A DNA stretch of 62,581 nucleotides, counting the filler. It is 4 parts of 4 records of this genome, joined end to end, with 100 filler letters (N's around TTAATTAATTAA, not from the genome) between each part and the next. Parts side by side here need not be neighbours in the genome. Positions count along the whole stretch, not along the records: positions 43,773 to 57,459 come from SRR20825019_1516; 3 more parts are not named here. One strand, 5' to 3'. Below are positions 1 to 62,581 of the stretch, piece by piece. Position numbers and translations under genes: made by a program. The first letter of the stretch is position 1, and the number at the start of each line of letters is the position of its first letter. The notes beneath the pieces are model-generated. The model made no database searches. It was not told the DNA's origin and was given only the letters and a program-made list of their open reading frames with translations.

Positions 1-229
1 CAACCACATGGCTGTGGGCCGCTATTTGCCCATGTGTGCAGTGCACGGTTATACTTCAGCTTATTCGCAAAACTTGGCCGGTTGGTAGCGTCTCTCTGTG
101 CCAGTGGCTTGACAAATTCAGTCTAGTCCGAAAAGACGACAATGGAACAGGATTAAACTATCCACTACTGCAAGTTGCACGCAACCGACCACCTTCACCT
201 GCGCCGGGCTCGGAACAATCACACCGAAG

Positions 230-800
230 ATCCACAGCGCCTCGCCCACGTGTAGGGCCAGCGGGCGGGGCGGGGCCCATCGGCATTGCGGCGGGCCGGC
301 GGGCGGGCGGGCCCGGGGCGCCTAACTCGTGCCGGTCGTCCCGGGGCTATTAGGCTGTCCGACCCCGGCGCCCCCGCGCCCCCCCCGGCCCGGCGGCCGC
401 CGGGTCATCAGTCGGACGGCCGGGGGCCGGGAGCCACGCGACCGGGCGCGGGCCGAGCATGTGTAGGGATTCATGTCTTCCCATTTGGGGATCTATCGAG
501 GATAGCTCATCAATCTCCGGTGATCTCACTTACCATTGCGCCCTTGAGGCGCGTCGGATCTCGTCAGTGATCTCCCTCGGAGACGCCAAGGCCCAGCCGG
601 GCTCGTCGCCCACACCGCCGGGGGTGACCTCCCCGCAAGCTCCATCCTCGTCAGACTGAGGACTCGTCCGTGACCCTCGGCGTGTCGGGTTCCCGTGACC
701 CGGGACGGATCTATCCTTGCTCGCCGGCTGCACGGGTTCTGGCAGCCGCCGGCGTCGGAGCTAAGCACAAGGGACCGTTGGTTCGCCGAGCTGTCCAGGC
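230..800. promoter_or_regulatory. GC/CpG-rich island upstream of gene at 936 (putative promoter)
   Basis: Abrupt rise in G+C with dense CCGG/GGCC/CG; boundaries approximate. Confidence 0.5.
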
Positions 801-935
801 CTTGGTTGCATCCCACTCCAGTTGTAACTTCGGCAGCGGCGAGTCACTTCAAGCACCAGATTTCTCCAAACGCTGTGAAACTTCTCATATGAATATAATA
901 GAAGGGCACTACAGAGATTGTTGCAGCCGGAGACA

Positions 936-3167
936 ATGGATGTTGCTACAGTATTGGCAGACTCCCGAGCTAAAGCTCACATAGACAAGGTACAAGTGAC
1001 ACAGCTTTAGTGAATAAACCTGACACCAGCCTTGGATGCAGCTAAAAACAGCCACTGGAGAGGAGCTATCCCAGCTCAATGGCCAAAACGATGAAGCTGT
1101 AGACATGGTGGTGTCGCTGAGGTCTCAGCTGGATTCTTTGGCATCTGCACTAGAGTTCAAACTGGGTATGGGAATGAAGGAACTGAAGGTGAGAGTGTCC
1201 AAGCGAGACAACATGATAGTGTTTCTCAACTTCCAACTCTAGGCGGAGCAAGACGCTGCAGATCATGAGATTTCAGTTTTGCACAGGACAGTCGGTGATT
1301 TGAAGCAGGAAGTTACCGGGCTGCAAAAGAAGAATGTGCAAAAAGACGAAGAAATTGACTCCCTGCACGAGAAACTGAAAGAAAGGGAAGATGCCTATCA
1401 CAGTCTTAGTGGTATATGTCCCGCAATGTCTGAAAGGGTCTCTGGATAGCTGACTGTTTTTTTGTAGAGGAGAACGATGGGAACCTCCGCAAGATATCTG
1501 AGTTGACTCATGAGAAAGACATGGCATTGGTCGAGTTGGAGGGTGCCAAAGCCCAAATTCAGCAAGAGCTGCAGAAGATTGAGGAACTGGAGAGCACACT
1601 AGAGCATGTTAAGACCGAGCGAGACGATCATCTATTGAATGTGGAGAAACTTGATGAGTGGTGTGTCCAGCGTGGTGCGTGGAAAGTCGAATTTGCTGAC
1701 CCTCATGTTAGCCTATCGTTGAAGTCAAAGGAGTTGAAGGAAATGGCTGAATTCTTGTCTACTCTCCGAGGGAAATTGGTGAGCCAGTGCTGGAAATTCG
1801 CTCAATATAAGTGCTGACCATTCATGCAGCAAGAAACTGAGGATCGTGTCTCAACCTTGGAACTTGACTGCAAGGACCTGCAGGAAGAAGTAGACACCAA
1901 GGATGCTCAGTGCAAAACTCTCCAGCATGTGAGTACCCTTGTAGTAGATCGATGGCGCGGCGCTGATTGCATTCCCTCCAGAACAATAGCGAACTCTCCC
2001 GCTCCGCAATGCGTCTTGAGAATGAACTCAAGGATGCCCTGACACGACTTTCGAATGAGCTTGCCGAGAAGGATGATATCAGGTAGGGTGTTGTACTTTG
2101 TGAGGTGTGCATTTCTTGTCGCTGATGTGAGAACTAGGTCAAAACTGATCACCGAGCAAGTGATTAAAGAGAGTGTTGTGGATGAGAAGAATAAGCTCAT
2201 GCAAGAGCTTGGGCTCCTCCGCGGGGCCCAGATGGAGCAACTGGATGAGGTCATGGCGCTTCTCAAGGTGCGTGAAATGGACAACGATATTGTATGTCCT
2301 ATTGGCTCACACATGGGGGATAGGCTGAGGCAATCACTCTTGATCGATCTGGATGCAAGACGATTGAAAAAATACTGAACCGCGCAGAAGCTAAGATGTT
2401 GAGCGGAGGTGACCGCGCCGCACAATTCAAGCAGGCCCAAGTTGCTATTAAGAAGGAAGTAGTGTTGATTGCGGGCGAACAAATCCCAGGAGAGGCTTGG
2501 AGCATAAAGCCCTCTGACATCCCGAAGATTCCCCCCCACAACCTGAAGTCCCTGCGGCGCCAGCTGCAGGTTCTGTCAGTCATGTACGACTGCCTCGAGG
2601 ATGACTACAAAAATGACAACCTTATCACGACAACGAGTGGTGAGTCCCAGGTATGCTTGCGATGTCGTTCCAAGGCTGACGAAGTCTTGCAGAGATCGTG
2701 AACAACGCCCCGATTTTGCTCAGTTTGTGTAGATATATCAAGGCGTGCGTGCCACGCCAGACCTCATATACCCGTCTTATTGGTGCTTCCCCCCGAGACA
2801 GGTAAGAGAAGATTCCGTTGCCATCACCACGTATTCCGATTGACCATTTTCGCTTACTAGCCTGGTGGCATTGACACCTTCCTCCGTGGCTTCAAGCATG
2901 GCAGTGACTCCCTCGACAAGTGAACGGCCGCCCAGGCCCCGATCGGCCTCTCCCAGCATGCGATCGCTGTCCCGATCACCGCGCACCACACCCCATCAAC
3001 CCACTGGCGATGGACGGGTGTCTCCGGCTCGCCGTTCTCCGTCTCCGTTTGGTACTTCCGATGCGTCTAAGGTAGGTGATGGGCTGGTTCGATATTGGTT
3101 GTCCGAATATTTAAGATGTGACGTAGACACACACCCTGCGAGCGATCTCTCCAAGCCCTGGTGGTGA
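936..3167 (+). CDS. Multi-exon eukaryotic coiled-coil protein with Ser/Pro/Arg-rich C-terminus, function unknown
   Basis: ATG at 936 (MDVATVLADSRAKAHIDK). GT-AG introns such as 990-1041 and 1199-1242 join ORF fragments 1036-1242, 1503-1817, 1824-2042, 2396-2701 and 2865-3167 into an E/K/L/Q-rich heptad protein ending ...SKPWW*. Some internal splice sites were not resolved. Confidence 0.75.
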
Positions 3168-3276
3168 TTCGCCCCTCCTTGCGACATTCAAGCTCAAGGG
3201 AGAAAGCATTCGCTCGCCATCTCCATCGTACAATATGTAAAACTGTGCCGATAGCTGGTTACTTGAGTGCATATTC

Positions 3277-6200
3277 CTACTTTTTACTGGAGGCGCCTTT
3301 CCTCTGTTTAGTGGGATCGAGCTTCAACAGCTGAGCTGTGCTTAACTTGTGGACAGGCGTCTTTTTTAACGCCTTCTTTTTCCGGATCTCCTTATACTCT
3401 TGATCCGCTGTGTCATTCCCTATTAGTATCAGATGTCGGACCACCCACTCGCACACACCTTTCTCAAACTTTTCAGAGTAATTCAGAGTGAAGTCTCCCA
3501 AGTCGATGACCTTGGAGGGGTCCTCGTGCTGGTTTTCATTCAGATACCCTGCAAGGACATAGCCTGAAGTTGCTCGCTTCTCCTCATATCGAATCTCATC
3601 TTGGATAAACTGCTTTTGAGCATCATCGAACTTCCTGAAATCCTGCGCGCTCATTGATTAGGTTCCACGAAAAACGAATTCAGATGTGGCCTTACCGATT
3701 GAAGGTTTTTTCGAATGTTCAAAGTTTTCAGAACGAGCTCTTGGTAATCCATGTCAACTGGCAAATTGTTCACCATCTCTTCCACCTTCTCTACGCTAAG
3801 AGCCTTATTCGCCTTCTCTGCCGCTTTAAGAACACAGGGTTCTGGCTCGAAACGCCCTGGATCGGCCTGATGTCCCGATAAGAAACCTACTGATTAAGAG
3901 TACGATCACATGACACACCTCCTCAAATGCATCCTTGTAATTCGGCAGGGGGACTTTCTTTTCTTCCTTCTCCTTATTAAATTCCTCGGCAAATTCTCGC
4001 TTTAGAGCCCGCTCCTCTGCAAGTAAACATCGTTAGTACCAGCAGTTTCGAACACGTTTTGAGACCAACTTGAGATCATCTCATGTACGAGCTGGGACTT
4101 GTTTCCCTTGGCCTTCTTCAATCTTCGCTCGAGCTTTGGAATCGGATTAGAAAATTCTGCCGCCGCTTCGCAATGAGATCTTCCCCCCAGTACACTGTAC
4201 CTCGATTGATGAAGGAGGCAGCTTCTTGCTGAAGTCAAACTTCGGGTTGTATATATGCGCCAGCCTCTTCTTGTGATCACGATGCTTCCGCACTTCCACC
4301 TCACGCTGTAGGCGCTTGGTATCCTCTTGAATCAGATGTCGTACAATCAAGTCAATATTTTTGGTACTCTTCATAAATCCCGGGAATTCTAAGAACCACA
4401 CAGGACAAGGTTAACAGTGGCCGCAGGTTTAGGACGCAACAATTACCAATATCGTTCATGATTTCCAGGCGCTTGAGATCATTGGCCATTTCGTCTAGTG
4501 TGTACTGCTCATACTCCCGATTGATCTCAAACCTGGTACCCCATTTCCATCTAAACTTACTATTAATAGACAATTCTCAGTAGAAATATGCCAAAATAGA
4601 ATACCTGTCCTTCGGAGGCTCCCCCACAATGTCCGAATTCTTGTCTCGATTCTCTCGGTATTCACTCTTGAGAATCTGGGAAAAGCGCAGGCGGGGCATC
4701 TTGGATAGGATTGACTCCCTCCCCCTTACGTGGGCACTCTTAGGCCGCCTCTCTGTTCTCTTTTCGTCGCTACCCTCTGCAATCACATGTCACAAGAATG
4801 GGACGATATTCGTATAGCGAGTGCGCACCTGTAGATTGCTGCCCCATCAACTTCGCCAAGCGACTGGATCCCTCTTGAGGAGTTTTGATGGCACTACGGG
4901 GTCTCTCCCAAGGCTTCACCTCCTCGTATTTTGGAACCTTGCGAATAATATCCCATTCCAGGTTTGGCTTTCGACAGGCATTAGTGGATCTCTTCAAGAT
5001 ATTCAAACAATCGCGCTAAAGAATTACCTTGTAGTCTATCTTTTCCGATTCCTCTTTTGGGGGCGGCACGATGCTCTGCATTAAGGATTGGTAAGGAATG
5101 CTAACCAGTTAAGTACCCATGAACCTACTTTTGCTTCTTCCACGAGCTTATGGTCACGTTCGAGCTGCAGCTCATGTTCAATAAATTCTTGAGCTGTAGG
5201 AGATGTCAGTGACAATTCTCTAACACCAATAGAATCCGCATACATCTCCGGAAGAATGGCTCCTGTTCGATTTTTTCCAGCCATTTCGTGTTGAACAGCT
5301 TTTTCGTCAGCATTCTAGCTTTGATTCCCTTCCACGCGGTATCGGCTTCCTTCTTCTTCATAAACTCTTCGAACTCCTTCCGAGCAACAGGGTCCTGTAC
5401 AGACAACTGTACCAAGATTCCCTCTGCTTCCTTCTGGCTCATAGTTTCATCCGGGGCCTTGGTTGGAGACCTTTTACTGGGGCTGTTGTTTACAAGACAT
5501 GTATTAAACGATTGTAAATACTGCAAAATGTCACCTACCTGACAGATTTTTCCCTTCCTCCTCTATCATCAACCATCTTCTTTAATGGTGATGAAACTTT
5601 TCTTTCTTTTGGGGGTGTTCTGTCAAAGATTGTGAATTGTTGGACAAAGCAGCACTGGAAAGAAACACACATATCCTTCATTTGAGTCAGCTCAAAAATC
5701 TTGGCCGCATGCTTGCCCAAATCATCTTCGAGCTCATTATTCTCATCGAAGTCATCATGTGTCTTGTCTTCAACATCTCCATACTTCACCAATCGGCGAA
5801 TCTGAACCTGACAGTTAGCGCAGATCGCGACATCTAATTCATGTATCGCACCCTCCGCTGCATATTCAGGCTATCCTGGTCGGCCTTTTCTTTCTTCCTT
5901 TTCAACTCTGGAATGTTCCATTATCAAACCCGCAAAAATTCATTAGAGCTGATATGTGCTCACCCATTATCTGCTTAATCTGCTCACTGCGTTTAAGCTT
6001 GTGCTTTTGAAATTCCGGAATCGGGTCGTGACCAACGATTCCGGGCTTTGCAAGCTCGTTCACACGTCCCAGGCCCAGCTCAGGGTCAGATTGCAAGATA
6101 TTCATGTTCTCATCGTTGTCAATCGCCTCCTGGCGAGCATAGGCAATGTCCTACTCTTTTACATCAGCAAAGTACGCAAAACATGAGAAAACGAGGCAGT

Positions 6201-7466
6201 GCAGACCTCCCATGTTATGGGTTCCTTGTTAAGCTCTGTCAGCATAGGGAACGGCCCATCCCTTGGAACTTCAGGAAAGAGTCAGGTTTCACGAAAATGG
6301 CGCATTTTCATAGATGCGTACCATCAGCAGTGTGGAGATCGGTGAAGAACACGTGCTTCTTCAGTTTGTTGGACATGTACTGAGATATTGCGAGGGGGTT
6401 ATGAGAGTCAACACTGACGTTGTGCAGAGCCAGAATTCCGGGAGAAACACTTGACATGACCTGAGCAGCATGAGCATGGTTCGCCACGGGAAGACTGTAG
6501 GCCTACCTTGGTGACCTTGAGCTTTGGCACATCGACGGCATCCCCTTCCTCCCCGCCTTCCCCTGAGCCTAAATTCTCTTTTCCCCCTGCGTCGCCGCTA
6601 TCATCACCTGCACTGCCAGTGGGCAGGGCATGCTTTTCCGTAGATGTATTTGTCGGTTCTGTGCTTCTCTTGCTTTCAGCTGTAGGAGGTAGCGATGGCT
6701 GCTTTCGATTCGATTGCGCGCTGTGGGTTTTCTCGGTAGCTATGGAACCTGTTGATGTAACTGCTTGGAGCTAATAGAAACATAAATACACCAGCTGCAG
6801 CCACGAAAGTAACACATACATCTTTGACGCTCTGCTGTTTGAGGAGGCTTGCCACAGATCCTTGCGCTTTCAGCCCGTGTTTTTCAAGCTGCTTATCAAA
6901 TTCACTTTGCTTGTACACACCCAACTGAGCCTTGTAGAGCAGCGCTTCAACAAGATACAGCCTTTGGTTGACATGAGTCATAGGGTTTCCTCTAATATCA
7001 AGCGTGTGCAGTTCTTTCAAGTTTCCCAGCCCCTGATAGAACTTTCATCAGCAAGAGGGCATGACCAAACCACCCAGCAATCGCACCATAACATCGTCCA
7101 AACACCATAGGAGGTTGAAAGAGACATCGAACTTTTTGAGGTTTGGGATTTCGTTGACAATCATACGAGCAGGCAATCGAACGATAAAGTTGTGGCTAAG
7201 GCATGGAGTAAGCATTGCAGCGCGTCCTAATGTGGCAATTAACGATACCTGATATCGATAACTTCAAGGCTCTTGAACTCTCCCAGCCCACGAGGAAACT
7301 TGCCAATCTAGAAAACATGAACATTATGCTTTAAACATACACAGCATGCTCCCACCTCTCTACCACTGAAGTCAACCTCTGGGATCTTCTCTCTGACAAT
7401 ATCGCCAAACCCAGCGATGAAGTCTACGGTTTTTCTCCCATTTTCGTCATCTTCGCTATCCGACAT
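3277..7466 (-). CDS. Multi-exon protein with N-terminal leucine-rich repeats and long K/E-rich C-terminal part
   Basis: Spliced N-terminus MSDSEDDE...LGEFKSLEVIDISHNFIVRL...LKKFDVSFNLL...LHTLDIRGNP shows LxxLxLxxN repeats. Many short minus-strand ORFs are linked by GT-AG introns; last exon ends ...GASSKK* at 3277. Confidence 0.7.
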
Positions 7467-7749
7467 GACTACGCCTTCACCTGATCTTATCGTTTTCAGA
7501 TAAGATCACCCTAATAATATGAGCGCACACACTGGGGCATATCGATGGGACAACTGTGAACATTTAAATCATGAAGTCTATGGGGTTCCGCAACTCGTGA
7601 TGGGTGTCTAGGCAGTGAAGGATGATGTGGGCTTGATGGAGCTACAGCAGCACACACGTGTAGAAGCCGAAGAATGGAACCAGCAAACAGGACAGGGATC
7701 ACTGTGCTTCGTGGTGGACGAGTCAATACTAGAGGATTCTGAAGTCCGG

Positions 7750-8280
7750 TCAACGTCCCGGGCCGGTTCCGGCCGGTTCCGTTTTCGGTTAATAAGGGGA
7801 GCCAGGCAGCCGAGCTAGCGTACCCTGACCCGGTCGACCGGGTCCCGACGAGCGACCGGGCCGCCGCACAATGGAGTGAGGGTCAGTCGGGCGGGCGGGC
7901 GGCGCCGGGACGACAACCCACCCCGCTTCGTCTCTGATGACGTAGTACCGAGCCGGAGGATGAATGGTAGCGGGTCAAATCGTGCGCCCAGCTGGGGACT
8001 CTTAAAAGTTTGTCTCGATTTAACGGTGAATTTACCTATACCGACCTCTACTAGGTTGCCTACACCCTCCACCGTCCCTTGTTCGTCACGGTTGACCACC
8101 CCTGACCAGCCGGCCGCCGGGGCGAGCGCCGCCCGGCCGCACCGCCGGCGTCGCCGGACGCTGCGCGGCCCCGACTGACATTGGACTGTCGGCTCCGGGT
8201 CGGCCGCGCGCGGTGGCAGGCCGATTTGGCCGGGGCCCGGCCCGAGTGTGAGCGGGGCAGTGGTCACGGCTAGCAGGTGG
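7750..8280. promoter_or_regulatory. GC/CpG-rich island, putative bidirectional promoter
   Basis: Lies between divergent starts at 7466 (-) and 8504 (+). Confidence 0.55.
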
Positions 8281-8503
8281 CTACGACCACCCAGTTGCTT
8301 GACTCTTACTAGCAGTACGTGGAAAGTGCTTCGTCATGTTCAGCGTGTTAGGTCGTCTGGGTAGTTGCTATTGGCGTGAAGACTAGTGTGGCAATGTCGT
8401 CAACACATACTCTCAACACGCCGTTATATGTAGGAAACGAGCTGTGTTGGCATATTGCAGAACTTCACCGTGTTTGGAGTGGTTCGACTCTAGGCTTCCA
8501 AGG

Positions 8504-10801
8504 ATGGGGTTGTCACGGTGCACCGTTTTTCTTGCACTGGTCGCTTTAACAAGCGTGTCGGGACGTTTGTTCGAGTGGAAGATGGTTTCTCCTTTGAAGG
8601 GCAATCTATGCTCCAATATCAAGGAGGGGGATATGGTAGGAATTCCAGACATTCTTCTTAGCAATCCTCAAGAGAACTTCTTCAGAACTGAGAGCGATGG
8701 TGTGATGCAAGTGAACTATGTCCTTTCATATCGTAGTGGAATGCTGAAAGGCGAGCGCCTTGTTGCAGGCGAAGTCTTAGCTGTTCATCGACTCAGAGTT
8801 GGAGGTGAACAGAAGACGTCATACACTATAGAACTCTCGAACGACGGAATGGTTAGAGAGGTGCTGCTATACGGAAATATTCCTATGAGTGGGGTTAAGG
8901 ATGGGATTTATTGTATTGGCGACGGCGCCATCCCAATGAATCGGCTACTTAAGCCACTAGGAAGCACAGAGAAATCTGTGCTTACGAGGGGTCAGGAGGA
9001 AGAAGTCCAGAAGTCGATTGTGGAACTCCCTGCCGATGATGACGAGCCGCGAGAGTTTGGAGCTTCTCAGGTCCAGGCGCTGGCGCTTGCAGAAGAGGAG
9101 TCGAGTGGTGATATGAATTCGCCAACAGGTGCACATGCCAAACCTAAGGCCCCTGCGGCGGACAAGGTAGTCACTAAAGCAGTAGCCACAGACATCACCG
9201 TCGGTAGGCAAGTGGACCGTGAGACTAGTGACGCTCCACCTTCCCGGTCTGGTGAGACTATTTCGGAGTCCGGTGATTCGCACACAGTCAAAATTGAGGT
9301 AGGCTCGAGGCATGCTGAAGGCGAATCGATTCTGCAAAATGCAGTCAAGATGGGGTCGTTGGACGAAAGGTTGCTGACTAAGGTCGAAGAGATGGATGCT
9401 ACTCTAGTACCGAACTGGGAGCCTCAGTTTGCTTTTGCATTCCTTGGAGCGAAGCAAACAACCAAGAAAACAAATCGTCAGTTGAATCTGAAAGTCATGA
9501 ATAAGGGAAGTGCACCTGTTAAGATTTCAAGTTTCAAAGTAACTGTGGACGGCAAGAAGAAAGAAATTGCTGAGGAGTGTGTTTTGGCCGAATGCGGTGT
9601 GGACAAGGCATTGCCGCTGTATTCCTCCTCGAATACGTGTCCTCCGATAAAATATGACAGTAAGTGTTTTGTGGGGGGCTGTGACCTGTAGCATGGTCTG
9701 ACCAGGTGATATCTAGATTCAGCGAAGATCGAGCTTAGGATTGAAAGAAACCATGTAGATTTTACAGAGTCTCTTGAATTGACCCGCCTGCCTCAGGAAA
9801 ATTACATGGTATATTTTGTAGTATTGGATGAAGTACCGCCCAATGGTGTTGGCGAGGAAGTATTGCCCACCGATACCGGTGATGAAGAATCTGACTCAGG
9901 TGATGAAGAGTCTGAAGCCCGATCCAAGGCTGTGTTGTCAGATCCAGTGAGTTCCGCTGACGCTAGTGATGAAGCATCCATCACTCGTGGTGTTGCAACT
10001 AGTGACCTGGTATTGGGCATGCCCAGGCATACCACTACAGTTGCCGATGAGGAAGGATCAGATGATGTGACAAGTGGTCATGCACCCCCCAAGAAGGTTG
10101 AAGAAGATGCTGAAAGCAAACATACTACCCCGCCTCCCTCAGCGGGGTCAGCAAGTCTTACGAAGCATCTGGCGGAGTCAGAGGTGGATGCCTTAAAGGA
10201 ATCGGAGGCGACATGCAGTAATAGTGGAAAGCTCTGCGCTGCCTCAGGGCAATGGAGTGCGGATGTAACTCTCTATGGTGCTGAATTCTCATATGCTGAT
10301 GTACGCCACTTTGATGTGATGTTGTGTTCTTGGCTAATGTTTCTACTCTCAGAGTATGTCGTGGCTCGTGCAAACAGGTACTCGCGCGGGACGCACGGCC
10401 AAGGGTGGGGTCAGGGTAAGCCAGATGTCGGCATATTCGTCAGGGTTGGCAGGGAGCAGCGCTTTCAAGAAGGTCATGGTGGACCTCAAGGTAAATCCCT
10501 TGAAGGAGAGAGATTCTGTAGCATTAGCAGATAATACGGTCGTGTGGACCGTTGACAAAGGTGAAGGTTCAACGAGAATCCACGAGAGTTTGCGACTAAT
10601 GTCAGCTCAGGTGCCAATTCTGATGGAGTGTTAGTGGCCGGTTGTTCAAAGGAGCGAGTGCTCATACTTCCTCGTATACATGAGGGCTCTTCAGAAGCTG
10701 TCTATTATGATGTGTCGTTGGGCAACGGGAAGGTGTCGAAGGTGTGGATAGATTTAACGAAAGGCAAAGGTGCTGTGTGCCCTTGCTGTCCCACAGAGTA
10801 A
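8504..10801 (+). CDS. Putative secreted protein, unknown function, with acidic low-complexity linkers
   Basis: ATG at 8504 gives a signal-like MGLSRCTVFLALVALTSVSG. ORFs 8444-9691, 9779-10534 and 10356-10634 are joined by short introns; the final exon reads ...GKGAVCPCCPTE* (TAA 10799-10801). Confidence 0.65.
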
Positions 10802-10918
10802 ATGCCTTTGGTTTGGAAGAAATATTTACTATACAAGACTCCAACAACTCGTGTGACTTTGTGACTTAATATCGTGTTGTTCTGCTCGACCCCAGGAGTC
10901 AAACATCCTCTCGAATGC

Positions 10919-11479
10919 TTAAACGCTGGTCTCGGCCATAAGGGTACGGAACGAATCGAAAGGGATTCCTTCCAGTTTTCCTTCATCATAAGAACTGGTG
11001 AGAGAGTTCACAAACTCTTCCATCTCCTTATGCATGCCAAAGTCACGGAGGGCTTTCCGTACACTATCAACGGGCACATATCCACTACGGTCCGCTGCAC
11101 CTCCCATGGAGAGCCACGTGTCTTCAATTTCTTCTAAGAGTTCTGCTTCCTCCTGTACCGACCGTACAATTTCTACCATCCGAATACAGTCGGACGCTTT
11201 CATGTACGATTGATCAATGTTATGTTCGGTGGCGAGTTTCACCAAAATTTCCTCACTAAGGGGCTCACGGACGATCTTGGCCAAAATATTGCAGGCGGTT
11301 CGTACATCAATACCGCCCACCTTTTCAGTGTCGTAGAAAGCGACTTGGCTCTGAATAATATTGGCCTCTTGCTCATCAACAGTAAAAAGACCCTTAAGCT
11401 TTCGCGGTGTTGGATTGTACATAGGCGAGTCCAACATCTCTTGAGAGACTTTTCGGGTGGACAGTGCAGCAAGGGGCAT
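10919..11479 (-). CDS. Calmodulin-like EF-hand protein resembling flagellar outer-arm dynein light chain LC4, with degenerate EF loops
   Basis: 186-aa single ORF with four-helix-pair spacing. DTWLSMGGAADRSGYV resembles the characteristic D..DAFVALGG..D.SG segment of LC4-type proteins. Confidence 0.6.
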   Translation of the reverse strand: MPLAALSTRKVSQEMLDSPMYNPTPRKLKGLFTVDEQEANIIQSQVAFYDTEKVGGIDVRTACNILAKIVREPLSEEILVKLATEHNIDQSYMKASDCIRMVEIVRSVQEEAELLEEIEDTWLSMGGAADRSGYVPVDSVRKALRDFGMHKEMEEFVNSLTSSYDEGKLEGIPFDSFRTLMAETSV

Positions 11480-12794
11480 TTCTCAATAACTTCTATCGCA
11501 CTGACTGACAACTTTCGCACCTCACAGTGGATGTATATACAGTTATAGCCAGCTCGGAACGCTTGGATAGTCGTGATAAGGTACATCCATCACAGTATCA
11601 CTGTCTCCAGAAGGTAGTCATATTGTCGAGTCCTGTGATTGAAGTCAAAGCACTCAAAAGGCATCAGTCCTGAGGCTTCCCCTCACGACATTTGGGTACT
11701 AGGGTAGGTTGCTTACACCGGTTAATGAAGCCTGGTGCCTCTTGACTACTGGTCGCCCGACGACAAGATGGGAACGTTGCCTCCTCTCCCACTGTTGGAA
11801 ATCATTGGCCGGCCTCCCGGCATAGCCGGCGATCGACCCGGCTCGAGGCACGACCACTAACTCGACCGAACGAAGGCCATCAGTAGTAGCACCGGCACGA
11901 ATCGAGCAGCCTCGTGAAGACAGGCTGGCGGGCTTGCCAGGGCCAGCACCCCTCCTCCACGGGCGAACAGCAAGAGGCAGGCCTACATACTATAGTTATT
12001 TATAGTGAATTATCTCAATTGGACGAAGTAAAAGTTCACCATCATGTTGTATCAGAGATTCGTCGGTTCGCTGATTGCCGCCCTCAACCGACCTAAAACA
12101 GCAGTAGATGCTAATCCACTAGCCAGCTAGCTACCTGCTGTCGTCCGGCGGGATTTATGACGGCTGCTCGGACCTTTGCTCTCCCCGAGGGAGGGGTATG
12201 ATAAACCCCGACGTGACTGTTCACCAAGTTGAGTGCTTTCTGCAACCGTATCGCTCACAAATCGAGTTAACTCCGAGGCGGCAACCATGCCTGCTATACT
12301 TGATGCCGTCCTCAGGAGCAGCATTGTCACATGACCAGGCTTCGGGTGTCAACATGGCAGCAGACCTCATAACTCCGAATCCCGGACATCCGTCGTTTGG
12401 GCTTGCGGTACGATGACCCGGACTAGCTCCGTTTTCCGGCTGCCACCAATGATGATCAGTGAGGGCCCCGGGACAACAAGACTCCGGGCAGGCACGTGCT
12501 GTCAACAGGAGTGCCCGATCAGTCCCTACACGACTTGTTTCCGGCCGGGGAGTGCAGGGACGGAGCAGTTCGTGTTTGGACTGGTCGCAATCGCGCAGCG
12601 AGTGGACAGGACTCGGCGTTTTGGACCGACCGGGCTCGGCATTCTAGGACCGGCCAAGGTGCCTGCCCTTTGATTGTACCCACCTCACAAAACCAGACGG
12701 CGTCAACCTGACATCACCACGAACAACAGTATTTTGATATATGAAGTGATTTTAGAGTGCAGATGAGAACAGCAGGGTTTTAGTAGCTTCTGCG

Positions 12795-13946
12795 ATGGCG
12801 CCGAGTGGGCCCAGAGCTGCTAGAATGGTGAGACGACACAGCTTGTCGGCCTTAAATGACGTTAGCAAGGGTGAAGGATATGAAGGATTGGTGCCCTCGG
12901 CTCCAAAATCACCCAAAATTCCGAGCGGGAAGACGAATCAAGAGACCTCCAATGGACAGTCTTTAGTTGCACGGGCGGGGCTTCGGAGTTTCGAGTGTAG
13001 TGAGTTGAACGAGACAGGCAATACTTTGCAACGTACACCGACGTCTCGGACAAGGCAAGGATCAGTTCCAGTGTCGTATCAGTGTGGATTTTGCCAACAC
13101 TGGAGGGTTGGAAAGTTTACGGTAGGACCTACTGGCAATAAGTACTGTGGATCAGAGTGTTTGGTGCAGTCTTCCATACCAGACGAAGACAGTGATCAAC
13201 CGAAAAATAGCAAAGCTTTTAGAAAAGATCTTGCCAGTATGTTGTGGGCATGGCTGAGTACAACGGAATGGTGCAAAGACTTGTTTACAAAGAACAAGAC
13301 TTCAATGGGCCCAGTGGTTGCGGACAGGAGCTCCGGCACGATAGAGAAAATTGAGAGAATTGAGCCAATTATAGAAGCCTATGGCAATCCGATTCATATT
13401 AACGCAAAGGGAGTGAACAAAATTCCATCAATTGCACCGTCTACCAGTAGTGCAACTGTGGCACGGACCTCGAATGGTAGCAGTAACTCAACGAGTAGGA
13501 GGATGTCTGTGCAGCTGCTTGGGATGCCCACTTCCGCTATGAACTCTGTGGGTCATGCTGGAGGTCAGGCTGAGATGTCAACCTCACCGACAGGGGGATT
13601 TAGCCCCCAATCTCCTTATAGAGGAAATCTGAGCCCATCCCCTCCTCCCGCGGCTTCACTGAAACCTTTCAACATATTGAATTTGCAGAGGGTGAACTCT
13701 GGTAGAAGACACTCATTGTCCACACTGTCTCCGGTTGCCAAAACACCAATCGAAGAAAATGACATAGTGGGAGGAAATGATGCTAGCCCTCTTCGCCGTG
13801 GTCGTTCACTTGGTGGAAAGTTCATCCTGAACGAACTAGAGAAAGAGGCCCGATCCCCTTCCAGTGAACGTCGTCATATGAAAAGAGAGGTCCCAGCTGG
13901 TCTGAGAAGCCCAGTTGCTGACGATAGCAACACAGTTGCTAAGTGA
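12795..13946 (+). CDS. Ser/Pro-rich, largely disordered protein with one CX2C...YCXXXC (TRASH/MYM/FCS-like) zinc finger
   Basis: 383-aa uninterrupted ORF; CGFC-x16-YCGSEC at 13083-13160; several RRxS-type motifs. Confidence 0.65.
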   Translation: MAPSGPRAARMVRRHSLSALNDVSKGEGYEGLVPSAPKSPKIPSGKTNQETSNGQSLVARAGLRSFECSELNETGNTLQRTPTSRTRQGSVPVSYQCGFCQHWRVGKFTVGPTGNKYCGSECLVQSSIPDEDSDQPKNSKAFRKDLASMLWAWLSTTEWCKDLFTKNKTSMGPVVADRSSGTIEKIERIEPIIEAYGNPIHINAKGVNKIPSIAPSTSSATVARTSNGSSNSTSRRMSVQLLGMPTSAMNSVGHAGGQAEMSTSPTGGFSPQSPYRGNLSPSPPPAASLKPFNILNLQRVNSGRRHSLSTLSPVAKTPIEENDIVGGNDASPLRRGRSLGGKFILNELEKEARSPSSERRHMKREVPAGLRSPVADDSNTVAK

Positions 13947-13954
13947 AGATATGT

Positions 13955-13976
13955 ATAGTAGTAGTAGTAGTAGTAG
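13955..13976 (+). repeat. (TAG)n microsatellite
   Basis: About seven TAG units just after the stop codon at 13946. Confidence 0.85.
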
Positions 13977-14176
13977 TGGTATTCAGCTTCCAATGGGGGT
14001 GTGCCCCCCTTATGGTGGTGCATTGCGCATTTGGTGGACGTGCCCACTTTTCCTTGTCGGATTAGTGGAAACCACGAGCCGCGATCATTCGTCCAGGGCG
14101 CTGCACCCAAGCAGATAATAAATCTTCGTTGCTGACACCCCGAGTCTGTCGCAACAACCACTTTCTGTAAGTTTAT

Positions 14177-15055
14177 TTAGAGCATACCTGCTTGTTGTAA
14201 CTTTCCAGTCAATGACTGAATCTTGCTGTCCTTCAGCCTTACCAGCTGTTCTAGTTTCTTGATCTTGACTTCTAGAATCTGTATAGCCAACCTTTTTTTG
14301 AGAATGCGATCGTCCAATTATATACATACAACACAAACCTCAATCGTCTCCTTAAGTTCTTGTATAGTTTGCTCCTTCTCCACAAGAATCTCAGTATCAA
14401 CATCCTTTTGCAACAGAGAATGGTGTTCCGTATGGGATCTGGTGATGATCCTATCAGTCCATCATGATCGAACTTCTCTCACCAGTGCATACCTTGGTGC
14501 GGGCCTTCCAACATTAGTGGGAGGGTAGTTTGCCTGACCTGTCACGGGAAGGTCCTGCTGAGGCGGCCCTTGATGAGGCGCCGGTGCCTTCCTTGGCTGG
14601 CTCTGATCAGGTGGGGGGCGGCTTGACAACCTCGGCTGAAGAGATCTCAACACCCTCTCTACGGCACCGGGCTTACAAGCTGCAACGTCTTCAATATCCC
14701 CCTTTGCTATCTGAAGCCCAAGACGCTTTAAAACTTTCTCTGCGGAAAAACATGTCAACACTCAGCAGTACCTAAAGTGCCACCAGTTCACTGACGATTA
14801 AGCGTATTCCAATTATATAGTTTCTGCTGTGTCGAGTGTGCGGCACTGTAGTTGTGCAGTTCAACTAGTTTGGGATGGTAGTGCTTCACGATTTCAGCAA
14901 GCAACACTATGGCAGAAAGGTTAAGCACGTGCAACAATATAACGTTAAGAGAAAGTACCTCCATCTGCAAAGTCCCGAGCAATGTTTCTTTTAGGCCGAG
15001 AGAGTGGGACAGTGTCCACCCACTCATACAGCCTTTGCATTTCTTCATCGTCCAT
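14177..15055 (-). CDS. SPEF1: Sperm flagellar protein 1 / CLAMP homologue (CH-like domain plus C-terminal coiled coil), multi-exon
   Basis: Spliced translation MDDEEMQRLYEWVDTVPLSRPKRNIARDFADG/VLLAEIVKHYHPKLVELHNYSAAHSTQQKLYNWNTLN/..KVLKRLG... and C-terminal EKEQTIQELKETIE/ILEVKIKKLEQLVRLKDSKI, both diagnostic for SPEF1. Confidence 0.92.
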
Positions 15056-15169
15056 ATTTGTGCTGCTAGGCTAGAAAGCAGTCCTGAATATATATGCATG
15101 AACAAAGCCATATTTGTGCCAAGAGCCACGAGTCTCACAATATCCTAGACTAGAACTGGGACCTCCCCA

Positions 15170-15545
15170 TGTGTGGCCAGCACCGGCCCCGTGCGGCCAG
15201 ACAGTCCCTCACTCAACGCTCCCGACGCGCAGCCAGCGGATACCGGTGGCTGGACCCTTCCACACGAAGTTGAGTCGCCACCGAGACCGCGCCGCCCGAG
15301 CAGCCGGCCGGCCGGAGCGCGCGGCACAGGCCTGCGAGCACGACTGCGACCGGACGCGCTGGCCGACGCGGGCGGAGGTGGTGCACGAGAAGTGCACGCA
15401 TACGATGGGGGGAACCCGGCCCTGCCGCCGGGGCCGGGCCGCGCGTGTCAGTGGTGTACACCGCCGGAGGGTGGCTGGGCGCTGCTGCCCGTGCCGGCGT
15501 GGCCGGGCCGCGCACGGGCCACAACGGCGCGCGGCCGGACGAGAT
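15170..15545. promoter_or_regulatory. GC/CpG-rich island, putative bidirectional promoter
   Basis: Lies between divergent starts at 15055 (-) and 15932 (+). Confidence 0.55.
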
Positions 15546-15931
15546 TGGACGTTATGAAGGTGAGCATGACAGCAACACCCAGATCAGTAGTCACAATTTG
15601 ACCTCATGTTGTCGATTTTACTCCTAACCGTAATAAATACAAAACTTTCACATCCGAAAAAAAAAAAATGTCAGTCACAATTTGGTTAAACGGATAGGCC
15701 CACTCATCAGCTGCTTGATCTCACGGCAATCTCGCTAGAACTCATGACCACTGAGAGAGTGCACTGTCATCCAACTCCGCGGAACTCACCACGAGTTTGT
15801 TGGCCGGTGAACTCAGACCAGTTTTCACTCACATATTGTCGGGACAGGGCCGGCACTGATGTGTCATAACTCCTCTCATACTATACAAGTATTCAGTACT
15901 CCCAGTCTGTACAGACTCGTGACGAGAAAAC

Positions 15932-18462
15932 ATGGGTGTCGACGACGGGCAGGGAGACGAGGCGGACTGGATGGTTGGATGGAAAACGCAAAAGATGCCT
16001 CATGGGGTGGAAAACAATGATGACGCGTTCCCGACTCCAGAACGCGGAGTGATGACCCCGCCCGGTGACTATGGCCCTCCTCCCACATCAGATCAGGTTC
16101 GCGTCTTGATGAGCAAGCATAGGCCTCGAAGAGAGAAGCATCCTGACGCTACCATCGACGAAGACATCGAAGAAGTAGAAGATGCTATGTGGTAACTATT
16201 CTGGTCCAGAGATATTTACTGGTATACGAGTCTAATCTTCTCTTGTTTACAGCCAACTAAATGAGTTTGAGCAGCGTCTTGCACGCAAAAGTTTCGACTT
16301 TGCCCGGACTATGCTTGATACAAGGGACGTGCCAGCCATGACACCCCTACCACACAATCCACGCCACAGGCCGAACATGTACGCCCGCCCAGTGGCGACT
16401 CCAATCATCTTGCGGAGCTCGCCCACCCCGAATGATGATACGCGGGAGCGGAACATGGAAAGAGCTGTCTTCACAATAGCTCACTTGGGTGACGTATCAT
16501 CTTGTTATGAATATCCCAAAGAGCCAGTTGGGGGAGTAGCACGGTTTGCCGGTTTTCTGAAGAGCATTAATCCGTCTCAATTTGGCAAGAGCAGGGGAAA
16601 TACGCAAGATGAGCGGGGGAAGCCATTCTTGTTTTTCACGGGAAATGCGTACTCAGGAGGCGATGGAGAATCTAACATCATTTCGCGAGGCCACGATGCA
16701 GTAGAATACATGAACGCCATGGGGGTTGATGCGGCTGTGCCTGGTGTCCATGACTTTGCCTATGGAGTAGATCACTTTTCCATGCTTGCATCCAAGTGCC
16801 AGTTTCCATGGCTTCTATCAAACGTATTGGATCGCGCGACCAAGCAACCTTTGAAGAATACCCATCGAAGTGTCATATTCGAAGTATCAGATCGCTTGAA
16901 AATCGGGGTGATGGGACTGGTAGACTCGGATTGGTTGTTGAGCGTTGACAAGTTGCCAAAATCGGTGGCATGCATCGATTGTGTGCAAGAAGCGCAAACC
17001 CAAGTTGCAGAGTTGAGAAATCAGGGGTGCAATGTGAGATTGAGCACTAGTGTTGGCATTTTCATCGCTAACGTTTCCATGTTCTTCAGGCTATTGTTGC
17101 GCTAACAAATGTGAAAGGAACGATAGAAAAGCGGTTGTGCGAGGTGCAAGGAATAACTATCATTTTGGTAAGATGGCCAGAAGCATGATAGGTGCATGGC
17201 TGATGTGACGGTCTTCAGGGCCGATTTGATAAGAAGTATGGCATTGAAGTTCTCAAGAACACGACGCTGGTAAAAGGAGGCCAGGGATTCAGACAGTTTA
17301 CACTGGCTCGAGTAGTGCTAAACGCAATGCAGTCTATCCCCCCTCGGGTGACTACACATCGATGCGATGTCGGACGCACACAAATAGAACATGACGAAGT
17401 GAAGACACTTGTGTCCAAGTGGCAAGGTCGATTCAAAACCAAACAGTATAACATGATAGGGAATGTTGGAGAAAGCTTGGATATCCGAAATGAAACCTTA
17501 GGGCGCCGATGTACCAACTTTGGCAACTTGGTTGCCGATGTTGCTCGAAAATCAACCCGGTCTGAAGTAGCACTCATCTCTGCGTCGTCCTTCAAGATGA
17601 ATGGGGTTCTTCCTCGGGGGAGATTGAGGTGTGAGAATTCGTATTGTGTGCTGCTTGCTTGCTGACAAGTGTGTCCGAATCCAGCACACATGAGCTCCTG
17701 CAAATGTTTCGTATGGACGACACGCTGGTTGTGATACATATTGACGGAGAAAGACTTAAGGCGGCTCTAAACCATGGAGTGGAATCTTTCCCAAATTCTT
17801 CGAAAAGTTTCCTTCAGGTTTCTGGAATATCTTACAGCTTTGATTCCACACACCCTAAAGGACACAAGATCCAAAATATCATGGTGGGTGATGAGCCACT
17901 GGCCGATGATGTGATGTACCGAGTGGCCACAATGGCATCAATGGCATGCGACGGAGAGAATGGATTTAGAATTCTGTACTGCCCTACTTTTTTGAGACCA
18001 AGGACAGAATGCCCGAACTTAGCGACGATGATGCGGGCATACTTTCGCGGGGTAAGCAAATTTGACGGATTCTTGTGTGGTGATGACTAATACAGAGGCT
18101 ATTAGCTCAAGAATGTGTCGAGGGTGGAGGATAAGGATGGAGTCAAGTTGAAGCGAGTAGAATATTTGAGAATCAAGGGCGTAACCGATAAGAGGATTTT
18201 ACAGACAGGAGGACCAAAACCACTTCCCACAACCCGGATTATTGATCAGTCGCCTGTCAAGGTTTGTCATGTTTGGCTGGGTTAACTAATAGCTTATGTG
18301 TGCTATTTCTAGGCTCGCAAAGCAACTGACCCTATCGAGGATTCTCGCGCGAAGCTGCAGGCAAATGTCGAAATTGTCGAACAGTACATCTCTGGGAAAG
18401 TTACAGAAGACTATTTATTCCATAAGGATTCTAGACCTAATTCTGAAGCCGACGTGGCATGA
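15932..18462 (+). CDS. 5'-nucleotidase/apyrase-family protein (metallophosphoesterase plus 5'-NT C-terminal domain), metal ligands degenerate, multi-exon
   Basis: Motifs EPVGGVARF, MNAMGVDAAVPGVHDF, FPWLLSNV, KIGVMGLV, TNFGNLVAD, FLQVSGISYSFD, YRVAT. Last exon ends ...EADVA* (TGA 18460-18462). Confidence 0.85.
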
Positions 18463-18482
18463 TAAATAGTGCACGACATCAT

Positions 18483-21400
18483 CTAAGGACTGGGCATATG
18501 TTTGACACTTAATCGCGATAGTACACTCTCTCCCGCTATGGCCTTCAGCTCACTGATAGTTCCTGCAAGCTGGCGCTTGATCTTTTTGTTATCCTCTTCC
18601 AGCTGCGAAACAATGGATGAAGACATTCCTCCTGCTCGCTGAACTGCTCGATCAATGTCAAATTGCGCGGGTGGAGGTGAAACCATTCGTCTTTCGGGCA
18701 CCGGACTCTCACTCCTTGCAGGAGAATTATTACGCACTTGCCGAGGATAGAAGCTCTGGGGAACAGCGGCGGCGGCCCTGTGACTCTTTCGTGCATGGGG
18801 AGATGGCCGGCTTAGCGGAGATGGTTGAGGAGCTGTCTTGGCTTTGTGTCTGTCTTCCGACCATGCCAACTCTGACACTGTCATGTGTGCCGGGCGCAGA
18901 GGCGATCTACCATCCCGTCGTGGAGAAGCAAATGTAGCAGAAATATTGCTGATCTCATCTTGGAGTACCGCGGACAAATGGGCCCGGGAACTCTCCTCGC
19001 TTATCGTGCGATCAAGCTCGACTCTTCTGAAATCACGCAGCTCTGCACGCAATCGATCTATTTCAAATGTCGAATTCTCTGTCTCGAGGAGCTCATGGCG
19101 CAATGCATCTGCCGCCTTGCTTAGCGTCACACGGACATCCCCCACAAGAGTGCCCTCAAGAGCAGGAGAAGTCAGTCCGCACTGCCGGACCAAGGCAAGA
19201 ACCTCGCTGCCTTCTCGCTTCATCACCATATCAAGTTCCCCGCGGATGTGTTGCAACTCGTTTGTTGACAGCACCAGGGAATCCTGGCCCTCCCGAAGTC
19301 TATCATTCTCGGCACGCAACGAGTTGTTCGACTGCTCAAGAGCAACAATCTCGTTGCTGATGACTTTGTTCTGCTCCTCCAACAATTGAATGCCACTCAC
19401 CGCCCGGCGCGATGCTTCGCCAGTCCGCTCATTCTCACTGATCAGATGATTCTTCTCCTCGGATTCTCGATATACAATATCGCTCCCAGTTTTGAATGCA
19501 ATCCTTGCTCTTCGCACCTGATCAATGCTCCTAATTATAGTACTATTCGTATCCCCTGAAAGTTCCAGTCCATCGACTGCACGGACTGTTCTGTCCAATT
19601 TCCGGAGGTTGTTTTGGAATTCCCTACGAAAAATTAATGAGACACCCACACAATACACTTTTGCACTGAATCACACGTCGATCATACCTTGCATCTCCGT
19701 CCATATCTGCTATCTCCTCGGTAAGTCCATACACATTCTGGTGATCCATCATGATAATGCGAATAGTGGAAAGTACGGCGTCGGCCTTGTCGATACAATC
19801 CTGAACAACGGCAACTTCCCCTTCGAGCGCCTGTACTGGGGATACTGATCTTCCGCGTCTAATCGGGGAAGCAGATCCTTCCCTACGAGCCTTTGAGGGA
19901 GAGCGGGATTGCGCAGAGAAACGACTGCTCGAACTCACCAGTTCGGCCAACCTTTGCATCTCATGATGTAATGACTTGATTCCACCCCGTCTCGTTAGGT
20001 CGTCTGCACGACGCTTTTCCAGCTCCTGGGTCAGTTCAAGTTTTTCATCACGAAGAGAGTCGCACAGGTCCTTCTTAGATAAGAGGGTCTGCCTGGCATC
20101 GACAAGAACATGGTGATACCGGCGAACACTATGAGCAGTAATTTTGCCACCGCTTGTGGGTAGACTATCTCCAAGGCTAGACGCAAGCCTTGTCATCTCC
20201 TCCTCTAAATATTTCAGCTCGGACAAAAGAGCGGCAGATTCTTCTACGGCGGCTTCGGCATTGGTTCTTGCCGCCTCAAGGGATCCCCGCTGCTCCCGGA
20301 GCATTCCTAGCTCACTCTGTGCATCTGCAAGCTCATCCGACAGAACACGCTTGGCCGATTCAAGACTTTGCACCTTTTTCTGGAGTGTCCCAGTATCCTC
20401 AAAAGACCCATCGCTAATCGTTGTGGCATGTAGATAGTGAAGCGCCCCACGAAGCTCCATCATGACTGAGTTGATGTCTCGAAGAACGGCGGCCTCAATG
20501 TGCTGTTCATTTGAGCTCAAAGCAGGGGGGCCTTTCACTACATCTTGGGTGCGTCTACCCAGGTCCAACCGATTCAAGTAGATTCTGCTCTTATCAGCCT
20601 CTTCTTTTACAAGCTCCAGCTCTCTACGAAGCGCACGAAGATCTTCCTCCGCTCGTATTCCAGAAAAAGATCCGTGGGGGCCATTCGATGACGCTAGATG
20701 CTCTGCCAAGGCCTGTTTTTCAGATTTCAGCGCCCCAAGTCGATCTTCCAAAAGTTTCTCACGATCAAGAGCCTCGGTCGCTTCCACTTGACTTGTGCGA
20801 AGAAGTGCGGTCAGTCTGGCATTCTCGGCTTCTAACTCTGCTTCTCTAGCACCCTTTTCTCTGGCCTCATTCCGCTGTGCATTCTGCAAGTATAGGACTT
20901 GATTCTCGAGGGCCTGGACACGCACTGCTTCCCTGTCGCCTCGTTCGGTCTCACCTTGAAGCTTCAGCTCAAGTTCCGTGCTCCTCTCGGTAAGCCGTTG
21001 CACTTCATTCTTAGTGCTGTCCAGCTCTTTTTGGCTCCATTGAATCTCACCTCGGGCTGCATTCTCTCGTACTTTGGCCTCTTCTTTGATGCTAGACACA
21101 GCGCCGATGCTTAGTGGAAGAGACTGGGCTTTTAGGGTGTTTGTAAGCTCACGAGCAAAGTCAATGGCTGTGAGAAGGACCAACTGTATGTTTTCAATAG
21201 GTTCGACACGGTCCGTCGATCCTGATGGACGTCTGTCCCATTCCTCCAGCACCCTTGCAAGCTCGCCTGCTTCCTTTGCACTTAGTCGGCTGAAAGCACC
21301 AAGCTGGCGATGCAAGGCGGCATTCTCCTGCTCCAACTCACTAATAGCTGACTCGTATTTTCCTCGCATGTCCGCAAGGCCGCCAGTAAGATCCTGAAGT

Positions 21401-24400
21401 TCCGCCTCGTATGCTTTCTTACTTTTGGTATATCCCGCCTGCAGTGTTTCATGCTCTTTGACAGCCTGAGAATACTTAGCAAGATGAGCCGACAAGTCCT
21501 CCTGAGAGGAATCCAACTTGCTTTCAAGCCTTCCCTTCTCCTGCTCCAACTCTTTTACCCGCTCACGAAGATACCGCAACTCTGCCGAAACCTCCTTTTT
21601 CTGTTTCTCTGTTTCACTAGACATCTGCGACAAGTTCCCTTTTTCATTCTGAAGCTCTATAATCTCAGCTTCCAGATCCTTGATCTTCATGTCTCTTGCT
21701 TCGAGTTCATGTTTTCGATCTATTTCATCCGATTTCTTCGCCTGAGCCATAGCCTCTACTCGTGCGGCAGCACCATCAGCAATGCTTTCCGCTTGCTTCA
21801 GCTTGATTTCCTTGTCATTCAATGAATCCTTAACTTTTACCAATGCATCAGTCTTGGTCGCAAGCTCTGACAGCGCTTGTTCAAGTTCACGACCGCGTGA
21901 CGTCTCCTTAGCTTCATAGGACGCTTCCAATTCTTCCAACGTTTTCTTTGCCTTATCCAACTCGGCCAGAGTAGTCGTAAGGTCTTTCTCGGTCTGAATC
22001 AGTTTGCTCTGTGCCCCATTGAATTCTCTTCGCTGGTTTTCAACTTCTCGTTTGCTCGAGTCTAGTTCCATTCTTATCTGATCCAATTCCTTTCTTGCAG
22101 CATCAAGTTCTTCAGACAGTCTCTCTGCATTCCCACGACCGCGGTTGTTTTCTACATTCTTGATGGAGTTTTCCAAGTCTTGTTGCATATCGCTGACTGT
22201 ATTCCGAAGCTTCTGCGCGACTTCCTCAGCAGCCTGCTTCTCTGCATTCGCCCTGGAAACTTCAGTCCCCATTGATGCCACCTGATCCTTGAGTTTCGCG
22301 ACTTCTCCTTCAAGATGTTTGACTAATTTGCTATCCGCCGCAGATGAAGTACCGCCCGCCTTTGTCTGAACTAACAATCTATCTCTTTCTTCTTCAACCT
22401 CCTCACACTTTTCAGCTACACATTTCAATGATTCAGAGAGTTCCCTTGTCTCCTTCTGCAATGATGTATATTTTGCTTCCATTGCCAACATCTGCTGTTT
22501 CATCATGCTGTTTTCGCGCTCCAGAGCATGAAGTGTTTTGCTATCCTGTCCTGAAGAAGCGATCCCTTCTTGACCACGTCGACCACTGGATGTATCAGCC
22601 ACGAATGTTCTTGCATTGGAAACCACACTAGTTAGATAGCGGATCCGTAAATCATTCCAATCTCCATCTCCAAGGCTTGCGATACTGCTGCGCCGGTCTT
22701 CAACCGACTTCTCTTTGAACCCGAGTGCCTTCATTTCTTCGGCTAGTTTCGTGACTTCTGTCTCCAAGCCCTCAATAGATGCAGGAAGCGCCCCTTCACC
22801 CTGGCTCCGATAAAACTCAATCTCCTTTTCCAATTCTGAAATCGTTGCCAGCAACTGATCCAAGAATTCAACCTGGAACTCTATGCTGGTAATATTCTCG
22901 CCAATGGAGCCTTGACGAATCATTCGAGCCTTGTTTACCACCGGGCTATTAGATACTATGGACCGAGTTGAATCGGGCGTGTTGTCGGGTTGAGGGGTCT
23001 GATACGAAGAGGGACTGCCAACATCCCTCATACCAGGCACTGCCTCATCTGCCGCATCGATATCTAGTCCTTCTGACATGAATGAAGAAATGCTTCCTGC
23101 GGACCCCTTCTTGTTCATAGATGCAGGAAGAGTGTGGACACTGATGAAATCAGTCGGAATATCAAAGGCGCCCTGCTTGGCGGAAGAGATATTCTTGTGC
23201 ACTGGCTGTCCATGAACACTATGATATCCGGATGATCTAGTTTCAATTCCAACAAAATCAGTAGAAAAACCACTGAGCTGACTCTCGCTTCGATTGTCAT
23301 CGGGTGGCGGTGCAACATCAGATACAACGCTCTCTTTCTCCGGTGGCTCGCTGAATTCCAGCCGCACAATCTTCATCTTCTTTCTAGCGGAATGTCCACG
23401 ATACGTTGACTGAATCCTTACCGCACTCCGACGAGCAGTTTGAAACTCACGACGGGCTGTCATGCCCCTATAGCCTGCCTGAATCTTACCAGCAGATTTG
23501 TGCATCACCTTCACTTCCCGCCTGGCAGCCATTCCTCGATAACCGGCCTGAATCTTCTTGGCGGCATAGGCATCATCGGTTTTCTCTTTTTTCGTATCTG
23601 ATGAACCTGCAAAACCAAAACTAGGAGCAGAAAATGAGTTGTCGTCCCAGCCCAAGTCGAAAGGATCCTCCTCCTCTGCTACGACCTGCTTCGGCTCCCC
23701 GCCCTTCTTCCTTGTTGCGGTTTTTGACGGTTCAGTGAATGCTGGGACATCAAATGCTGTCTCGAACTTTGCGTCAAACGCGTCAGCCTGTGCCCCTTTC
23801 ACGTGAACAGAAGCAGGAGGAGATGCTAAGGGAGCTGCTGACTGCATAGATATTGGCGGTGTTACAAGAGGCCCATCAAAGGTAAAATTGTCGAAATTTG
23901 CGTCGAACGGATCATCTTTCCCAAAGGCAGCCCCAAAGCCACCACTACTATCGGATCCCTTGGCGCTTGGGGTTGGGGATGACTGAGGCTCTTTCCTTTC
24001 GGGAACGGCTTTCTCTGCCCTTTTTTCAACGGGGCTTGAATCAAACGAGGCATCAAATGCCGGTGCGTCGAACGAAAACGAGCCGAAGTCTGCCGCAAAT
24101 GGATCTCCTTTCTTTGCGTCAGACTTGACTGATTCCTTCGGGGCAGCCACTGGTGGGCTCTGTTGTTTACCGTCGGCTTTAGTGTCTATTGTGGGCACAT
24201 CAAATGACACAGCGAATGGATCATCCCCGTCGCCACCCCCAAATACATTGTCATCAAACCAACTCTCTCTCCTCTTGTTTTCAGACTTTTTCTGCTGTAG
24301 CCCACCACCCTCACCTCCGGCACCGCCAACATCAAACGAGGGTGCAGCGAATTCACCACGCGGAGTGTGGAAATCAGAACCGGAGCTAGTGGCCTTCTTC

Positions 24401-24912
24401 AGTGGTGATGGTGTAGGAGGCTTCTTGGAGGGCGGACTTGATGACTCAAAGTCGAATGAAGGCGCTGAAAACCCATCTGCACTCGGCTTGCTTTCTCCTT
24501 CTGATTCTGTGCCCTTCCCAAAGTCAGGCATAGAGAACGTCATGTCTCCAAAATCAGGAGCGGCAAATCCTCCGACACTAGTCTCGTCGTCCATCCTCGA
24601 GGGTGATCTTGACGTAGCAGGAGACATAGATACCATTGGAGTGAGAAAACCGTCGTCATCTCCAGATAAGCTGTCAACCCTTGCTCTCTGCAAGTCCCCA
24701 GATGGTCTCGATTCTGGGGATATGCTATTCTTTTCTAGCATTGCTGACATTTGGGCACGCAACTTCGCCTTCTTTCTTGCATATGTGTCCTTGGACATGG
24801 GAGCATCGATTCCCCCAGAGCTAGATCCACGCATCGCTTTGGCCGCGGCCGCTGCAGACTCCGCATCCAGCGAGGGATCAATCCCCTCAAGGGAGCTTCT
24901 TTTATCAGTCAT
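18483..24912 (-). CDS. About 2,121-aa protein: acidic/Phe-motif N-terminus, three IQ motifs, very long coiled coil
   Basis: Likely ATG at 24912 (MTDKRSSLEG). One intron (19624-19687, GTATGA...CGTAG) joins ORFs 19624-25323 and 18483-19658 in frame. IQ motifs KIQAGYRGMAARR, KIQAGYRGMTARR and RIQSTYRGHSARK. Confidence 0.8.
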
Positions 24913-24999
24913 TATTTCGTACTGATATGAAGAGCTGCAGGTCCAGTACTGCACACATGCGCACATGGCAGTTATATACGGTGTTCGTGTAGTCAGAGT

Positions 25000-25320
25000 C
25001 AGTGCGGCAGGTCTGCCGCCTTCCAACCCCGGGCCGCCGTTCGGCAGCGGGCGCGGGGCCGGGGTTGGCAAGCCCCACCGTATGCGGACGCCGTTCAGGG
25101 CCCGGTAGCTGACCGCTGCCGGCCACCGTTGGACCATCCATCGGCGGCGGCTCGCAAGCAACGGACCACTGACAAGGGGCTTGTCCATGCTCGGCCGGGG
25201 CTGACGCCGACCGGCAGCGCCGCGCAGCCACACTGATGCGCCCGGGCCGCTGACTTGCTGACCCGCGCCGCTGACGCCGAGCCCGGCGCTGAGCACGCTT
25301 TGATGGCGGCCGTGTTGACT
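25000..25320. promoter_or_regulatory. GC/CpG-rich island, putative promoter
   Basis: Immediately upstream of the minus-strand start at 24912. A possible plus-strand first exon (ATG 25429 followed by AG/GTGAG) lies on the other side. Confidence 0.5.
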
Positions 25321-25582
25321 CATCAGTGAGAGAGGTCACAGCAGTGTCGCAGTCACAGCGTGAGCCACATAACGGGTTATCCAAAATCTCGACATCCGAG
25401 ATTGTATCTGCGTCAATCAAGATTCATCATGTGTGAAATCGGCGGCAAGCTCCTCAGCAAAGGACGCAGGTGAGATTCCTGTCATCATAGGGTGTGAATT
25501 CTTCATTGTGTGATCCCCGAAATCTGGAGACGCTTCTGCTCAACCAAGCTGATGTCCATCACAAGTGGAACGCCTTCCATCT

Positions 25583-25682
25583 NNNNNNNNNNNNNNNNNN
25601 NNNNNNNNNNNNNNNNNNNNNNNNNNTTAATTAATTAANNNNNNNNNNNNNNNNNNNNNNNNNNNNNNNNNNNNNNNNNNNN
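25583..25682. other. Artificial contig spacer
   Basis: N44-TTAATTAATTAA-N44; the linker has stops in all six frames. Confidence 0.98.
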
Positions 25683-26267
25683 CACAAGACCCTGCGCGGT
25701 CCGCGCGGTGGCCTGATCCTCACCAATGACGAGGCGATCGCCAAGAAGATCAACTCGGCCATTTTCCCTGGCATCCAGGGTGGGCCGCTGATGCATGTCA
25801 TCGCCGCCAAGGCCGTCGCCTTCAAGGAAGCGCTCTCGCCAGAGTTCAAGGCCTATGCCAGCCAGGTCGTGGCCAATGCCAGGGTTCTGGCCGATACACT
25901 GGTCAAGGGTGGCGTCGACATCGTTTCGGGCGGCACCGACAATCACCTGATGCTGGTCGATCTTCGGCCCAAGGGGCTCACCGGCAAGGCCACAGAAAAG
26001 GCGCTCGAACGCGCCCACATCACCTGCAACAAGAACGCCGTGCCGTTCGATCCGGAAAAGCCCGCCATCACCTCCGGTGTGCGCCTCGGGACACCGGCCG
26101 GGACGTCGCGCGGCTTTGGCGAGGCAGAATTCCGGCTCATTGGTGAACTCATCATCGAGGTGCTCGATGGCCTCAAGACCAATGGCGACGACAATAATGG
26201 TGCCGTAGAGGCCGAAGTCCGCGCCAAGGTGAAGACGCTCACCGATCGCTTCCCGATCTACGGCTAA
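25683..26267 (+). CDS. glyA: Serine hydroxymethyltransferase, 5'-truncated at contig edge
   Basis: [10 protein letters not shown] (PLP lysine), [46 protein letters not shown]. Confidence 0.97.
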
Positions 26268-26284
26268 CAACCAGAAGGCCCGCC

Positions 26285-26764
26285 ATGCGCTGCCCCTATT
26301 GTGGCAATGACGATACCCAAGTGAAGGATAGCCGCCCGACAGAAGATTCGGGCGCTATCCGCCGCCGCCGTGTCTGCAATGGCTGTGGCGGGCGCTTTAC
26401 CACCTTTGAGCGGGTGCAGCTTCGCGACCTGACTGTGGTCAAGAAGACTGGCCGCAAGGTGCCCTTCGACCGCGAAAAGCTGGCGCGCTCGGTCAATACC
26501 GCCCTGCGCAAGCGCTCGGTGGAACCTGAAAAGGTCGAGCGCATGATCTCGGGCATTGTTCGCCAGCTCGAAAGCCTGGGCGATGTCGAGGTTACCTCCG
26601 ATCAGATCGGCGAATATGTCATGGAAGGTCTCAAGGGCCTTGATGACGTGGCCTTTGTGCGCTTTGCTAGCGTTTACAAGAATTTTTCCGCTGCCAACGA
26701 TTTCCGCTCTTTCCTTGCCGACCTGGAAGAGAGCAGCGCTGGTCTGCCGGAGGATGATGTTTGA
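26285..26764 (+). CDS. nrdR: Transcriptional repressor NrdR
   Basis: MRCPYC...DSRP...[18 protein letters not shown] zinc ribbon, ATP cone, [10 protein letters not shown]. Confidence 0.97.
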
Positions 26765-26889
26765 GCGTGGCCCGACCGCACCCACAAAAGGATTCGTTCA
26801 TCGCCCCTTGAGGTAGAACTGCCGGACGATCCCCGATTGCGCTACTATCTGCTTCGCGTCTCCCAGTGACGCGTCCAGGGAGGTAGATC

Positions 26890-27363
26890 ATGGATTCCTA
26901 CGGTGTGCGATTTCCGCTGCCTGCAGACGCGGGCAGGGGCCTGCGATTCCTCATTGTTGAGGGGCGGGCCTATCCCGATATTGCCGATGAAATGAAGCGA
27001 GGCGCGGTCGCAGCGCTGGAGAAGGCCGGGGCGCTCCATGAAACCATTGCCGTGCCCAGTGCCATGGAAGTGCCCGTGGCCATGGCAATGGCGATTGAAA
27101 CCGGACGCTTCGACGGCTATGTGGCGCTGGGCTGTGTTATTCGCGGCCAGACCAACCACTATGTGTCGGTGGCCAATGAGAGCATCAGGGCCCTGGCAGA
27201 ATTGGCCGTTGTTGACGCTTTGCCTCTTGGCATCGGCATTCTGACGGTAGAAAACGAAGCGCAGGCCCGGATGCGGGCCGATGTGAATGACCAGGATCGG
27301 GGCGGGGATGCAGCGCGAGCCGCACTTGTCCTGTCTGATGTGAAAGCGAAACTGAACAGCTAG
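26890..27363 (+). CDS. ribH: 6,7-dimethyl-8-ribityllumazine synthase family protein, divergent
   Basis: FDGYVALGCVIRGQTNHY and GILTVENEAQA..RA motifs; directly upstream of nusB; RBS GGAGG. Confidence 0.88.
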   Translation: MDSYGVRFPLPADAGRGLRFLIVEGRAYPDIADEMKRGAVAALEKAGALHETIAVPSAMEVPVAMAMAIETGRFDGYVALGCVIRGQTNHYVSVANESIRALAELAVVDALPLGIGILTVENEAQARMRADVNDQDRGGDAARAALVLSDVKAKLNS

Positions 27364-27849
27364 ATGACTGACCATCCCAAACGTGATCCCGGCGCTGCGC
27401 GCCCTGCCAACCAGCGTGGCGCTGCCCGCCTGGCAGCCGTCCAGGCGCTCTACCAGATGGATATCGGCCGGGCGACGCTCGAAGATACGCTGGCACAGTT
27501 TGGCTCGTTCCATCTCGGCCGCGAAATCGAGGGCGAGCAATACCTGCCCGCCGACGCCGATTTCTTCCGCCAGATCGTCACCGGCGTCGCAAAGCATCAG
27601 CTTGAGATCGACCCATCGGTCGACAAGGCCCTGGCCGAAGGCTGGCCTATCGAGCGCGTCGACGCCACCCTGCGTGCCATTCTGCGTGCCGCCGCATTTG
27701 AGTTGCTGCGCCGCAAGGACATCCCGGCGCGCGTTGTCATCACCGAATATGTCGACATTGCCCGCGCCTTTTATGAGGACGATGCATCCGGCCTCGTCAA
27801 CGCCGCGCTGGATACCATTGCCCGTTCCGCCGGCGTGGACATGAACTGA
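27364..27849 (+). CDS. nusB: Transcription antitermination factor NusB
   Basis: RGAARLAAVQALYQMD, LRAILRAAAFEL, VITEYVDIA, VNAALD. Confidence 0.96.
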   Translation: MTDHPKRDPGAARPANQRGAARLAAVQALYQMDIGRATLEDTLAQFGSFHLGREIEGEQYLPADADFFRQIVTGVAKHQLEIDPSVDKALAEGWPIERVDATLRAILRAAAFELLRRKDIPARVVITEYVDIARAFYEDDASGLVNAALDTIARSAGVDMN

Positions 27850-27918
27850 CCCGATCGCCATGGACGACTCCGGCAGCGGGGCGCACCGTCCGCCGCCTTC
27901 CACCAAGGATGTCCTCCA

Positions 27919-29109
27919 ATGCCTGACAGCCGCAGCCAGTCCATCCGCAATATCGGCCTGCTCTCAGCGGTCCAGGCCCTTGGTGGCTCCAGCTCCTCGA
28001 TCATCATGTCGGTAGCGGCTCTGGCGGCCGTGAATTTTGCTCCGGATCCGTCCGCCGCGACGCTGCCGGTAACAGCCATGATTGTCGGCCTTGCCCTGAC
28101 CACCTCGACCGCAACCATGCTGATCTATCGTCTGGGCCGCACTCGCGGACTCATGCTGGGGGCGGCTATCGGCATCCCCGCGTCTGTGGTTGCTACGCTG
28201 GCTGTCATACTCGGGCAGTTTTATCTGTTTGCAGCCGGCCTGTTCCTTGTGGGCATGTCGGGCGCCTTCATGCAGCAGGTGCGCTTTGCCGCCGCCGATA
28301 GTGTTGCTCCCGAGTTCAAGAGCCAGGCAATTTCCTGGGTCATGTTCGGTGGCGTTGCCGCAGGCTTCCTGGGGCCGCAATTGAGCGCCTTGAGCATAGG
28401 TTGGATTCCCGGGGCAGAATATGCCGCCAGCTTCATGGTCATCGGCGTGATCTCGCTGCTTTCGGTCGTGGTGCTGGCCGGTACCCGCCTGGCCCCGACC
28501 CATGCGCCGGGCGCGAATGAGGACAAGGGGCGCCCGCTCTCGGTGCTGCTGCGTCAGCCGGAGATCGTCCTGCCCATGCTTGGTGGCGCGCTCAGCTATG
28601 CGCTAATGACCCTCATCATGGTCGCCGCTCCGTTGGCTATGGTGCATCTATGCGGCCACTCGCCCACCGAGGCGGCCGGGGCCATTCAATGGCATGTGGT
28701 GGCCATGTTTGCGCCAAGCTTTGTCACCGGAGCCATCATCAAGCGCATCGGCGCCAACCTGGTCACCGCCATCGGCCTGCTGCTTATCATCGTGTGCGCG
28801 GTCATTGCCCTCAATGGCATCACCGTCGCGCATTTCACCGCCACATTGATCCTTTTGGGTGTGGGCTGGAACTTCGGCTTCATCGGTTCGACAGCCATGC
28901 TGGCGACCAGCTATCGACCGCAAGAGGCCGGCCGTGTCCAGGCGGTCAATGAGCAGGTGGTGTTTGGCTCCAGCGCCATCGCCTCGCTCAGCTCGGGTTT
29001 CCTGCTGCAATTTGTGGGCTGGGAATCTATCAACCTGCTGGCCATTCCCGTGGCGACACTCACCATCCTGTTGCTGGGCTTCGGTGCCCTGCGTCAGGCG
29101 CGCGCCTGA
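27919..29109 (+). CDS. MFS transporter
   Basis: 396 aa, about 12 hydrophobic helices; RFAAAD, IQWHVVAMFAPSF and GVGWNFGFIG motifs. Confidence 0.9.
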   Translation: MPDSRSQSIRNIGLLSAVQALGGSSSSIIMSVAALAAVNFAPDPSAATLPVTAMIVGLALTTSTATMLIYRLGRTRGLMLGAAIGIPASVVATLAVILGQFYLFAAGLFLVGMSGAFMQQVRFAAADSVAPEFKSQAISWVMFGGVAAGFLGPQLSALSIGWIPGAEYAASFMVIGVISLLSVVVLAGTRLAPTHAPGANEDKGRPLSVLLRQPEIVLPMLGGALSYALMTLIMVAAPLAMVHLCGHSPTEAAGAIQWHVVAMFAPSFVTGAIIKRIGANLVTAIGLLLIIVCAVIALNGITVAHFTATLILLGVGWNFGFIGSTAMLATSYRPQEAGRVQAVNEQVVFGSSAIASLSSGFLLQFVGWESINLLAIPVATLTILLLGFGALRQARA

Positions 29110-29116
29110 GCCAAAC

Positions 29117-29141
29117 AAAAAGCCCCGGCGAACCGGGGCTT
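29117..29141 (-). terminator. Intrinsic terminator between convergent MFS gene and bamE
   Basis: AAGCCCCGG-CGAA-CCGGGGCTT hairpin; A-run on the left gives a U-tail on the minus strand. Confidence 0.75.
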
Positions 29142-29164
29142 CGGACTTTTGCGTTCAATCGGCC

Positions 29165-29602
29165 TCAGAACGAGGACAGGATCGTGTCGACAAATGTCGC
29201 GTCCTCACCGAACGAGGGGGTGCGGCGGGTTTCGATGTTGATCGCCTTGCCATCTTCGAGCGCGTAGATGGCGCGTTCAATGACCTTCTTGTTCTGATCG
29301 AAATAGATCGCCAGAACGGTGCGTTCCTGGATCATGGACATGCCGAACGAGGTCTGGTTGACCTTCGTTTCCACATAATACCAGGCGGTGCGATCGCCAA
29401 ATGTACTTGTGGTCTGGGGAGAGCCGAGGACCAGCGTCACCAACTGCTGGCTCTGGCCGGGCCGGATTTGCTGCAGCGCCGAGTCCGGAATTTCATAGCC
29501 CTGGGTTCGCTTGGAGATTAGCGACGTGCTGCTGGTGCAGCCGGCGAGCGCAACGGCCAGAATGGCCGCGGCAACGGAGGCTTTTGCAATTCGCAGAGGC
29601 AT
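29165..29602 (-). CDS. bamE: Outer membrane protein assembly factor BamE (lipoprotein)
   Basis: Lipobox LAGC; QIRPGQSQQLVTLVLGSP and WYY motifs; usual position next to the plsX cluster. Confidence 0.9.
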   Translation of the reverse strand: MPLRIAKASVAAAILAVALAGCTSSTSLISKRTQGYEIPDSALQQIRPGQSQQLVTLVLGSPQTTSTFGDRTAWYYVETKVNQTSFGMSMIQERTVLAIYFDQNKKVIERAIYALEDGKAINIETRRTPSFGEDATFVDTILSSF

Positions 29603-29768
29603 GAATTTGACTTTCCCAATGGCTCTCGACTATAGGCGTGACACTTGGGCGCGTGCCCATTGGCCGCCGGAATGTGTAGCTGTCAACTTGGCCGTCTGGC
29701 AAGCTGGCAATGATCCGGCACCCTGATCTGCCCCGTGTTTGACCGATACCGACGCCGAGCGCAATCCC

Positions 29769-30296
29769 ATGATCATGTCCTTGTTCCGCAAGAAGAGTGC
29801 TACCGAGCCGGTTTACGCCGTTTACAATTCCATTGTGGCGCAATCCCGGCGGCCGGTCTTCTATGCCCAGTGGGGCGTTCCCGACACCGTCACCGGGCGG
29901 TTTGACATGATCAGCCTGCACATGGCGCTGCTGTTCCGTCGCCTGCGCAACGGGCCTGCAGGTTCGCGGGAGTTCAGCCAGGCAGTGTTCGACCTGTTTT
30001 TCAAGGATATGGACCGCTCACTGCGCGAAATGGGGGTGTCGGACCTGGGTGTGCCAAAAAAGATCCAGAAGATGGGCAATATCTTCTTCGGCCTGCTCGC
30101 CGCAATGAACGAAGCCATGGATCGCAATGACGTCGATGCGCTCGCCGGCGTATTGGCGCGCAATGTCTTTGATGGCAAGGATACGCCGCAGCTGCGGGCA
30201 CTGGCCGATTACGTCGTCGCCCGTGACGCGGAACTGGCGACCCAGCCCATAGAAGCGATCACCGCCGGGTCGGTCCGCTTCGAGGCCGCCGCATGA
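29769..30296 (+). CDS. Ubiquinol-cytochrome c chaperone (Cbp3-like) family protein
   Basis: VPDTVTGRFDMISLH and DMDRSLREMGVSDLGVPKK motifs. Confidence 0.9.
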   Translation: MIMSLFRKKSATEPVYAVYNSIVAQSRRPVFYAQWGVPDTVTGRFDMISLHMALLFRRLRNGPAGSREFSQAVFDLFFKDMDRSLREMGVSDLGVPKKIQKMGNIFFGLLAAMNEAMDRNDVDALAGVLARNVFDGKDTPQLRALADYVVARDAELATQPIEAITAGSVRFEAAA

Positions 30297-30844
30297 CCCG
30301 CCTTGAAGAGCCCATTTTCGATGCCGTCGTCAGGATCGATAAATTGCCGGCCGGCGGCCGCTCGATTGCCGTCGACGCGGACGAAACAGCGCGCCAGGCC
30401 ATTGCCGAGGCCATGAACATCCTCTCCGTGGAGCGGTTCAAGGCGAGCCTGACGGTCACGCCGTTGCGGGGGGGGCTCCGCGCGCTGGGACATCTCGAGG
30501 CCGACGCCACCCAGGCTTCTGTCGTCAGTTTCGAGCCCGTTGCCGAGACCATTTCCGAAGACATCGACCGCGTTTTCCTGCCGGCGCAGCGTGAAAAGCA
30601 GGCCCCCGCCGCGGGCGCCGAAATTTACGTCGACCTTGAAAATGACGACTTTCCGGATCACATCGACGGACCCGAGGTCGACCTGAGTTCGCTCCTGCTC
30701 GAAACCTTGGCGCTGGCGCTCGATCCTTATCCGCGTCTTCCGGGAGAATCCCTTGAGTCTCTGGGCGTTTCCACCGGAGATGAGGAGGAGGGGCCCTTTG
30801 CCAAACTGGCCCGCCTAAAGGGTGAGGGTGGAGACAAGAAATGA
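30293..30844 (+). CDS. DUF177/YceD family protein
   Basis: LALALDPYPRLPG and GPFAKLARLK motifs; upstream of plsX. Confidence 0.88.
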   Translation: MTRLEEPIFDAVVRIDKLPAGGRSIAVDADETARQAIAEAMNILSVERFKASLTVTPLRGGLRALGHLEADATQASVVSFEPVAETISEDIDRVFLPAQREKQAPAAGAEIYVDLENDDFPDHIDGPEVDLSSLLLETLALALDPYPRLPGESLESLGVSTGDEEEGPFAKLARLKGEGGDKK

Positions 30845-30928
30845 GGCCTTGCCCTTCCAGGGCTTGCGCCGACCCGTTGATGGGATATGTTTGCTTGCCC
30901 GCCAAAGCGGGCCGAAAAACGGGCTGAA

Positions 30929-31999
30929 ATGACCGATTCTATTACGATTTCCGTGGATGCCATGGGCGGCGATCACGCTCCGCGTGCCGTTATTCATGGC
31001 GCTCACCTGGCCCTCAAGGAGCGCAAGAATACGCGCTTTATCTTTCATGGCCTGAAAGAGCAGATCGACCCCCTGCTTGAAGAATTCCCGGCCCTCAAGC
31101 CGGTTTCCACCGTCAGGCATTGCGAGACCGTGATTGCCATGGATGAGAAGCCGAGCCAGGCCCTGCGCAAAGGCAAAGGCACCTCGTCCATGTGGATGGC
31201 CATCCAGGCCGTCAAGGACAAGGAAGCCGATGTCGCCATTTCCGGTGGCAATACCGGCGCCCTGATGGCGATGGCCACGTTCTGCCTGCGGCCGATGAAG
31301 GGCATTTCACGCCCCGGCATTGCTGCGATCTGGCCGACCCTGCGCTCCGATATCATCGTGCTCGATATGGGCGCCACCATCGGTGCCGATGCTCAGCAAC
31401 TGGTGGACTACACCATTCTCGGTTCGGCATTGGCTCGGGCCCTGTTCGATTCCGAATCGCCCACGGTCGGCTTGCTCAATGTCGGCACCGAGGAAGTGAA
31501 GGGGCTCGACTATATCAAGGAAGCCGGCAAAATTCTCTCCGAAGCGAGCGGCGCCGGCTTTACCTATCACGGCTTTGTCGAAGGCGATGACATCGGCAAG
31601 GGCACGGTGGACGTCGTCGTCACCGAAGGCTTCGTGGGCAATATTGCGCTCAAGACCGCAGAAGGCACGGCCCGTCAGGTTGCGACCTATCTGCGCCAGT
31701 CGCTCAAGGCGACATTGATGAGCCGCATCGGCGCCCTGTTCGCGTCATCGGCCCTCAATGCCCTGCGCCGCAAGATGGATCCGCGCACCGTCAATGGTGG
31801 CGTGTTCATGGGTCTTAATGGCATTGTCATCAAATCCCATGGTGGCACCGACGAGATCGGCTACAAGAGTGCGCTCGGCCTGTCCTACGAGATGGCGCGC
31901 AGCCGCCTGATGGACAAGATTGGCGACACCATGCATCGTTTTCCCATCCACAAGGCAGACCCCAACCTGCCAACCGAGACCGAGGCCAAATCGGCGTGA
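30929..31999 (+). CDS. plsX: Phosphate acyltransferase PlsX
   Basis: [48 protein letters not shown]. Confidence 0.97.
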
Positions 32000-32976
32000 C
32001 CAGCTCAATCCGTTCCGTCATTCGTGGAGTTGGCAGCTATTTGCCAGCCAGGACCGTCACCAATGAAGAATTGGCCAAAACCGTCGATACGTCCGATGAG
32101 TGGATTCAGCAGCGTGTCGGCATCAAGGAACGCCATATAGCCGCCGAGGGCGAGTTCACCTCCGACCTTGCCGCGGCCGCAGCGCGCGCAGCGCTCGACA
32201 ATGCCGGCTTTGCCATCGAGGACATCGACCTTATCATCGTGGCAACCACCACGCCTGACTATACCTTCCCCAGCGCTGCAACGCTGGTGCAGATGAAGTT
32301 GGGCATGCATCACGGCTTTGCCTTCGACATCCAGGCGGTCTGCTCCGGCTTCGTCTATGCCGTGGCCACAGCCGACAGCTATATCAAGAACGGCATGGCC
32401 CGCCGGGTGCTGGTTATTGGCGCCGAGACCTTTTCGCGCCTGCTCGACTGGACGGACCGCACCACCTGCGTACTGTTCGGCGATGGGGCTGGCGCAGTGA
32501 TCATGGAACGCGTCGATCTGGTCGAAGGTGAGCCCGAACGTGGCGTGCTCAGTTCGGCCCTGCGCTCAGACGGCCGCCATTGGGACAAGCTTTATGTCGA
32601 TGGCGGACCCTCGACCACGGGCACGACTGGCCACGTGCACATGCAAGGGCCGGAAGTCTTCCGCCATGCCGTGGGCAAGATTACCGATGTTGTCTACGCC
32701 ACGCTCGAGCAATCCGGTTACACCGTGGACGATCTCGACTGGTTCGTGCCGCACCAGGCCAACAAGCGCATAATCGATGGGGCAGGGGCCAAGCTCGGCC
32801 TGCCGTCCGAAAAGGTCATTGTCACTGTCGATGTGCACGCCAACACATCCGCCGCCTCCGTGCCGTTGGCGTTGAGCGTCGCCGTTGCCGACGGGCGCAT
32901 CAAACAGGGCGATCTGGTCATGCTCGAGGCCATGGGTGGCGGCTTCACCTGGGGCGCCTCACTCATTCGCTGGTAG
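31996..32976 (+). CDS. fabH: 3-oxoacyl-ACP synthase III
   Basis: DIQAVCSGF (catalytic Cys), [26 protein letters not shown]. Confidence 0.97.
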
Positions 32977-32990
32977 ACAAGTTAACCGCA

Positions 32991-33020
32991 TTGACCTCAA
33001 GCGTTTCAAGGCGTTAGTGT
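32991..33020 (+). promoter_or_regulatory. Possible sigma70-type promoter for ihfA
   Basis: TTGACC-N18-TAGTGT just after the fabH stop. Confidence 0.35.
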
Positions 33021-33199
33021 TCTTCCCGGGTGGAGGAAACCGGCGCTGACGCAAACGACGAGCTCGTGCGGCGGCGTCATTCTGGGGAAGGAATCCCGTA
33101 CGGAGATGCGGCCCGCGCGGTTGCATTGATGTCTTGTGGCGCGGCTATGCCATGTCGCTTGCGAGGGAATTCCGGACCCGCTGCAACTTGGGGGCGCGA

Positions 33200-33511
33200 A
33201 TGACGCAGAAGACGGTGACGCGGGCAGATCTTGCCGAAGCGGTCTATGGCTCGGTCGGGCTCTCACGAACAGAGTCAGCGGAACTGGTGGAGCGTGTCCT
33301 CGAACTGATATCGGACGCCCTTGTAACCGGATCTAACGTCAAGCTCTCCTCCTTCGGTTCCTTCCAGGTCCGTTCCAAGAATGAACGGATCGGCCGGAAT
33401 CCCAAGACCGGCGAGGAGGTCCCCATCCTGCCCCGGCAGGTTCTTGTGTTCAAACCCTCCAATGTGTTGAAGTCCAAGATCAACAAGTCTATGGTCGGCG
33501 CTGGAAAGTAA
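33200..33511 (+). CDS. ihfA: Integration host factor alpha subunit
   Basis: [34 protein letters not shown]; follows fabH as is typical in Rhizobiales. Confidence 0.96.
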
Positions 33512-33616
33512 GGCTTTTACGCGCCTGGTCGAAGAGCATTCTGGTTCTCCGAAAGGCCCGGCTGGTAAGGGCGAAACTGCAACAAGCGCGTTGCCGTGGG
33601 CAGGGAGAATCGCGGT

Positions 33617-34072
33617 TTGGACAAGTCGCCAGACGCGTTCCGTACCATCTCTGAAGCTGCTGAAGAGCTCGATCTCCCGCAGCACGTATTGCGATTCTGG
33701 GAAACCCGTTTCAATACTATCAAGCCGCTCAAGCGTGGCGGCGGGCGGCGTTATTACCGCCCCGAAGACGTGATGCTGCTGCGCGGCATTCGCCACCTGC
33801 TTTACGATCAGGGTTTCACCATCAAGGGCGTGCAAAAGATCCTCAAGGATCAGGGCGCGCGCTACGTCATCGCCGTTGGCGAGGGCAAGGGGCTCGACGA
33901 AATCCTGCCCATGATTGAGCAGGCGGAAGCTGCGGGCGATGAGGCCGAGTTGGAAGACGCCCAGATGCTGGCCAGCCCCGCGCTCGACCAGGAGTCACGC
34001 GACAAGCTCTCCGAGGTGCTGCGCGAACTGCTCGAATGCAAGCGGCTTCTGGAGCGCGCGCGCGAGCATTGA
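33617..34072 (+). CDS. MerR-family HTH regulator (ihfA-associated)
   Basis: [30 protein letters not shown]...[16 protein letters not shown] start assumed. Confidence 0.92.
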
Positions 34073-34079
34073 GAGCTCT

Positions 34080-34093
34080 GGAATTCCTGTTTC
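34080..34093. promoter_or_regulatory. Putative IolR operator upstream of iolG
   Basis: GGAA-N6-TTTC, one mismatch to the rhizobial GGAA-N6-TTCC IolR box. Confidence 0.5.
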
Positions 34094-34171
34094 GCATCTC
34101 CTGAAAATAGACTATTTATTCCGCCGGTTCGGGCCGATGTCGGGCCCATAGATTGCTGGAGTGTGTTCTCG

Positions 34172-35209
34172 ATGACCATTCGTTTTGGCCTGCTCGGCGC
34201 GGGTCGTATTGGAAAAGTGCATGCTGCGGCCGTCTCTTCGAATGGGCGGGCCGAACTGGTCGCTGTGGCCGATGCCATGCCGGACGCGGCGTCGGCACTC
34301 GCCGGGCAATACGGCGCTCAGGTTCGCACCATCGAAGCCATCGAAACGGCGTTGGACATTGATGCAGTGATTATCTGTACGCCCACCGACACTCATGCCG
34401 ACCTGATCGAACGCTTCGCCCGGGCCGGCAAGGCCATCTTCTGCGAAAAGCCCATTGATCTCGACGTCGAGCGGGTCAAGGCCTGTCTCCGGGTCGTCGA
34501 TGAAACCGACGCGACGCTGATGGTCGGGTTCAACCGGCGCTTCGATCCGCACTTCCAGGCCGTGAAGAAGGCCATTGCCGAGGGCCAGATCGGTGCGGTT
34601 GAGATGGTCACCATCATCTCGCGCGATCCCGGTGCGCCCCCGGCCGACTATGTGAAGCGCTCCGGTGGCATTTTCCGCGACATGACCATCCACGATTTCG
34701 ACATGGCCCGCTTCCTGCTCGGCGAGGAAATCGAGACTGTGTCCGCCCAGGCCTCGGTTCTCGTGGACAAGGCCATCGGCGAGGCCGGCGATTTCGACAG
34801 CGCATCGATCATGCTGGCGACCGCATCGGGCAAGCATGCGACCATTTCGAACTCGCGCCGCGCGACCTATGGCTACGACCAGCGCATCGAAGTCCATGGT
34901 TCCAAGGGTGCCGTTGCGGCCGAGAACCAGCGTCCGGTTTCCATCGAGATTGCCAATGCCGATGGCTATACCAGGCCGCCGCTGCATGACTTCTTCATGA
35001 CCCGCTATACCGAGGCTTATGCTCGGGAAATCAGTCACTTCATCGACTGTGTGGAATCAAAATCTCCGGCCGCGCCGAGCGGTGCAGACGGGCTCATCGC
35101 TCTCGCTCTGGCAGAGGCAGCATTGCAATCGGTGGCCGAGGGCCGGGCTGTCAAGGTCAGCGAGATTACCGGCCCACTAGCAGACCGGTCCGTGTTTCAG
35201 GGGCGGTAG
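34172..35209 (+). CDS. iolG: myo-Inositol 2-dehydrogenase
   Basis: GLLGAGRIG, FCEKPID, GFNRRFDP, SGGIFRDMTIHDFD, YGYDQRIEVHG; adjacent to the iol operon. Confidence 0.95.
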   Translation: MTIRFGLLGAGRIGKVHAAAVSSNGRAELVAVADAMPDAASALAGQYGAQVRTIEAIETALDIDAVIICTPTDTHADLIERFARAGKAIFCEKPIDLDVERVKACLRVVDETDATLMVGFNRRFDPHFQAVKKAIAEGQIGAVEMVTIISRDPGAPPADYVKRSGGIFRDMTIHDFDMARFLLGEEIETVSAQASVLVDKAIGEAGDFDSASIMLATASGKHATISNSRRATYGYDQRIEVHGSKGAVAAENQRPVSIEIANADGYTRPPLHDFFMTRYTEAYAREISHFIDCVESKSPAAPSGADGLIALALAEAALQSVAEGRAVKVSEITGPLADRSVFQGR

Positions 35210-35274
35210 GCCGTCGGCCTTGCGGTCATCCGCTGACCTGCCTAGTCTTTGCTGTCCAGACACGGGAGCGTCAA

Positions 35275-35646
35275 ATGCAACTCGGTGCCTTTTCCGTCAG
35301 CCTTGCCGTCAAGGATATCGCCGCCTCGCGCAGCTTTTATGAGAAGCTTGGTTTCTCGGCGATCATGGGCGAGGAGGCGCAAAACTGGCTCATCATGAAA
35401 AATGGTGACCATGTGATCGGCCTGTTTCAGGGCATGTTCGACAAGAACATCCTGACGTTCAATCCGGGCTGGAATGCCGATTCCGAGCAATTGCCGGACT
35501 TTACGGACATCCGCATGATCCAGCAGTCGCTCAAGTCAGGCGGAATCGAAGTCGGCACCGAGATTGACCCGCAGTCGTCCGGGCCGGCGAATTTTTCGAT
35601 TACCGACCCGGATGGCAATGTCATCTTGTTCGACCAGCACGTCTGA
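35275..35646 (+). CDS. VOC/glyoxalase family protein
   Basis: LAVKDIAASRSFYEKLGF and DPDGNVILFDQH motifs. Confidence 0.9.
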   Translation: MQLGAFSVSLAVKDIAASRSFYEKLGFSAIMGEEAQNWLIMKNGDHVIGLFQGMFDKNILTFNPGWNADSEQLPDFTDIRMIQQSLKSGGIEVGTEIDPQSSGPANFSITDPDGNVILFDQHV

Positions 35647-35655
35647 GCGACGTCG

Positions 35656-36456
35656 CTATTTCAGCATCCATTCGTGCTCGGGCGCATTGTGGAACTTCCA
35701 CACGCGCTTGGGGCCCGCCATGACGTTGAGATAGTAGAGGTCATAGCCCGCAGTCGTCGCCACCGGGTGATAGCCGCGCGGCACCAGGGTCACGTCCCCA
35801 TCCTCGATTGCCATGGCTTCGTCGAGGCTTCGGTCATCTGTGTAAACGCGCTGGAAGGCGAAGCCCTGCGGCGGGTTCATGCGGTGATAATAGGTCTCTT
35901 CCAACTGACTTTCATGCGGGAGATTGTCCTGGTCATGCTTGTGCGGCGGGTAGGATGAGGTGTTTCCCTCGGGCGTGATGACCTCCACCACCAGCAGCGC
36001 ATGTGCCGCGCCATCATCCTCGGGCATGATATTATGGACATGCCGCACATTGGCGCCTGTGCCGCGCGTGACACGCGGATGCGTGCCGGGCGGAATCACC
36101 CTGGCATGATAGTCTCCGCCACCCGGCGCCGAGCAGACGGCCAGTTCCAGATCCGTCGTCGCATCAACCGCCCAATGCCGGCCCGCAGGCACGTAAAGTG
36201 CGTGCGGCGCACCCTCGAAGGGGCTCATGCGGTCCCCTAGTTCGCCGAAGTCCTCGCCATCGACGGCAAAGCGGCCCTTGCCGCTGACCAGAACCAGGCA
36301 AACCTCGCGCTCGCCGGTTTCCTCACCATAGGCTTGGCCCGGCACCAGCTTATGCAGGCCGAAACCGACATGGGTCCAGTCGGCCGAAGCCGGCGTGACG
36401 TCATGGATCCTGCCGGTCTTGCTCGTCGGCCGGACGAGGAGGGGGGACTTGCTCAT
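35656..36456 (-). CDS. iolB: 5-deoxy-glucuronate isomerase
   Basis: GNTSSYPPHKHD, LEETYYHR, VPRGYHPV, YLNVMAGP; RBS GGAGGAG upstream. Confidence 0.95.
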   Translation of the reverse strand: MSKSPLLVRPTSKTGRIHDVTPASADWTHVGFGLHKLVPGQAYGEETGEREVCLVLVSGKGRFAVDGEDFGELGDRMSPFEGAPHALYVPAGRHWAVDATTDLELAVCSAPGGGDYHARVIPPGTHPRVTRGTGANVRHVHNIMPEDDGAAHALLVVEVITPEGNTSSYPPHKHDQDNLPHESQLEETYYHRMNPPQGFAFQRVYTDDRSLDEAMAIEDGDVTLVPRGYHPVATTAGYDLYYLNVMAGPKRVWKFHNAPEHEWMLK

Positions 36457-36652
36457 TTTCATTCTCCTCCTTGGGAAACTTGTAAAAGAAGTTCCAGCCC
36501 ACATAGGCCAGCGCCGCGCCAACGAGAACGGCCCAGAACATGTCCTGGGTGAACAGCAGTTCCCAGCCCAGCCAGAGCGCCAGGAACACGGCGACCGCCA
36601 CGCGCCGCCACATCGGGCGGAACCATTTGAGATCGTTTTCTTTCAGTGCCAA
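36401..36652 (-). CDS. Small two-helix membrane protein (DUF3329-like)
   Basis: WFRPMWRRVAV...WLGWE motif; GGAGG RBS; overlaps the iolB start by 56 nt. Confidence 0.7.
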   Translation of the reverse strand: MALKENDLKWFRPMWRRVAVAVFLALWLGWELLFTQDMFWAVLVGAALAYVGWNFFYKFPKEENENEQVPPPRPADEQDRQDP

Positions 36653-36709
36653 TTCCGCCTCCCGGTTGATTCAGTTCGGCAAGGCTTTAGCACAGGCCCT
36701 TCGAAAGAC

Positions 36710-37627
36710 TCACCCTTTTGGAAAGCCCTGTGTCTCTACGGTGTAACCGGCGGCCGCCATTACGCGCATCAGTTCGGCATGCCCAACCTGGGCCATTTTG
36801 AGCGGTGGGTTCTGTACCGGATCCTGCTCGGCCTCGACCACGAACCAGCCTTCATAACCATGATCGGCCAGCCGCTGCACGATGGCGCCAAAATCAAGCG
36901 ACCCATCACCCGGCACGGTGAAAGCCCCAAGCGCCACCGCATCGAGAAAACTCTGCTGGCTGCGATCCAGCCCATCCACCACCGCCTGGCGGATATCCTT
37001 GACATGCACATGGTTGATCCGCGTGTGATGCCTGTCGATGGCCCGTAGGACGTCGCCACCGGCAAATACCAGATGCCCTGCGTCGAGCAGGAGTGGAATG
37101 CCCGGCCCGGACGCCGCCATGAAGGCGTCGAGTTCGGTTTCGGTCTCGACCACGGCGCCCATATGGTGGTGATAGCTCAGCGGCATGCCCTGCTCGGCGC
37201 ACCATTCGCCAAACGCAGTGACCTTGCGTGCATAGGCCATCATTTCGTCATCCGAGAGCTTTGGCTTCTGCGCCAGCGGCACGTCGCGCTTGCCCTGGAT
37301 CGAGCGGCCCACCTCACCATAGACAATGCAGGGCGCATCGACCGCCTTGAACAACTCGATCATTGGCGCGATGCGGTCCTTGTTGACGGACAAGTCTTCG
37401 TCCACCAGCGTGCCGGAGAACCAACCGCCGCACAGCGTCACGTCAGCCGCCTTGAGAATGGGCAGCATCACCTCGGGATCGTCGGGAAAGCGACGTCCCT
37501 TCTCCATGCCGGTAAATCCGGCCGAGCGGGATTGCCGCAGGCATTCTTCGAGCGAAACGTCGTCGCTCAGTTCGACCAGGTCGTCGTTCCACCACGCAAT
37601 GGGCGACATGCCGAGCTTGGCTTTCAT
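36710..37627 (-). CDS. iolE: myo-Inosose-2 dehydratase
   Basis: PIAWWNDD, YHHHMG, LLDAGH, HVHVKD, FTVPGDG, VVEAEQDP. Confidence 0.95.
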   Translation of the reverse strand: MKAKLGMSPIAWWNDDLVELSDDVSLEECLRQSRSAGFTGMEKGRRFPDDPEVMLPILKAADVTLCGGWFSGTLVDEDLSVNKDRIAPMIELFKAVDAPCIVYGEVGRSIQGKRDVPLAQKPKLSDDEMMAYARKVTAFGEWCAEQGMPLSYHHHMGAVVETETELDAFMAASGPGIPLLLDAGHLVFAGGDVLRAIDRHHTRINHVHVKDIRQAVVDGLDRSQQSFLDAVALGAFTVPGDGSLDFGAIVQRLADHGYEGWFVVEAEQDPVQNPPLKMAQVGHAELMRVMAAAGYTVETQGFPKG

Positions 37628-37648
37628 CACATTCTCCATGTCCCAATT

Positions 37649-37757
37649 CCTCTCCCCCTTGGGGAGAGGTGGCTCGGCGAAGCCGAGTCGGTGAGGATGC
37701 CGGCCGGACATCCCCCTCATCCGGCGCTGCGCGCCGGCTTCTCCCCGAGGGGGAGAA
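37649..37757. repeat. Alphaproteobacterial palindromic intergenic repeat (RIME/CIR-like)
   Basis: Terminal hairpins CCTCTCCCC..GGGGAGAGG and TTCTCCCC..GGGGAGAA flank internal GGTGAGG/CCTCATCC arms. Confidence 0.75.
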
Positions 37758-37762
37758 AAATA

Positions 37763-39610
37763 CTAACCCGCCCGCTGCCCCTTCAGCGCCTTCACATAGG
37801 CCTCCCGCGCCGCATTGACCTGGGGTCGCGTACTGACTTCAGGCACGGCCACATCCCACCAATGGCCACCCTCGTCCGTGGTGATCAACGGGTCGGTGTC
37901 GATGACAAAAACCGACACGCCTGCATGGTCCTTGCTCTCCCTGAGCGCAGTTTCCAGCTCGGCCAGCGAGGCCACATTCTTCGCATTGGCCCCCATCGAT
38001 GCGGCATGGGCGGCAAAGTCGACATCGGGCATTGTCTGGTGACGGGTGTCGCGGAACAGATTGTTGAAGTTCGCCCCGCCGGTGGCCATTTGCAGCCTGT
38101 TGATGCAGCCATAGCCGGAATTGTCGAGCACCACGATGGTCAGCCTGACGCCGAGCATCACGGCACTGACGATCTCCGAATTCATCATCAGATACGAGCC
38201 GTCACCCACCATCACGACGGTGTCCGTATCCGGCTTCGCCAACGCGACCCCAAGCCCGGCGGCAATTTCGTAGCCCATGGTCGAAAAGCCATATTCGAGA
38301 TGATAGCTGCCCGGCGCATCAGCCCGCCACAGCTTGTGCAGCTCGCCCGGCAAGCCACCGGCAGCACAGACCAAGGTGGCTTTTTCCCGCCCCCGCTGCA
38401 CTGCACCGATGACCTGGGCATCGGAGGGTAGTTCTGCATTCGATGCGGCCAGCGCTGCGTCTGCCGCGCCCAGCCAATCTTCCTTTTCTCGCAAGGCCTT
38501 GCTGGTCCAGGCGGAATCAACCTGCCAACCCATGAGGGCTGCGTCCAGCGCTTCAAGACCCACACGCGCATCGGCCACCATGGGCAGCGCATTGTGTTTC
38601 ATGGCGTCGAACACCTGGACGTTGAGCCCGATGATTTTTACATCCTCATTCTTGAACAGCGCCCAGGACCCGGTGGTGAAGTCCTGAAGCCGCGTGCCCA
38701 CGGCCAAAACCACGTCGGCCTCTTCTGCCAGCCCATTGGCGGCGGAGGTGCCGGTCACGCCAACGCTGCCCATGTTGAGTTCATGGTCGTGGGGCAGGGC
38801 ACTCTTGCCCGCCTGCGTTTCCATTACGGGAATGCCGTGTTCCTCGGCAAAGGCCGCCAGGCTCTCGCTGGCCTGTGAATAAAGCACGCCGCCACCAGCG
38901 ATGATCACCGGCTTCTTTGCCAGTTTCAGCGCGGCCGCAGCTGTCGCGAATTCGTCGGCATCCGGCATGATCCGGCGCGGTGTCCAGACTTTCTCGGCAA
39001 AGAAGCTCTCCGGATAGTCATAGGCTTCGGCCTGCACGTCCTGGCAGAGGCTTAGCGTCACCGGCCCGCATTCGGCCGGGTCGGTGAGCACCTGCATGGC
39101 TCGTCGAAGCGCCGGCATGATCTGTTCAGGCCGGGTGATGCGGTCAAAATAGCGACTGACGGGCCGGAAGCAGTCGTTCACGGTCACGGTGCCATCGCCG
39201 AAATCTTCGGCCTGCTGCAAGACCGGGTCCGGCAGGCGATTGGCAAACACGTCGCCGGGCAGCAGCAGCACGGGGATGCGGTTGACATGCGCCAGCGCTG
39301 CCGCCGTCACCATGTTGAGTGCGCCGGGCCCGATGGAACTGGTGCAGGCCATGAAGCGGCGCCGGAAATTGGCCTTGGCATAAGCGATGGCGGCATGCGC
39401 CATGCTCTGTTCGTTCTGGCCCCGATAGGTCGGCAATGCATCCTTGATGCCGTGCAACGCCTCGCCGACACCTGCCACATTGCCATGCCCGAATATGGCC
39501 CAGACGCCGCCAAAGATCGGCACGGTCTCGCCATCGATCACCGTCTTCTGCGCGCACATGAAACGCGCCACGGCCTGCGCCATCGTCAATCGGATAGTGT
39601 TCTGGCTCAT
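37763..39610 (-). CDS. iolD: 3D-(3,5/4)-trihydroxycyclohexane-1,2-dione acylhydrolase
   Basis: IFGHGNVAG, NEQSMAHAA, YHLEYGFSTMGYE, ThDP motif GDGSYLM...DNSGYGCINRLQ; ATGA overlap with iolC. Confidence 0.96.
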   Translation of the reverse strand: MSQNTIRLTMAQAVARFMCAQKTVIDGETVPIFGGVWAIFGHGNVAGVGEALHGIKDALPTYRGQNEQSMAHAAIAYAKANFRRRFMACTSSIGPGALNMVTAAALAHVNRIPVLLLPGDVFANRLPDPVLQQAEDFGDGTVTVNDCFRPVSRYFDRITRPEQIMPALRRAMQVLTDPAECGPVTLSLCQDVQAEAYDYPESFFAEKVWTPRRIMPDADEFATAAAALKLAKKPVIIAGGGVLYSQASESLAAFAEEHGIPVMETQAGKSALPHDHELNMGSVGVTGTSAANGLAEEADVVLAVGTRLQDFTTGSWALFKNEDVKIIGLNVQVFDAMKHNALPMVADARVGLEALDAALMGWQVDSAWTSKALREKEDWLGAADAALAASNAELPSDAQVIGAVQRGREKATLVCAAGGLPGELHKLWRADAPGSYHLEYGFSTMGYEIAAGLGVALAKPDTDTVVMVGDGSYLMMNSEIVSAVMLGVRLTIVVLDNSGYGCINRLQMATGGANFNNLFRDTRHQTMPDVDFAAHAASMGANAKNVASLAELETALRESKDHAGVSVFVIDTDPLITTDEGGHWWDVAVPEVSTRPQVNAAREAYVKALKGQRAG

Positions 39611-41526
39611 GGCCGCTCCCAAACCTCTACCAGTGCGCCGAACCGTTTCGCCATCTCGGCTACGGCCTCTTCGTCGCTCATCTTGTTATCCAGCCAGTCG
39701 CGCGCGACCTCACCGAAGATCGTCCGCCCCACGGCAAAGCCCCTGACACTCCGCGCCGACTTTGCAGCGGCGAAACCAGCAGCCAGTTCATCCTGCGGCG
39801 CGTCAAGGCCCAGCATCACCACGCCGCGGCAATAAGGGTCTCGCGTTTCTATGACGGCATCAATGGCTGCCCACGCCGCCTCGCTCTTTTGCGGCTCAAG
39901 CTTCCACCAGTCCGGCTTTATGCCGGCATCGTAAATCTCGGTCAGTGCCCGCGCCACAGTATCGTCTGTGACCCCACCGTGCTTGCCGGCGATGATTTCC
40001 ACCAGCAGTTCACGACCGATTTTGCGCGCCGCATCGAAGGCCGAACGCAGCTTACCGATCTGTTCATCTCGCAGGTCCTGGGGGTCATCCGGGTGGAGAA
40101 AGCACAGCACCTTGATGCAGTGGTCCACCGGCCAGTCGATCAGGCGCGAGCCGAGATCCTGCGTGAACTCGAATTGCAGTGGCCGCGAACCCGGCAGTTC
40201 GATGGGCCTGGCCACCCAGAAATTGGGCAGCGCGCCAGCGGCATAGAGCGCATCACGACCGTATTTGTCGTCGAGCAACATGCCGAAACCATCGCGCCCA
40301 TTGGCCACACGCGTTGCCGCCTTGACCGCCAGGACCTTGAGGGCTGGAAGGCGTGCCAGCTTCTTTGCATCTCCCCCAGCCATCTCTTCGAGTTGGCTGC
40401 GGTGGTCGATGGCCAACGCCATCAGTTTGGGAATCTCCCGCCGCCGGGTTGTCGCCCAATGCACGTGGTTGATCGCTTCATCCTTGCGCAGGGCCTTTTC
40501 GGGGCTGCCGTTCTCCAGGAAGAACTGGAGTTCGGTCCAGGTTGGAATTTCCGGCGCGCAGAGCAGGCGACTGACGGCGAAGGCACCGCAGGCGTTGGCC
40601 CATGTGGCGCTCGTCTGGTGGCTCTCGCCACGCAACCAGCCGCGCAGGAAGCCGCTCATGAAGGCGTCGCCCGCGCCGAGCACGTTATAGACCTCGATCG
40701 GAAACCCCTCGCCCACGATGCCGTCTTCGAGATCGTCGGGAATGGCCCCGTCATAGACAATGCAGCCCATAGGGCCGCGCTTCAGGACGATCACGGCGGA
40801 GGACAGGGTCCGGATCGTCCTGAGCGCAGTTTCAAGATCGCTGGCACCGGAGGCAATGAGCACCTCTTCTTCGGTTCCCACGATCAAATCGCATTCGGGC
40901 AATACTGTCTTGAGATGTGCCGACACAGTATCGGAGGCGATATAGCGGCTGTCGCCCGCGTCGTGCCCGGCAAGTCCCCAGAGATTGGGCCGGTAGTCGA
41001 TATCGAACACGACCTTGGCGCCGCTGTCCCGCGCAATCCGCATGGCCTTGCGCTGGGCCGCGTCGCTGTGCGGCTTGGCGAAATGGGTTCCCGTCACCAG
41101 CACGGCGCGCGCCGAGCGGATGAAATCGGGGTCGACATCGCCTTCATCAAGCGCAGCATCGGCACAATTGTCGCGATAAAAGATCAGGGGAAAGGACTTG
41201 TCGTTTTCCACCGAGAGCAGGACGAGCGCGGTTAGACGCTCAGGATCAGTGGCAATGCCGCGCGTTTCCACCCCTTCGCGGGCCAGCTGTTCGCGAATGA
41301 AGCGCCCCATCTGTTCGTCGCCGACCCGGGTAATCAGCGCGGATTTGAGGCCCAGTCGCGCCGTACCGACGGCAATGTTCGTTGGGCATCCACCAACCGA
41401 TTTGGCAAAGCTTGCGATGTCTTCGAGCCGCGTCCCGATCTGTTGACCATAGAGGTCCACCGACGCGCGCCCGATCGTGATGACATCAAGAGGGCGATCC
41501 GGGATCTGGTCAGTGGCGAGGGACAA
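39607..41526 (-). CDS. iolC: 5-dehydro-2-deoxygluconokinase fused to DUF2090
   Basis: PfkB motifs VGGCPTN, DIDYRP and LGAGDAF; C-terminal AIDHR, KPDWWKLEP, GFAVGRTIF. Confidence 0.95.
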   Translation of the reverse strand: MSLATDQIPDRPLDVITIGRASVDLYGQQIGTRLEDIASFAKSVGGCPTNIAVGTARLGLKSALITRVGDEQMGRFIREQLAREGVETRGIATDPERLTALVLLSVENDKSFPLIFYRDNCADAALDEGDVDPDFIRSARAVLVTGTHFAKPHSDAAQRKAMRIARDSGAKVVFDIDYRPNLWGLAGHDAGDSRYIASDTVSAHLKTVLPECDLIVGTEEEVLIASGASDLETALRTIRTLSSAVIVLKRGPMGCIVYDGAIPDDLEDGIVGEGFPIEVYNVLGAGDAFMSGFLRGWLRGESHQTSATWANACGAFAVSRLLCAPEIPTWTELQFFLENGSPEKALRKDEAINHVHWATTRRREIPKLMALAIDHRSQLEEMAGGDAKKLARLPALKVLAVKAATRVANGRDGFGMLLDDKYGRDALYAAGALPNFWVARPIELPGSRPLQFEFTQDLGSRLIDWPVDHCIKVLCFLHPDDPQDLRDEQIGKLRSAFDAARKIGRELLVEIIAGKHGGVTDDTVARALTEIYDAGIKPDWWKLEPQKSEAAWAAIDAVIETRDPYCRGVVMLGLDAPQDELAAGFAAAKSARSVRGFAVGRTIFGEVARDWLDNKMSDEEAVAEMAKRFGALVEVWERP

Positions 41527-41587
41527 GGCGAGAACTCCGTTGCAGGAACCACCCTAGCGAAACACAAATTCCGCGAGTTCTCAAGAT

Positions 41588-41601
41588 AGAATGTTTGTTC
41601 C
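41588..41601. promoter_or_regulatory. Putative IolR operator upstream of iolC
   Basis: AGAA-N6-TTCC, followed by a further TTCCA..TGGAA inverted pair. Confidence 0.55.
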
Positions 41602-41628
41602 ATTGTTGGAATGGCGGCTGCGGCGGCA

Positions 41629-42459
41629 TCAGGCCTGCCGGCGTTTCTCTGCGATGCCCACGGTCAACGCCATGGCAAAGGCCATGCTGGCCGAAAGCGA
41701 GCGAAAACCGGCATGGTCAGCCTCGACCAGTTCGAACCAGATTTCGGCACTGGCCGCGAGAGGGGAGAGTGCCGAGTCGGTCAGCCCGACCACCGCAATG
41801 CCCCGTTCGCTCAATGCCAGTGCCTGCGCAGCGCTTTCGGCGGCGTAGGGCGAGAAACTGACGGCAAAAGCGGCATCGGCCGCGGTGGCCTGCGCCAATA
41901 GATCCTCGTCATTGCCGATAGCGGTGCTGACCACCCGGCAGGGCACTTTCAGCTTGCCAAAGGCATAGGCCATATAGGTGATGATGGGGAAACTGCGGCG
42001 CCGGGCAATCAGGTAGAGCGTGTCTGCGCGCGCCAGGATGGTGATGGCCCGCTCAAGCGCTTTGGCATCAATTGTATTGGCCAGCGCGTCGAGACTGTCA
42101 TGGCCGGCAGCCAGAAAGCCGTTGAGGATGGCGACGCCTTCGGTTTCGGTCGTGCCGCCCGATTCGAGATGGCGCAGCCTGTCTTCATAACTGCCATTGC
42201 GCTCTTTCAGCCGCTCCCGGAACAACTGCTGCAGGCCCGAAAAGCCGTCAAATCCGAAGTGCTGTGCAAATCGGACCAGGGTTGAGGGCTGGACTTGTGC
42301 GGCCTGGGCAATACTGGCGGTCGTCCCGAATGCCATGTCGTCGGGGCGTTCAAGGGCATAGCTGGCCACCTGCATCAGCCGCTTGGGCAATGTTGCGCGC
42401 ATTTCGACAATGGCGGCACGCAGACTGTCGAAGTCGCGTGGCGGAAGCTGGCCGGTCAT
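41629..42459 (-). CDS. iolR: MurR/RpiR-family regulator of inositol catabolism
   Basis: HTH AQVQPSTLVRFAQHFGFDGFS plus SIS domain SFSPY/LTDSALSPL; heads the iol operon. Confidence 0.9.
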   Translation of the reverse strand: MTGQLPPRDFDSLRAAIVEMRATLPKRLMQVASYALERPDDMAFGTTASIAQAAQVQPSTLVRFAQHFGFDGFSGLQQLFRERLKERNGSYEDRLRHLESGGTTETEGVAILNGFLAAGHDSLDALANTIDAKALERAITILARADTLYLIARRRSFPIITYMAYAFGKLKVPCRVVSTAIGNDEDLLAQATAADAAFAVSFSPYAAESAAQALALSERGIAVVGLTDSALSPLAASAEIWFELVEADHAGFRSLSASMAFAMALTVGIAEKRRQA

Positions 42460-42468
42460 CTGGTCCTC

Positions 42469-42486
42469 ATGGAATGCCTATTCCAT
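42469..42486. promoter_or_regulatory. IolR operator (autoregulatory)
   Basis: Palindrome ATGGAAT-GCCT-ATTCCAT containing an exact GGAA-N6-TTCC, 10 nt upstream of the iolR start. Confidence 0.75.
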
Positions 42487-42515
42487 TTTTGGAACAAATT
42501 GCGGCGCCCTGCAAG

Positions 42516-42545
42516 AAAAAGGCAGGACGGTTGTCCGTCCTGCCT
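42516..42545 (-). terminator. Intrinsic terminator after the DMT transporter gene
   Basis: Minus strand AGGCAGGACGG-ACAA-CCGTCCTGCCT followed by a T-run. Confidence 0.85.
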
Positions 42546-42568
42546 CTGATGGATCGCTATAAGAGCGC

Positions 42569-43540
42569 CTAAGCTGGTTGCAGCGAAGCGGGCTCCCGGC
42601 GATTTTCGATCCAGTAGATAAACACGGAAGCCCCGACGATCAGGGCGGCGCCGGGCCAGAACCAGACCGAGGGCACCTGGCCAAGCGCAACCCAACCGAC
42701 CAGGCCGCTCAACGGCACTTTCAGATCGCCAAAGGGTTGCAGATAGACCGCGTCTGCGGCCCTGTAGGCGAAGGCGAGCAGATATTGCGCCGCCGCGGTG
42801 AGAGCGCCGAGCAGCAGCAACAGCCAGATGCCGGTAATGTCAGGCAGGGCAAAGGGGAAGCCGGGCGCCATGGCCGTGGGCAGAACGCCAGAGAGCGCGT
42901 TGGCCACCAGCAGGATCGCCAGATGGTTGGGTGTCATCAGCACCAGAAGGGAAACCGTAAGGGTTTCCGGGCTCTCGTCCTTGCGCGTCAGATATTTGGT
43001 GAGAACATCGGTGGCGGCCCAAAGCGCCGCGGCAGTGATCGGTATCATAGCCTGCCAGCCAAGGCTTTCGGTTCCGACGCCCGAAACGATGATGGCGCCG
43101 ACAAATCCGGCCAGAGCGGCCACGATTCGCGCTGTCGACGCCCGCTCGCCAAGCAACAGGGTGGAGCCCAGGACAATGAAAAGCGGTCCAGTCGCCAACA
43201 ACGTTACCATCTGCCAGATCGGCACGCCGGAGGCGAAGCCATAGACAAACACATGAACACCCAGCGCCGAGACAAAGGCGCGAACTTCATGGGCAAGCGG
43301 GTGACTGGTCTTGAGATTGGAGAGCCCGATCCTCAGGATCAGCGGCAATGCGAGAACCGAGGCAATCAGATACTGCCAGAAGGCCATGCCGGTCGAACTC
43401 ATGCCGAAGCCACCATAGTCGACTGGTGTGGGCAAAATCGATTGCAGCGTATTGGTGCCGGCAAAGGCGATACTCGCCACCAGCATGAACAGAGCACCCG
43501 ACGTTGCGGCGCTATGCGAAGTAGAGGAAATCTGGCTCAT
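42569..43540 (-). CDS. ribN: DMT/EamA transporter, probable riboflavin importer RibN
   Basis: About 10 TM helices in an EamA duplication (AFWQY, LLLGERAS, LQPFGDLKVP); lies directly behind an FMN riboswitch. Confidence 0.8.
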   Translation of the reverse strand: MSQISSTSHSAATSGALFMLVASIAFAGTNTLQSILPTPVDYGGFGMSSTGMAFWQYLIASVLALPLILRIGLSNLKTSHPLAHEVRAFVSALGVHVFVYGFASGVPIWQMVTLLATGPLFIVLGSTLLLGERASTARIVAALAGFVGAIIVSGVGTESLGWQAMIPITAAALWAATDVLTKYLTRKDESPETLTVSLLVLMTPNHLAILLVANALSGVLPTAMAPGFPFALPDITGIWLLLLLGALTAAAQYLLAFAYRAADAVYLQPFGDLKVPLSGLVGWVALGQVPSVWFWPGAALIVGASVFIYWIENRREPASLQPA

Positions 43541-43541
43541 C

Positions 43542-43588
43542 TGTCGTCCTTTCCGTAACCAGTTTCCTCAGGGTTACGGGAGACGACA
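43542..43588 (-). promoter_or_regulatory. RBS-sequestering hairpin (riboswitch expression platform)
   Basis: Minus strand TGTCGTC-TC-CCGTAACC...GGTTACGG-AAAG-GACGACA-GATG pairs over the AAAGGA Shine-Dalgarno. Confidence 0.75.
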
Positions 43589-43643
43589 TGCCAGAATGGG
43601 CGCGGGCAATTATCCACGCACGCCGGCAAAGGCGTTTGGTCCC

Positions 43644-43672
43644 GTTCTCTTTCATCCGGACTATGACCGTCG
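43644..43672 (-). ncRNA. FMN riboswitch (RFN element), 3' end only, cut by contig edge
   Basis: Reverse complement CGACGGTCATAGTCCGGATGAAAGAGAAC matches the conserved RFN 3' segment (CCGACGGT..AGTCCGGATG.AAGA). Confidence 0.85.
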
Positions 43673-43772
43673 NNNNNNNNNNNNNNNNNNNNNNNNNNNN
43701 NNNNNNNNNNNNNNNNTTAATTAATTAANNNNNNNNNNNNNNNNNNNNNNNNNNNNNNNNNNNNNNNNNNNN
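43673..43772. other. Artificial contig spacer
   Basis: N44-TTAATTAATTAA-N44. Confidence 0.98.
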
Positions 43773-43984
43773 CCCCCCCCCCCCCCCCCATCAGTGGAAT
43801 CCGATAGGACCTTCGTCGTTATCAAGCTTTATTCCACACCACGCCCCCGAGCTGTGCAGTATTAACCTATCCTCCTGCTTCGACCTAGCAAACCCTCCGA
43901 CAGGCCAACCTCAAGGGAACACTGTGACTCGTTCACCCCGGCGTTCTACTGCCGTCTCGCTAGGGTGCATGGACAGCACGTGCT

Positions 43985-44014
43985 TGTGATGGCAGTGTGA
44001 TGGCAGTGTGATGG
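43985..44014 (+). repeat. Short tandem repeat, 11-bp unit
   Basis: TGTGATGGCAG about 2.7 copies. Confidence 0.75.
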
Positions 44015-44063
44015 GCAATGTTTGGCCATGCCTCTCGGGCGCGGCACTGGCTGAGACTGGGAC

Positions 44064-45149
44064 TCAGTGGGTCTCATCGCTGGAATTCAAGTGTAGCAAG
44101 TCAACAATGTCTTGCCTATTACGGTCTGCTGCCCAGTATAGCGCAGGCGTGCCGATGTGTTGGGAGTTCTTAACGTCAATCCCGGCCACGGCAACAAGCA
44201 TTTGCACTATGGAGAGGTGCCCGAACGCCGCGGCCCTCCCAAGAGGGGTATCCGATCCCTCACGGTCGGGCTGGTTCACATCGACGTTCATCTTCACAAG
44301 CTCAGCCACCACCAGGGGCCGGAACGCGTCCACCGCTATGAGCAGAGGAGTCATGCCATTCTCGTCATAGGCACCGATGTCATCGCTGAAGCTCCGCACC
44401 GCCGCGACATCCCCTGCTCGCGCAGCATCATGAACAGAGCTGTGCACGGGTGCTGGCAGCTGGCCCATCCACTCCTGATCCACCTGCACGAGGTGCATGG
44501 CAACCCCATCGTGTCCTTGGTTCGATGCCAGCCAGGCCGGGGTTCTTCCGTTCTCGTCCTCCTTGTAGCAGTCGCCTTCACCGCCCATGCGCAGCACCAC
44601 CTTCACCACACCCATGTGCCCTGCGCGCGCGGCATACCACAGCGGGGGGTGGCCATCATCATCACACTCCTCCCCGACCATGCCTTCTCTCAGCATCAGC
44701 TCCACCACATCTGGGGCATTGCTGTCACAAGCCGCTTGGAACGGCGTTGTATTGGAGTCATCGGGCCCAGGGGTTATGCCAAGGCCATTCAAGTAGCGCA
44801 CCATCTCCACGTGGCCACCGGCACACGCCAGCCAGAAGGGGGTTTGGCCATCATAGTTGATGGCCTCGGGGTCCCCCCCACCACTCACAAGGGTGACTGC
44901 AGCCTCAACATCACCCAAGGCGGCCGCGCAGCACAGCGCAGTGTTGCCATCGTTTGAGTTTCCCTTCTCAGTGGATGCCCCCAGGTCCAACAGCACACGC
45001 ACAACCTCCTGGCGCACCCGCGCCTCCTCTACACAGGCCAGCGCCACTTCCAGGGGTGTGCGCCCGTCGCCATCGTATTGGTCGACATCAGCTGCCAGGT
45101 CACGGACGTCTTCCACACAGCCCCGGCTCACAGCGTCGTGTATAGACAT
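44064..45149 (-). CDS. Ankyrin-repeat protein
   Basis: Start MSIHDAVSRG; repeated GRTPLE/GNTALC/GQTPFW/GHPPLW/GMTPLL/DTPLG...GH..V..L units. Confidence 0.9.
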   Translation of the reverse strand: MSIHDAVSRGCVEDVRDLAADVDQYDGDGRTPLEVALACVEEARVRQEVVRVLLDLGASTEKGNSNDGNTALCCAAALGDVEAAVTLVSGGGDPEAINYDGQTPFWLACAGGHVEMVRYLNGLGITPGPDDSNTTPFQAACDSNAPDVVELMLREGMVGEECDDDGHPPLWYAARAGHMGVVKVVLRMGGEGDCYKEDENGRTPAWLASNQGHDGVAMHLVQVDQEWMGQLPAPVHSSVHDAARAGDVAAVRSFSDDIGAYDENGMTPLLIAVDAFRPLVVAELVKMNVDVNQPDREGSDTPLGRAAAFGHLSIVQMLVAVAGIDVKNSQHIGTPALYWAADRNRQDIVDLLHLNSSDETH

Positions 45150-45199
45150 GCTGCCCCTTCGTGGTTGGTGCCTAGAGACGGCACGCACTGATATAACTG

Positions 45200-46040
45200 A
45201 AAACCAAGGCGGCCGCACGCCGCAATGCGGCCCAACCACCACCCTATTATGGCGGCCATCGGCCCCGGCGTGCGGCCCCGCCATGCCGGCCGGGCGAAGG
45301 ACTGTCGCCGCGCCGCAACGCCTGAGCGACGGACTGGGCGTGCGCTCGCCTCCGCCGGCGGCGAGGCCCCGCGTCCCGTCCGGACCGCCGCTCGGGGTGA
45401 CGCCGGCGGTGGCCGGCGGTGGCCGGCCGGCGCGCCGGGCGCGCCAACTGCCTCGCCGCGCCGCGGGCCCCGGCCCCGCGGCCCGGCCGCCGCCGGCGGC
45501 CCGCCGGCTGGCATCCCGGGTCGGTCCGGCGCGGGGCTCACCCCGAGCCGCAGGGCTCCGGCGGGCGGCCCCGGGGGAGTCCGGCCCGGCGCCCGGCCGC
45601 GCCCCGGGACGGAGCCCGGCTCGGCCACGGTGGACGTGTGTCAATCAACCAATCAAGGAGCCGGGGCATCATGATCAGCCCAGCCTTCGCCTGTCGCTTC
45701 ACTAACCGCGCACTCTGAAGGCGCTGGCGCTGCCGGGAGATTTCCTTCGATCGGGTGATCATTGCCCCCCCGGGGCCGCCGGGACGACCGCAGCAGCCAC
45801 GACGACTCCGGGCAGTCCGGTCGGTCGGGGCACCGTGCGATCCGGCGGGCGACGTCCTCGGCCCGGAGAACGTCGCCGGTCGGGTCAGTGGCCAGGCGCC
45901 CGCATGCGGGGGCCGGCGGCGCGCGGCGAATGATAGTGCAGCCGGGCGCCGCGTAGGGCCGCCCGGTCGCGCCCACCGGGCCGGGGTGCCTCTCATCACT
46001 CACCGTGGTGATCCGACCGGACAGCACACCAGGGCGGATG
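45200..46040. promoter_or_regulatory. GC/CpG-rich island, putative bidirectional promoter
   Basis: Extremely GC-rich stretch between divergent starts at 45149 (-) and 46344 (+). Confidence 0.55.
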
Positions 46041-46343
46041 ATGGTAGGTTATTAATGCAGTGCGCTCAGACACTCATCGGCTTCACCCGTCGGCGGGCAT
46101 GTTCGCTGCGCCGTCGCCGGATCCTTCGCCAAGGCCACCCAACACCCGCCCGATGGTTGAATGCCACCACCTGAAGCCAGGACTGCACCGACCGTGAAGC
46201 AGTCACTCCGTGACGTCTGCCCTGCCCAGCACTTGTCTGCTGGTGTGTGGTCACTCGAGGACTCCACCCCTTGACATATCGCCCTCGCTGCTCCAACAGT
46301 CACCCAAACTGCGTCGCAACAGCCGGCTGTCAGCACAGTAAGC

Positions 46344-49300
46344 ATGCCTCGTCCTGCAGTATGGTGCTGCTTGGCTCTGTTCGTTGCTGTCACTGTAGCC
46401 GCGATATCCAAGGTAAGCGGGTATACTGTCCGGCCGCGCTGGGGAGGACTGACTGAGCCTTGCCACAGAACGGAAATCTCCGAGCTGCGCCTGTGAACAC
46501 CCCTATATTCTTGCGCGCAAAGACCCTCTACCCAGCTGAGATGCATGCGCTCGGAGTGAACAGCCGGAGAATGCATAGCATGGGTGCGGGTATCAGCAAG
46601 GTCACCTACCTCGTGCAGTTCAAACCGGAGCTCAGCACTAGGGAGTGCCGGGCTGTAGCCACGGAGATCGGAGTGACGCTGGGGGACTTCATCCCGGAAA
46701 AGTCGTGGAAGGTCTACTGTCTACCCTCCAGTAAGATCTCTTAGGGGTGTGAAGGGTTTGCCTGCTAACCTGTGCTCTTCGTAGTTGCGATGCGCCTGGC
46801 CAACCACAATAGCGTGAACTTCGTGGTCGAATACCTTCCGGAGTACAGGGTAGACCCACAGCTTGCTGCCAAGAACAACCTTGCCCTGGCTGGTGCTGGC
46901 CCGGCAACCACCCTTGCCTCACCCGGGAGCGCGCAACTGATGGAGGAGGAGCTGGATGGGCCGGTGGTGTACTCGGTGTCCTCAAGCCCCTTCGACGATG
47001 GTCAGACCGTGGGGCTATTCTTCAACGTGGATGTGCAGGTTTTGCGAGCTGATGGCAAGACGGTCCACGAGCTGAGGGCTGATCTCGAGAGCTATCTTTC
47101 CCAGCGCCTGCAGAGCAACAAGGTTCACGCAGTAGTGTCGCCAGGTTCGCTCCGTCGTCTGGTGGTAACGGTGCCCAAGCGCGACGAATCTTCAGCCGCC
47201 GCCTTCCTGGCCGAAAGCCACTATGCGGACATGATTGAGGAGGAAGCAGATATCGTTCTGACCAACAGGCGCTCTGCCAGCATCCTTCAATCCGGAGAGG
47301 GCTCAAGCGCCAACTATAAGTTCCCCATCTGGGATGAAGGGCTCACTGGGGATGGCCAGATCATCGCCGCGGGTGACACCGGCCTCGACTGGAGTCACTG
47401 CGACTTCCGTGATACCAAAACCTCTGTATCAGCGGGTGTGACGGATAAGTCCCGTCGCAAGATTGTCTTGATCGACTCAGTGAATGGAGTGGAAGGCGAT
47501 TCACACGGACACGGGACTCACGTGATGGGGTCAATCGCTGGCAACATCGAGGATGGCCTCAGCGAGAACCGCGGTTTGTCGTACAATGCCCAGGTTATCA
47601 TGCACAACATCTTCACATCGAACGGGGGCCTCAGCCTGCCGGGGGATCTCACTACCCGCTATTTCAACATTGCGTATGATGCCGGCGCGCGCATCCACTC
47701 CAACAGCTGGGGCTCCCCATGCTGTCCGGGAAGTTCCTCCTACATGATTGATGGGCACTGCGCGTGGAACAGCTACCGGAGCTTCGATCAGGATGTGGAC
47801 CAGTTCATGTGGCAGAACAACGACATGCTGATCCTGTTCGCCGCGGGCAATGATGGGAGCTGCGGTGATGCCAACACCGTCTCCAACACTGCCAAGAACG
47901 GGATCACGGTGGGGGCCACCTCATACGAGAATGACATCGTGTACTTCACGTCGATAGGTCTCACCAGGGACGGGCGTTACAAGCCCGATATGGTGGCGCC
48001 CGGTTACAACATCGTTTCCGCAAGAACGACGTCCAGTCTGACGGATCTTAATTGTGGCACTCGGTACATGTCCGGGACTTCCATGGCTACGCCCCTCACA
48101 GCCGGCCTGGCGGGCCTGGTGCGTGAGTACTTTGCCAAGGGTTATCATCCCACCGGTGAGCCGGTCGCGGCCAATGCTTTCAATCCCAGTGCTGCCCTCG
48201 TCAAGGCTGTTCTTATGGCAAGTGCCCGACCCGTCTCCAGCGCCAGCACTCCTCGTAAGGAAGAAGGCTTTGGGCGCCCTGTGCTGGACACCACGCTGCC
48301 ATTCAAGGGAAGCACCTTTGCCATGTTCTCCTCCACCTCCACCGGCGGTGACCAGGAGCTTGACGAAGGCGAGAGCCGCGAATACTGTGTGGATGTTCAG
48401 ACCGGGGAGGCTATCCGGTTTACCCTTGTCTACACCGACAAGCAAGCTTCGACGACGGCGGCCAAGACTTTGGTGAATGACCTTGACCTGACCGTCCTCG
48501 AGGGAACCACCACCCTCTATCCCAACGGCCTCACAGGCCCTGACAGCACCAACAACGCCGAACAGATCATCGTTTCGAATCCAGCACAGCAGCGGTACTG
48601 CGCCACTGTGACCGCACGTACTGTGGTGACGAACCGGAAGCAGAACTATGCTCTGATCATTAGCTATACCCCCGCTTCAGGTGTGCCACAGCCCGAGCCG
48701 TGCGCAGACAGGTGCGCCAAGTGCACCGGTCCTGGCGAGGACGAGTGCACTGAGTGTACCGAGGGGAATTTCCTCACAGGGTCTTCCTGTGGGGCCTGTG
48801 CGGCGGGCACCTTTGAGAATTCGGCCGCCAGGACATGTGACTCGTGCAGCGCCTCATGCGCCACTTGTGTATCGGTTGCGACCCAGTGCACATCCTGTAC
48901 GTCGGGTCAGGTCCTTCATGGAAGTTCTTGCGTCGACACCTGTCCGACGGGGACCTACACCTTGGACAGCAAGTGCCTGGACTGCGACTCATCTTGCCAA
49001 GAATGTACCGGGCCAGGAAATAACCGGTGCTCGGTGTGCCGGCCCGGAATGGTTCACAATGGCGGGGCATGCCTGGACTCGTGTCCCGACGGTCGCTACC
49101 CCGATGCCAATGCGGTGTGCCAGCCCTGTGACGCTGCGTGTTTCAAGTGTGCAGACACCCCATCCAAGTGCATTGCATGCCACAATGACTTGTACTTGCT
49201 CGGAAATTCCTGCACGTCGAATTGCCCGGACGGGTATTACCGTGGCGCATCAGGGTCTGTCGACGCAAACAAGTGCATGGACTGCCCGGTCACATGCGCA

Positions 49301-52300
49301 ACCTGCTCGTCCTCTATGAGCTGCACAGAGTGCACTGATGGCCACTACCTCCACGGTGGCAGTTGCTCGGACACCTGCCCTAAGGGGTACTACGGTTCAC
49401 CCTCTGACCGGACATGCAAAGAAGGAGAGGCCCCGGGCCCACCCGCCTCTTTTGATGACAGTAAGCAGGGCAATAACCTTGTACTCACCTGGGCAGCACC
49501 TGTGACGGGGACTGCACCATTTAGCTACACTCTTTGGCGGACGCACAATGACAATGGAGCCGGCGAGACCAGGGTGGACCTCGTGTCCAACCAGCCCAAT
49601 GTCCTCACTCATAGTGTCCCCTATGACACCCTGCCGGAGGGCATCACCGTGGTGTTCCATCTGTATGCCGAGAATGGGGCTGGCCGCGGGTCTGAAATCG
49701 TGCTTGCTGTCGATATACCCTCCTCGGCAGTGCTGCCATCGCAAGTGACGAATCTGGTTGTTAAAGAAGACACCACTTCTCATGATTTGACGGTGACATG
49801 GGAGCCGCCTTCAGTCGGCACAGCGCCCATAGTCTACCAGATTATCATGGCGACATCAGCTGACATGACCAGCGGGATGGTGGAGCTTGCCTCGGCGCAT
49901 GCGGCCACGTCACTAACTGTGCCCTCTGGCCAGACCATGGGTTCTACCACCTACTACTTCGCTGTTCACGCGGTGAACGGGGTGGGACAGGGGCCTGCAG
50001 CCACGCAGTCCGTGGCCACTGCGGCCAGGCGTGTCGAGTGCTCGATCAATAACTACTGGGAGGGCCCCTGCGGCACATTCTCTGTTCCTGAGATCTACTA
50101 CAGCATGGTGCATCGCCGCATCGAGGCCTGTGTTGCTTTTGACGGCAGTGTGGACACCATACTGTCTGTGCTTCCCGAATCACGTTCGAGCTTCCATGAG
50201 AACACCCAGATGACCATCCCGGGCATTGATGCAGACTACAGCAGCGTCGGCAGTGCCTCTCGCACAACCTTGTCCGACGATGAGTGCTACTACAAGAAGT
50301 ATTGGACGCTCTCCAGTGACAACATCGAGGCCATCCAAGCGGCATATCCATCAGGAACCGTGCCCATTCATCTTGTTCACCGGCTTGCGACCACCGAGTC
50401 GTACCGTGTCCCTGAGGAGGACTGGAAGACCACCCTGACCGACACTTCTCTTTCTGTGAAGGTCACACGGGTCGGCGACAACCACCAGTGGCGAGTCGCG
50501 ATATTCCCTGTGGTACGCCCAGGCGCGGCATTGGACACCATGAGCGTGTGTCTGAAAAAGGATGTAACGCGTAACAAGGGCTGGCATCCTACGACGATGA
50601 AGGTGGACTGCCAGGACCACGTGTGGGGCTCCAATGCGGCGGACCTCCGGGCCACCGGGTACAAGTTGAATGATATCTTGTTCAAGTCGGAGTCCCCATA
50701 TTACACGGAAATTCCTGATGTCGAGCTCGGGTTTGGTTCGGAGACGTACAACACCGTGGGCACACAAAAGGCTTACAGCTTGTTTTACGGCGGGGCTTTC
50801 TGGGAAGGCTTGTTGGGTCACCATGGTATTGAAGAAACCACTCTTGGAAAGAATCCCAAGTTCGTAGTGACTATCTTACCCATGCGGGAGGCCACCCTTA
50901 GCATGGCAGGCAAGCAGTCCGATGACCATGGGCACATCAAGTCGTTCTTCCGCGGCGTCCGCGATGCGGCGGCCTTTGATGAGACTACCTATGACTTTGT
51001 GCAGTATGTGTACCTATCCACCGATTACAATGACGGGAATTTCCGCTCCTTTGCCGCTGGGGGCAAGACGTATAACTACTTCAACGTATTCCAAGGCAGC
51101 AGTGTCTTGTTCAACGAGGGTGTGAACACGGTGCTTCATGAGATGGGACACCAAGTGTTCTCGCTGGTGGACCTCTATGACGGCTTTGGCATGAAGTTCC
51201 CCACCGGAGTGATCGATCCCCACAACATGCCCAACGAATACGGCAGCATCATGTCCAAGAACTTCGCACTGAAAAAGGTTTCAGACACACTGGTGCAGGG
51301 CTATGGCGGAAACACCTACACGGAGGAGATGCACAATGCAGGCATCCCTCCTTTCCGGGCCACTGATCCCGCCAACTGGAGGCTCACAGTCGACAGCGTT
51401 GTTCGCATAGCTGGTGCGAATCCTATGTGTACTGCTCAGCAGTTCAATGATGGCGAGTGCCACGATTGCAACGCGATGACCTATCTGACATGCTCTACGG
51501 TGCGAGAGCCTCAGCCCCCATCAGAGCCCGTAAATGTGTTGACCAAGGAGGCAGGCGTGGACATAGTGGTCTCGTGGTCACCTCCTACAAGTGGTGCTAC
51601 ACCTGTCACATATACTGTAACCATGGCCGATAATGTCGAAATCACCAGCAATGCACGCGTCGTCGCGGAGACCTCGGGCCTTACTGCCACTGCCTCCTAC
51701 GTGCAATTCCCGGTATCCTCAAAATCACTTGTCTTCATCCGTGTGACAGCATCCAACAATGATGGAAGCTCTTCGGCGACTGTCGAGCACTTGACTGGAG
51801 AGCGACCTGTTGCGCCCACCAAGCCGGAGATGTTTGAATGCACGTATTCACATTCATCAGACGTGGTCATGTGCTCTTGGATGAAGCCCTTGGTTGGAAC
51901 GGAGCCGTTGTCATATCGCCTTCGATTCGTGCGCCCAAGCGGTGATGAGCGGACCTCCCTGCATCAGTCCATGGATCCTGTATACATTCCCGTGGTAGAG
52001 TTGGCGACCAATGAGGCCAACTTTGCCCGTGGTGGCACGGGCACCGTGTATGTGACAGCATCTAACGAATGGGGAGCCAGCGAGGAAGATTCTGATAGTT
52101 TCTTAATCACCGACCCTCCAAGTGTGCCTGGTGATCTGAAGTTCCAGGAGGATGTGTCGACGATGATGCTCAAGATCTCTTGGGCGATCCCAACCCGTGG
52201 CCAGGAGCCTATTAGCTACGCTCTGTCTATGGCGAAAAATGCAGACTTCACTGAAGCTGTTGTCGCTCTGGATAGTTCCCTGGCATCTCCCAGTTACGAA

Positions 52301-55300
52301 ATCCCCCTCTCTTCGCTGAGTGGTGGCACTACGTACTACTTCAAGGTGATCGCGTCAAATAAGTTTGGAAACAGTCCACCCTCCATTGACTCCAAGTACA
52401 TCGATTCGCGTGACGTTAAGCCGGGCCCGGTGCGTAATCTGAAGACTGGTCAGACCGGCTCCAACCTGCTGATCACATGGGATGAGCCACTGGAAGGATC
52501 CCAGCAGATGGAGCCGTATAATGTCACTGTGGACAATGTTTCGTACTATTCAGCTGTGACTCATCAGCGTATCAGCCTCGACTCGCTCACGAACGGTCAG
52601 GTCTTGACCATCAGTGTGACCGCGAGGAACGCAGCGGGTGACGGGCCACCCGTAACCATTACCCACACAGTACAAAAGGAGGCCGTGTGCTCTGTCGAAG
52701 ATATCGGCGCTTGCGGTGTGTTCACTGCCCGTTGGGTTAACCATAATCTGCCTGGAAAGTTTTTGTCGGCTTGTATTGCATTCGATGGGTCAAGCGAGCT
52801 GCTGCTGGGGGCTGGTTTTACCTCGTATCGATTGAGGATAGCCCCTGATGGAGTCTCTGGTTCCAATGTATACACTATGAACACACTGACCTCCGAATTC
52901 CTGAACGATGAGCACTGTATTGTCGATTGGGGACGCTTCCACCTAGACGACGCCTCTATTGATAGCATAGTTCAAGGCACCGACTCTGCGCAAGTGCCCA
53001 TACGTGTGCAATTGGATGTGAAGTCCGCTGATACCGCGTGGAAGTCCGTCCTAGATGCATCGGTGCCCACCACAGTATACCCCCGTACTATGAACAAGAA
53101 GGTGTTCCGAGTCGCTGTAATTCCAGTGGTTGAGAGTGTGTCTACGTTCAATGATATGAACGTTTGCTTCATACGAACGGCTGGTGAGGTCGGCTGGTTA
53201 GGTGCATCATCTCAAACCAATTGCACGGTGAACACGGCGCCGTTCTCCGGTGAACACAATGTTCGATCTCATTCACTGCGGGAATTGTTGTACTCAAATA
53301 GCGATGCGACTCCTCTGACGGATATTGATAATGGCGGACAGGTACCTGTGAATGACCAGACGTACAGTGTTGGGGACGTGAATGCATACTCACTGTCGTA
53401 TCCTACCCGGTTCTGGCAGGGTCTCCTTAGAGACCACGGGGTGGAGAACACGGTAGCACTCGGTGCGTCACCTCAGCTTTCGGTGGAGGTGATTGACCCT
53501 GTTCGGGCTGAAAGTTCCACCAAGACTGCATCACTCAATCTCGATGGCACCATGAAGATTGTGATGGACTACACCCACTCGGCCTCGTGGAAAGCGGGGA
53601 TTGACCTTGCCCAGTATGACTATGTAGTCTACGCATCTGTGATGTCCGACCAAGACTCATCGTTCGGGTCCTTTGTACTACGCAATGTTTCGTATGTGTC
53701 CTTCCCTTTCAAGCACGCCAATGATGTCCCCTACAATGTGGGCATCAAGGCGATGGTGCAGTCTTTGGGTTATCTCTTGTTTGGCTTGAGTGACCTTGCC
53801 ACCGGATTCGGTGTTCAGTACCCCAGGGGGGTGCCGCACGTATATGACGATTCCTTCCCACAGCTCACTGCCTGCGTCATGGCCAATCGGTTTGCCTATG
53901 CAAAGCCCCAGACAGGCGATATCGCGCAATCGTACAACACACACTTCTATGACAAGGTCCTCGAGGAAGACGGGGTCCCTAACTTCCACACTCAGGACTT
54001 GGAGAACTATCAGCTCTGTGTGCATTCGCTGATTCAAATCACTGGCACTGAGAATGTCAATTGCGATGAAAATCAGTATTACAGTGGCATGTGTGGAGAG
54101 CAGTGCAACCCTTACAATTATTACAAATGCGATGCCTCATCAATTGTTCCTGGGGATTTGTCGAACATCCAGACGTACTTCGACAAGGACGGATACTTTG
54201 CAGTGCTTGGTTTTGGTCCGTCGGACGGCACATTGCCCTTGAGCTTGATGGTGGACTTGACCCCAGCCGAAGCTGGTGCCACAGAGGTGGATGCATGGAC
54301 TGTCGAGGAGGTCGACACTCACGATGCACACTTCTATGGTCACAGGACCGTGGAAGACATGGGGCTAACACCAGGAGCGTTGTACTCCGTGGCGTTGTAC
54401 GGTGAAAATTCTGCAGGCACTGGTGCTGTTATCGAGGTCAGCCGCTATGTGCCGTTCTATCCCAATGCTCCACGTGATCTGGAGCTGGGCCAAACCAACG
54501 AGGCCGTTGTGGCCACATGGGGCGAACCTACGCCCCCGACTGGCGTGGCCGGCAAGGACTTGGAATATGTTTACGATGTCAAGATTGGATCAAATTTCTA
54601 TGAGACTGTGTCTTCCCACCGGGCGGAGATCCCCATTGAGAACTTTGAGATGAACTACTCCTATTACATTACCATTGTTCCCAAACTGAAGCAAACTATG
54701 TTCCCGGGTGACTACGTCGGCCCTGACATGGCAGAGGGCCCGCCCGCCTTCAGCAACATTTTCATTGAAGAGGTTGTTGATCCTCCGAGTTCTGCTACCA
54801 ATCTCGAGGTTTCCGAAGACTCTAGTGGAATTCAGGTGACCTGGGCTGCGCCTCTCATTGGTTCTAACCCTATCGAATACCGTGTGAGCATGGATAGTTT
54901 CGAGGAGACGACCACCGATACCTCCATGACCATCCCAACAGACTTGTACAGCCCCAGTACGACTTACGTTGTCCACGTGGTTGCATTCAACAAGGGGGGT
55001 GAGGCGCCGTCAGTCCAGGCGGAACACACCTCGGATCCTCGAGGCTCCGCTCCGGGCGCAGTGCAATACCTCGCCGCAGAGGAAACCGAGTTCGGTCTTC
55101 GTGTGAGCTACGAACCTCCCACCACCGGGGACCCAGTCCTGACGTACTCCATTTCTATCCATGAGACCAAGGGTGCCCTGGACATCTTGATGGGCACAGT
55201 TGAGACCCAAAATCTCTCCAAGGAGTTTGAACGCGATCTTTTTGATGTAGGGGTGGCCTACACTGTTACCGTGATCGCAAAGAATACTGCCGGATCAGGG

Positions 55301-57193
55301 CCTGCCACCACCACGCAAACGGGATTCATGGACCCTCCCGGGCCTGTCGCAAGTATGTCCGTGTACCAGAACAGGTGGTCTGTCGTTGTGGAATGGGAGG
55401 AGCCCCTTGATGGCAGCAGCCCCATGGCATATACCCTTGTGATGGCCACCAATGAAGACATGACGGAAGGCCGGTATGTCTTGCGGTACAAGAGCAAAAG
55501 GAAGCCATATCGCCAGAGCGTGTCCGTGCGCGGCTTTGCCAAGGCAGGACAGCTGAATGAAGAGACAACATATTACTTCCAGCTTTTTGCAGAAAACGTT
55601 TACGGGAAAGGCCCGGCCGAGATTGTGCCGTTCGAGGTTGAGCCCCGCAAGTGCAGGTCGCGGCGAAAGCCCAAAAGATGTCCGCAGGGTTGTGTACGTG
55701 CATGGGAGGAATGTGACGAGCCTGAAGAGTGCCCGGCCGGGACCCATCTTTGTTCAAATGGCAAGTGTAGGACCAAGTGCAAGCCTATCAATGGCTGCCC
55801 GTTAGGCATGGTGATGTGTCCCAACGGATTCTGGTGAGTTCATGTGGTCCTCTTTAATTTCTGAATCTAACTGAGTTGTGCCAGCAAATCCGATGAGAGC
55901 AAGTGCCCTTCCTTCAAGAAGTGCGCCAATGGAAAGGTTCTCTGCTGGGATAACCGCTGCAGGGCGCCCACTAATTCCAAGTGCAATGCCCCGTGGGTTC
56001 AGAGCATCACGAGCCATAATGTCGTGATTGATATTCAGTCGGGCTCGGAGAGGAGTGGCTTCTTGTCGGCCGTGTCTTCGACTCCTTTGTCGCAGTCCAC
56101 CACCAGTTACGTCTCGTCAATTTCGGAAGACGATGATACCACTTCCACGGTGGGCATAGTAAGCGTATCCGAAGGGACGTTCAGCGAGAAGCTCCAGATA
56201 CACGTGGGCGCCGCTCGCGATGAGACGATTCGCAACAGTATCACAATAAGCTACAACAACCTGGATGAAGAGACCACGCCCAAGATACTGACACCCGTGA
56301 TCAATCTTTCTCTCGAGTCTGAGACTGGAGAGGCACTCACCACTATGCCAACGATGGCCAAGCCATTGACGATCCAGTTGGCGGCGGATTCACTACCGGA
56401 GGGAGTGTCCGTGTCTGATCTTTGCTTGGCGTTCTTCCACGACGTGGACATGGTCTTTGACGGTGTCACGATCCCGGCTTACGCGTTAAGCTGCACGCCA
56501 TATGAAGTGACTCAGCAGAGTGGATATCTGAAGGGGAAGACTACGCACTTCAGCAGCTATGCATTCGTGGACAAGAATAGCATGAAAACATATGAAACGC
56601 ACTCCAACAGCGACTCTGGCAGCAGCGATCCCACTCCCATCGATCTCTTTGTGATGGTTGGCTTACCCACCATTGTGCTCGTGTTCATCAGTGCCTTGAT
56701 ATTGCTTGCATTCTGTGTGATGGTTTGTATTGTACTGAGGACAGGAAAGAAACAGTCTTCGAGTCTGGCCAGCCAAGACGCCAGCTTGAGCTCAATCAGG
56801 GACAATGGCTTGTCGGAATCATTGAATCCAGTATTTACTTCAAGTCTCCCTCCAGTAGGCCCTCATGTTCGCCGGCCTTCGACAGTGGAGCCTGCTGTCC
56901 TGTGGAAGTCGAACCGTATGAAGTCTGTGGACATGGGTGATGGCAGGTCCACATCTGTTGCAGGAAGTGAGGATGCTAACTCCCTGGAGATGTCCGATCT
57001 TGGATCATCAGCCGGCAGCAGTGCCTCTTCCCACTTGATGTCGTCTGCAGAATCTCGTCAGGAGGCTGAACTGAGGAAATGGAAGGCTATCCAGGCGGGT
57101 GCTAGTGATGGAAATACACCTGCACCACAGCCGGCGGTCACGGATTCGGCGCCCCGCCGCAAGAAGTCGAAAAGGGTGTCCATCTCGGTGTGA
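46344..57193 (+). CDS. Giant type I membrane protein: S8 subtilisin (Kp43/Tag-like), furin-like Cys repeats, FN3 repeats, two metzincin-like modules, HFS domain, TM
   Basis: Exons 46344-46412, 46469-46730, 46785-55833 and 55885-57193 splice in frame to 3,562 aa. Signal MPRPAVWCCLALFVAVTVAA; triad GDTG, HGTH, GTSMA plus oxyanion AAGN; HEMGH at 51137; TTHFSSY (HFS at 56546); TM about 56645-56735. Confidence 0.85.
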
Positions 57194-57459
57194 TCAATGC
57201 AAAACTAATGCGCGAGCAGCATAGGTGTCAATAGGGTTCTGTAAACGCTTCTTAAATCTATTTAGTGTTGTATATATACCACCATCAAGAGGGCTGGCGA
57301 CAATGTTCCCTGATGTGTACTCATAGCGGCTGGCTCCCTGACAAAATACAAGAGTTGGTACTGCTGCGCAATGATTCGCTTCAGTGTTCAGGAAACACAC
57401 GCACTGCAAAAAAGCGTGCGTTTGATGTTCCGTTTGCGATTGGATGGACAAACTCAAAC

Positions 57460-57559
57460 NNNNNNNNNNNNNNNNNNNNNNNNNNNNNNNNNNNNNNNNN
57501 NNNTTAATTAATTAANNNNNNNNNNNNNNNNNNNNNNNNNNNNNNNNNNNNNNNNNNNN
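57460..57559. other. Artificial contig spacer
   Basis: N44-TTAATTAATTAA-N44. Confidence 0.98.
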
Positions 57560-58769
57560 CGGCGGCACGGTCGGCGATATCGAGGGTCTACCGTTCTTCG
57601 AGGCCATCCGTCAGCTTGGCAATGAATTGCCTCGCAATCACGCAGCCTATCTGCATCTGACCCTGATGCCTTATATCCCCTCGGCCGGTGAACTGAAGAC
57701 CAAACCGACCCAGCACTCGGTCAAGGAGCTGCGCTCAATCGGCATCGCACCGGACGTCTTGCTGGTGCGCTGTGACCGCCCGATCCCGGAAGGCGAGAAG
57801 AAGAAGCTTTCGCTGTTCTGTAACGTGCGCGAAACCGCCGTGATCCAGGGCCTCGATGTCGGCTCGATCTATGACGTGCCCGTCGCCTACCACAATGAAG
57901 GTCTCGACCGGGAAATCCTGGCGGCGCTCGGCATAACCGATGCGCCCGAGCCCGATATGACCTCCTGGGAAGAGGTATCCCGCCGCTATCACAACCCCGA
58001 AGGCGAAGTGAACATCGCTATCGTGGGCAAATATACCGGCCTCAAGGACGCCTATAAATCGCTCTCCGAAGCGCTCACCCATGGCGGCATCGCCAACAAG
58101 GTGAAGGTCAACCTGCAGTGGATCGATTCGGAAGTCTTCGAGCGTGACGATCCGGCACCCTATCTCGAACATGTGCACGGCATCATGGTGCCTGGCGGCT
58201 TCGGTGAACGCGGCTCCGCCGGCAAGATCGAGGCAGCCCGCTTTGCCCGCACCAAGGACGTGCCCTATTTCGGCATCTGTTTTGGCATGCAGATGGCCTG
58301 TATCGAAGCTGCGCGGAACACTGCCGGCATCAAGAATGCCTCCTCCACCGAATTCGGCCCCACCAAGGAGCCGATTGTGGGCATGATGACTGAATGGCTG
58401 AAGGGCAATGAAAAGGAAGCCCGTTCCGCCGAAGGCGATCTGGGCGGCACGCTCCGCCTTGGTGCCTATCCGGCCCAGTTGACCCGAGGCTCACGCGTTG
58501 CCGACATCTATGGCACCACCCGGATTTCCGAGCGCCATCGTCACCGCTACGAGGTGAACATGGACTATCGCAAGCGCCTCGAAGCCAATGGCCTGCTGTT
58601 CTCCGGCGTCTCGCCTGATGGGACGCTGCCTGAAATCGTCGAGCGCACCGACCACCCCTGGTTCATCGGCGTCCAGTTCCATCCCGAACTAAAATCAAAA
58701 CCCTTCGAGCCGCATCCGCTCTTCACCAGCTTCATCGCTGCCGCGATGGAGCAGAGCCGGTTGGTCTAG
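57560..58769 (+). CDS. pyrG: CTP synthase, 5'-truncated
   Basis: [45 protein letters not shown]. Confidence 0.98.
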
Positions 58770-58774
58770 GCCGG

Positions 58775-59098
58775 CTATTCCAGCGGCCACACCTCGACCA
58801 CGCCATGCGCCACGGCGCATGGCACCTTGGCCACCTTCTCGATGGCATCTTCCAGAGTGTCGGCCTCGATAATGGCAAATCCGGCAACGGGCAGGGATGC
58901 GGCCATGAAACTGCCGTCGGTGACCTGCATCGCCTTTCCCTCGGGATTACGGACCTGAACCGGCCGCCCCGCTATGCCAACCAGCGCCCCTTCCGCTTTG
59001 AGTTTCTCGTCATGGGCATGCGCCGCGTCCCGCACGGTCTGAGGTGTGCGGTCATAGCCCTGGCGGTCGCCATAGCCGATTGTCACAAATTTCGGCAT
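58775..59098 (-). CDS. YciI/YCII-family protein
   Basis: VTDGSF...VAGFAIIEA...EDAI...GVVEVWPL pattern. Confidence 0.8.
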   Translation of the reverse strand: MPKFVTIGYGDRQGYDRTPQTVRDAAHAHDEKLKAEGALVGIAGRPVQVRNPEGKAMQVTDGSFMAASLPVAGFAIIEADTLEDAIEKVAKVPCAVAHGVVEVWPLE

Positions 59099-59239
59099 GT
59101 CAGTCCTCCTGTACCCTCATAACAACTGTGGCGAACAAATCACGGTTCCGCCGCCTGCCCAATGCGCATGTGACCGTATGGGCGAATATGCTAGGAAGAG
59201 CCGCCTGGCGCACCAGGTGCCCCACATCGGAAAAACGCC

Positions 59240-59416
59240 ATGGCCGAGATCATCAACCTCCGCACCGCCCGCAAGAACAAGACCCGCGCCGAAAAGGCCG
59301 CGACGGCCGAACAGAACCGCGCCAAATTCGGCCGCACCAAGGCCGAGAAGCTCAAGGGCGCGAGCGAGAAATCACGTGCAGAAAAGCACGTTGATGGGCA
59401 CAAGCGCGAGGAGTAG
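59240..59416 (+). CDS. DUF4169-family small basic protein (58 aa, not in the ORF track)
   Basis: MAEIINLRTARK...AEQNRAKFGRTKAEK...VDGHKREE. Confidence 0.85.
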   Translation: MAEIINLRTARKNKTRAEKAATAEQNRAKFGRTKAEKLKGASEKSRAEKHVDGHKREE

Positions 59417-59449
59417 CGCGGAACCAGCGCCAATCAGGATACCAGGGCG

Positions 59450-60469
59450 CTAATCCTGGGCAGCGCTTGCTTCCTCCACACCGACCACCCCGATAATCTC
59501 CGCTAGCAGGTCATGCAGCGCGTCGCGATGGCCGTTCCCGGCGGAGGGCGAGAACTCGTCCGACGTCATCACCACGGTCAGGTCCAGCGCCGGCACGATA
59601 TAGATCATCTGTCCGCCATAGCCCCAGCCGTAGCGCACCGCTTCGCCGCCGATCTCCCGCAGGAACCAGCCATAGCCATAGCCGTCGCCGCTGAATCGGG
59701 AATTGGTCCGTTCCACCCAGGACTGCGCAATCCAGTCTTCCGAAACGATCCTTGAGCCATCCGGCGCCAGCCCACCCGTGCGAAACACCTCCCCGAAGCC
59801 CAGGAGCGAGTGTGGACTCATCGCCATCTGGTTGCCACCCAGGTAAATCCCCTGCGGATCGCGCTCCCATCCGGCAATATCAAACTCCGGGACAGCCCCG
59901 AACCAGTCCTCGGCCAGATCCAGGGTCGAACGCCCGCTCACCCGTGTCAGGATGGCCGAGAGCAGATGGCTCGAGCCTGTCGAATACTGCATCGCGCCGC
60001 CCGGATCGGTTTCGAAAGCCTGTGCAAGTGCCGAGCGCACCCAGTTGTTACTGGCCACCCAGCGGCCATAGTTCGGCCCGGATGTACGACCGAGTCCGGC
60101 CTGCATCGACAGCAAATGCCCAACCGTCACCATATCCAGTCGAGGATCCGCATCGGCAGGAAAATCATCGCTCAGGAAATCGGCAATCGGCTGGTCAACC
60201 CCTTCGATCAGTCCCTTGTCGATGGCAATACCGACCAGGGCCGACACCACGCTTTTGGAGGCCGACTTGATATTGGTCGGATCGCCCGGCGCATGGCCGT
60301 CATAGCCGCGCTCGGCCAGGATGTCGCCTTCCTGCGCCACAACCACCACTTCGAGCGGTTCAAGGGTATCGGCCGCTTCAAGAACGGCAGCGAGATCTTG
60401 CGTCTGCGCCAGGGCGGGCAAGGGTGAAAGGACGAACAGGACGGCGAGCAGGGCAGGTGATGTCTTCAT
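59450..60469 (-). CDS. Secreted serine hydrolase (beta-lactamase class C-like)
   Basis: Signal peptide; SASK (SxxK), HLLSMQAGL, YST and GYGGQ motifs. Confidence 0.9.
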   Translation of the reverse strand: MKTSPALLAVLFVLSPLPALAQTQDLAAVLEAADTLEPLEVVVVAQEGDILAERGYDGHAPGDPTNIKSASKSVVSALVGIAIDKGLIEGVDQPIADFLSDDFPADADPRLDMVTVGHLLSMQAGLGRTSGPNYGRWVASNNWVRSALAQAFETDPGGAMQYSTGSSHLLSAILTRVSGRSTLDLAEDWFGAVPEFDIAGWERDPQGIYLGGNQMAMSPHSLLGFGEVFRTGGLAPDGSRIVSEDWIAQSWVERTNSRFSGDGYGYGWFLREIGGEAVRYGWGYGGQMIYIVPALDLTVVMTSDEFSPSAGNGHRDALHDLLAEIIGVVGVEEASAAQD

Positions 60470-60544
60470 GTCCCATGCTTCGCGGCCACTTGCGGCGAAA
60501 ACATGTGGAGGCGGTGCCTTGCGCCTCCACAGTTTCGTGATCGA

Positions 60545-60976
60545 CTACCAGTCCACCTGGCAGACCGCCCCGTCCGGCCCGAACTGCATGCTGTCCGGTG
60601 TGTACTGAAAGATCTCGATCTTCACCCCGCTCGGATCGGCCAGCCAGCATTGCCAGGTATGGTCGACACCCAGTTTTTTGTCGGTCACCGCAAGGCCCTT
60701 GGCCCTGGCATTGGCCATGAACCCATCGATATCGTCGGTCTCAAAGCAGATATGGTTGATCTGGTTGCTTTCCTCGAACCGGCTCTCGCCCTTCTTGAAC
60801 ACCTCGACAAAGGTGCGATTGCCGAAATCCAGATAGAAGCCGATCCGCTCGTCGCCGCGCTTGAAGTCGAACTTGGGTGCCACGCCCATCGCGTCACGGT
60901 AGAACGTTTCTACGGCGTCGAGGTCGCGGGCAAAAATACAGGTATGCGCCACCTGTTTGACGAGGGGGTTGGTCAA
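60545..60976 (-). CDS. VOC/glyoxalase family protein
   Basis: HTCI...FYRD, NHICFETDD, DPSGVKIE. Confidence 0.88.
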   Translation of the reverse strand: MTNPLVKQVAHTCIFARDLDAVETFYRDAMGVAPKFDFKRGDERIGFYLDFGNRTFVEVFKKGESRFEESNQINHICFETDDIDGFMANARAKGLAVTDKKLGVDHTWQCWLADPSGVKIEIFQYTPDSMQFGPDGAVCQVDW

Positions 60977-61066
60977 GGGTCTCTCCTCCGGAACGAGCGA
61001 ACTGGACAGTTCGCGCTGACATGTTAGGACAGGAAGAACACGCAGACCAGCGGGGAGGGGTCAAAA

Positions 61067-62023
61067 ATGGCGCGCATTGTTATTATTGGAGCCACGGGCC
61101 ATATCGGCACATATCTGGTGCCCCGCCTGGTGCGCGCGGGCCATGACGTGGTGGCGGTTTCGCGCGGCGCCGCGCAACCTTACCTCCCGGACACGGCCTG
61201 GAACCAAGTAGAGCGTGTCACCATCGACCGCGCCGCTGCCGAGGCAAATGGAGATTTCGGCCGGGCGATCGCCGATCTCAAGGGCGATATCGTCATCGAC
61301 AATATCTGCTTCACGCTGGAGAGCGCCCAGCAACTCGCCGAGACGCTCATCGGGAAGGTGCGCCATTTCCTCCATATCGGCACGATCTGGACCCACGGAT
61401 TTTCCGAAGTGGTCCCGACACCCGAAGACGTCACCAAGCGCCCCTTCGGCGACTATGGTGTTCAGAAGGCGGCCATTGAGGACTATCTGCTCGGCCTGGC
61501 GCGGCGCGACGATTTTCCGGTGACCATTATCCATCCGGGCCACATTGTCGGGCAGGGCTGGTCGCCGCTCAATCCCGCCGGCCACTTCGACAATGCCGCT
61601 TTCCAAACCATTGCCCGCGGCGAAACCCTGGCCCTGCCCAATTTCGGCATGGAAACGGTGCATCATATCCATGCCGATGACATTGCGATCCTCCTCATGC
61701 TGGCCATGGCCAATTGGAGTGTCTCGGTCGGGGAAGCCTTTCATGCCGTATCGCCCGGCGCCGTCACACTCCGGGGCTATGCAGAGGCCATGTATCGCTG
61801 GTTCGGCAAGGAACCAGCAGTGAGTTTCCATTCCTGGGACGACTGGAAGGCCATGCAAACGCCGGAGAACGCCGCCGCCACCTGGGAGCATGTCGCACGC
61901 AGCCCAAATGCCAGCATTGAAAAGGGCCGTCGTCTGCTGGGTTATGCGCCACGCTACACCTCGCTGGCCGCCGTGCAGGAATCGGTGTCCTGGCTGCTGG
62001 GCAACGGAAAACTTGCGCTCTAG
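61067..62023 (+). CDS. NAD-dependent epimerase/dehydratase family protein
   Basis: GATGHIG Rossmann motif; YGVQK (YxxxK); HADD. Confidence 0.9.
   Translation: MARIVIIGATGHIGTYLVPRLVRAGHDVVAVSRGAAQPYLPDTAWNQVERVTIDRAAAEANGDFGRAIADLKGDIVIDNICFTLESAQQLAETLIGKVRHFLHIGTIWTHGFSEVVPTPEDVTKRPFGDYGVQKAAIEDYLLGLARRDDFPVTIIHPGHIVGQGWSPLNPAGHFDNAAFQTIARGETLALPNFGMETVHHIHADDIAILLMLAMANWSVSVGEAFHAVSPGAVTLRGYAEAMYRWFGKEPAVSFHSWDDWKAMQTPENAAATWEHVARSPNASIEKGRRLLGYAPRYTSLAAVQESVSWLLGNGKLAL

Positions 62024-62581
<558 letters not shown>

Follow-up and report, generated by a model that had tools for sequence, protein, structure and literature searches.

The evidence supports one spliced gene, encoding a type I membrane protein with a single transmembrane helix and a serine-rich tail, at 46344-57193 of the window, which is the whole stretch of DNA analysed (62,581 nucleotides, filler included) and is made up of four contigs joined by N spacers. 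The whole gene falls inside the contig at 43773-57459. The four contigs are of mixed bacterial and eukaryotic content. The exons and introns are as follows.

46344..46412, + strand: exon 1, 23 codons, holding the start codon and the signal peptide (hydrophobic N-terminus in translation)
46413..46468, + strand: intron 1, 56 nt, inferred from sequence signals alone (GT..AG with CTGAC)
46469..46730, + strand: exon 2, start of the S8 pro-region (weak BLASTP matches to six giant S8 homologs)
46731..46784, + strand: intron 2, 54 nt, inferred from the same kind of signals alone (GT..AG with CTAAC)
46785..55833, + strand: exon 3, the main exon, 9,049 nt (within the open frame 46772-55837)
55834..55884, + strand: intron 3, 51 nt, confirmed (GT..AG; exactly 51 nt skipped by a contig of public run X1)
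55885..57193, + strand: exon 4, through the stop codon (translation, spliced frame and the run X1 contig)

Joined together the four exons give 10,689 nt, that is 3,562 codons and a stop, with no internal stop codons, and the main exon occupies nearly all of an open frame of 9,066 nt. Each of the introns (56, 54 and 51 nt) runs from GT to AG and has a CTRAC motif 14-21 nt upstream of the AG. From the sequence, reading through intron 1 leads to a TGA after about 50 codons, whilst keeping intron 2 leads to a stop after 4 codons. The peptide of exon 2 matches residues ~19-108 of the six giant S8 homologs, the region directly after their signal peptide, although the matches are weak (E 0.003-0.16, BLASTP against a database of 120 proteins). 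Independent contigs of run X1, a single public run whose library type is not recorded and which is the basis of the intron 3 splice, match 52936-57447, with 6 of the 11 at 99% or above. One of these contigs, of 2,296 nt, covers 54871-55832 and 55884-57217 and so joins the main exon to the transmembrane exon. The sequence-only reading, in which three introns join the pieces into one protein of 3,562 residues, is thus upheld by a continuous spliced frame, with intron 3 seen in a run X1 contig and introns 1 and 2 inferred. Of the three introns whose splicing it proposed to check, intron 3 is borne out by this contig. The opposing case, a transcript ending at the stop at 55837 with the transmembrane part as a separate gene, is contradicted by the spliced contig. 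The gene is eukaryotic, eukaryotic splicing being what is established of its lineage.

Behind the pro-region the protein is built from the following parts.

47348..48268, + strand: S8 subtilase catalytic domain (Pfam PF00082, Peptidase_S8, E 1.9e-41)
48269..48694, + strand: beta domain behind S8 (alignments to 5fax and 1wmd extend past the catalytic domain)
48695..49435, + strand: furin-like Cys-rich repeats, 15 CxxC (Pfam Furin-like_2, E 5.2e-10)
49439..50011, + strand: FN3 domains 1-2 (self-built HMM, E 1e-31 and 1e-30)
50033..51508, + strand: module 1, N-terminal beta-sandwich and metzincin-like catalytic domain (HEMGH 51137-51151, Asp 51170, Tyr 51176, Met 51251)
51524..52663, + strand: FN3 domains 3-6 (self-built HMM, E 1.5e-26 to 1.4e-30)
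52682..54142, + strand: module 2, divergent copy lacking the zinc motif (QSLGY 53759-53773 in its place)
54155..55630, + strand: FN3 domains 7-11 (self-built HMM; the second, 54467-54676, weak, E 0.19)
55646..55996, + strand: Cys-rich stretch across intron 3, starting with polybasic RSRRKPKR, 55655-55678 (translation)
56147..56590, + strand: juxtamembrane beta-rich domain, candidate ZU5/GAIN-B/MAIN-like self-cleaving domain (HFS 56546-56554; match to a bacterial profile)
56645..56737, + strand: transmembrane helix, 31 hydrophobic residues, then RTGKK (translation)
56738..57190, + strand: cytoplasmic tail, 151 residues, 22% Ser, C-terminus SISV (translation)

The head of the protein is a KP-43-like S8 domain with an intact triad, lying behind a long pro-region. 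It scores 142.7 bits against PF00082, where the curated cut-off is 21.8, and the catalytic codons start exactly where they had been placed from the sequence, at 47375 (Asp), 47510 (His) and 48080 (Ser), with the oxyanion Asn at 47849; these residues (D308, H353, S543 and N466) sit within the motifs DTG, HGTH, GTSMA and GN. The domain aligns with SubHal 5fax at E 5.8e-54 and with KP-43 1wmd at E 1e-51, and as the alignments run on to residue 428 of the 433 in the first chain and residue 423 of the 434 in the second, the beta domain is continuous with the catalytic domain and the assignment of both to the KP-43 type stands. Whilst triad and oxyanion Asn are kept and the two domains align nearly end to end, KP-43 and SubHal are secreted bacterial enzymes of ~43 kDa, whereas here the same unit is the N-terminal head of a eukaryotic membrane protein of 3,562 residues. 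The best large S8 relatives reach only 38-40% identity.

The spacer regions are also much as expected. Furin-like repeats had been proposed and are recovered with Furin-like_2, and the FN3 count of two, four and five is reproduced by an HMM made from the repeats of this protein, which gives 12 matches, 11 of them in blocks of 2, 4 and 5 and the twelfth spurious (E 1.0); ten of the 11 copies are found at E<=2e-24. Pfam fn3 (PF00041) matches exon 3 as a whole at E 5.9e-43 in six stretches. The Cys-rich stretch at 55646..55996 matches no Pfam family.

Two homologous modules of ~490 residues each (27% identity, E 1e-47 and 2e-47) stand between the FN3 blocks. The only HExxH of the whole protein is in module 1, where the zinc motif reads HEMGHQVFSLVD with Ser where the motif has Gly, and where Ser also takes the place of the Cys ahead of the Met-turn. 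In module 2 the H, E and H have become Q, S and Y, a loss that the sequence-only reading had not remarked on. A search for relatives of the module among 1.84e9 representatives returned 40 at E<=0.001, and within species-representative genomes the family was found in archaeal MAGs only, most of them DPANN. Across 35 aligned sequences N365, D384, M411 and L455 are invariant, and conservation reaches 90% or more at H373, E374, G376, H377, F380 and Y386, giving the consensus HEMGHQIFGLxDLYDG...ACIMAK. In this family HEH would lie in a helix, an Asp follows 7 residues past the second His, a Tyr 2 residues further, and Met411, 27 residues after the Asp and in C-I-M context, would provide the Met-turn. 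The canonical metzincin motif is HExxHxxG/NxxH/D, and the family motif, HExxHxxxGxxD, is one residue longer.

The AF2 model of the module is confident (pLDDT 89.6, pTM 0.90) and its predicted catalytic-domain fold agrees with the metzincin clan, and so motif and predicted fold together support a metzincin-like module. The other half of the proposed structural check was less productive, Foldseek returning nothing at E<=0.001 and the matches listed being Ig-like and to the N-terminal part. Among Pfam and NCBIfam models, none scores above its cut-off for the module. Weak sequence matches agree with the metzincin likeness, to an M6 domain (E 0.0015) and, with the family profile, to MMP-14 at the active-site helix (E 0.043); among the 35 members Reprolysin_3 is matched weakly in 11 and Peptidase_M64 in 9 (best E 0.0028). 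The nearest named Atlas clusters are Reprolysin, CLCA and M64/M6, with scores of 0.86-0.87.

The closest likeness of the zinc site is to the igalysins (MEROPS M64). The Thomasclavelia ramosa IgAse has the site H539ExxH543xxxG547xxD550, with Y552 and C606-I-M608, and its structural zinc site is made up of the Glu after the Asp, the Met-turn Cys and two Cys from the C-terminal helix (PMC12237041). The module family shares with it HExxHxxxGxxD, with Asp as third ligand and the extra residue before Gly, as well as the Tyr 2 residues past the Asp and, in the consensus, the C-I-M Met-turn (PMC12237041); the igalysin structures 3P1V and 4DF9 also have a beta-sandwich ahead of the catalytic domain. 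Unlike the igalysins as there described, the family has Leu after the Asp and not the structural-zinc Glu (PMC12237041), and with Ser for the Met-turn Cys in module 1 it lacks what the structural zinc site requires. The Peptidase_M64 cut-off is not reached, neither module 1 nor module 2 having any match to that Pfam model, and igalysin structures (3P1V, 4DF9, IgAse) are absent among the matches listed in both module fold searches, although such a list may leave a family out; for these reasons membership of the igalysins is not claimed. The ADAM/adamalysin proteins are also different, as here Asp at +7 takes the place of His at +6 as third zinc ligand, no disintegrin or reprolysin Pfam domain is above cut-off, and an S8 protease, a dead second module copy and eleven FN3 domains are present in addition. 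The module family would seem to be a small metzincin-like family unnamed in Pfam and NCBIfam, with an igalysin-type zinc site.

As module 2 has lost both His and the catalytic Glu, module 1 is the only candidate metalloprotease, and the retention in module 1 of all the metal-site residues H, E, H, D, Y and M, set beside the loss in module 2, points to selection on catalysis. We infer that module 1 belongs to this unnamed family as an active zinc endopeptidase; module 2, without metal and catalytic residues, would be a pseudo-enzyme, its role probably one of binding or spacing. Both of the metzincin-like copies that had been proposed are confirmed by their homology, but the motif is noncanonical and metalloprotease function is possible for one only.

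Between ectodomain and anchor lies a domain whose HFS has its Ser 30 residues (27 between) ahead of the transmembrane stretch. The membrane anchor and Ser-rich tail that follow are as the sequence-only reading had them. In a 2026 preprint (10.64898/2026.05.12.724683) MAIN domains, which are GAIN-like and self-cleaving, stand before a surface anchor and cleave between the F and S of HFS, in proteins where the signal peptide is followed by enzymes and adhesion domains, then by the MAIN domain and last by the anchor. Bacterial giant S8 proteins combine Ig-like domains and SLH anchors with a ZU5-type domain that has THFSKY at its end, and in the S8 relatives P0089 and P0095 Pfam ZU5 (E 5e-07 and 3e-06) runs on to THFSKY or NHFSKY, followed by SLH anchors. 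The extended motif TTHFSxY of the present protein matches the ZU5-type domains of these related giants.

A profile HMM of 33 bacterial ZU5-type HFS domains matches exon 4 as two collinear pieces with 7.0 bits (E 3e-4 when a single sequence is searched), and scores 10.9 bits on its residues 85-240, which none of 1,000 shuffles reaches. As the 33 domains were partly collected by the pattern HFSKYTVM, the HFS piece of this match is partly circular; the part upstream of HFS alone gives 5.3 bits, reached by 1 shuffle in 1,000. When 156-residue windows are taken along the whole protein the best (up to 10.8 bits) fall over the HFS domain, and those that end before HFS score 4.2-4.8 bits against 2.6 for the best window elsewhere. 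These scores, of 7-11 bits for the domain, are small in absolute terms. In pairwise comparison P0095 gives z 3.0 (9 of 500 shuffles reach it), and P0089 gives z 0.8, which 102 of 500 shuffles reach and is not significant. Of the named Atlas clusters the domain comes closest to ZU5 (score 0.85, rank 9), which is no more than a lead. The domain matches no Pfam family, ZU5 and GPS included, even at E 10, and a search for homologs of it found none. A single-sequence AF2 model has pLDDT 37, and it is only there that HFS falls between two predicted strands. The domain would thus appear weakly but specifically akin to bacterial ZU5/MAIN-type self-cleaving domains, and we infer that it may be related to ZU5/GAIN-B/MAIN and cut its own chain between Phe and Ser. 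The candidate self-cleavage site is favoured by the position of the motif and the weak profile match, but not by a Pfam match, homologs or a confident fold.

MAIN proteins (e.g. B. subtilis YfkN, from the same preprint) and P0089/P0095 share with the present protein the order of signal peptide, enzymes or adhesion-type domains, HFS domain and anchor, and in P0089/P0095 the S8 domains are homologous as well (36% identity). The bacterial and archaeal MAIN (microbial GAIN) proteins and P0089/P0095 use sortase or SLH, whereas here a transmembrane helix of eukaryotic kind, followed by a cytoplasmic tail, forms the anchor; the P0089/P0095 domains, putatively of MAIN type, are ZU5 by Pfam, a word absent from the available preprint text. 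For the ZU5 of PIDD and UNC5, the FIIND of NLRP1 and CARD8, and Nup98, PMC3210808 describes a beta-sandwich that cuts itself at a terminal HFS or SFS, and the candidate site here likewise lies towards the end of a beta-rich domain. Those proteins are cytoplasmic or nuclear, whilst the candidate domain here is extracellular and without a Pfam ZU5 match.

The reading that best fits is of a surface-tethered, probably releasable dual-class protease built from known kinds of parts, and there are three explanations to set against it. It is rather unlikely that the protein stays tethered for good as a surface protease or adhesin, with HFS occurring by chance in an ordinary beta-rich stalk domain that does not cleave itself and with any shedding left to other proteases, e.g. 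at RSRRKPKR. Chance alone should give the tripeptide ~0.2 times over this length of protein (a rough estimate from residue frequencies), and a stalk domain would sit well with the lack of family match, homologs and confident fold, with the chance-level comparison to P0089 and with low profile scores. It sits less well with the upstream part beating 999 of 1,000 shuffles and outscoring all other regions of the protein, the eleven FN3 domains and two Ig-like sandwiches included, with TTHFSxY being shared with the bacterial S8 giants, or with HFS lying just ahead of the anchor, the place taken by MAIN domains.

It is less probable again that S8 is the only general protease, both modules being binding domains or module 1 a peptidase narrowly confined to glycoproteins, as the mucin O-glycopeptidases are, since every family-conserved metal-site residue is retained in module 1 and this retention, beside the loss in module 2, suggests that catalysis has been selected for. 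An artefact, whether from a chimeric assembly or from more than one gene taken for a single one, might be suspected in a window that joins four contigs of mixed content, with exons 1-3 lacking support independent of the present assembly. However, chance does not account for an open frame of 9,066 nt in which recognisable domains follow in order, all of the gene is within a single contig, and independent run X1 contigs match its 3' part, one of them bridging intron 3, so that this explanation is very improbable indeed.

A eukaryotic two-protease type I surface protein with module 1 active, a self-cleaving HFS domain and a releasable ectodomain is, taken whole, rather more likely than not. Two kinds of protease, S8 and module 1, would be held far out from the cell surface, with module 1 working as a zinc endopeptidase beside a dead module 2 that binds or spaces. 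By cutting its own chain between Phe and Ser the HFS domain would leave a protease ectodomain of ~3,350 residues bound non-covalently to a membrane stub of ~210 residues, from which force or unfolding could free it. The likely use would be to break down proteins outside the cell, either at the surface or away from it, whether they belong to food, to the matrix or to the coat of the cell itself. The membrane-tethered or shed dual-class protease proposed earlier is kept as regards the type I topology and the intact S8, with the metalloprotease half narrowed to module 1. The layout of S8, module, FN3, HFS and transmembrane helix was not present in any of 6,043 database candidates of 1,658-5,277 aa, nor was an S8 domain found in any of 33 module homologs; the architecture is thus unrecognised in its exact form in the databases searched, but a comparable bacterial layout of S8, Ig, ZU5(HFS) and SLH exists.

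It could be taken further, though doubtfully, that this is a eukaryotic single-pass counterpart of bacterial MAIN release, its self-cut ectodomain let go by force when gripping prey or matrix, and that it carries a metzincin family of archaeal-MAG type that was captured and then duplicated. One live and one dead copy of a module that, among genome representatives, was otherwise found only in archaeal MAGs suggest that it was captured from a prokaryote and duplicated, one copy then losing its catalysis, which raises the possibility of transfer between domains of life. No major paradigm is changed and the self-cleavage point is on weak evidence, but if HFS does self-cleave, the bacterial principle of anchor, cleave and release would extend to a single-pass eukaryotic enzyme and would link it to the GAIN domains of adhesion receptors. 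A new unnamed metzincin-like family with a rare igalysin-type zinc site would also matter for protease classification, and as one chain here combines a serine protease with a metalloprotease, and the latter with a dead copy beside the live one, the protein may offer a natural system for the role of pseudo-proteases.

The gene at 46344-57193 is spliced in the eukaryotic manner and encodes a secreted-type single-pass protein, in which FN3 domains space out an intact S8 protease head and a metzincin-like module whose zinc site is complete. Its core is an uninterrupted open frame from 46772 to 55837, and joining the four exons (46344-46412, 46469-46730, 46785-55833 and 55885-57193) gives 10,689 nt, equal to 3,562 codons plus a stop with no internal stops, which bears out the length of 3,562 aa put forward in the sequence-only reading. 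Intron lengths are 56, 54 and 51 nt, with GT..AG ends in all three and CTGAC or CTAAC shortly 5' of each AG. Intron 3 is bridged by a 2,296-nt contig from X1, a public sequencing run, which lies on 54871-55832 and 55884-57217 with 51 nt skipped, GT..AG ends and 8 differences. As this contig joins the main exon to the transmembrane exon, it removes the case that the earlier reading had named as its own refutation, a transmembrane part encoded by a gene of its own. X1 is the only run listed, its library type is unrecorded, and no RNA run is listed. The bridging contig is evidence that the joined form exists and says nothing of transcript level or full length; the X1 contigs are without cover over 46000-52935 and are uninformative on expression and on introns 1 and 2. 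These two introns we infer from the sequence; read-through of either meets a stop, exon 1 translates to a signal-peptide-like start, and the exon 2 peptide weakly resembles six giant S8 homologs over their residues ~19-108, where the pro-regions are (E 0.003-0.16, database of 120 proteins). An artefactual gene model is highly improbable.

The S8 head is matched by Pfam Peptidase_S8 (E 1.9e-41) and the catalytic codons assigned earlier, Asp 47375, His 47510 and Ser 48080, are confirmed, with the oxyanion Asn codon at 47849. The nearest solved structures are SubHal (5fax, E 5.8e-54) and KP-43 (1wmd, E 1e-51), and the alignments stop only a few residues short of the C-termini of both, therefore the post-catalytic beta domain is that of KP-43. 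The top relatives among large S8 proteins are 38-40% identical, mostly bacterial with a few eukaryotic, one of the latter being named tagC by its source; a literature search on KP-43 subtilases in protists returned nothing specific. The Cys-rich repeats match Furin-like_2 (E 5.2e-10) and the FN3 domains match Pfam fn3 (E 5.9e-43), with an HMM made from the protein's own FN3 repeats finding blocks of two, four and five; one copy in the last block matches only weakly (E 0.19), and the twelfth hit is spurious. Towards its end the protein has a 31-residue hydrophobic stretch and, after basic residues, a tail of 151 residues, 22% of them Ser. Two short features of the protein are:

55655-55678, polybasic RSRRKPKR, between the last FN3 domain and the Cys-rich region
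57179-57190, C-terminal SISV, the end of the protein

The polybasic sequence may be a processing-protease site, which if used would provide a second shedding route, and the SISV tail we take to resemble a class I PDZ-binding tail.

The two modules are homologous to each other (residues 1169-1680 and 2053-2559, 27% identity, E 1e-47 and 2e-47), and no Pfam or NCBIfam model reaches its cut-off on either. Across 35 aligned module sequences conservation reaches at least 90% at H373, E374, G376, H377, F380 and Y386 and is complete at N365, D384, M411 and L455. The family consensus is HEMGHQIFGLxDLYDG...ACIMAK, its motif HExxHxxxGxxD having the Asp 7 residues past the second His, a Tyr at +2 from the Asp and a C-I-M turn. 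According to a 2025 paper (PMC12237041), this arrangement is unique to igalysins (M64) among metzincins, IgAse having H539ExxH543xxxG547xxD550, Y552 and C606-I-M608, and the igalysins 3P1V and 4DF9 have a beta-sandwich ahead of the catalytic domain. A confident AF2 model of module 1 (pLDDT 89.6, pTM 0.90) gave no Foldseek match at E<=0.001, only the Ig-like N-terminal sandwich being seen, and a phmmer search of PDB sequences with module 1 found only a chance RuBisCO match (E 0.49). The family profile does match MMP-14 at the active-site helix, weakly (E 0.043). Further weak matches are to Reprolysin_3 (in 11 of 35 family members), Peptidase_M64 (in 9 of 35) and an M6 domain (E 0.0015), and every one of the nearest named Atlas clusters is of metzincin type. 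On account of the conservation, the motif spacing, the model and these weak sequence signals, the module is read as a beta-sandwich followed by a catalytic domain that is metzincin-like, has a zinc site of igalysin type and belongs to a family as yet unnamed. A canonical metzincin motif was rejected, the spacing being one residue longer, and the module was kept out of M64 because its matches fall short of the Pfam threshold and it lacks the residues that bind the structural zinc in IgAse.

Of the two copies here, module 1 alone keeps the site, with Ser replacing both the motif Gly and the Met-turn Cys. Module 2 has QSLGY in place of HEMGH and is, judged by its residues, a dead copy, and two active metalloprotease domains were rejected on that ground. 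A reading in which the modules are not general proteases is considered improbable.

A full HMMER search against 1.84 billion representatives recovered 40 module relatives with E<=0.001, the top ones at 36-39% identity; the entries inspected come from metagenomes and MAGs and carry either no name or the label 'hypothetical'. With a five-sequence alignment as query, species-representative genomes hold at least six loci, a lower bound, and all six listed (L001-L006) are in archaeal MAGs (Aenigmatarchaeota one, Nanoarchaeia/Nanoarchaeota three, one labelled Methanosarcinales and one unclassified), mostly DPANN; these are stand-alone relatives, 32-44% identical to the query alignment. Several database relatives have a lipoprotein-like signal peptide start, and dockerin, CARDB or thrombospondin-type repeats. 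An S8 domain was found in none of 33 module homologs scanned, and a word-index search for the module in proteins of 1,658-5,277 aa gave no match among 6,043 candidates.

The juxtamembrane domain carries the tripeptide HFS (56546-56554) within a beta-rich stretch, with 27 residues between its Ser and the membrane helix. It has no Pfam match at E up to 10, its single-sequence AF2 model is unusable (pLDDT 37), a word-index search for the HFS region gave no match among 2,271 candidates of 763-2,175 aa, and the 87 stretches that matched a pattern in a metagenome scan with exon 4 include no relative. In the Atlas, a ZU5 cluster (rank 9, score 0.85) is a lead only. Two bacterial giant S8 proteins, P0089 and P0095, have S8, Ig-like domains, ZU5 and three SLH anchors, Pfam ZU5 (E 5e-07 and 3e-06) running on to THFSKY or NHFSKY. 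Bacillota thus equipped have giant S8 proteases that combine Ig-like domains, a ZU5-type domain ending HFSKYTVM and SLH anchors, and the HFS-bearing domain is found at 33 loci (L007-L039) in species-representative Bacillota genomes. An HMM of these 33, a set gathered partly with an HFS-containing pattern, scores 7.0 bits on exon 4 (E 3e-4, single target) in two collinear pieces, the '...KPLTIQL' strand and HFS. On exon 4 residues 85-240 it scores 10.9 bits, equalled by none of 1000 shuffles, and on the part upstream of HFS alone 5.3 bits, equalled by one of 1000. When 156-residue windows are slid along the whole protein the top scores lie over the HFS domain, those ending before HFS giving 4.2-4.8 bits against 2.6 for the best window elsewhere, the eleven FN3 domains included. 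These scores are small in absolute terms, and pairwise scores against P0089 and P0095 are at or near chance.

PIDD and Nup98 also cleave themselves at HFS (PMC3210808). In a 2026 preprint (10.64898/2026.05.12.724683), MAIN domains, which are microbial GAIN-like domains, cleave between the F and S of HFS with the fragments remaining associated, and their proteins run from signal peptide through enzymes and adhesion domains to MAIN and an anchor. The biology of the present protein fits this scheme. A literature search on single-pass GAIN proteins in protists returned nothing specific. We lean slightly towards self-cleavage of the HFS domain, on the tripeptide, its position and the HMM scores; an HFS domain that does not cleave itself, with which the near-chance pairwise scores would agree, is unlikely though a serious alternative.

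The pro-region is probably removed. If self-cleavage does occur, the HFS domain would cleave in the secretory pathway, and the ectodomain of ~3,350 residues would stay on its stub until pulling or unfolding frees it. The two proteases would act on extracellular protein, with the dead module 2 perhaps binding or spacing. Each part of the protein is of a known kind, and what is new in the databases searched is the combination, the pairing of a live with a dead module, the unnamed module family and the setting in a eukaryote; S8 or M64-type partners may already be among the domains that the preprint lists as fused to MAIN.

The window comprises four contigs (1-25582, 25683-43672, 43773-57459 and 57560-62581), the joints at 25583-25682, 43673-43772 and 57460-57559 being N runs around a TTAATTAATTAA spacer, and the protease gene lies entirely within the third. 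The genes on contigs 2 and 4 are plainly bacterial, among them those for PlsX, a TPP enzyme, PfkB+DUF2090, CTP synthase and a beta-lactamase-family protein, while the other two contigs have a eukaryotic look, and the assembly is therefore a mixture. Two open frames accompany the gene on the eukaryotic-looking contigs:

19624-25323, minus strand, open frame of 1,899 codons, sole family match IQ calmodulin-binding motifs (E 6e-11)
44064-45644, minus strand, ankyrin-repeat open frame of 526 codons (Ank_2, E 4e-41), upstream of the protease gene and on the opposite strand

G+C is 68% around the ankyrin-repeat frame against 51-59% in the protease gene. At the other end, in the stretch 57078-57459, the summed depth of X1 contigs rises to 181 immediately past the stop codon against ~11 over the gene, with loose contig ends at 57278, 57312 and 57322 and one contig with 7 differences in this 3' flank, and the jump in depth may be due to a repeat or other abundant sequence.
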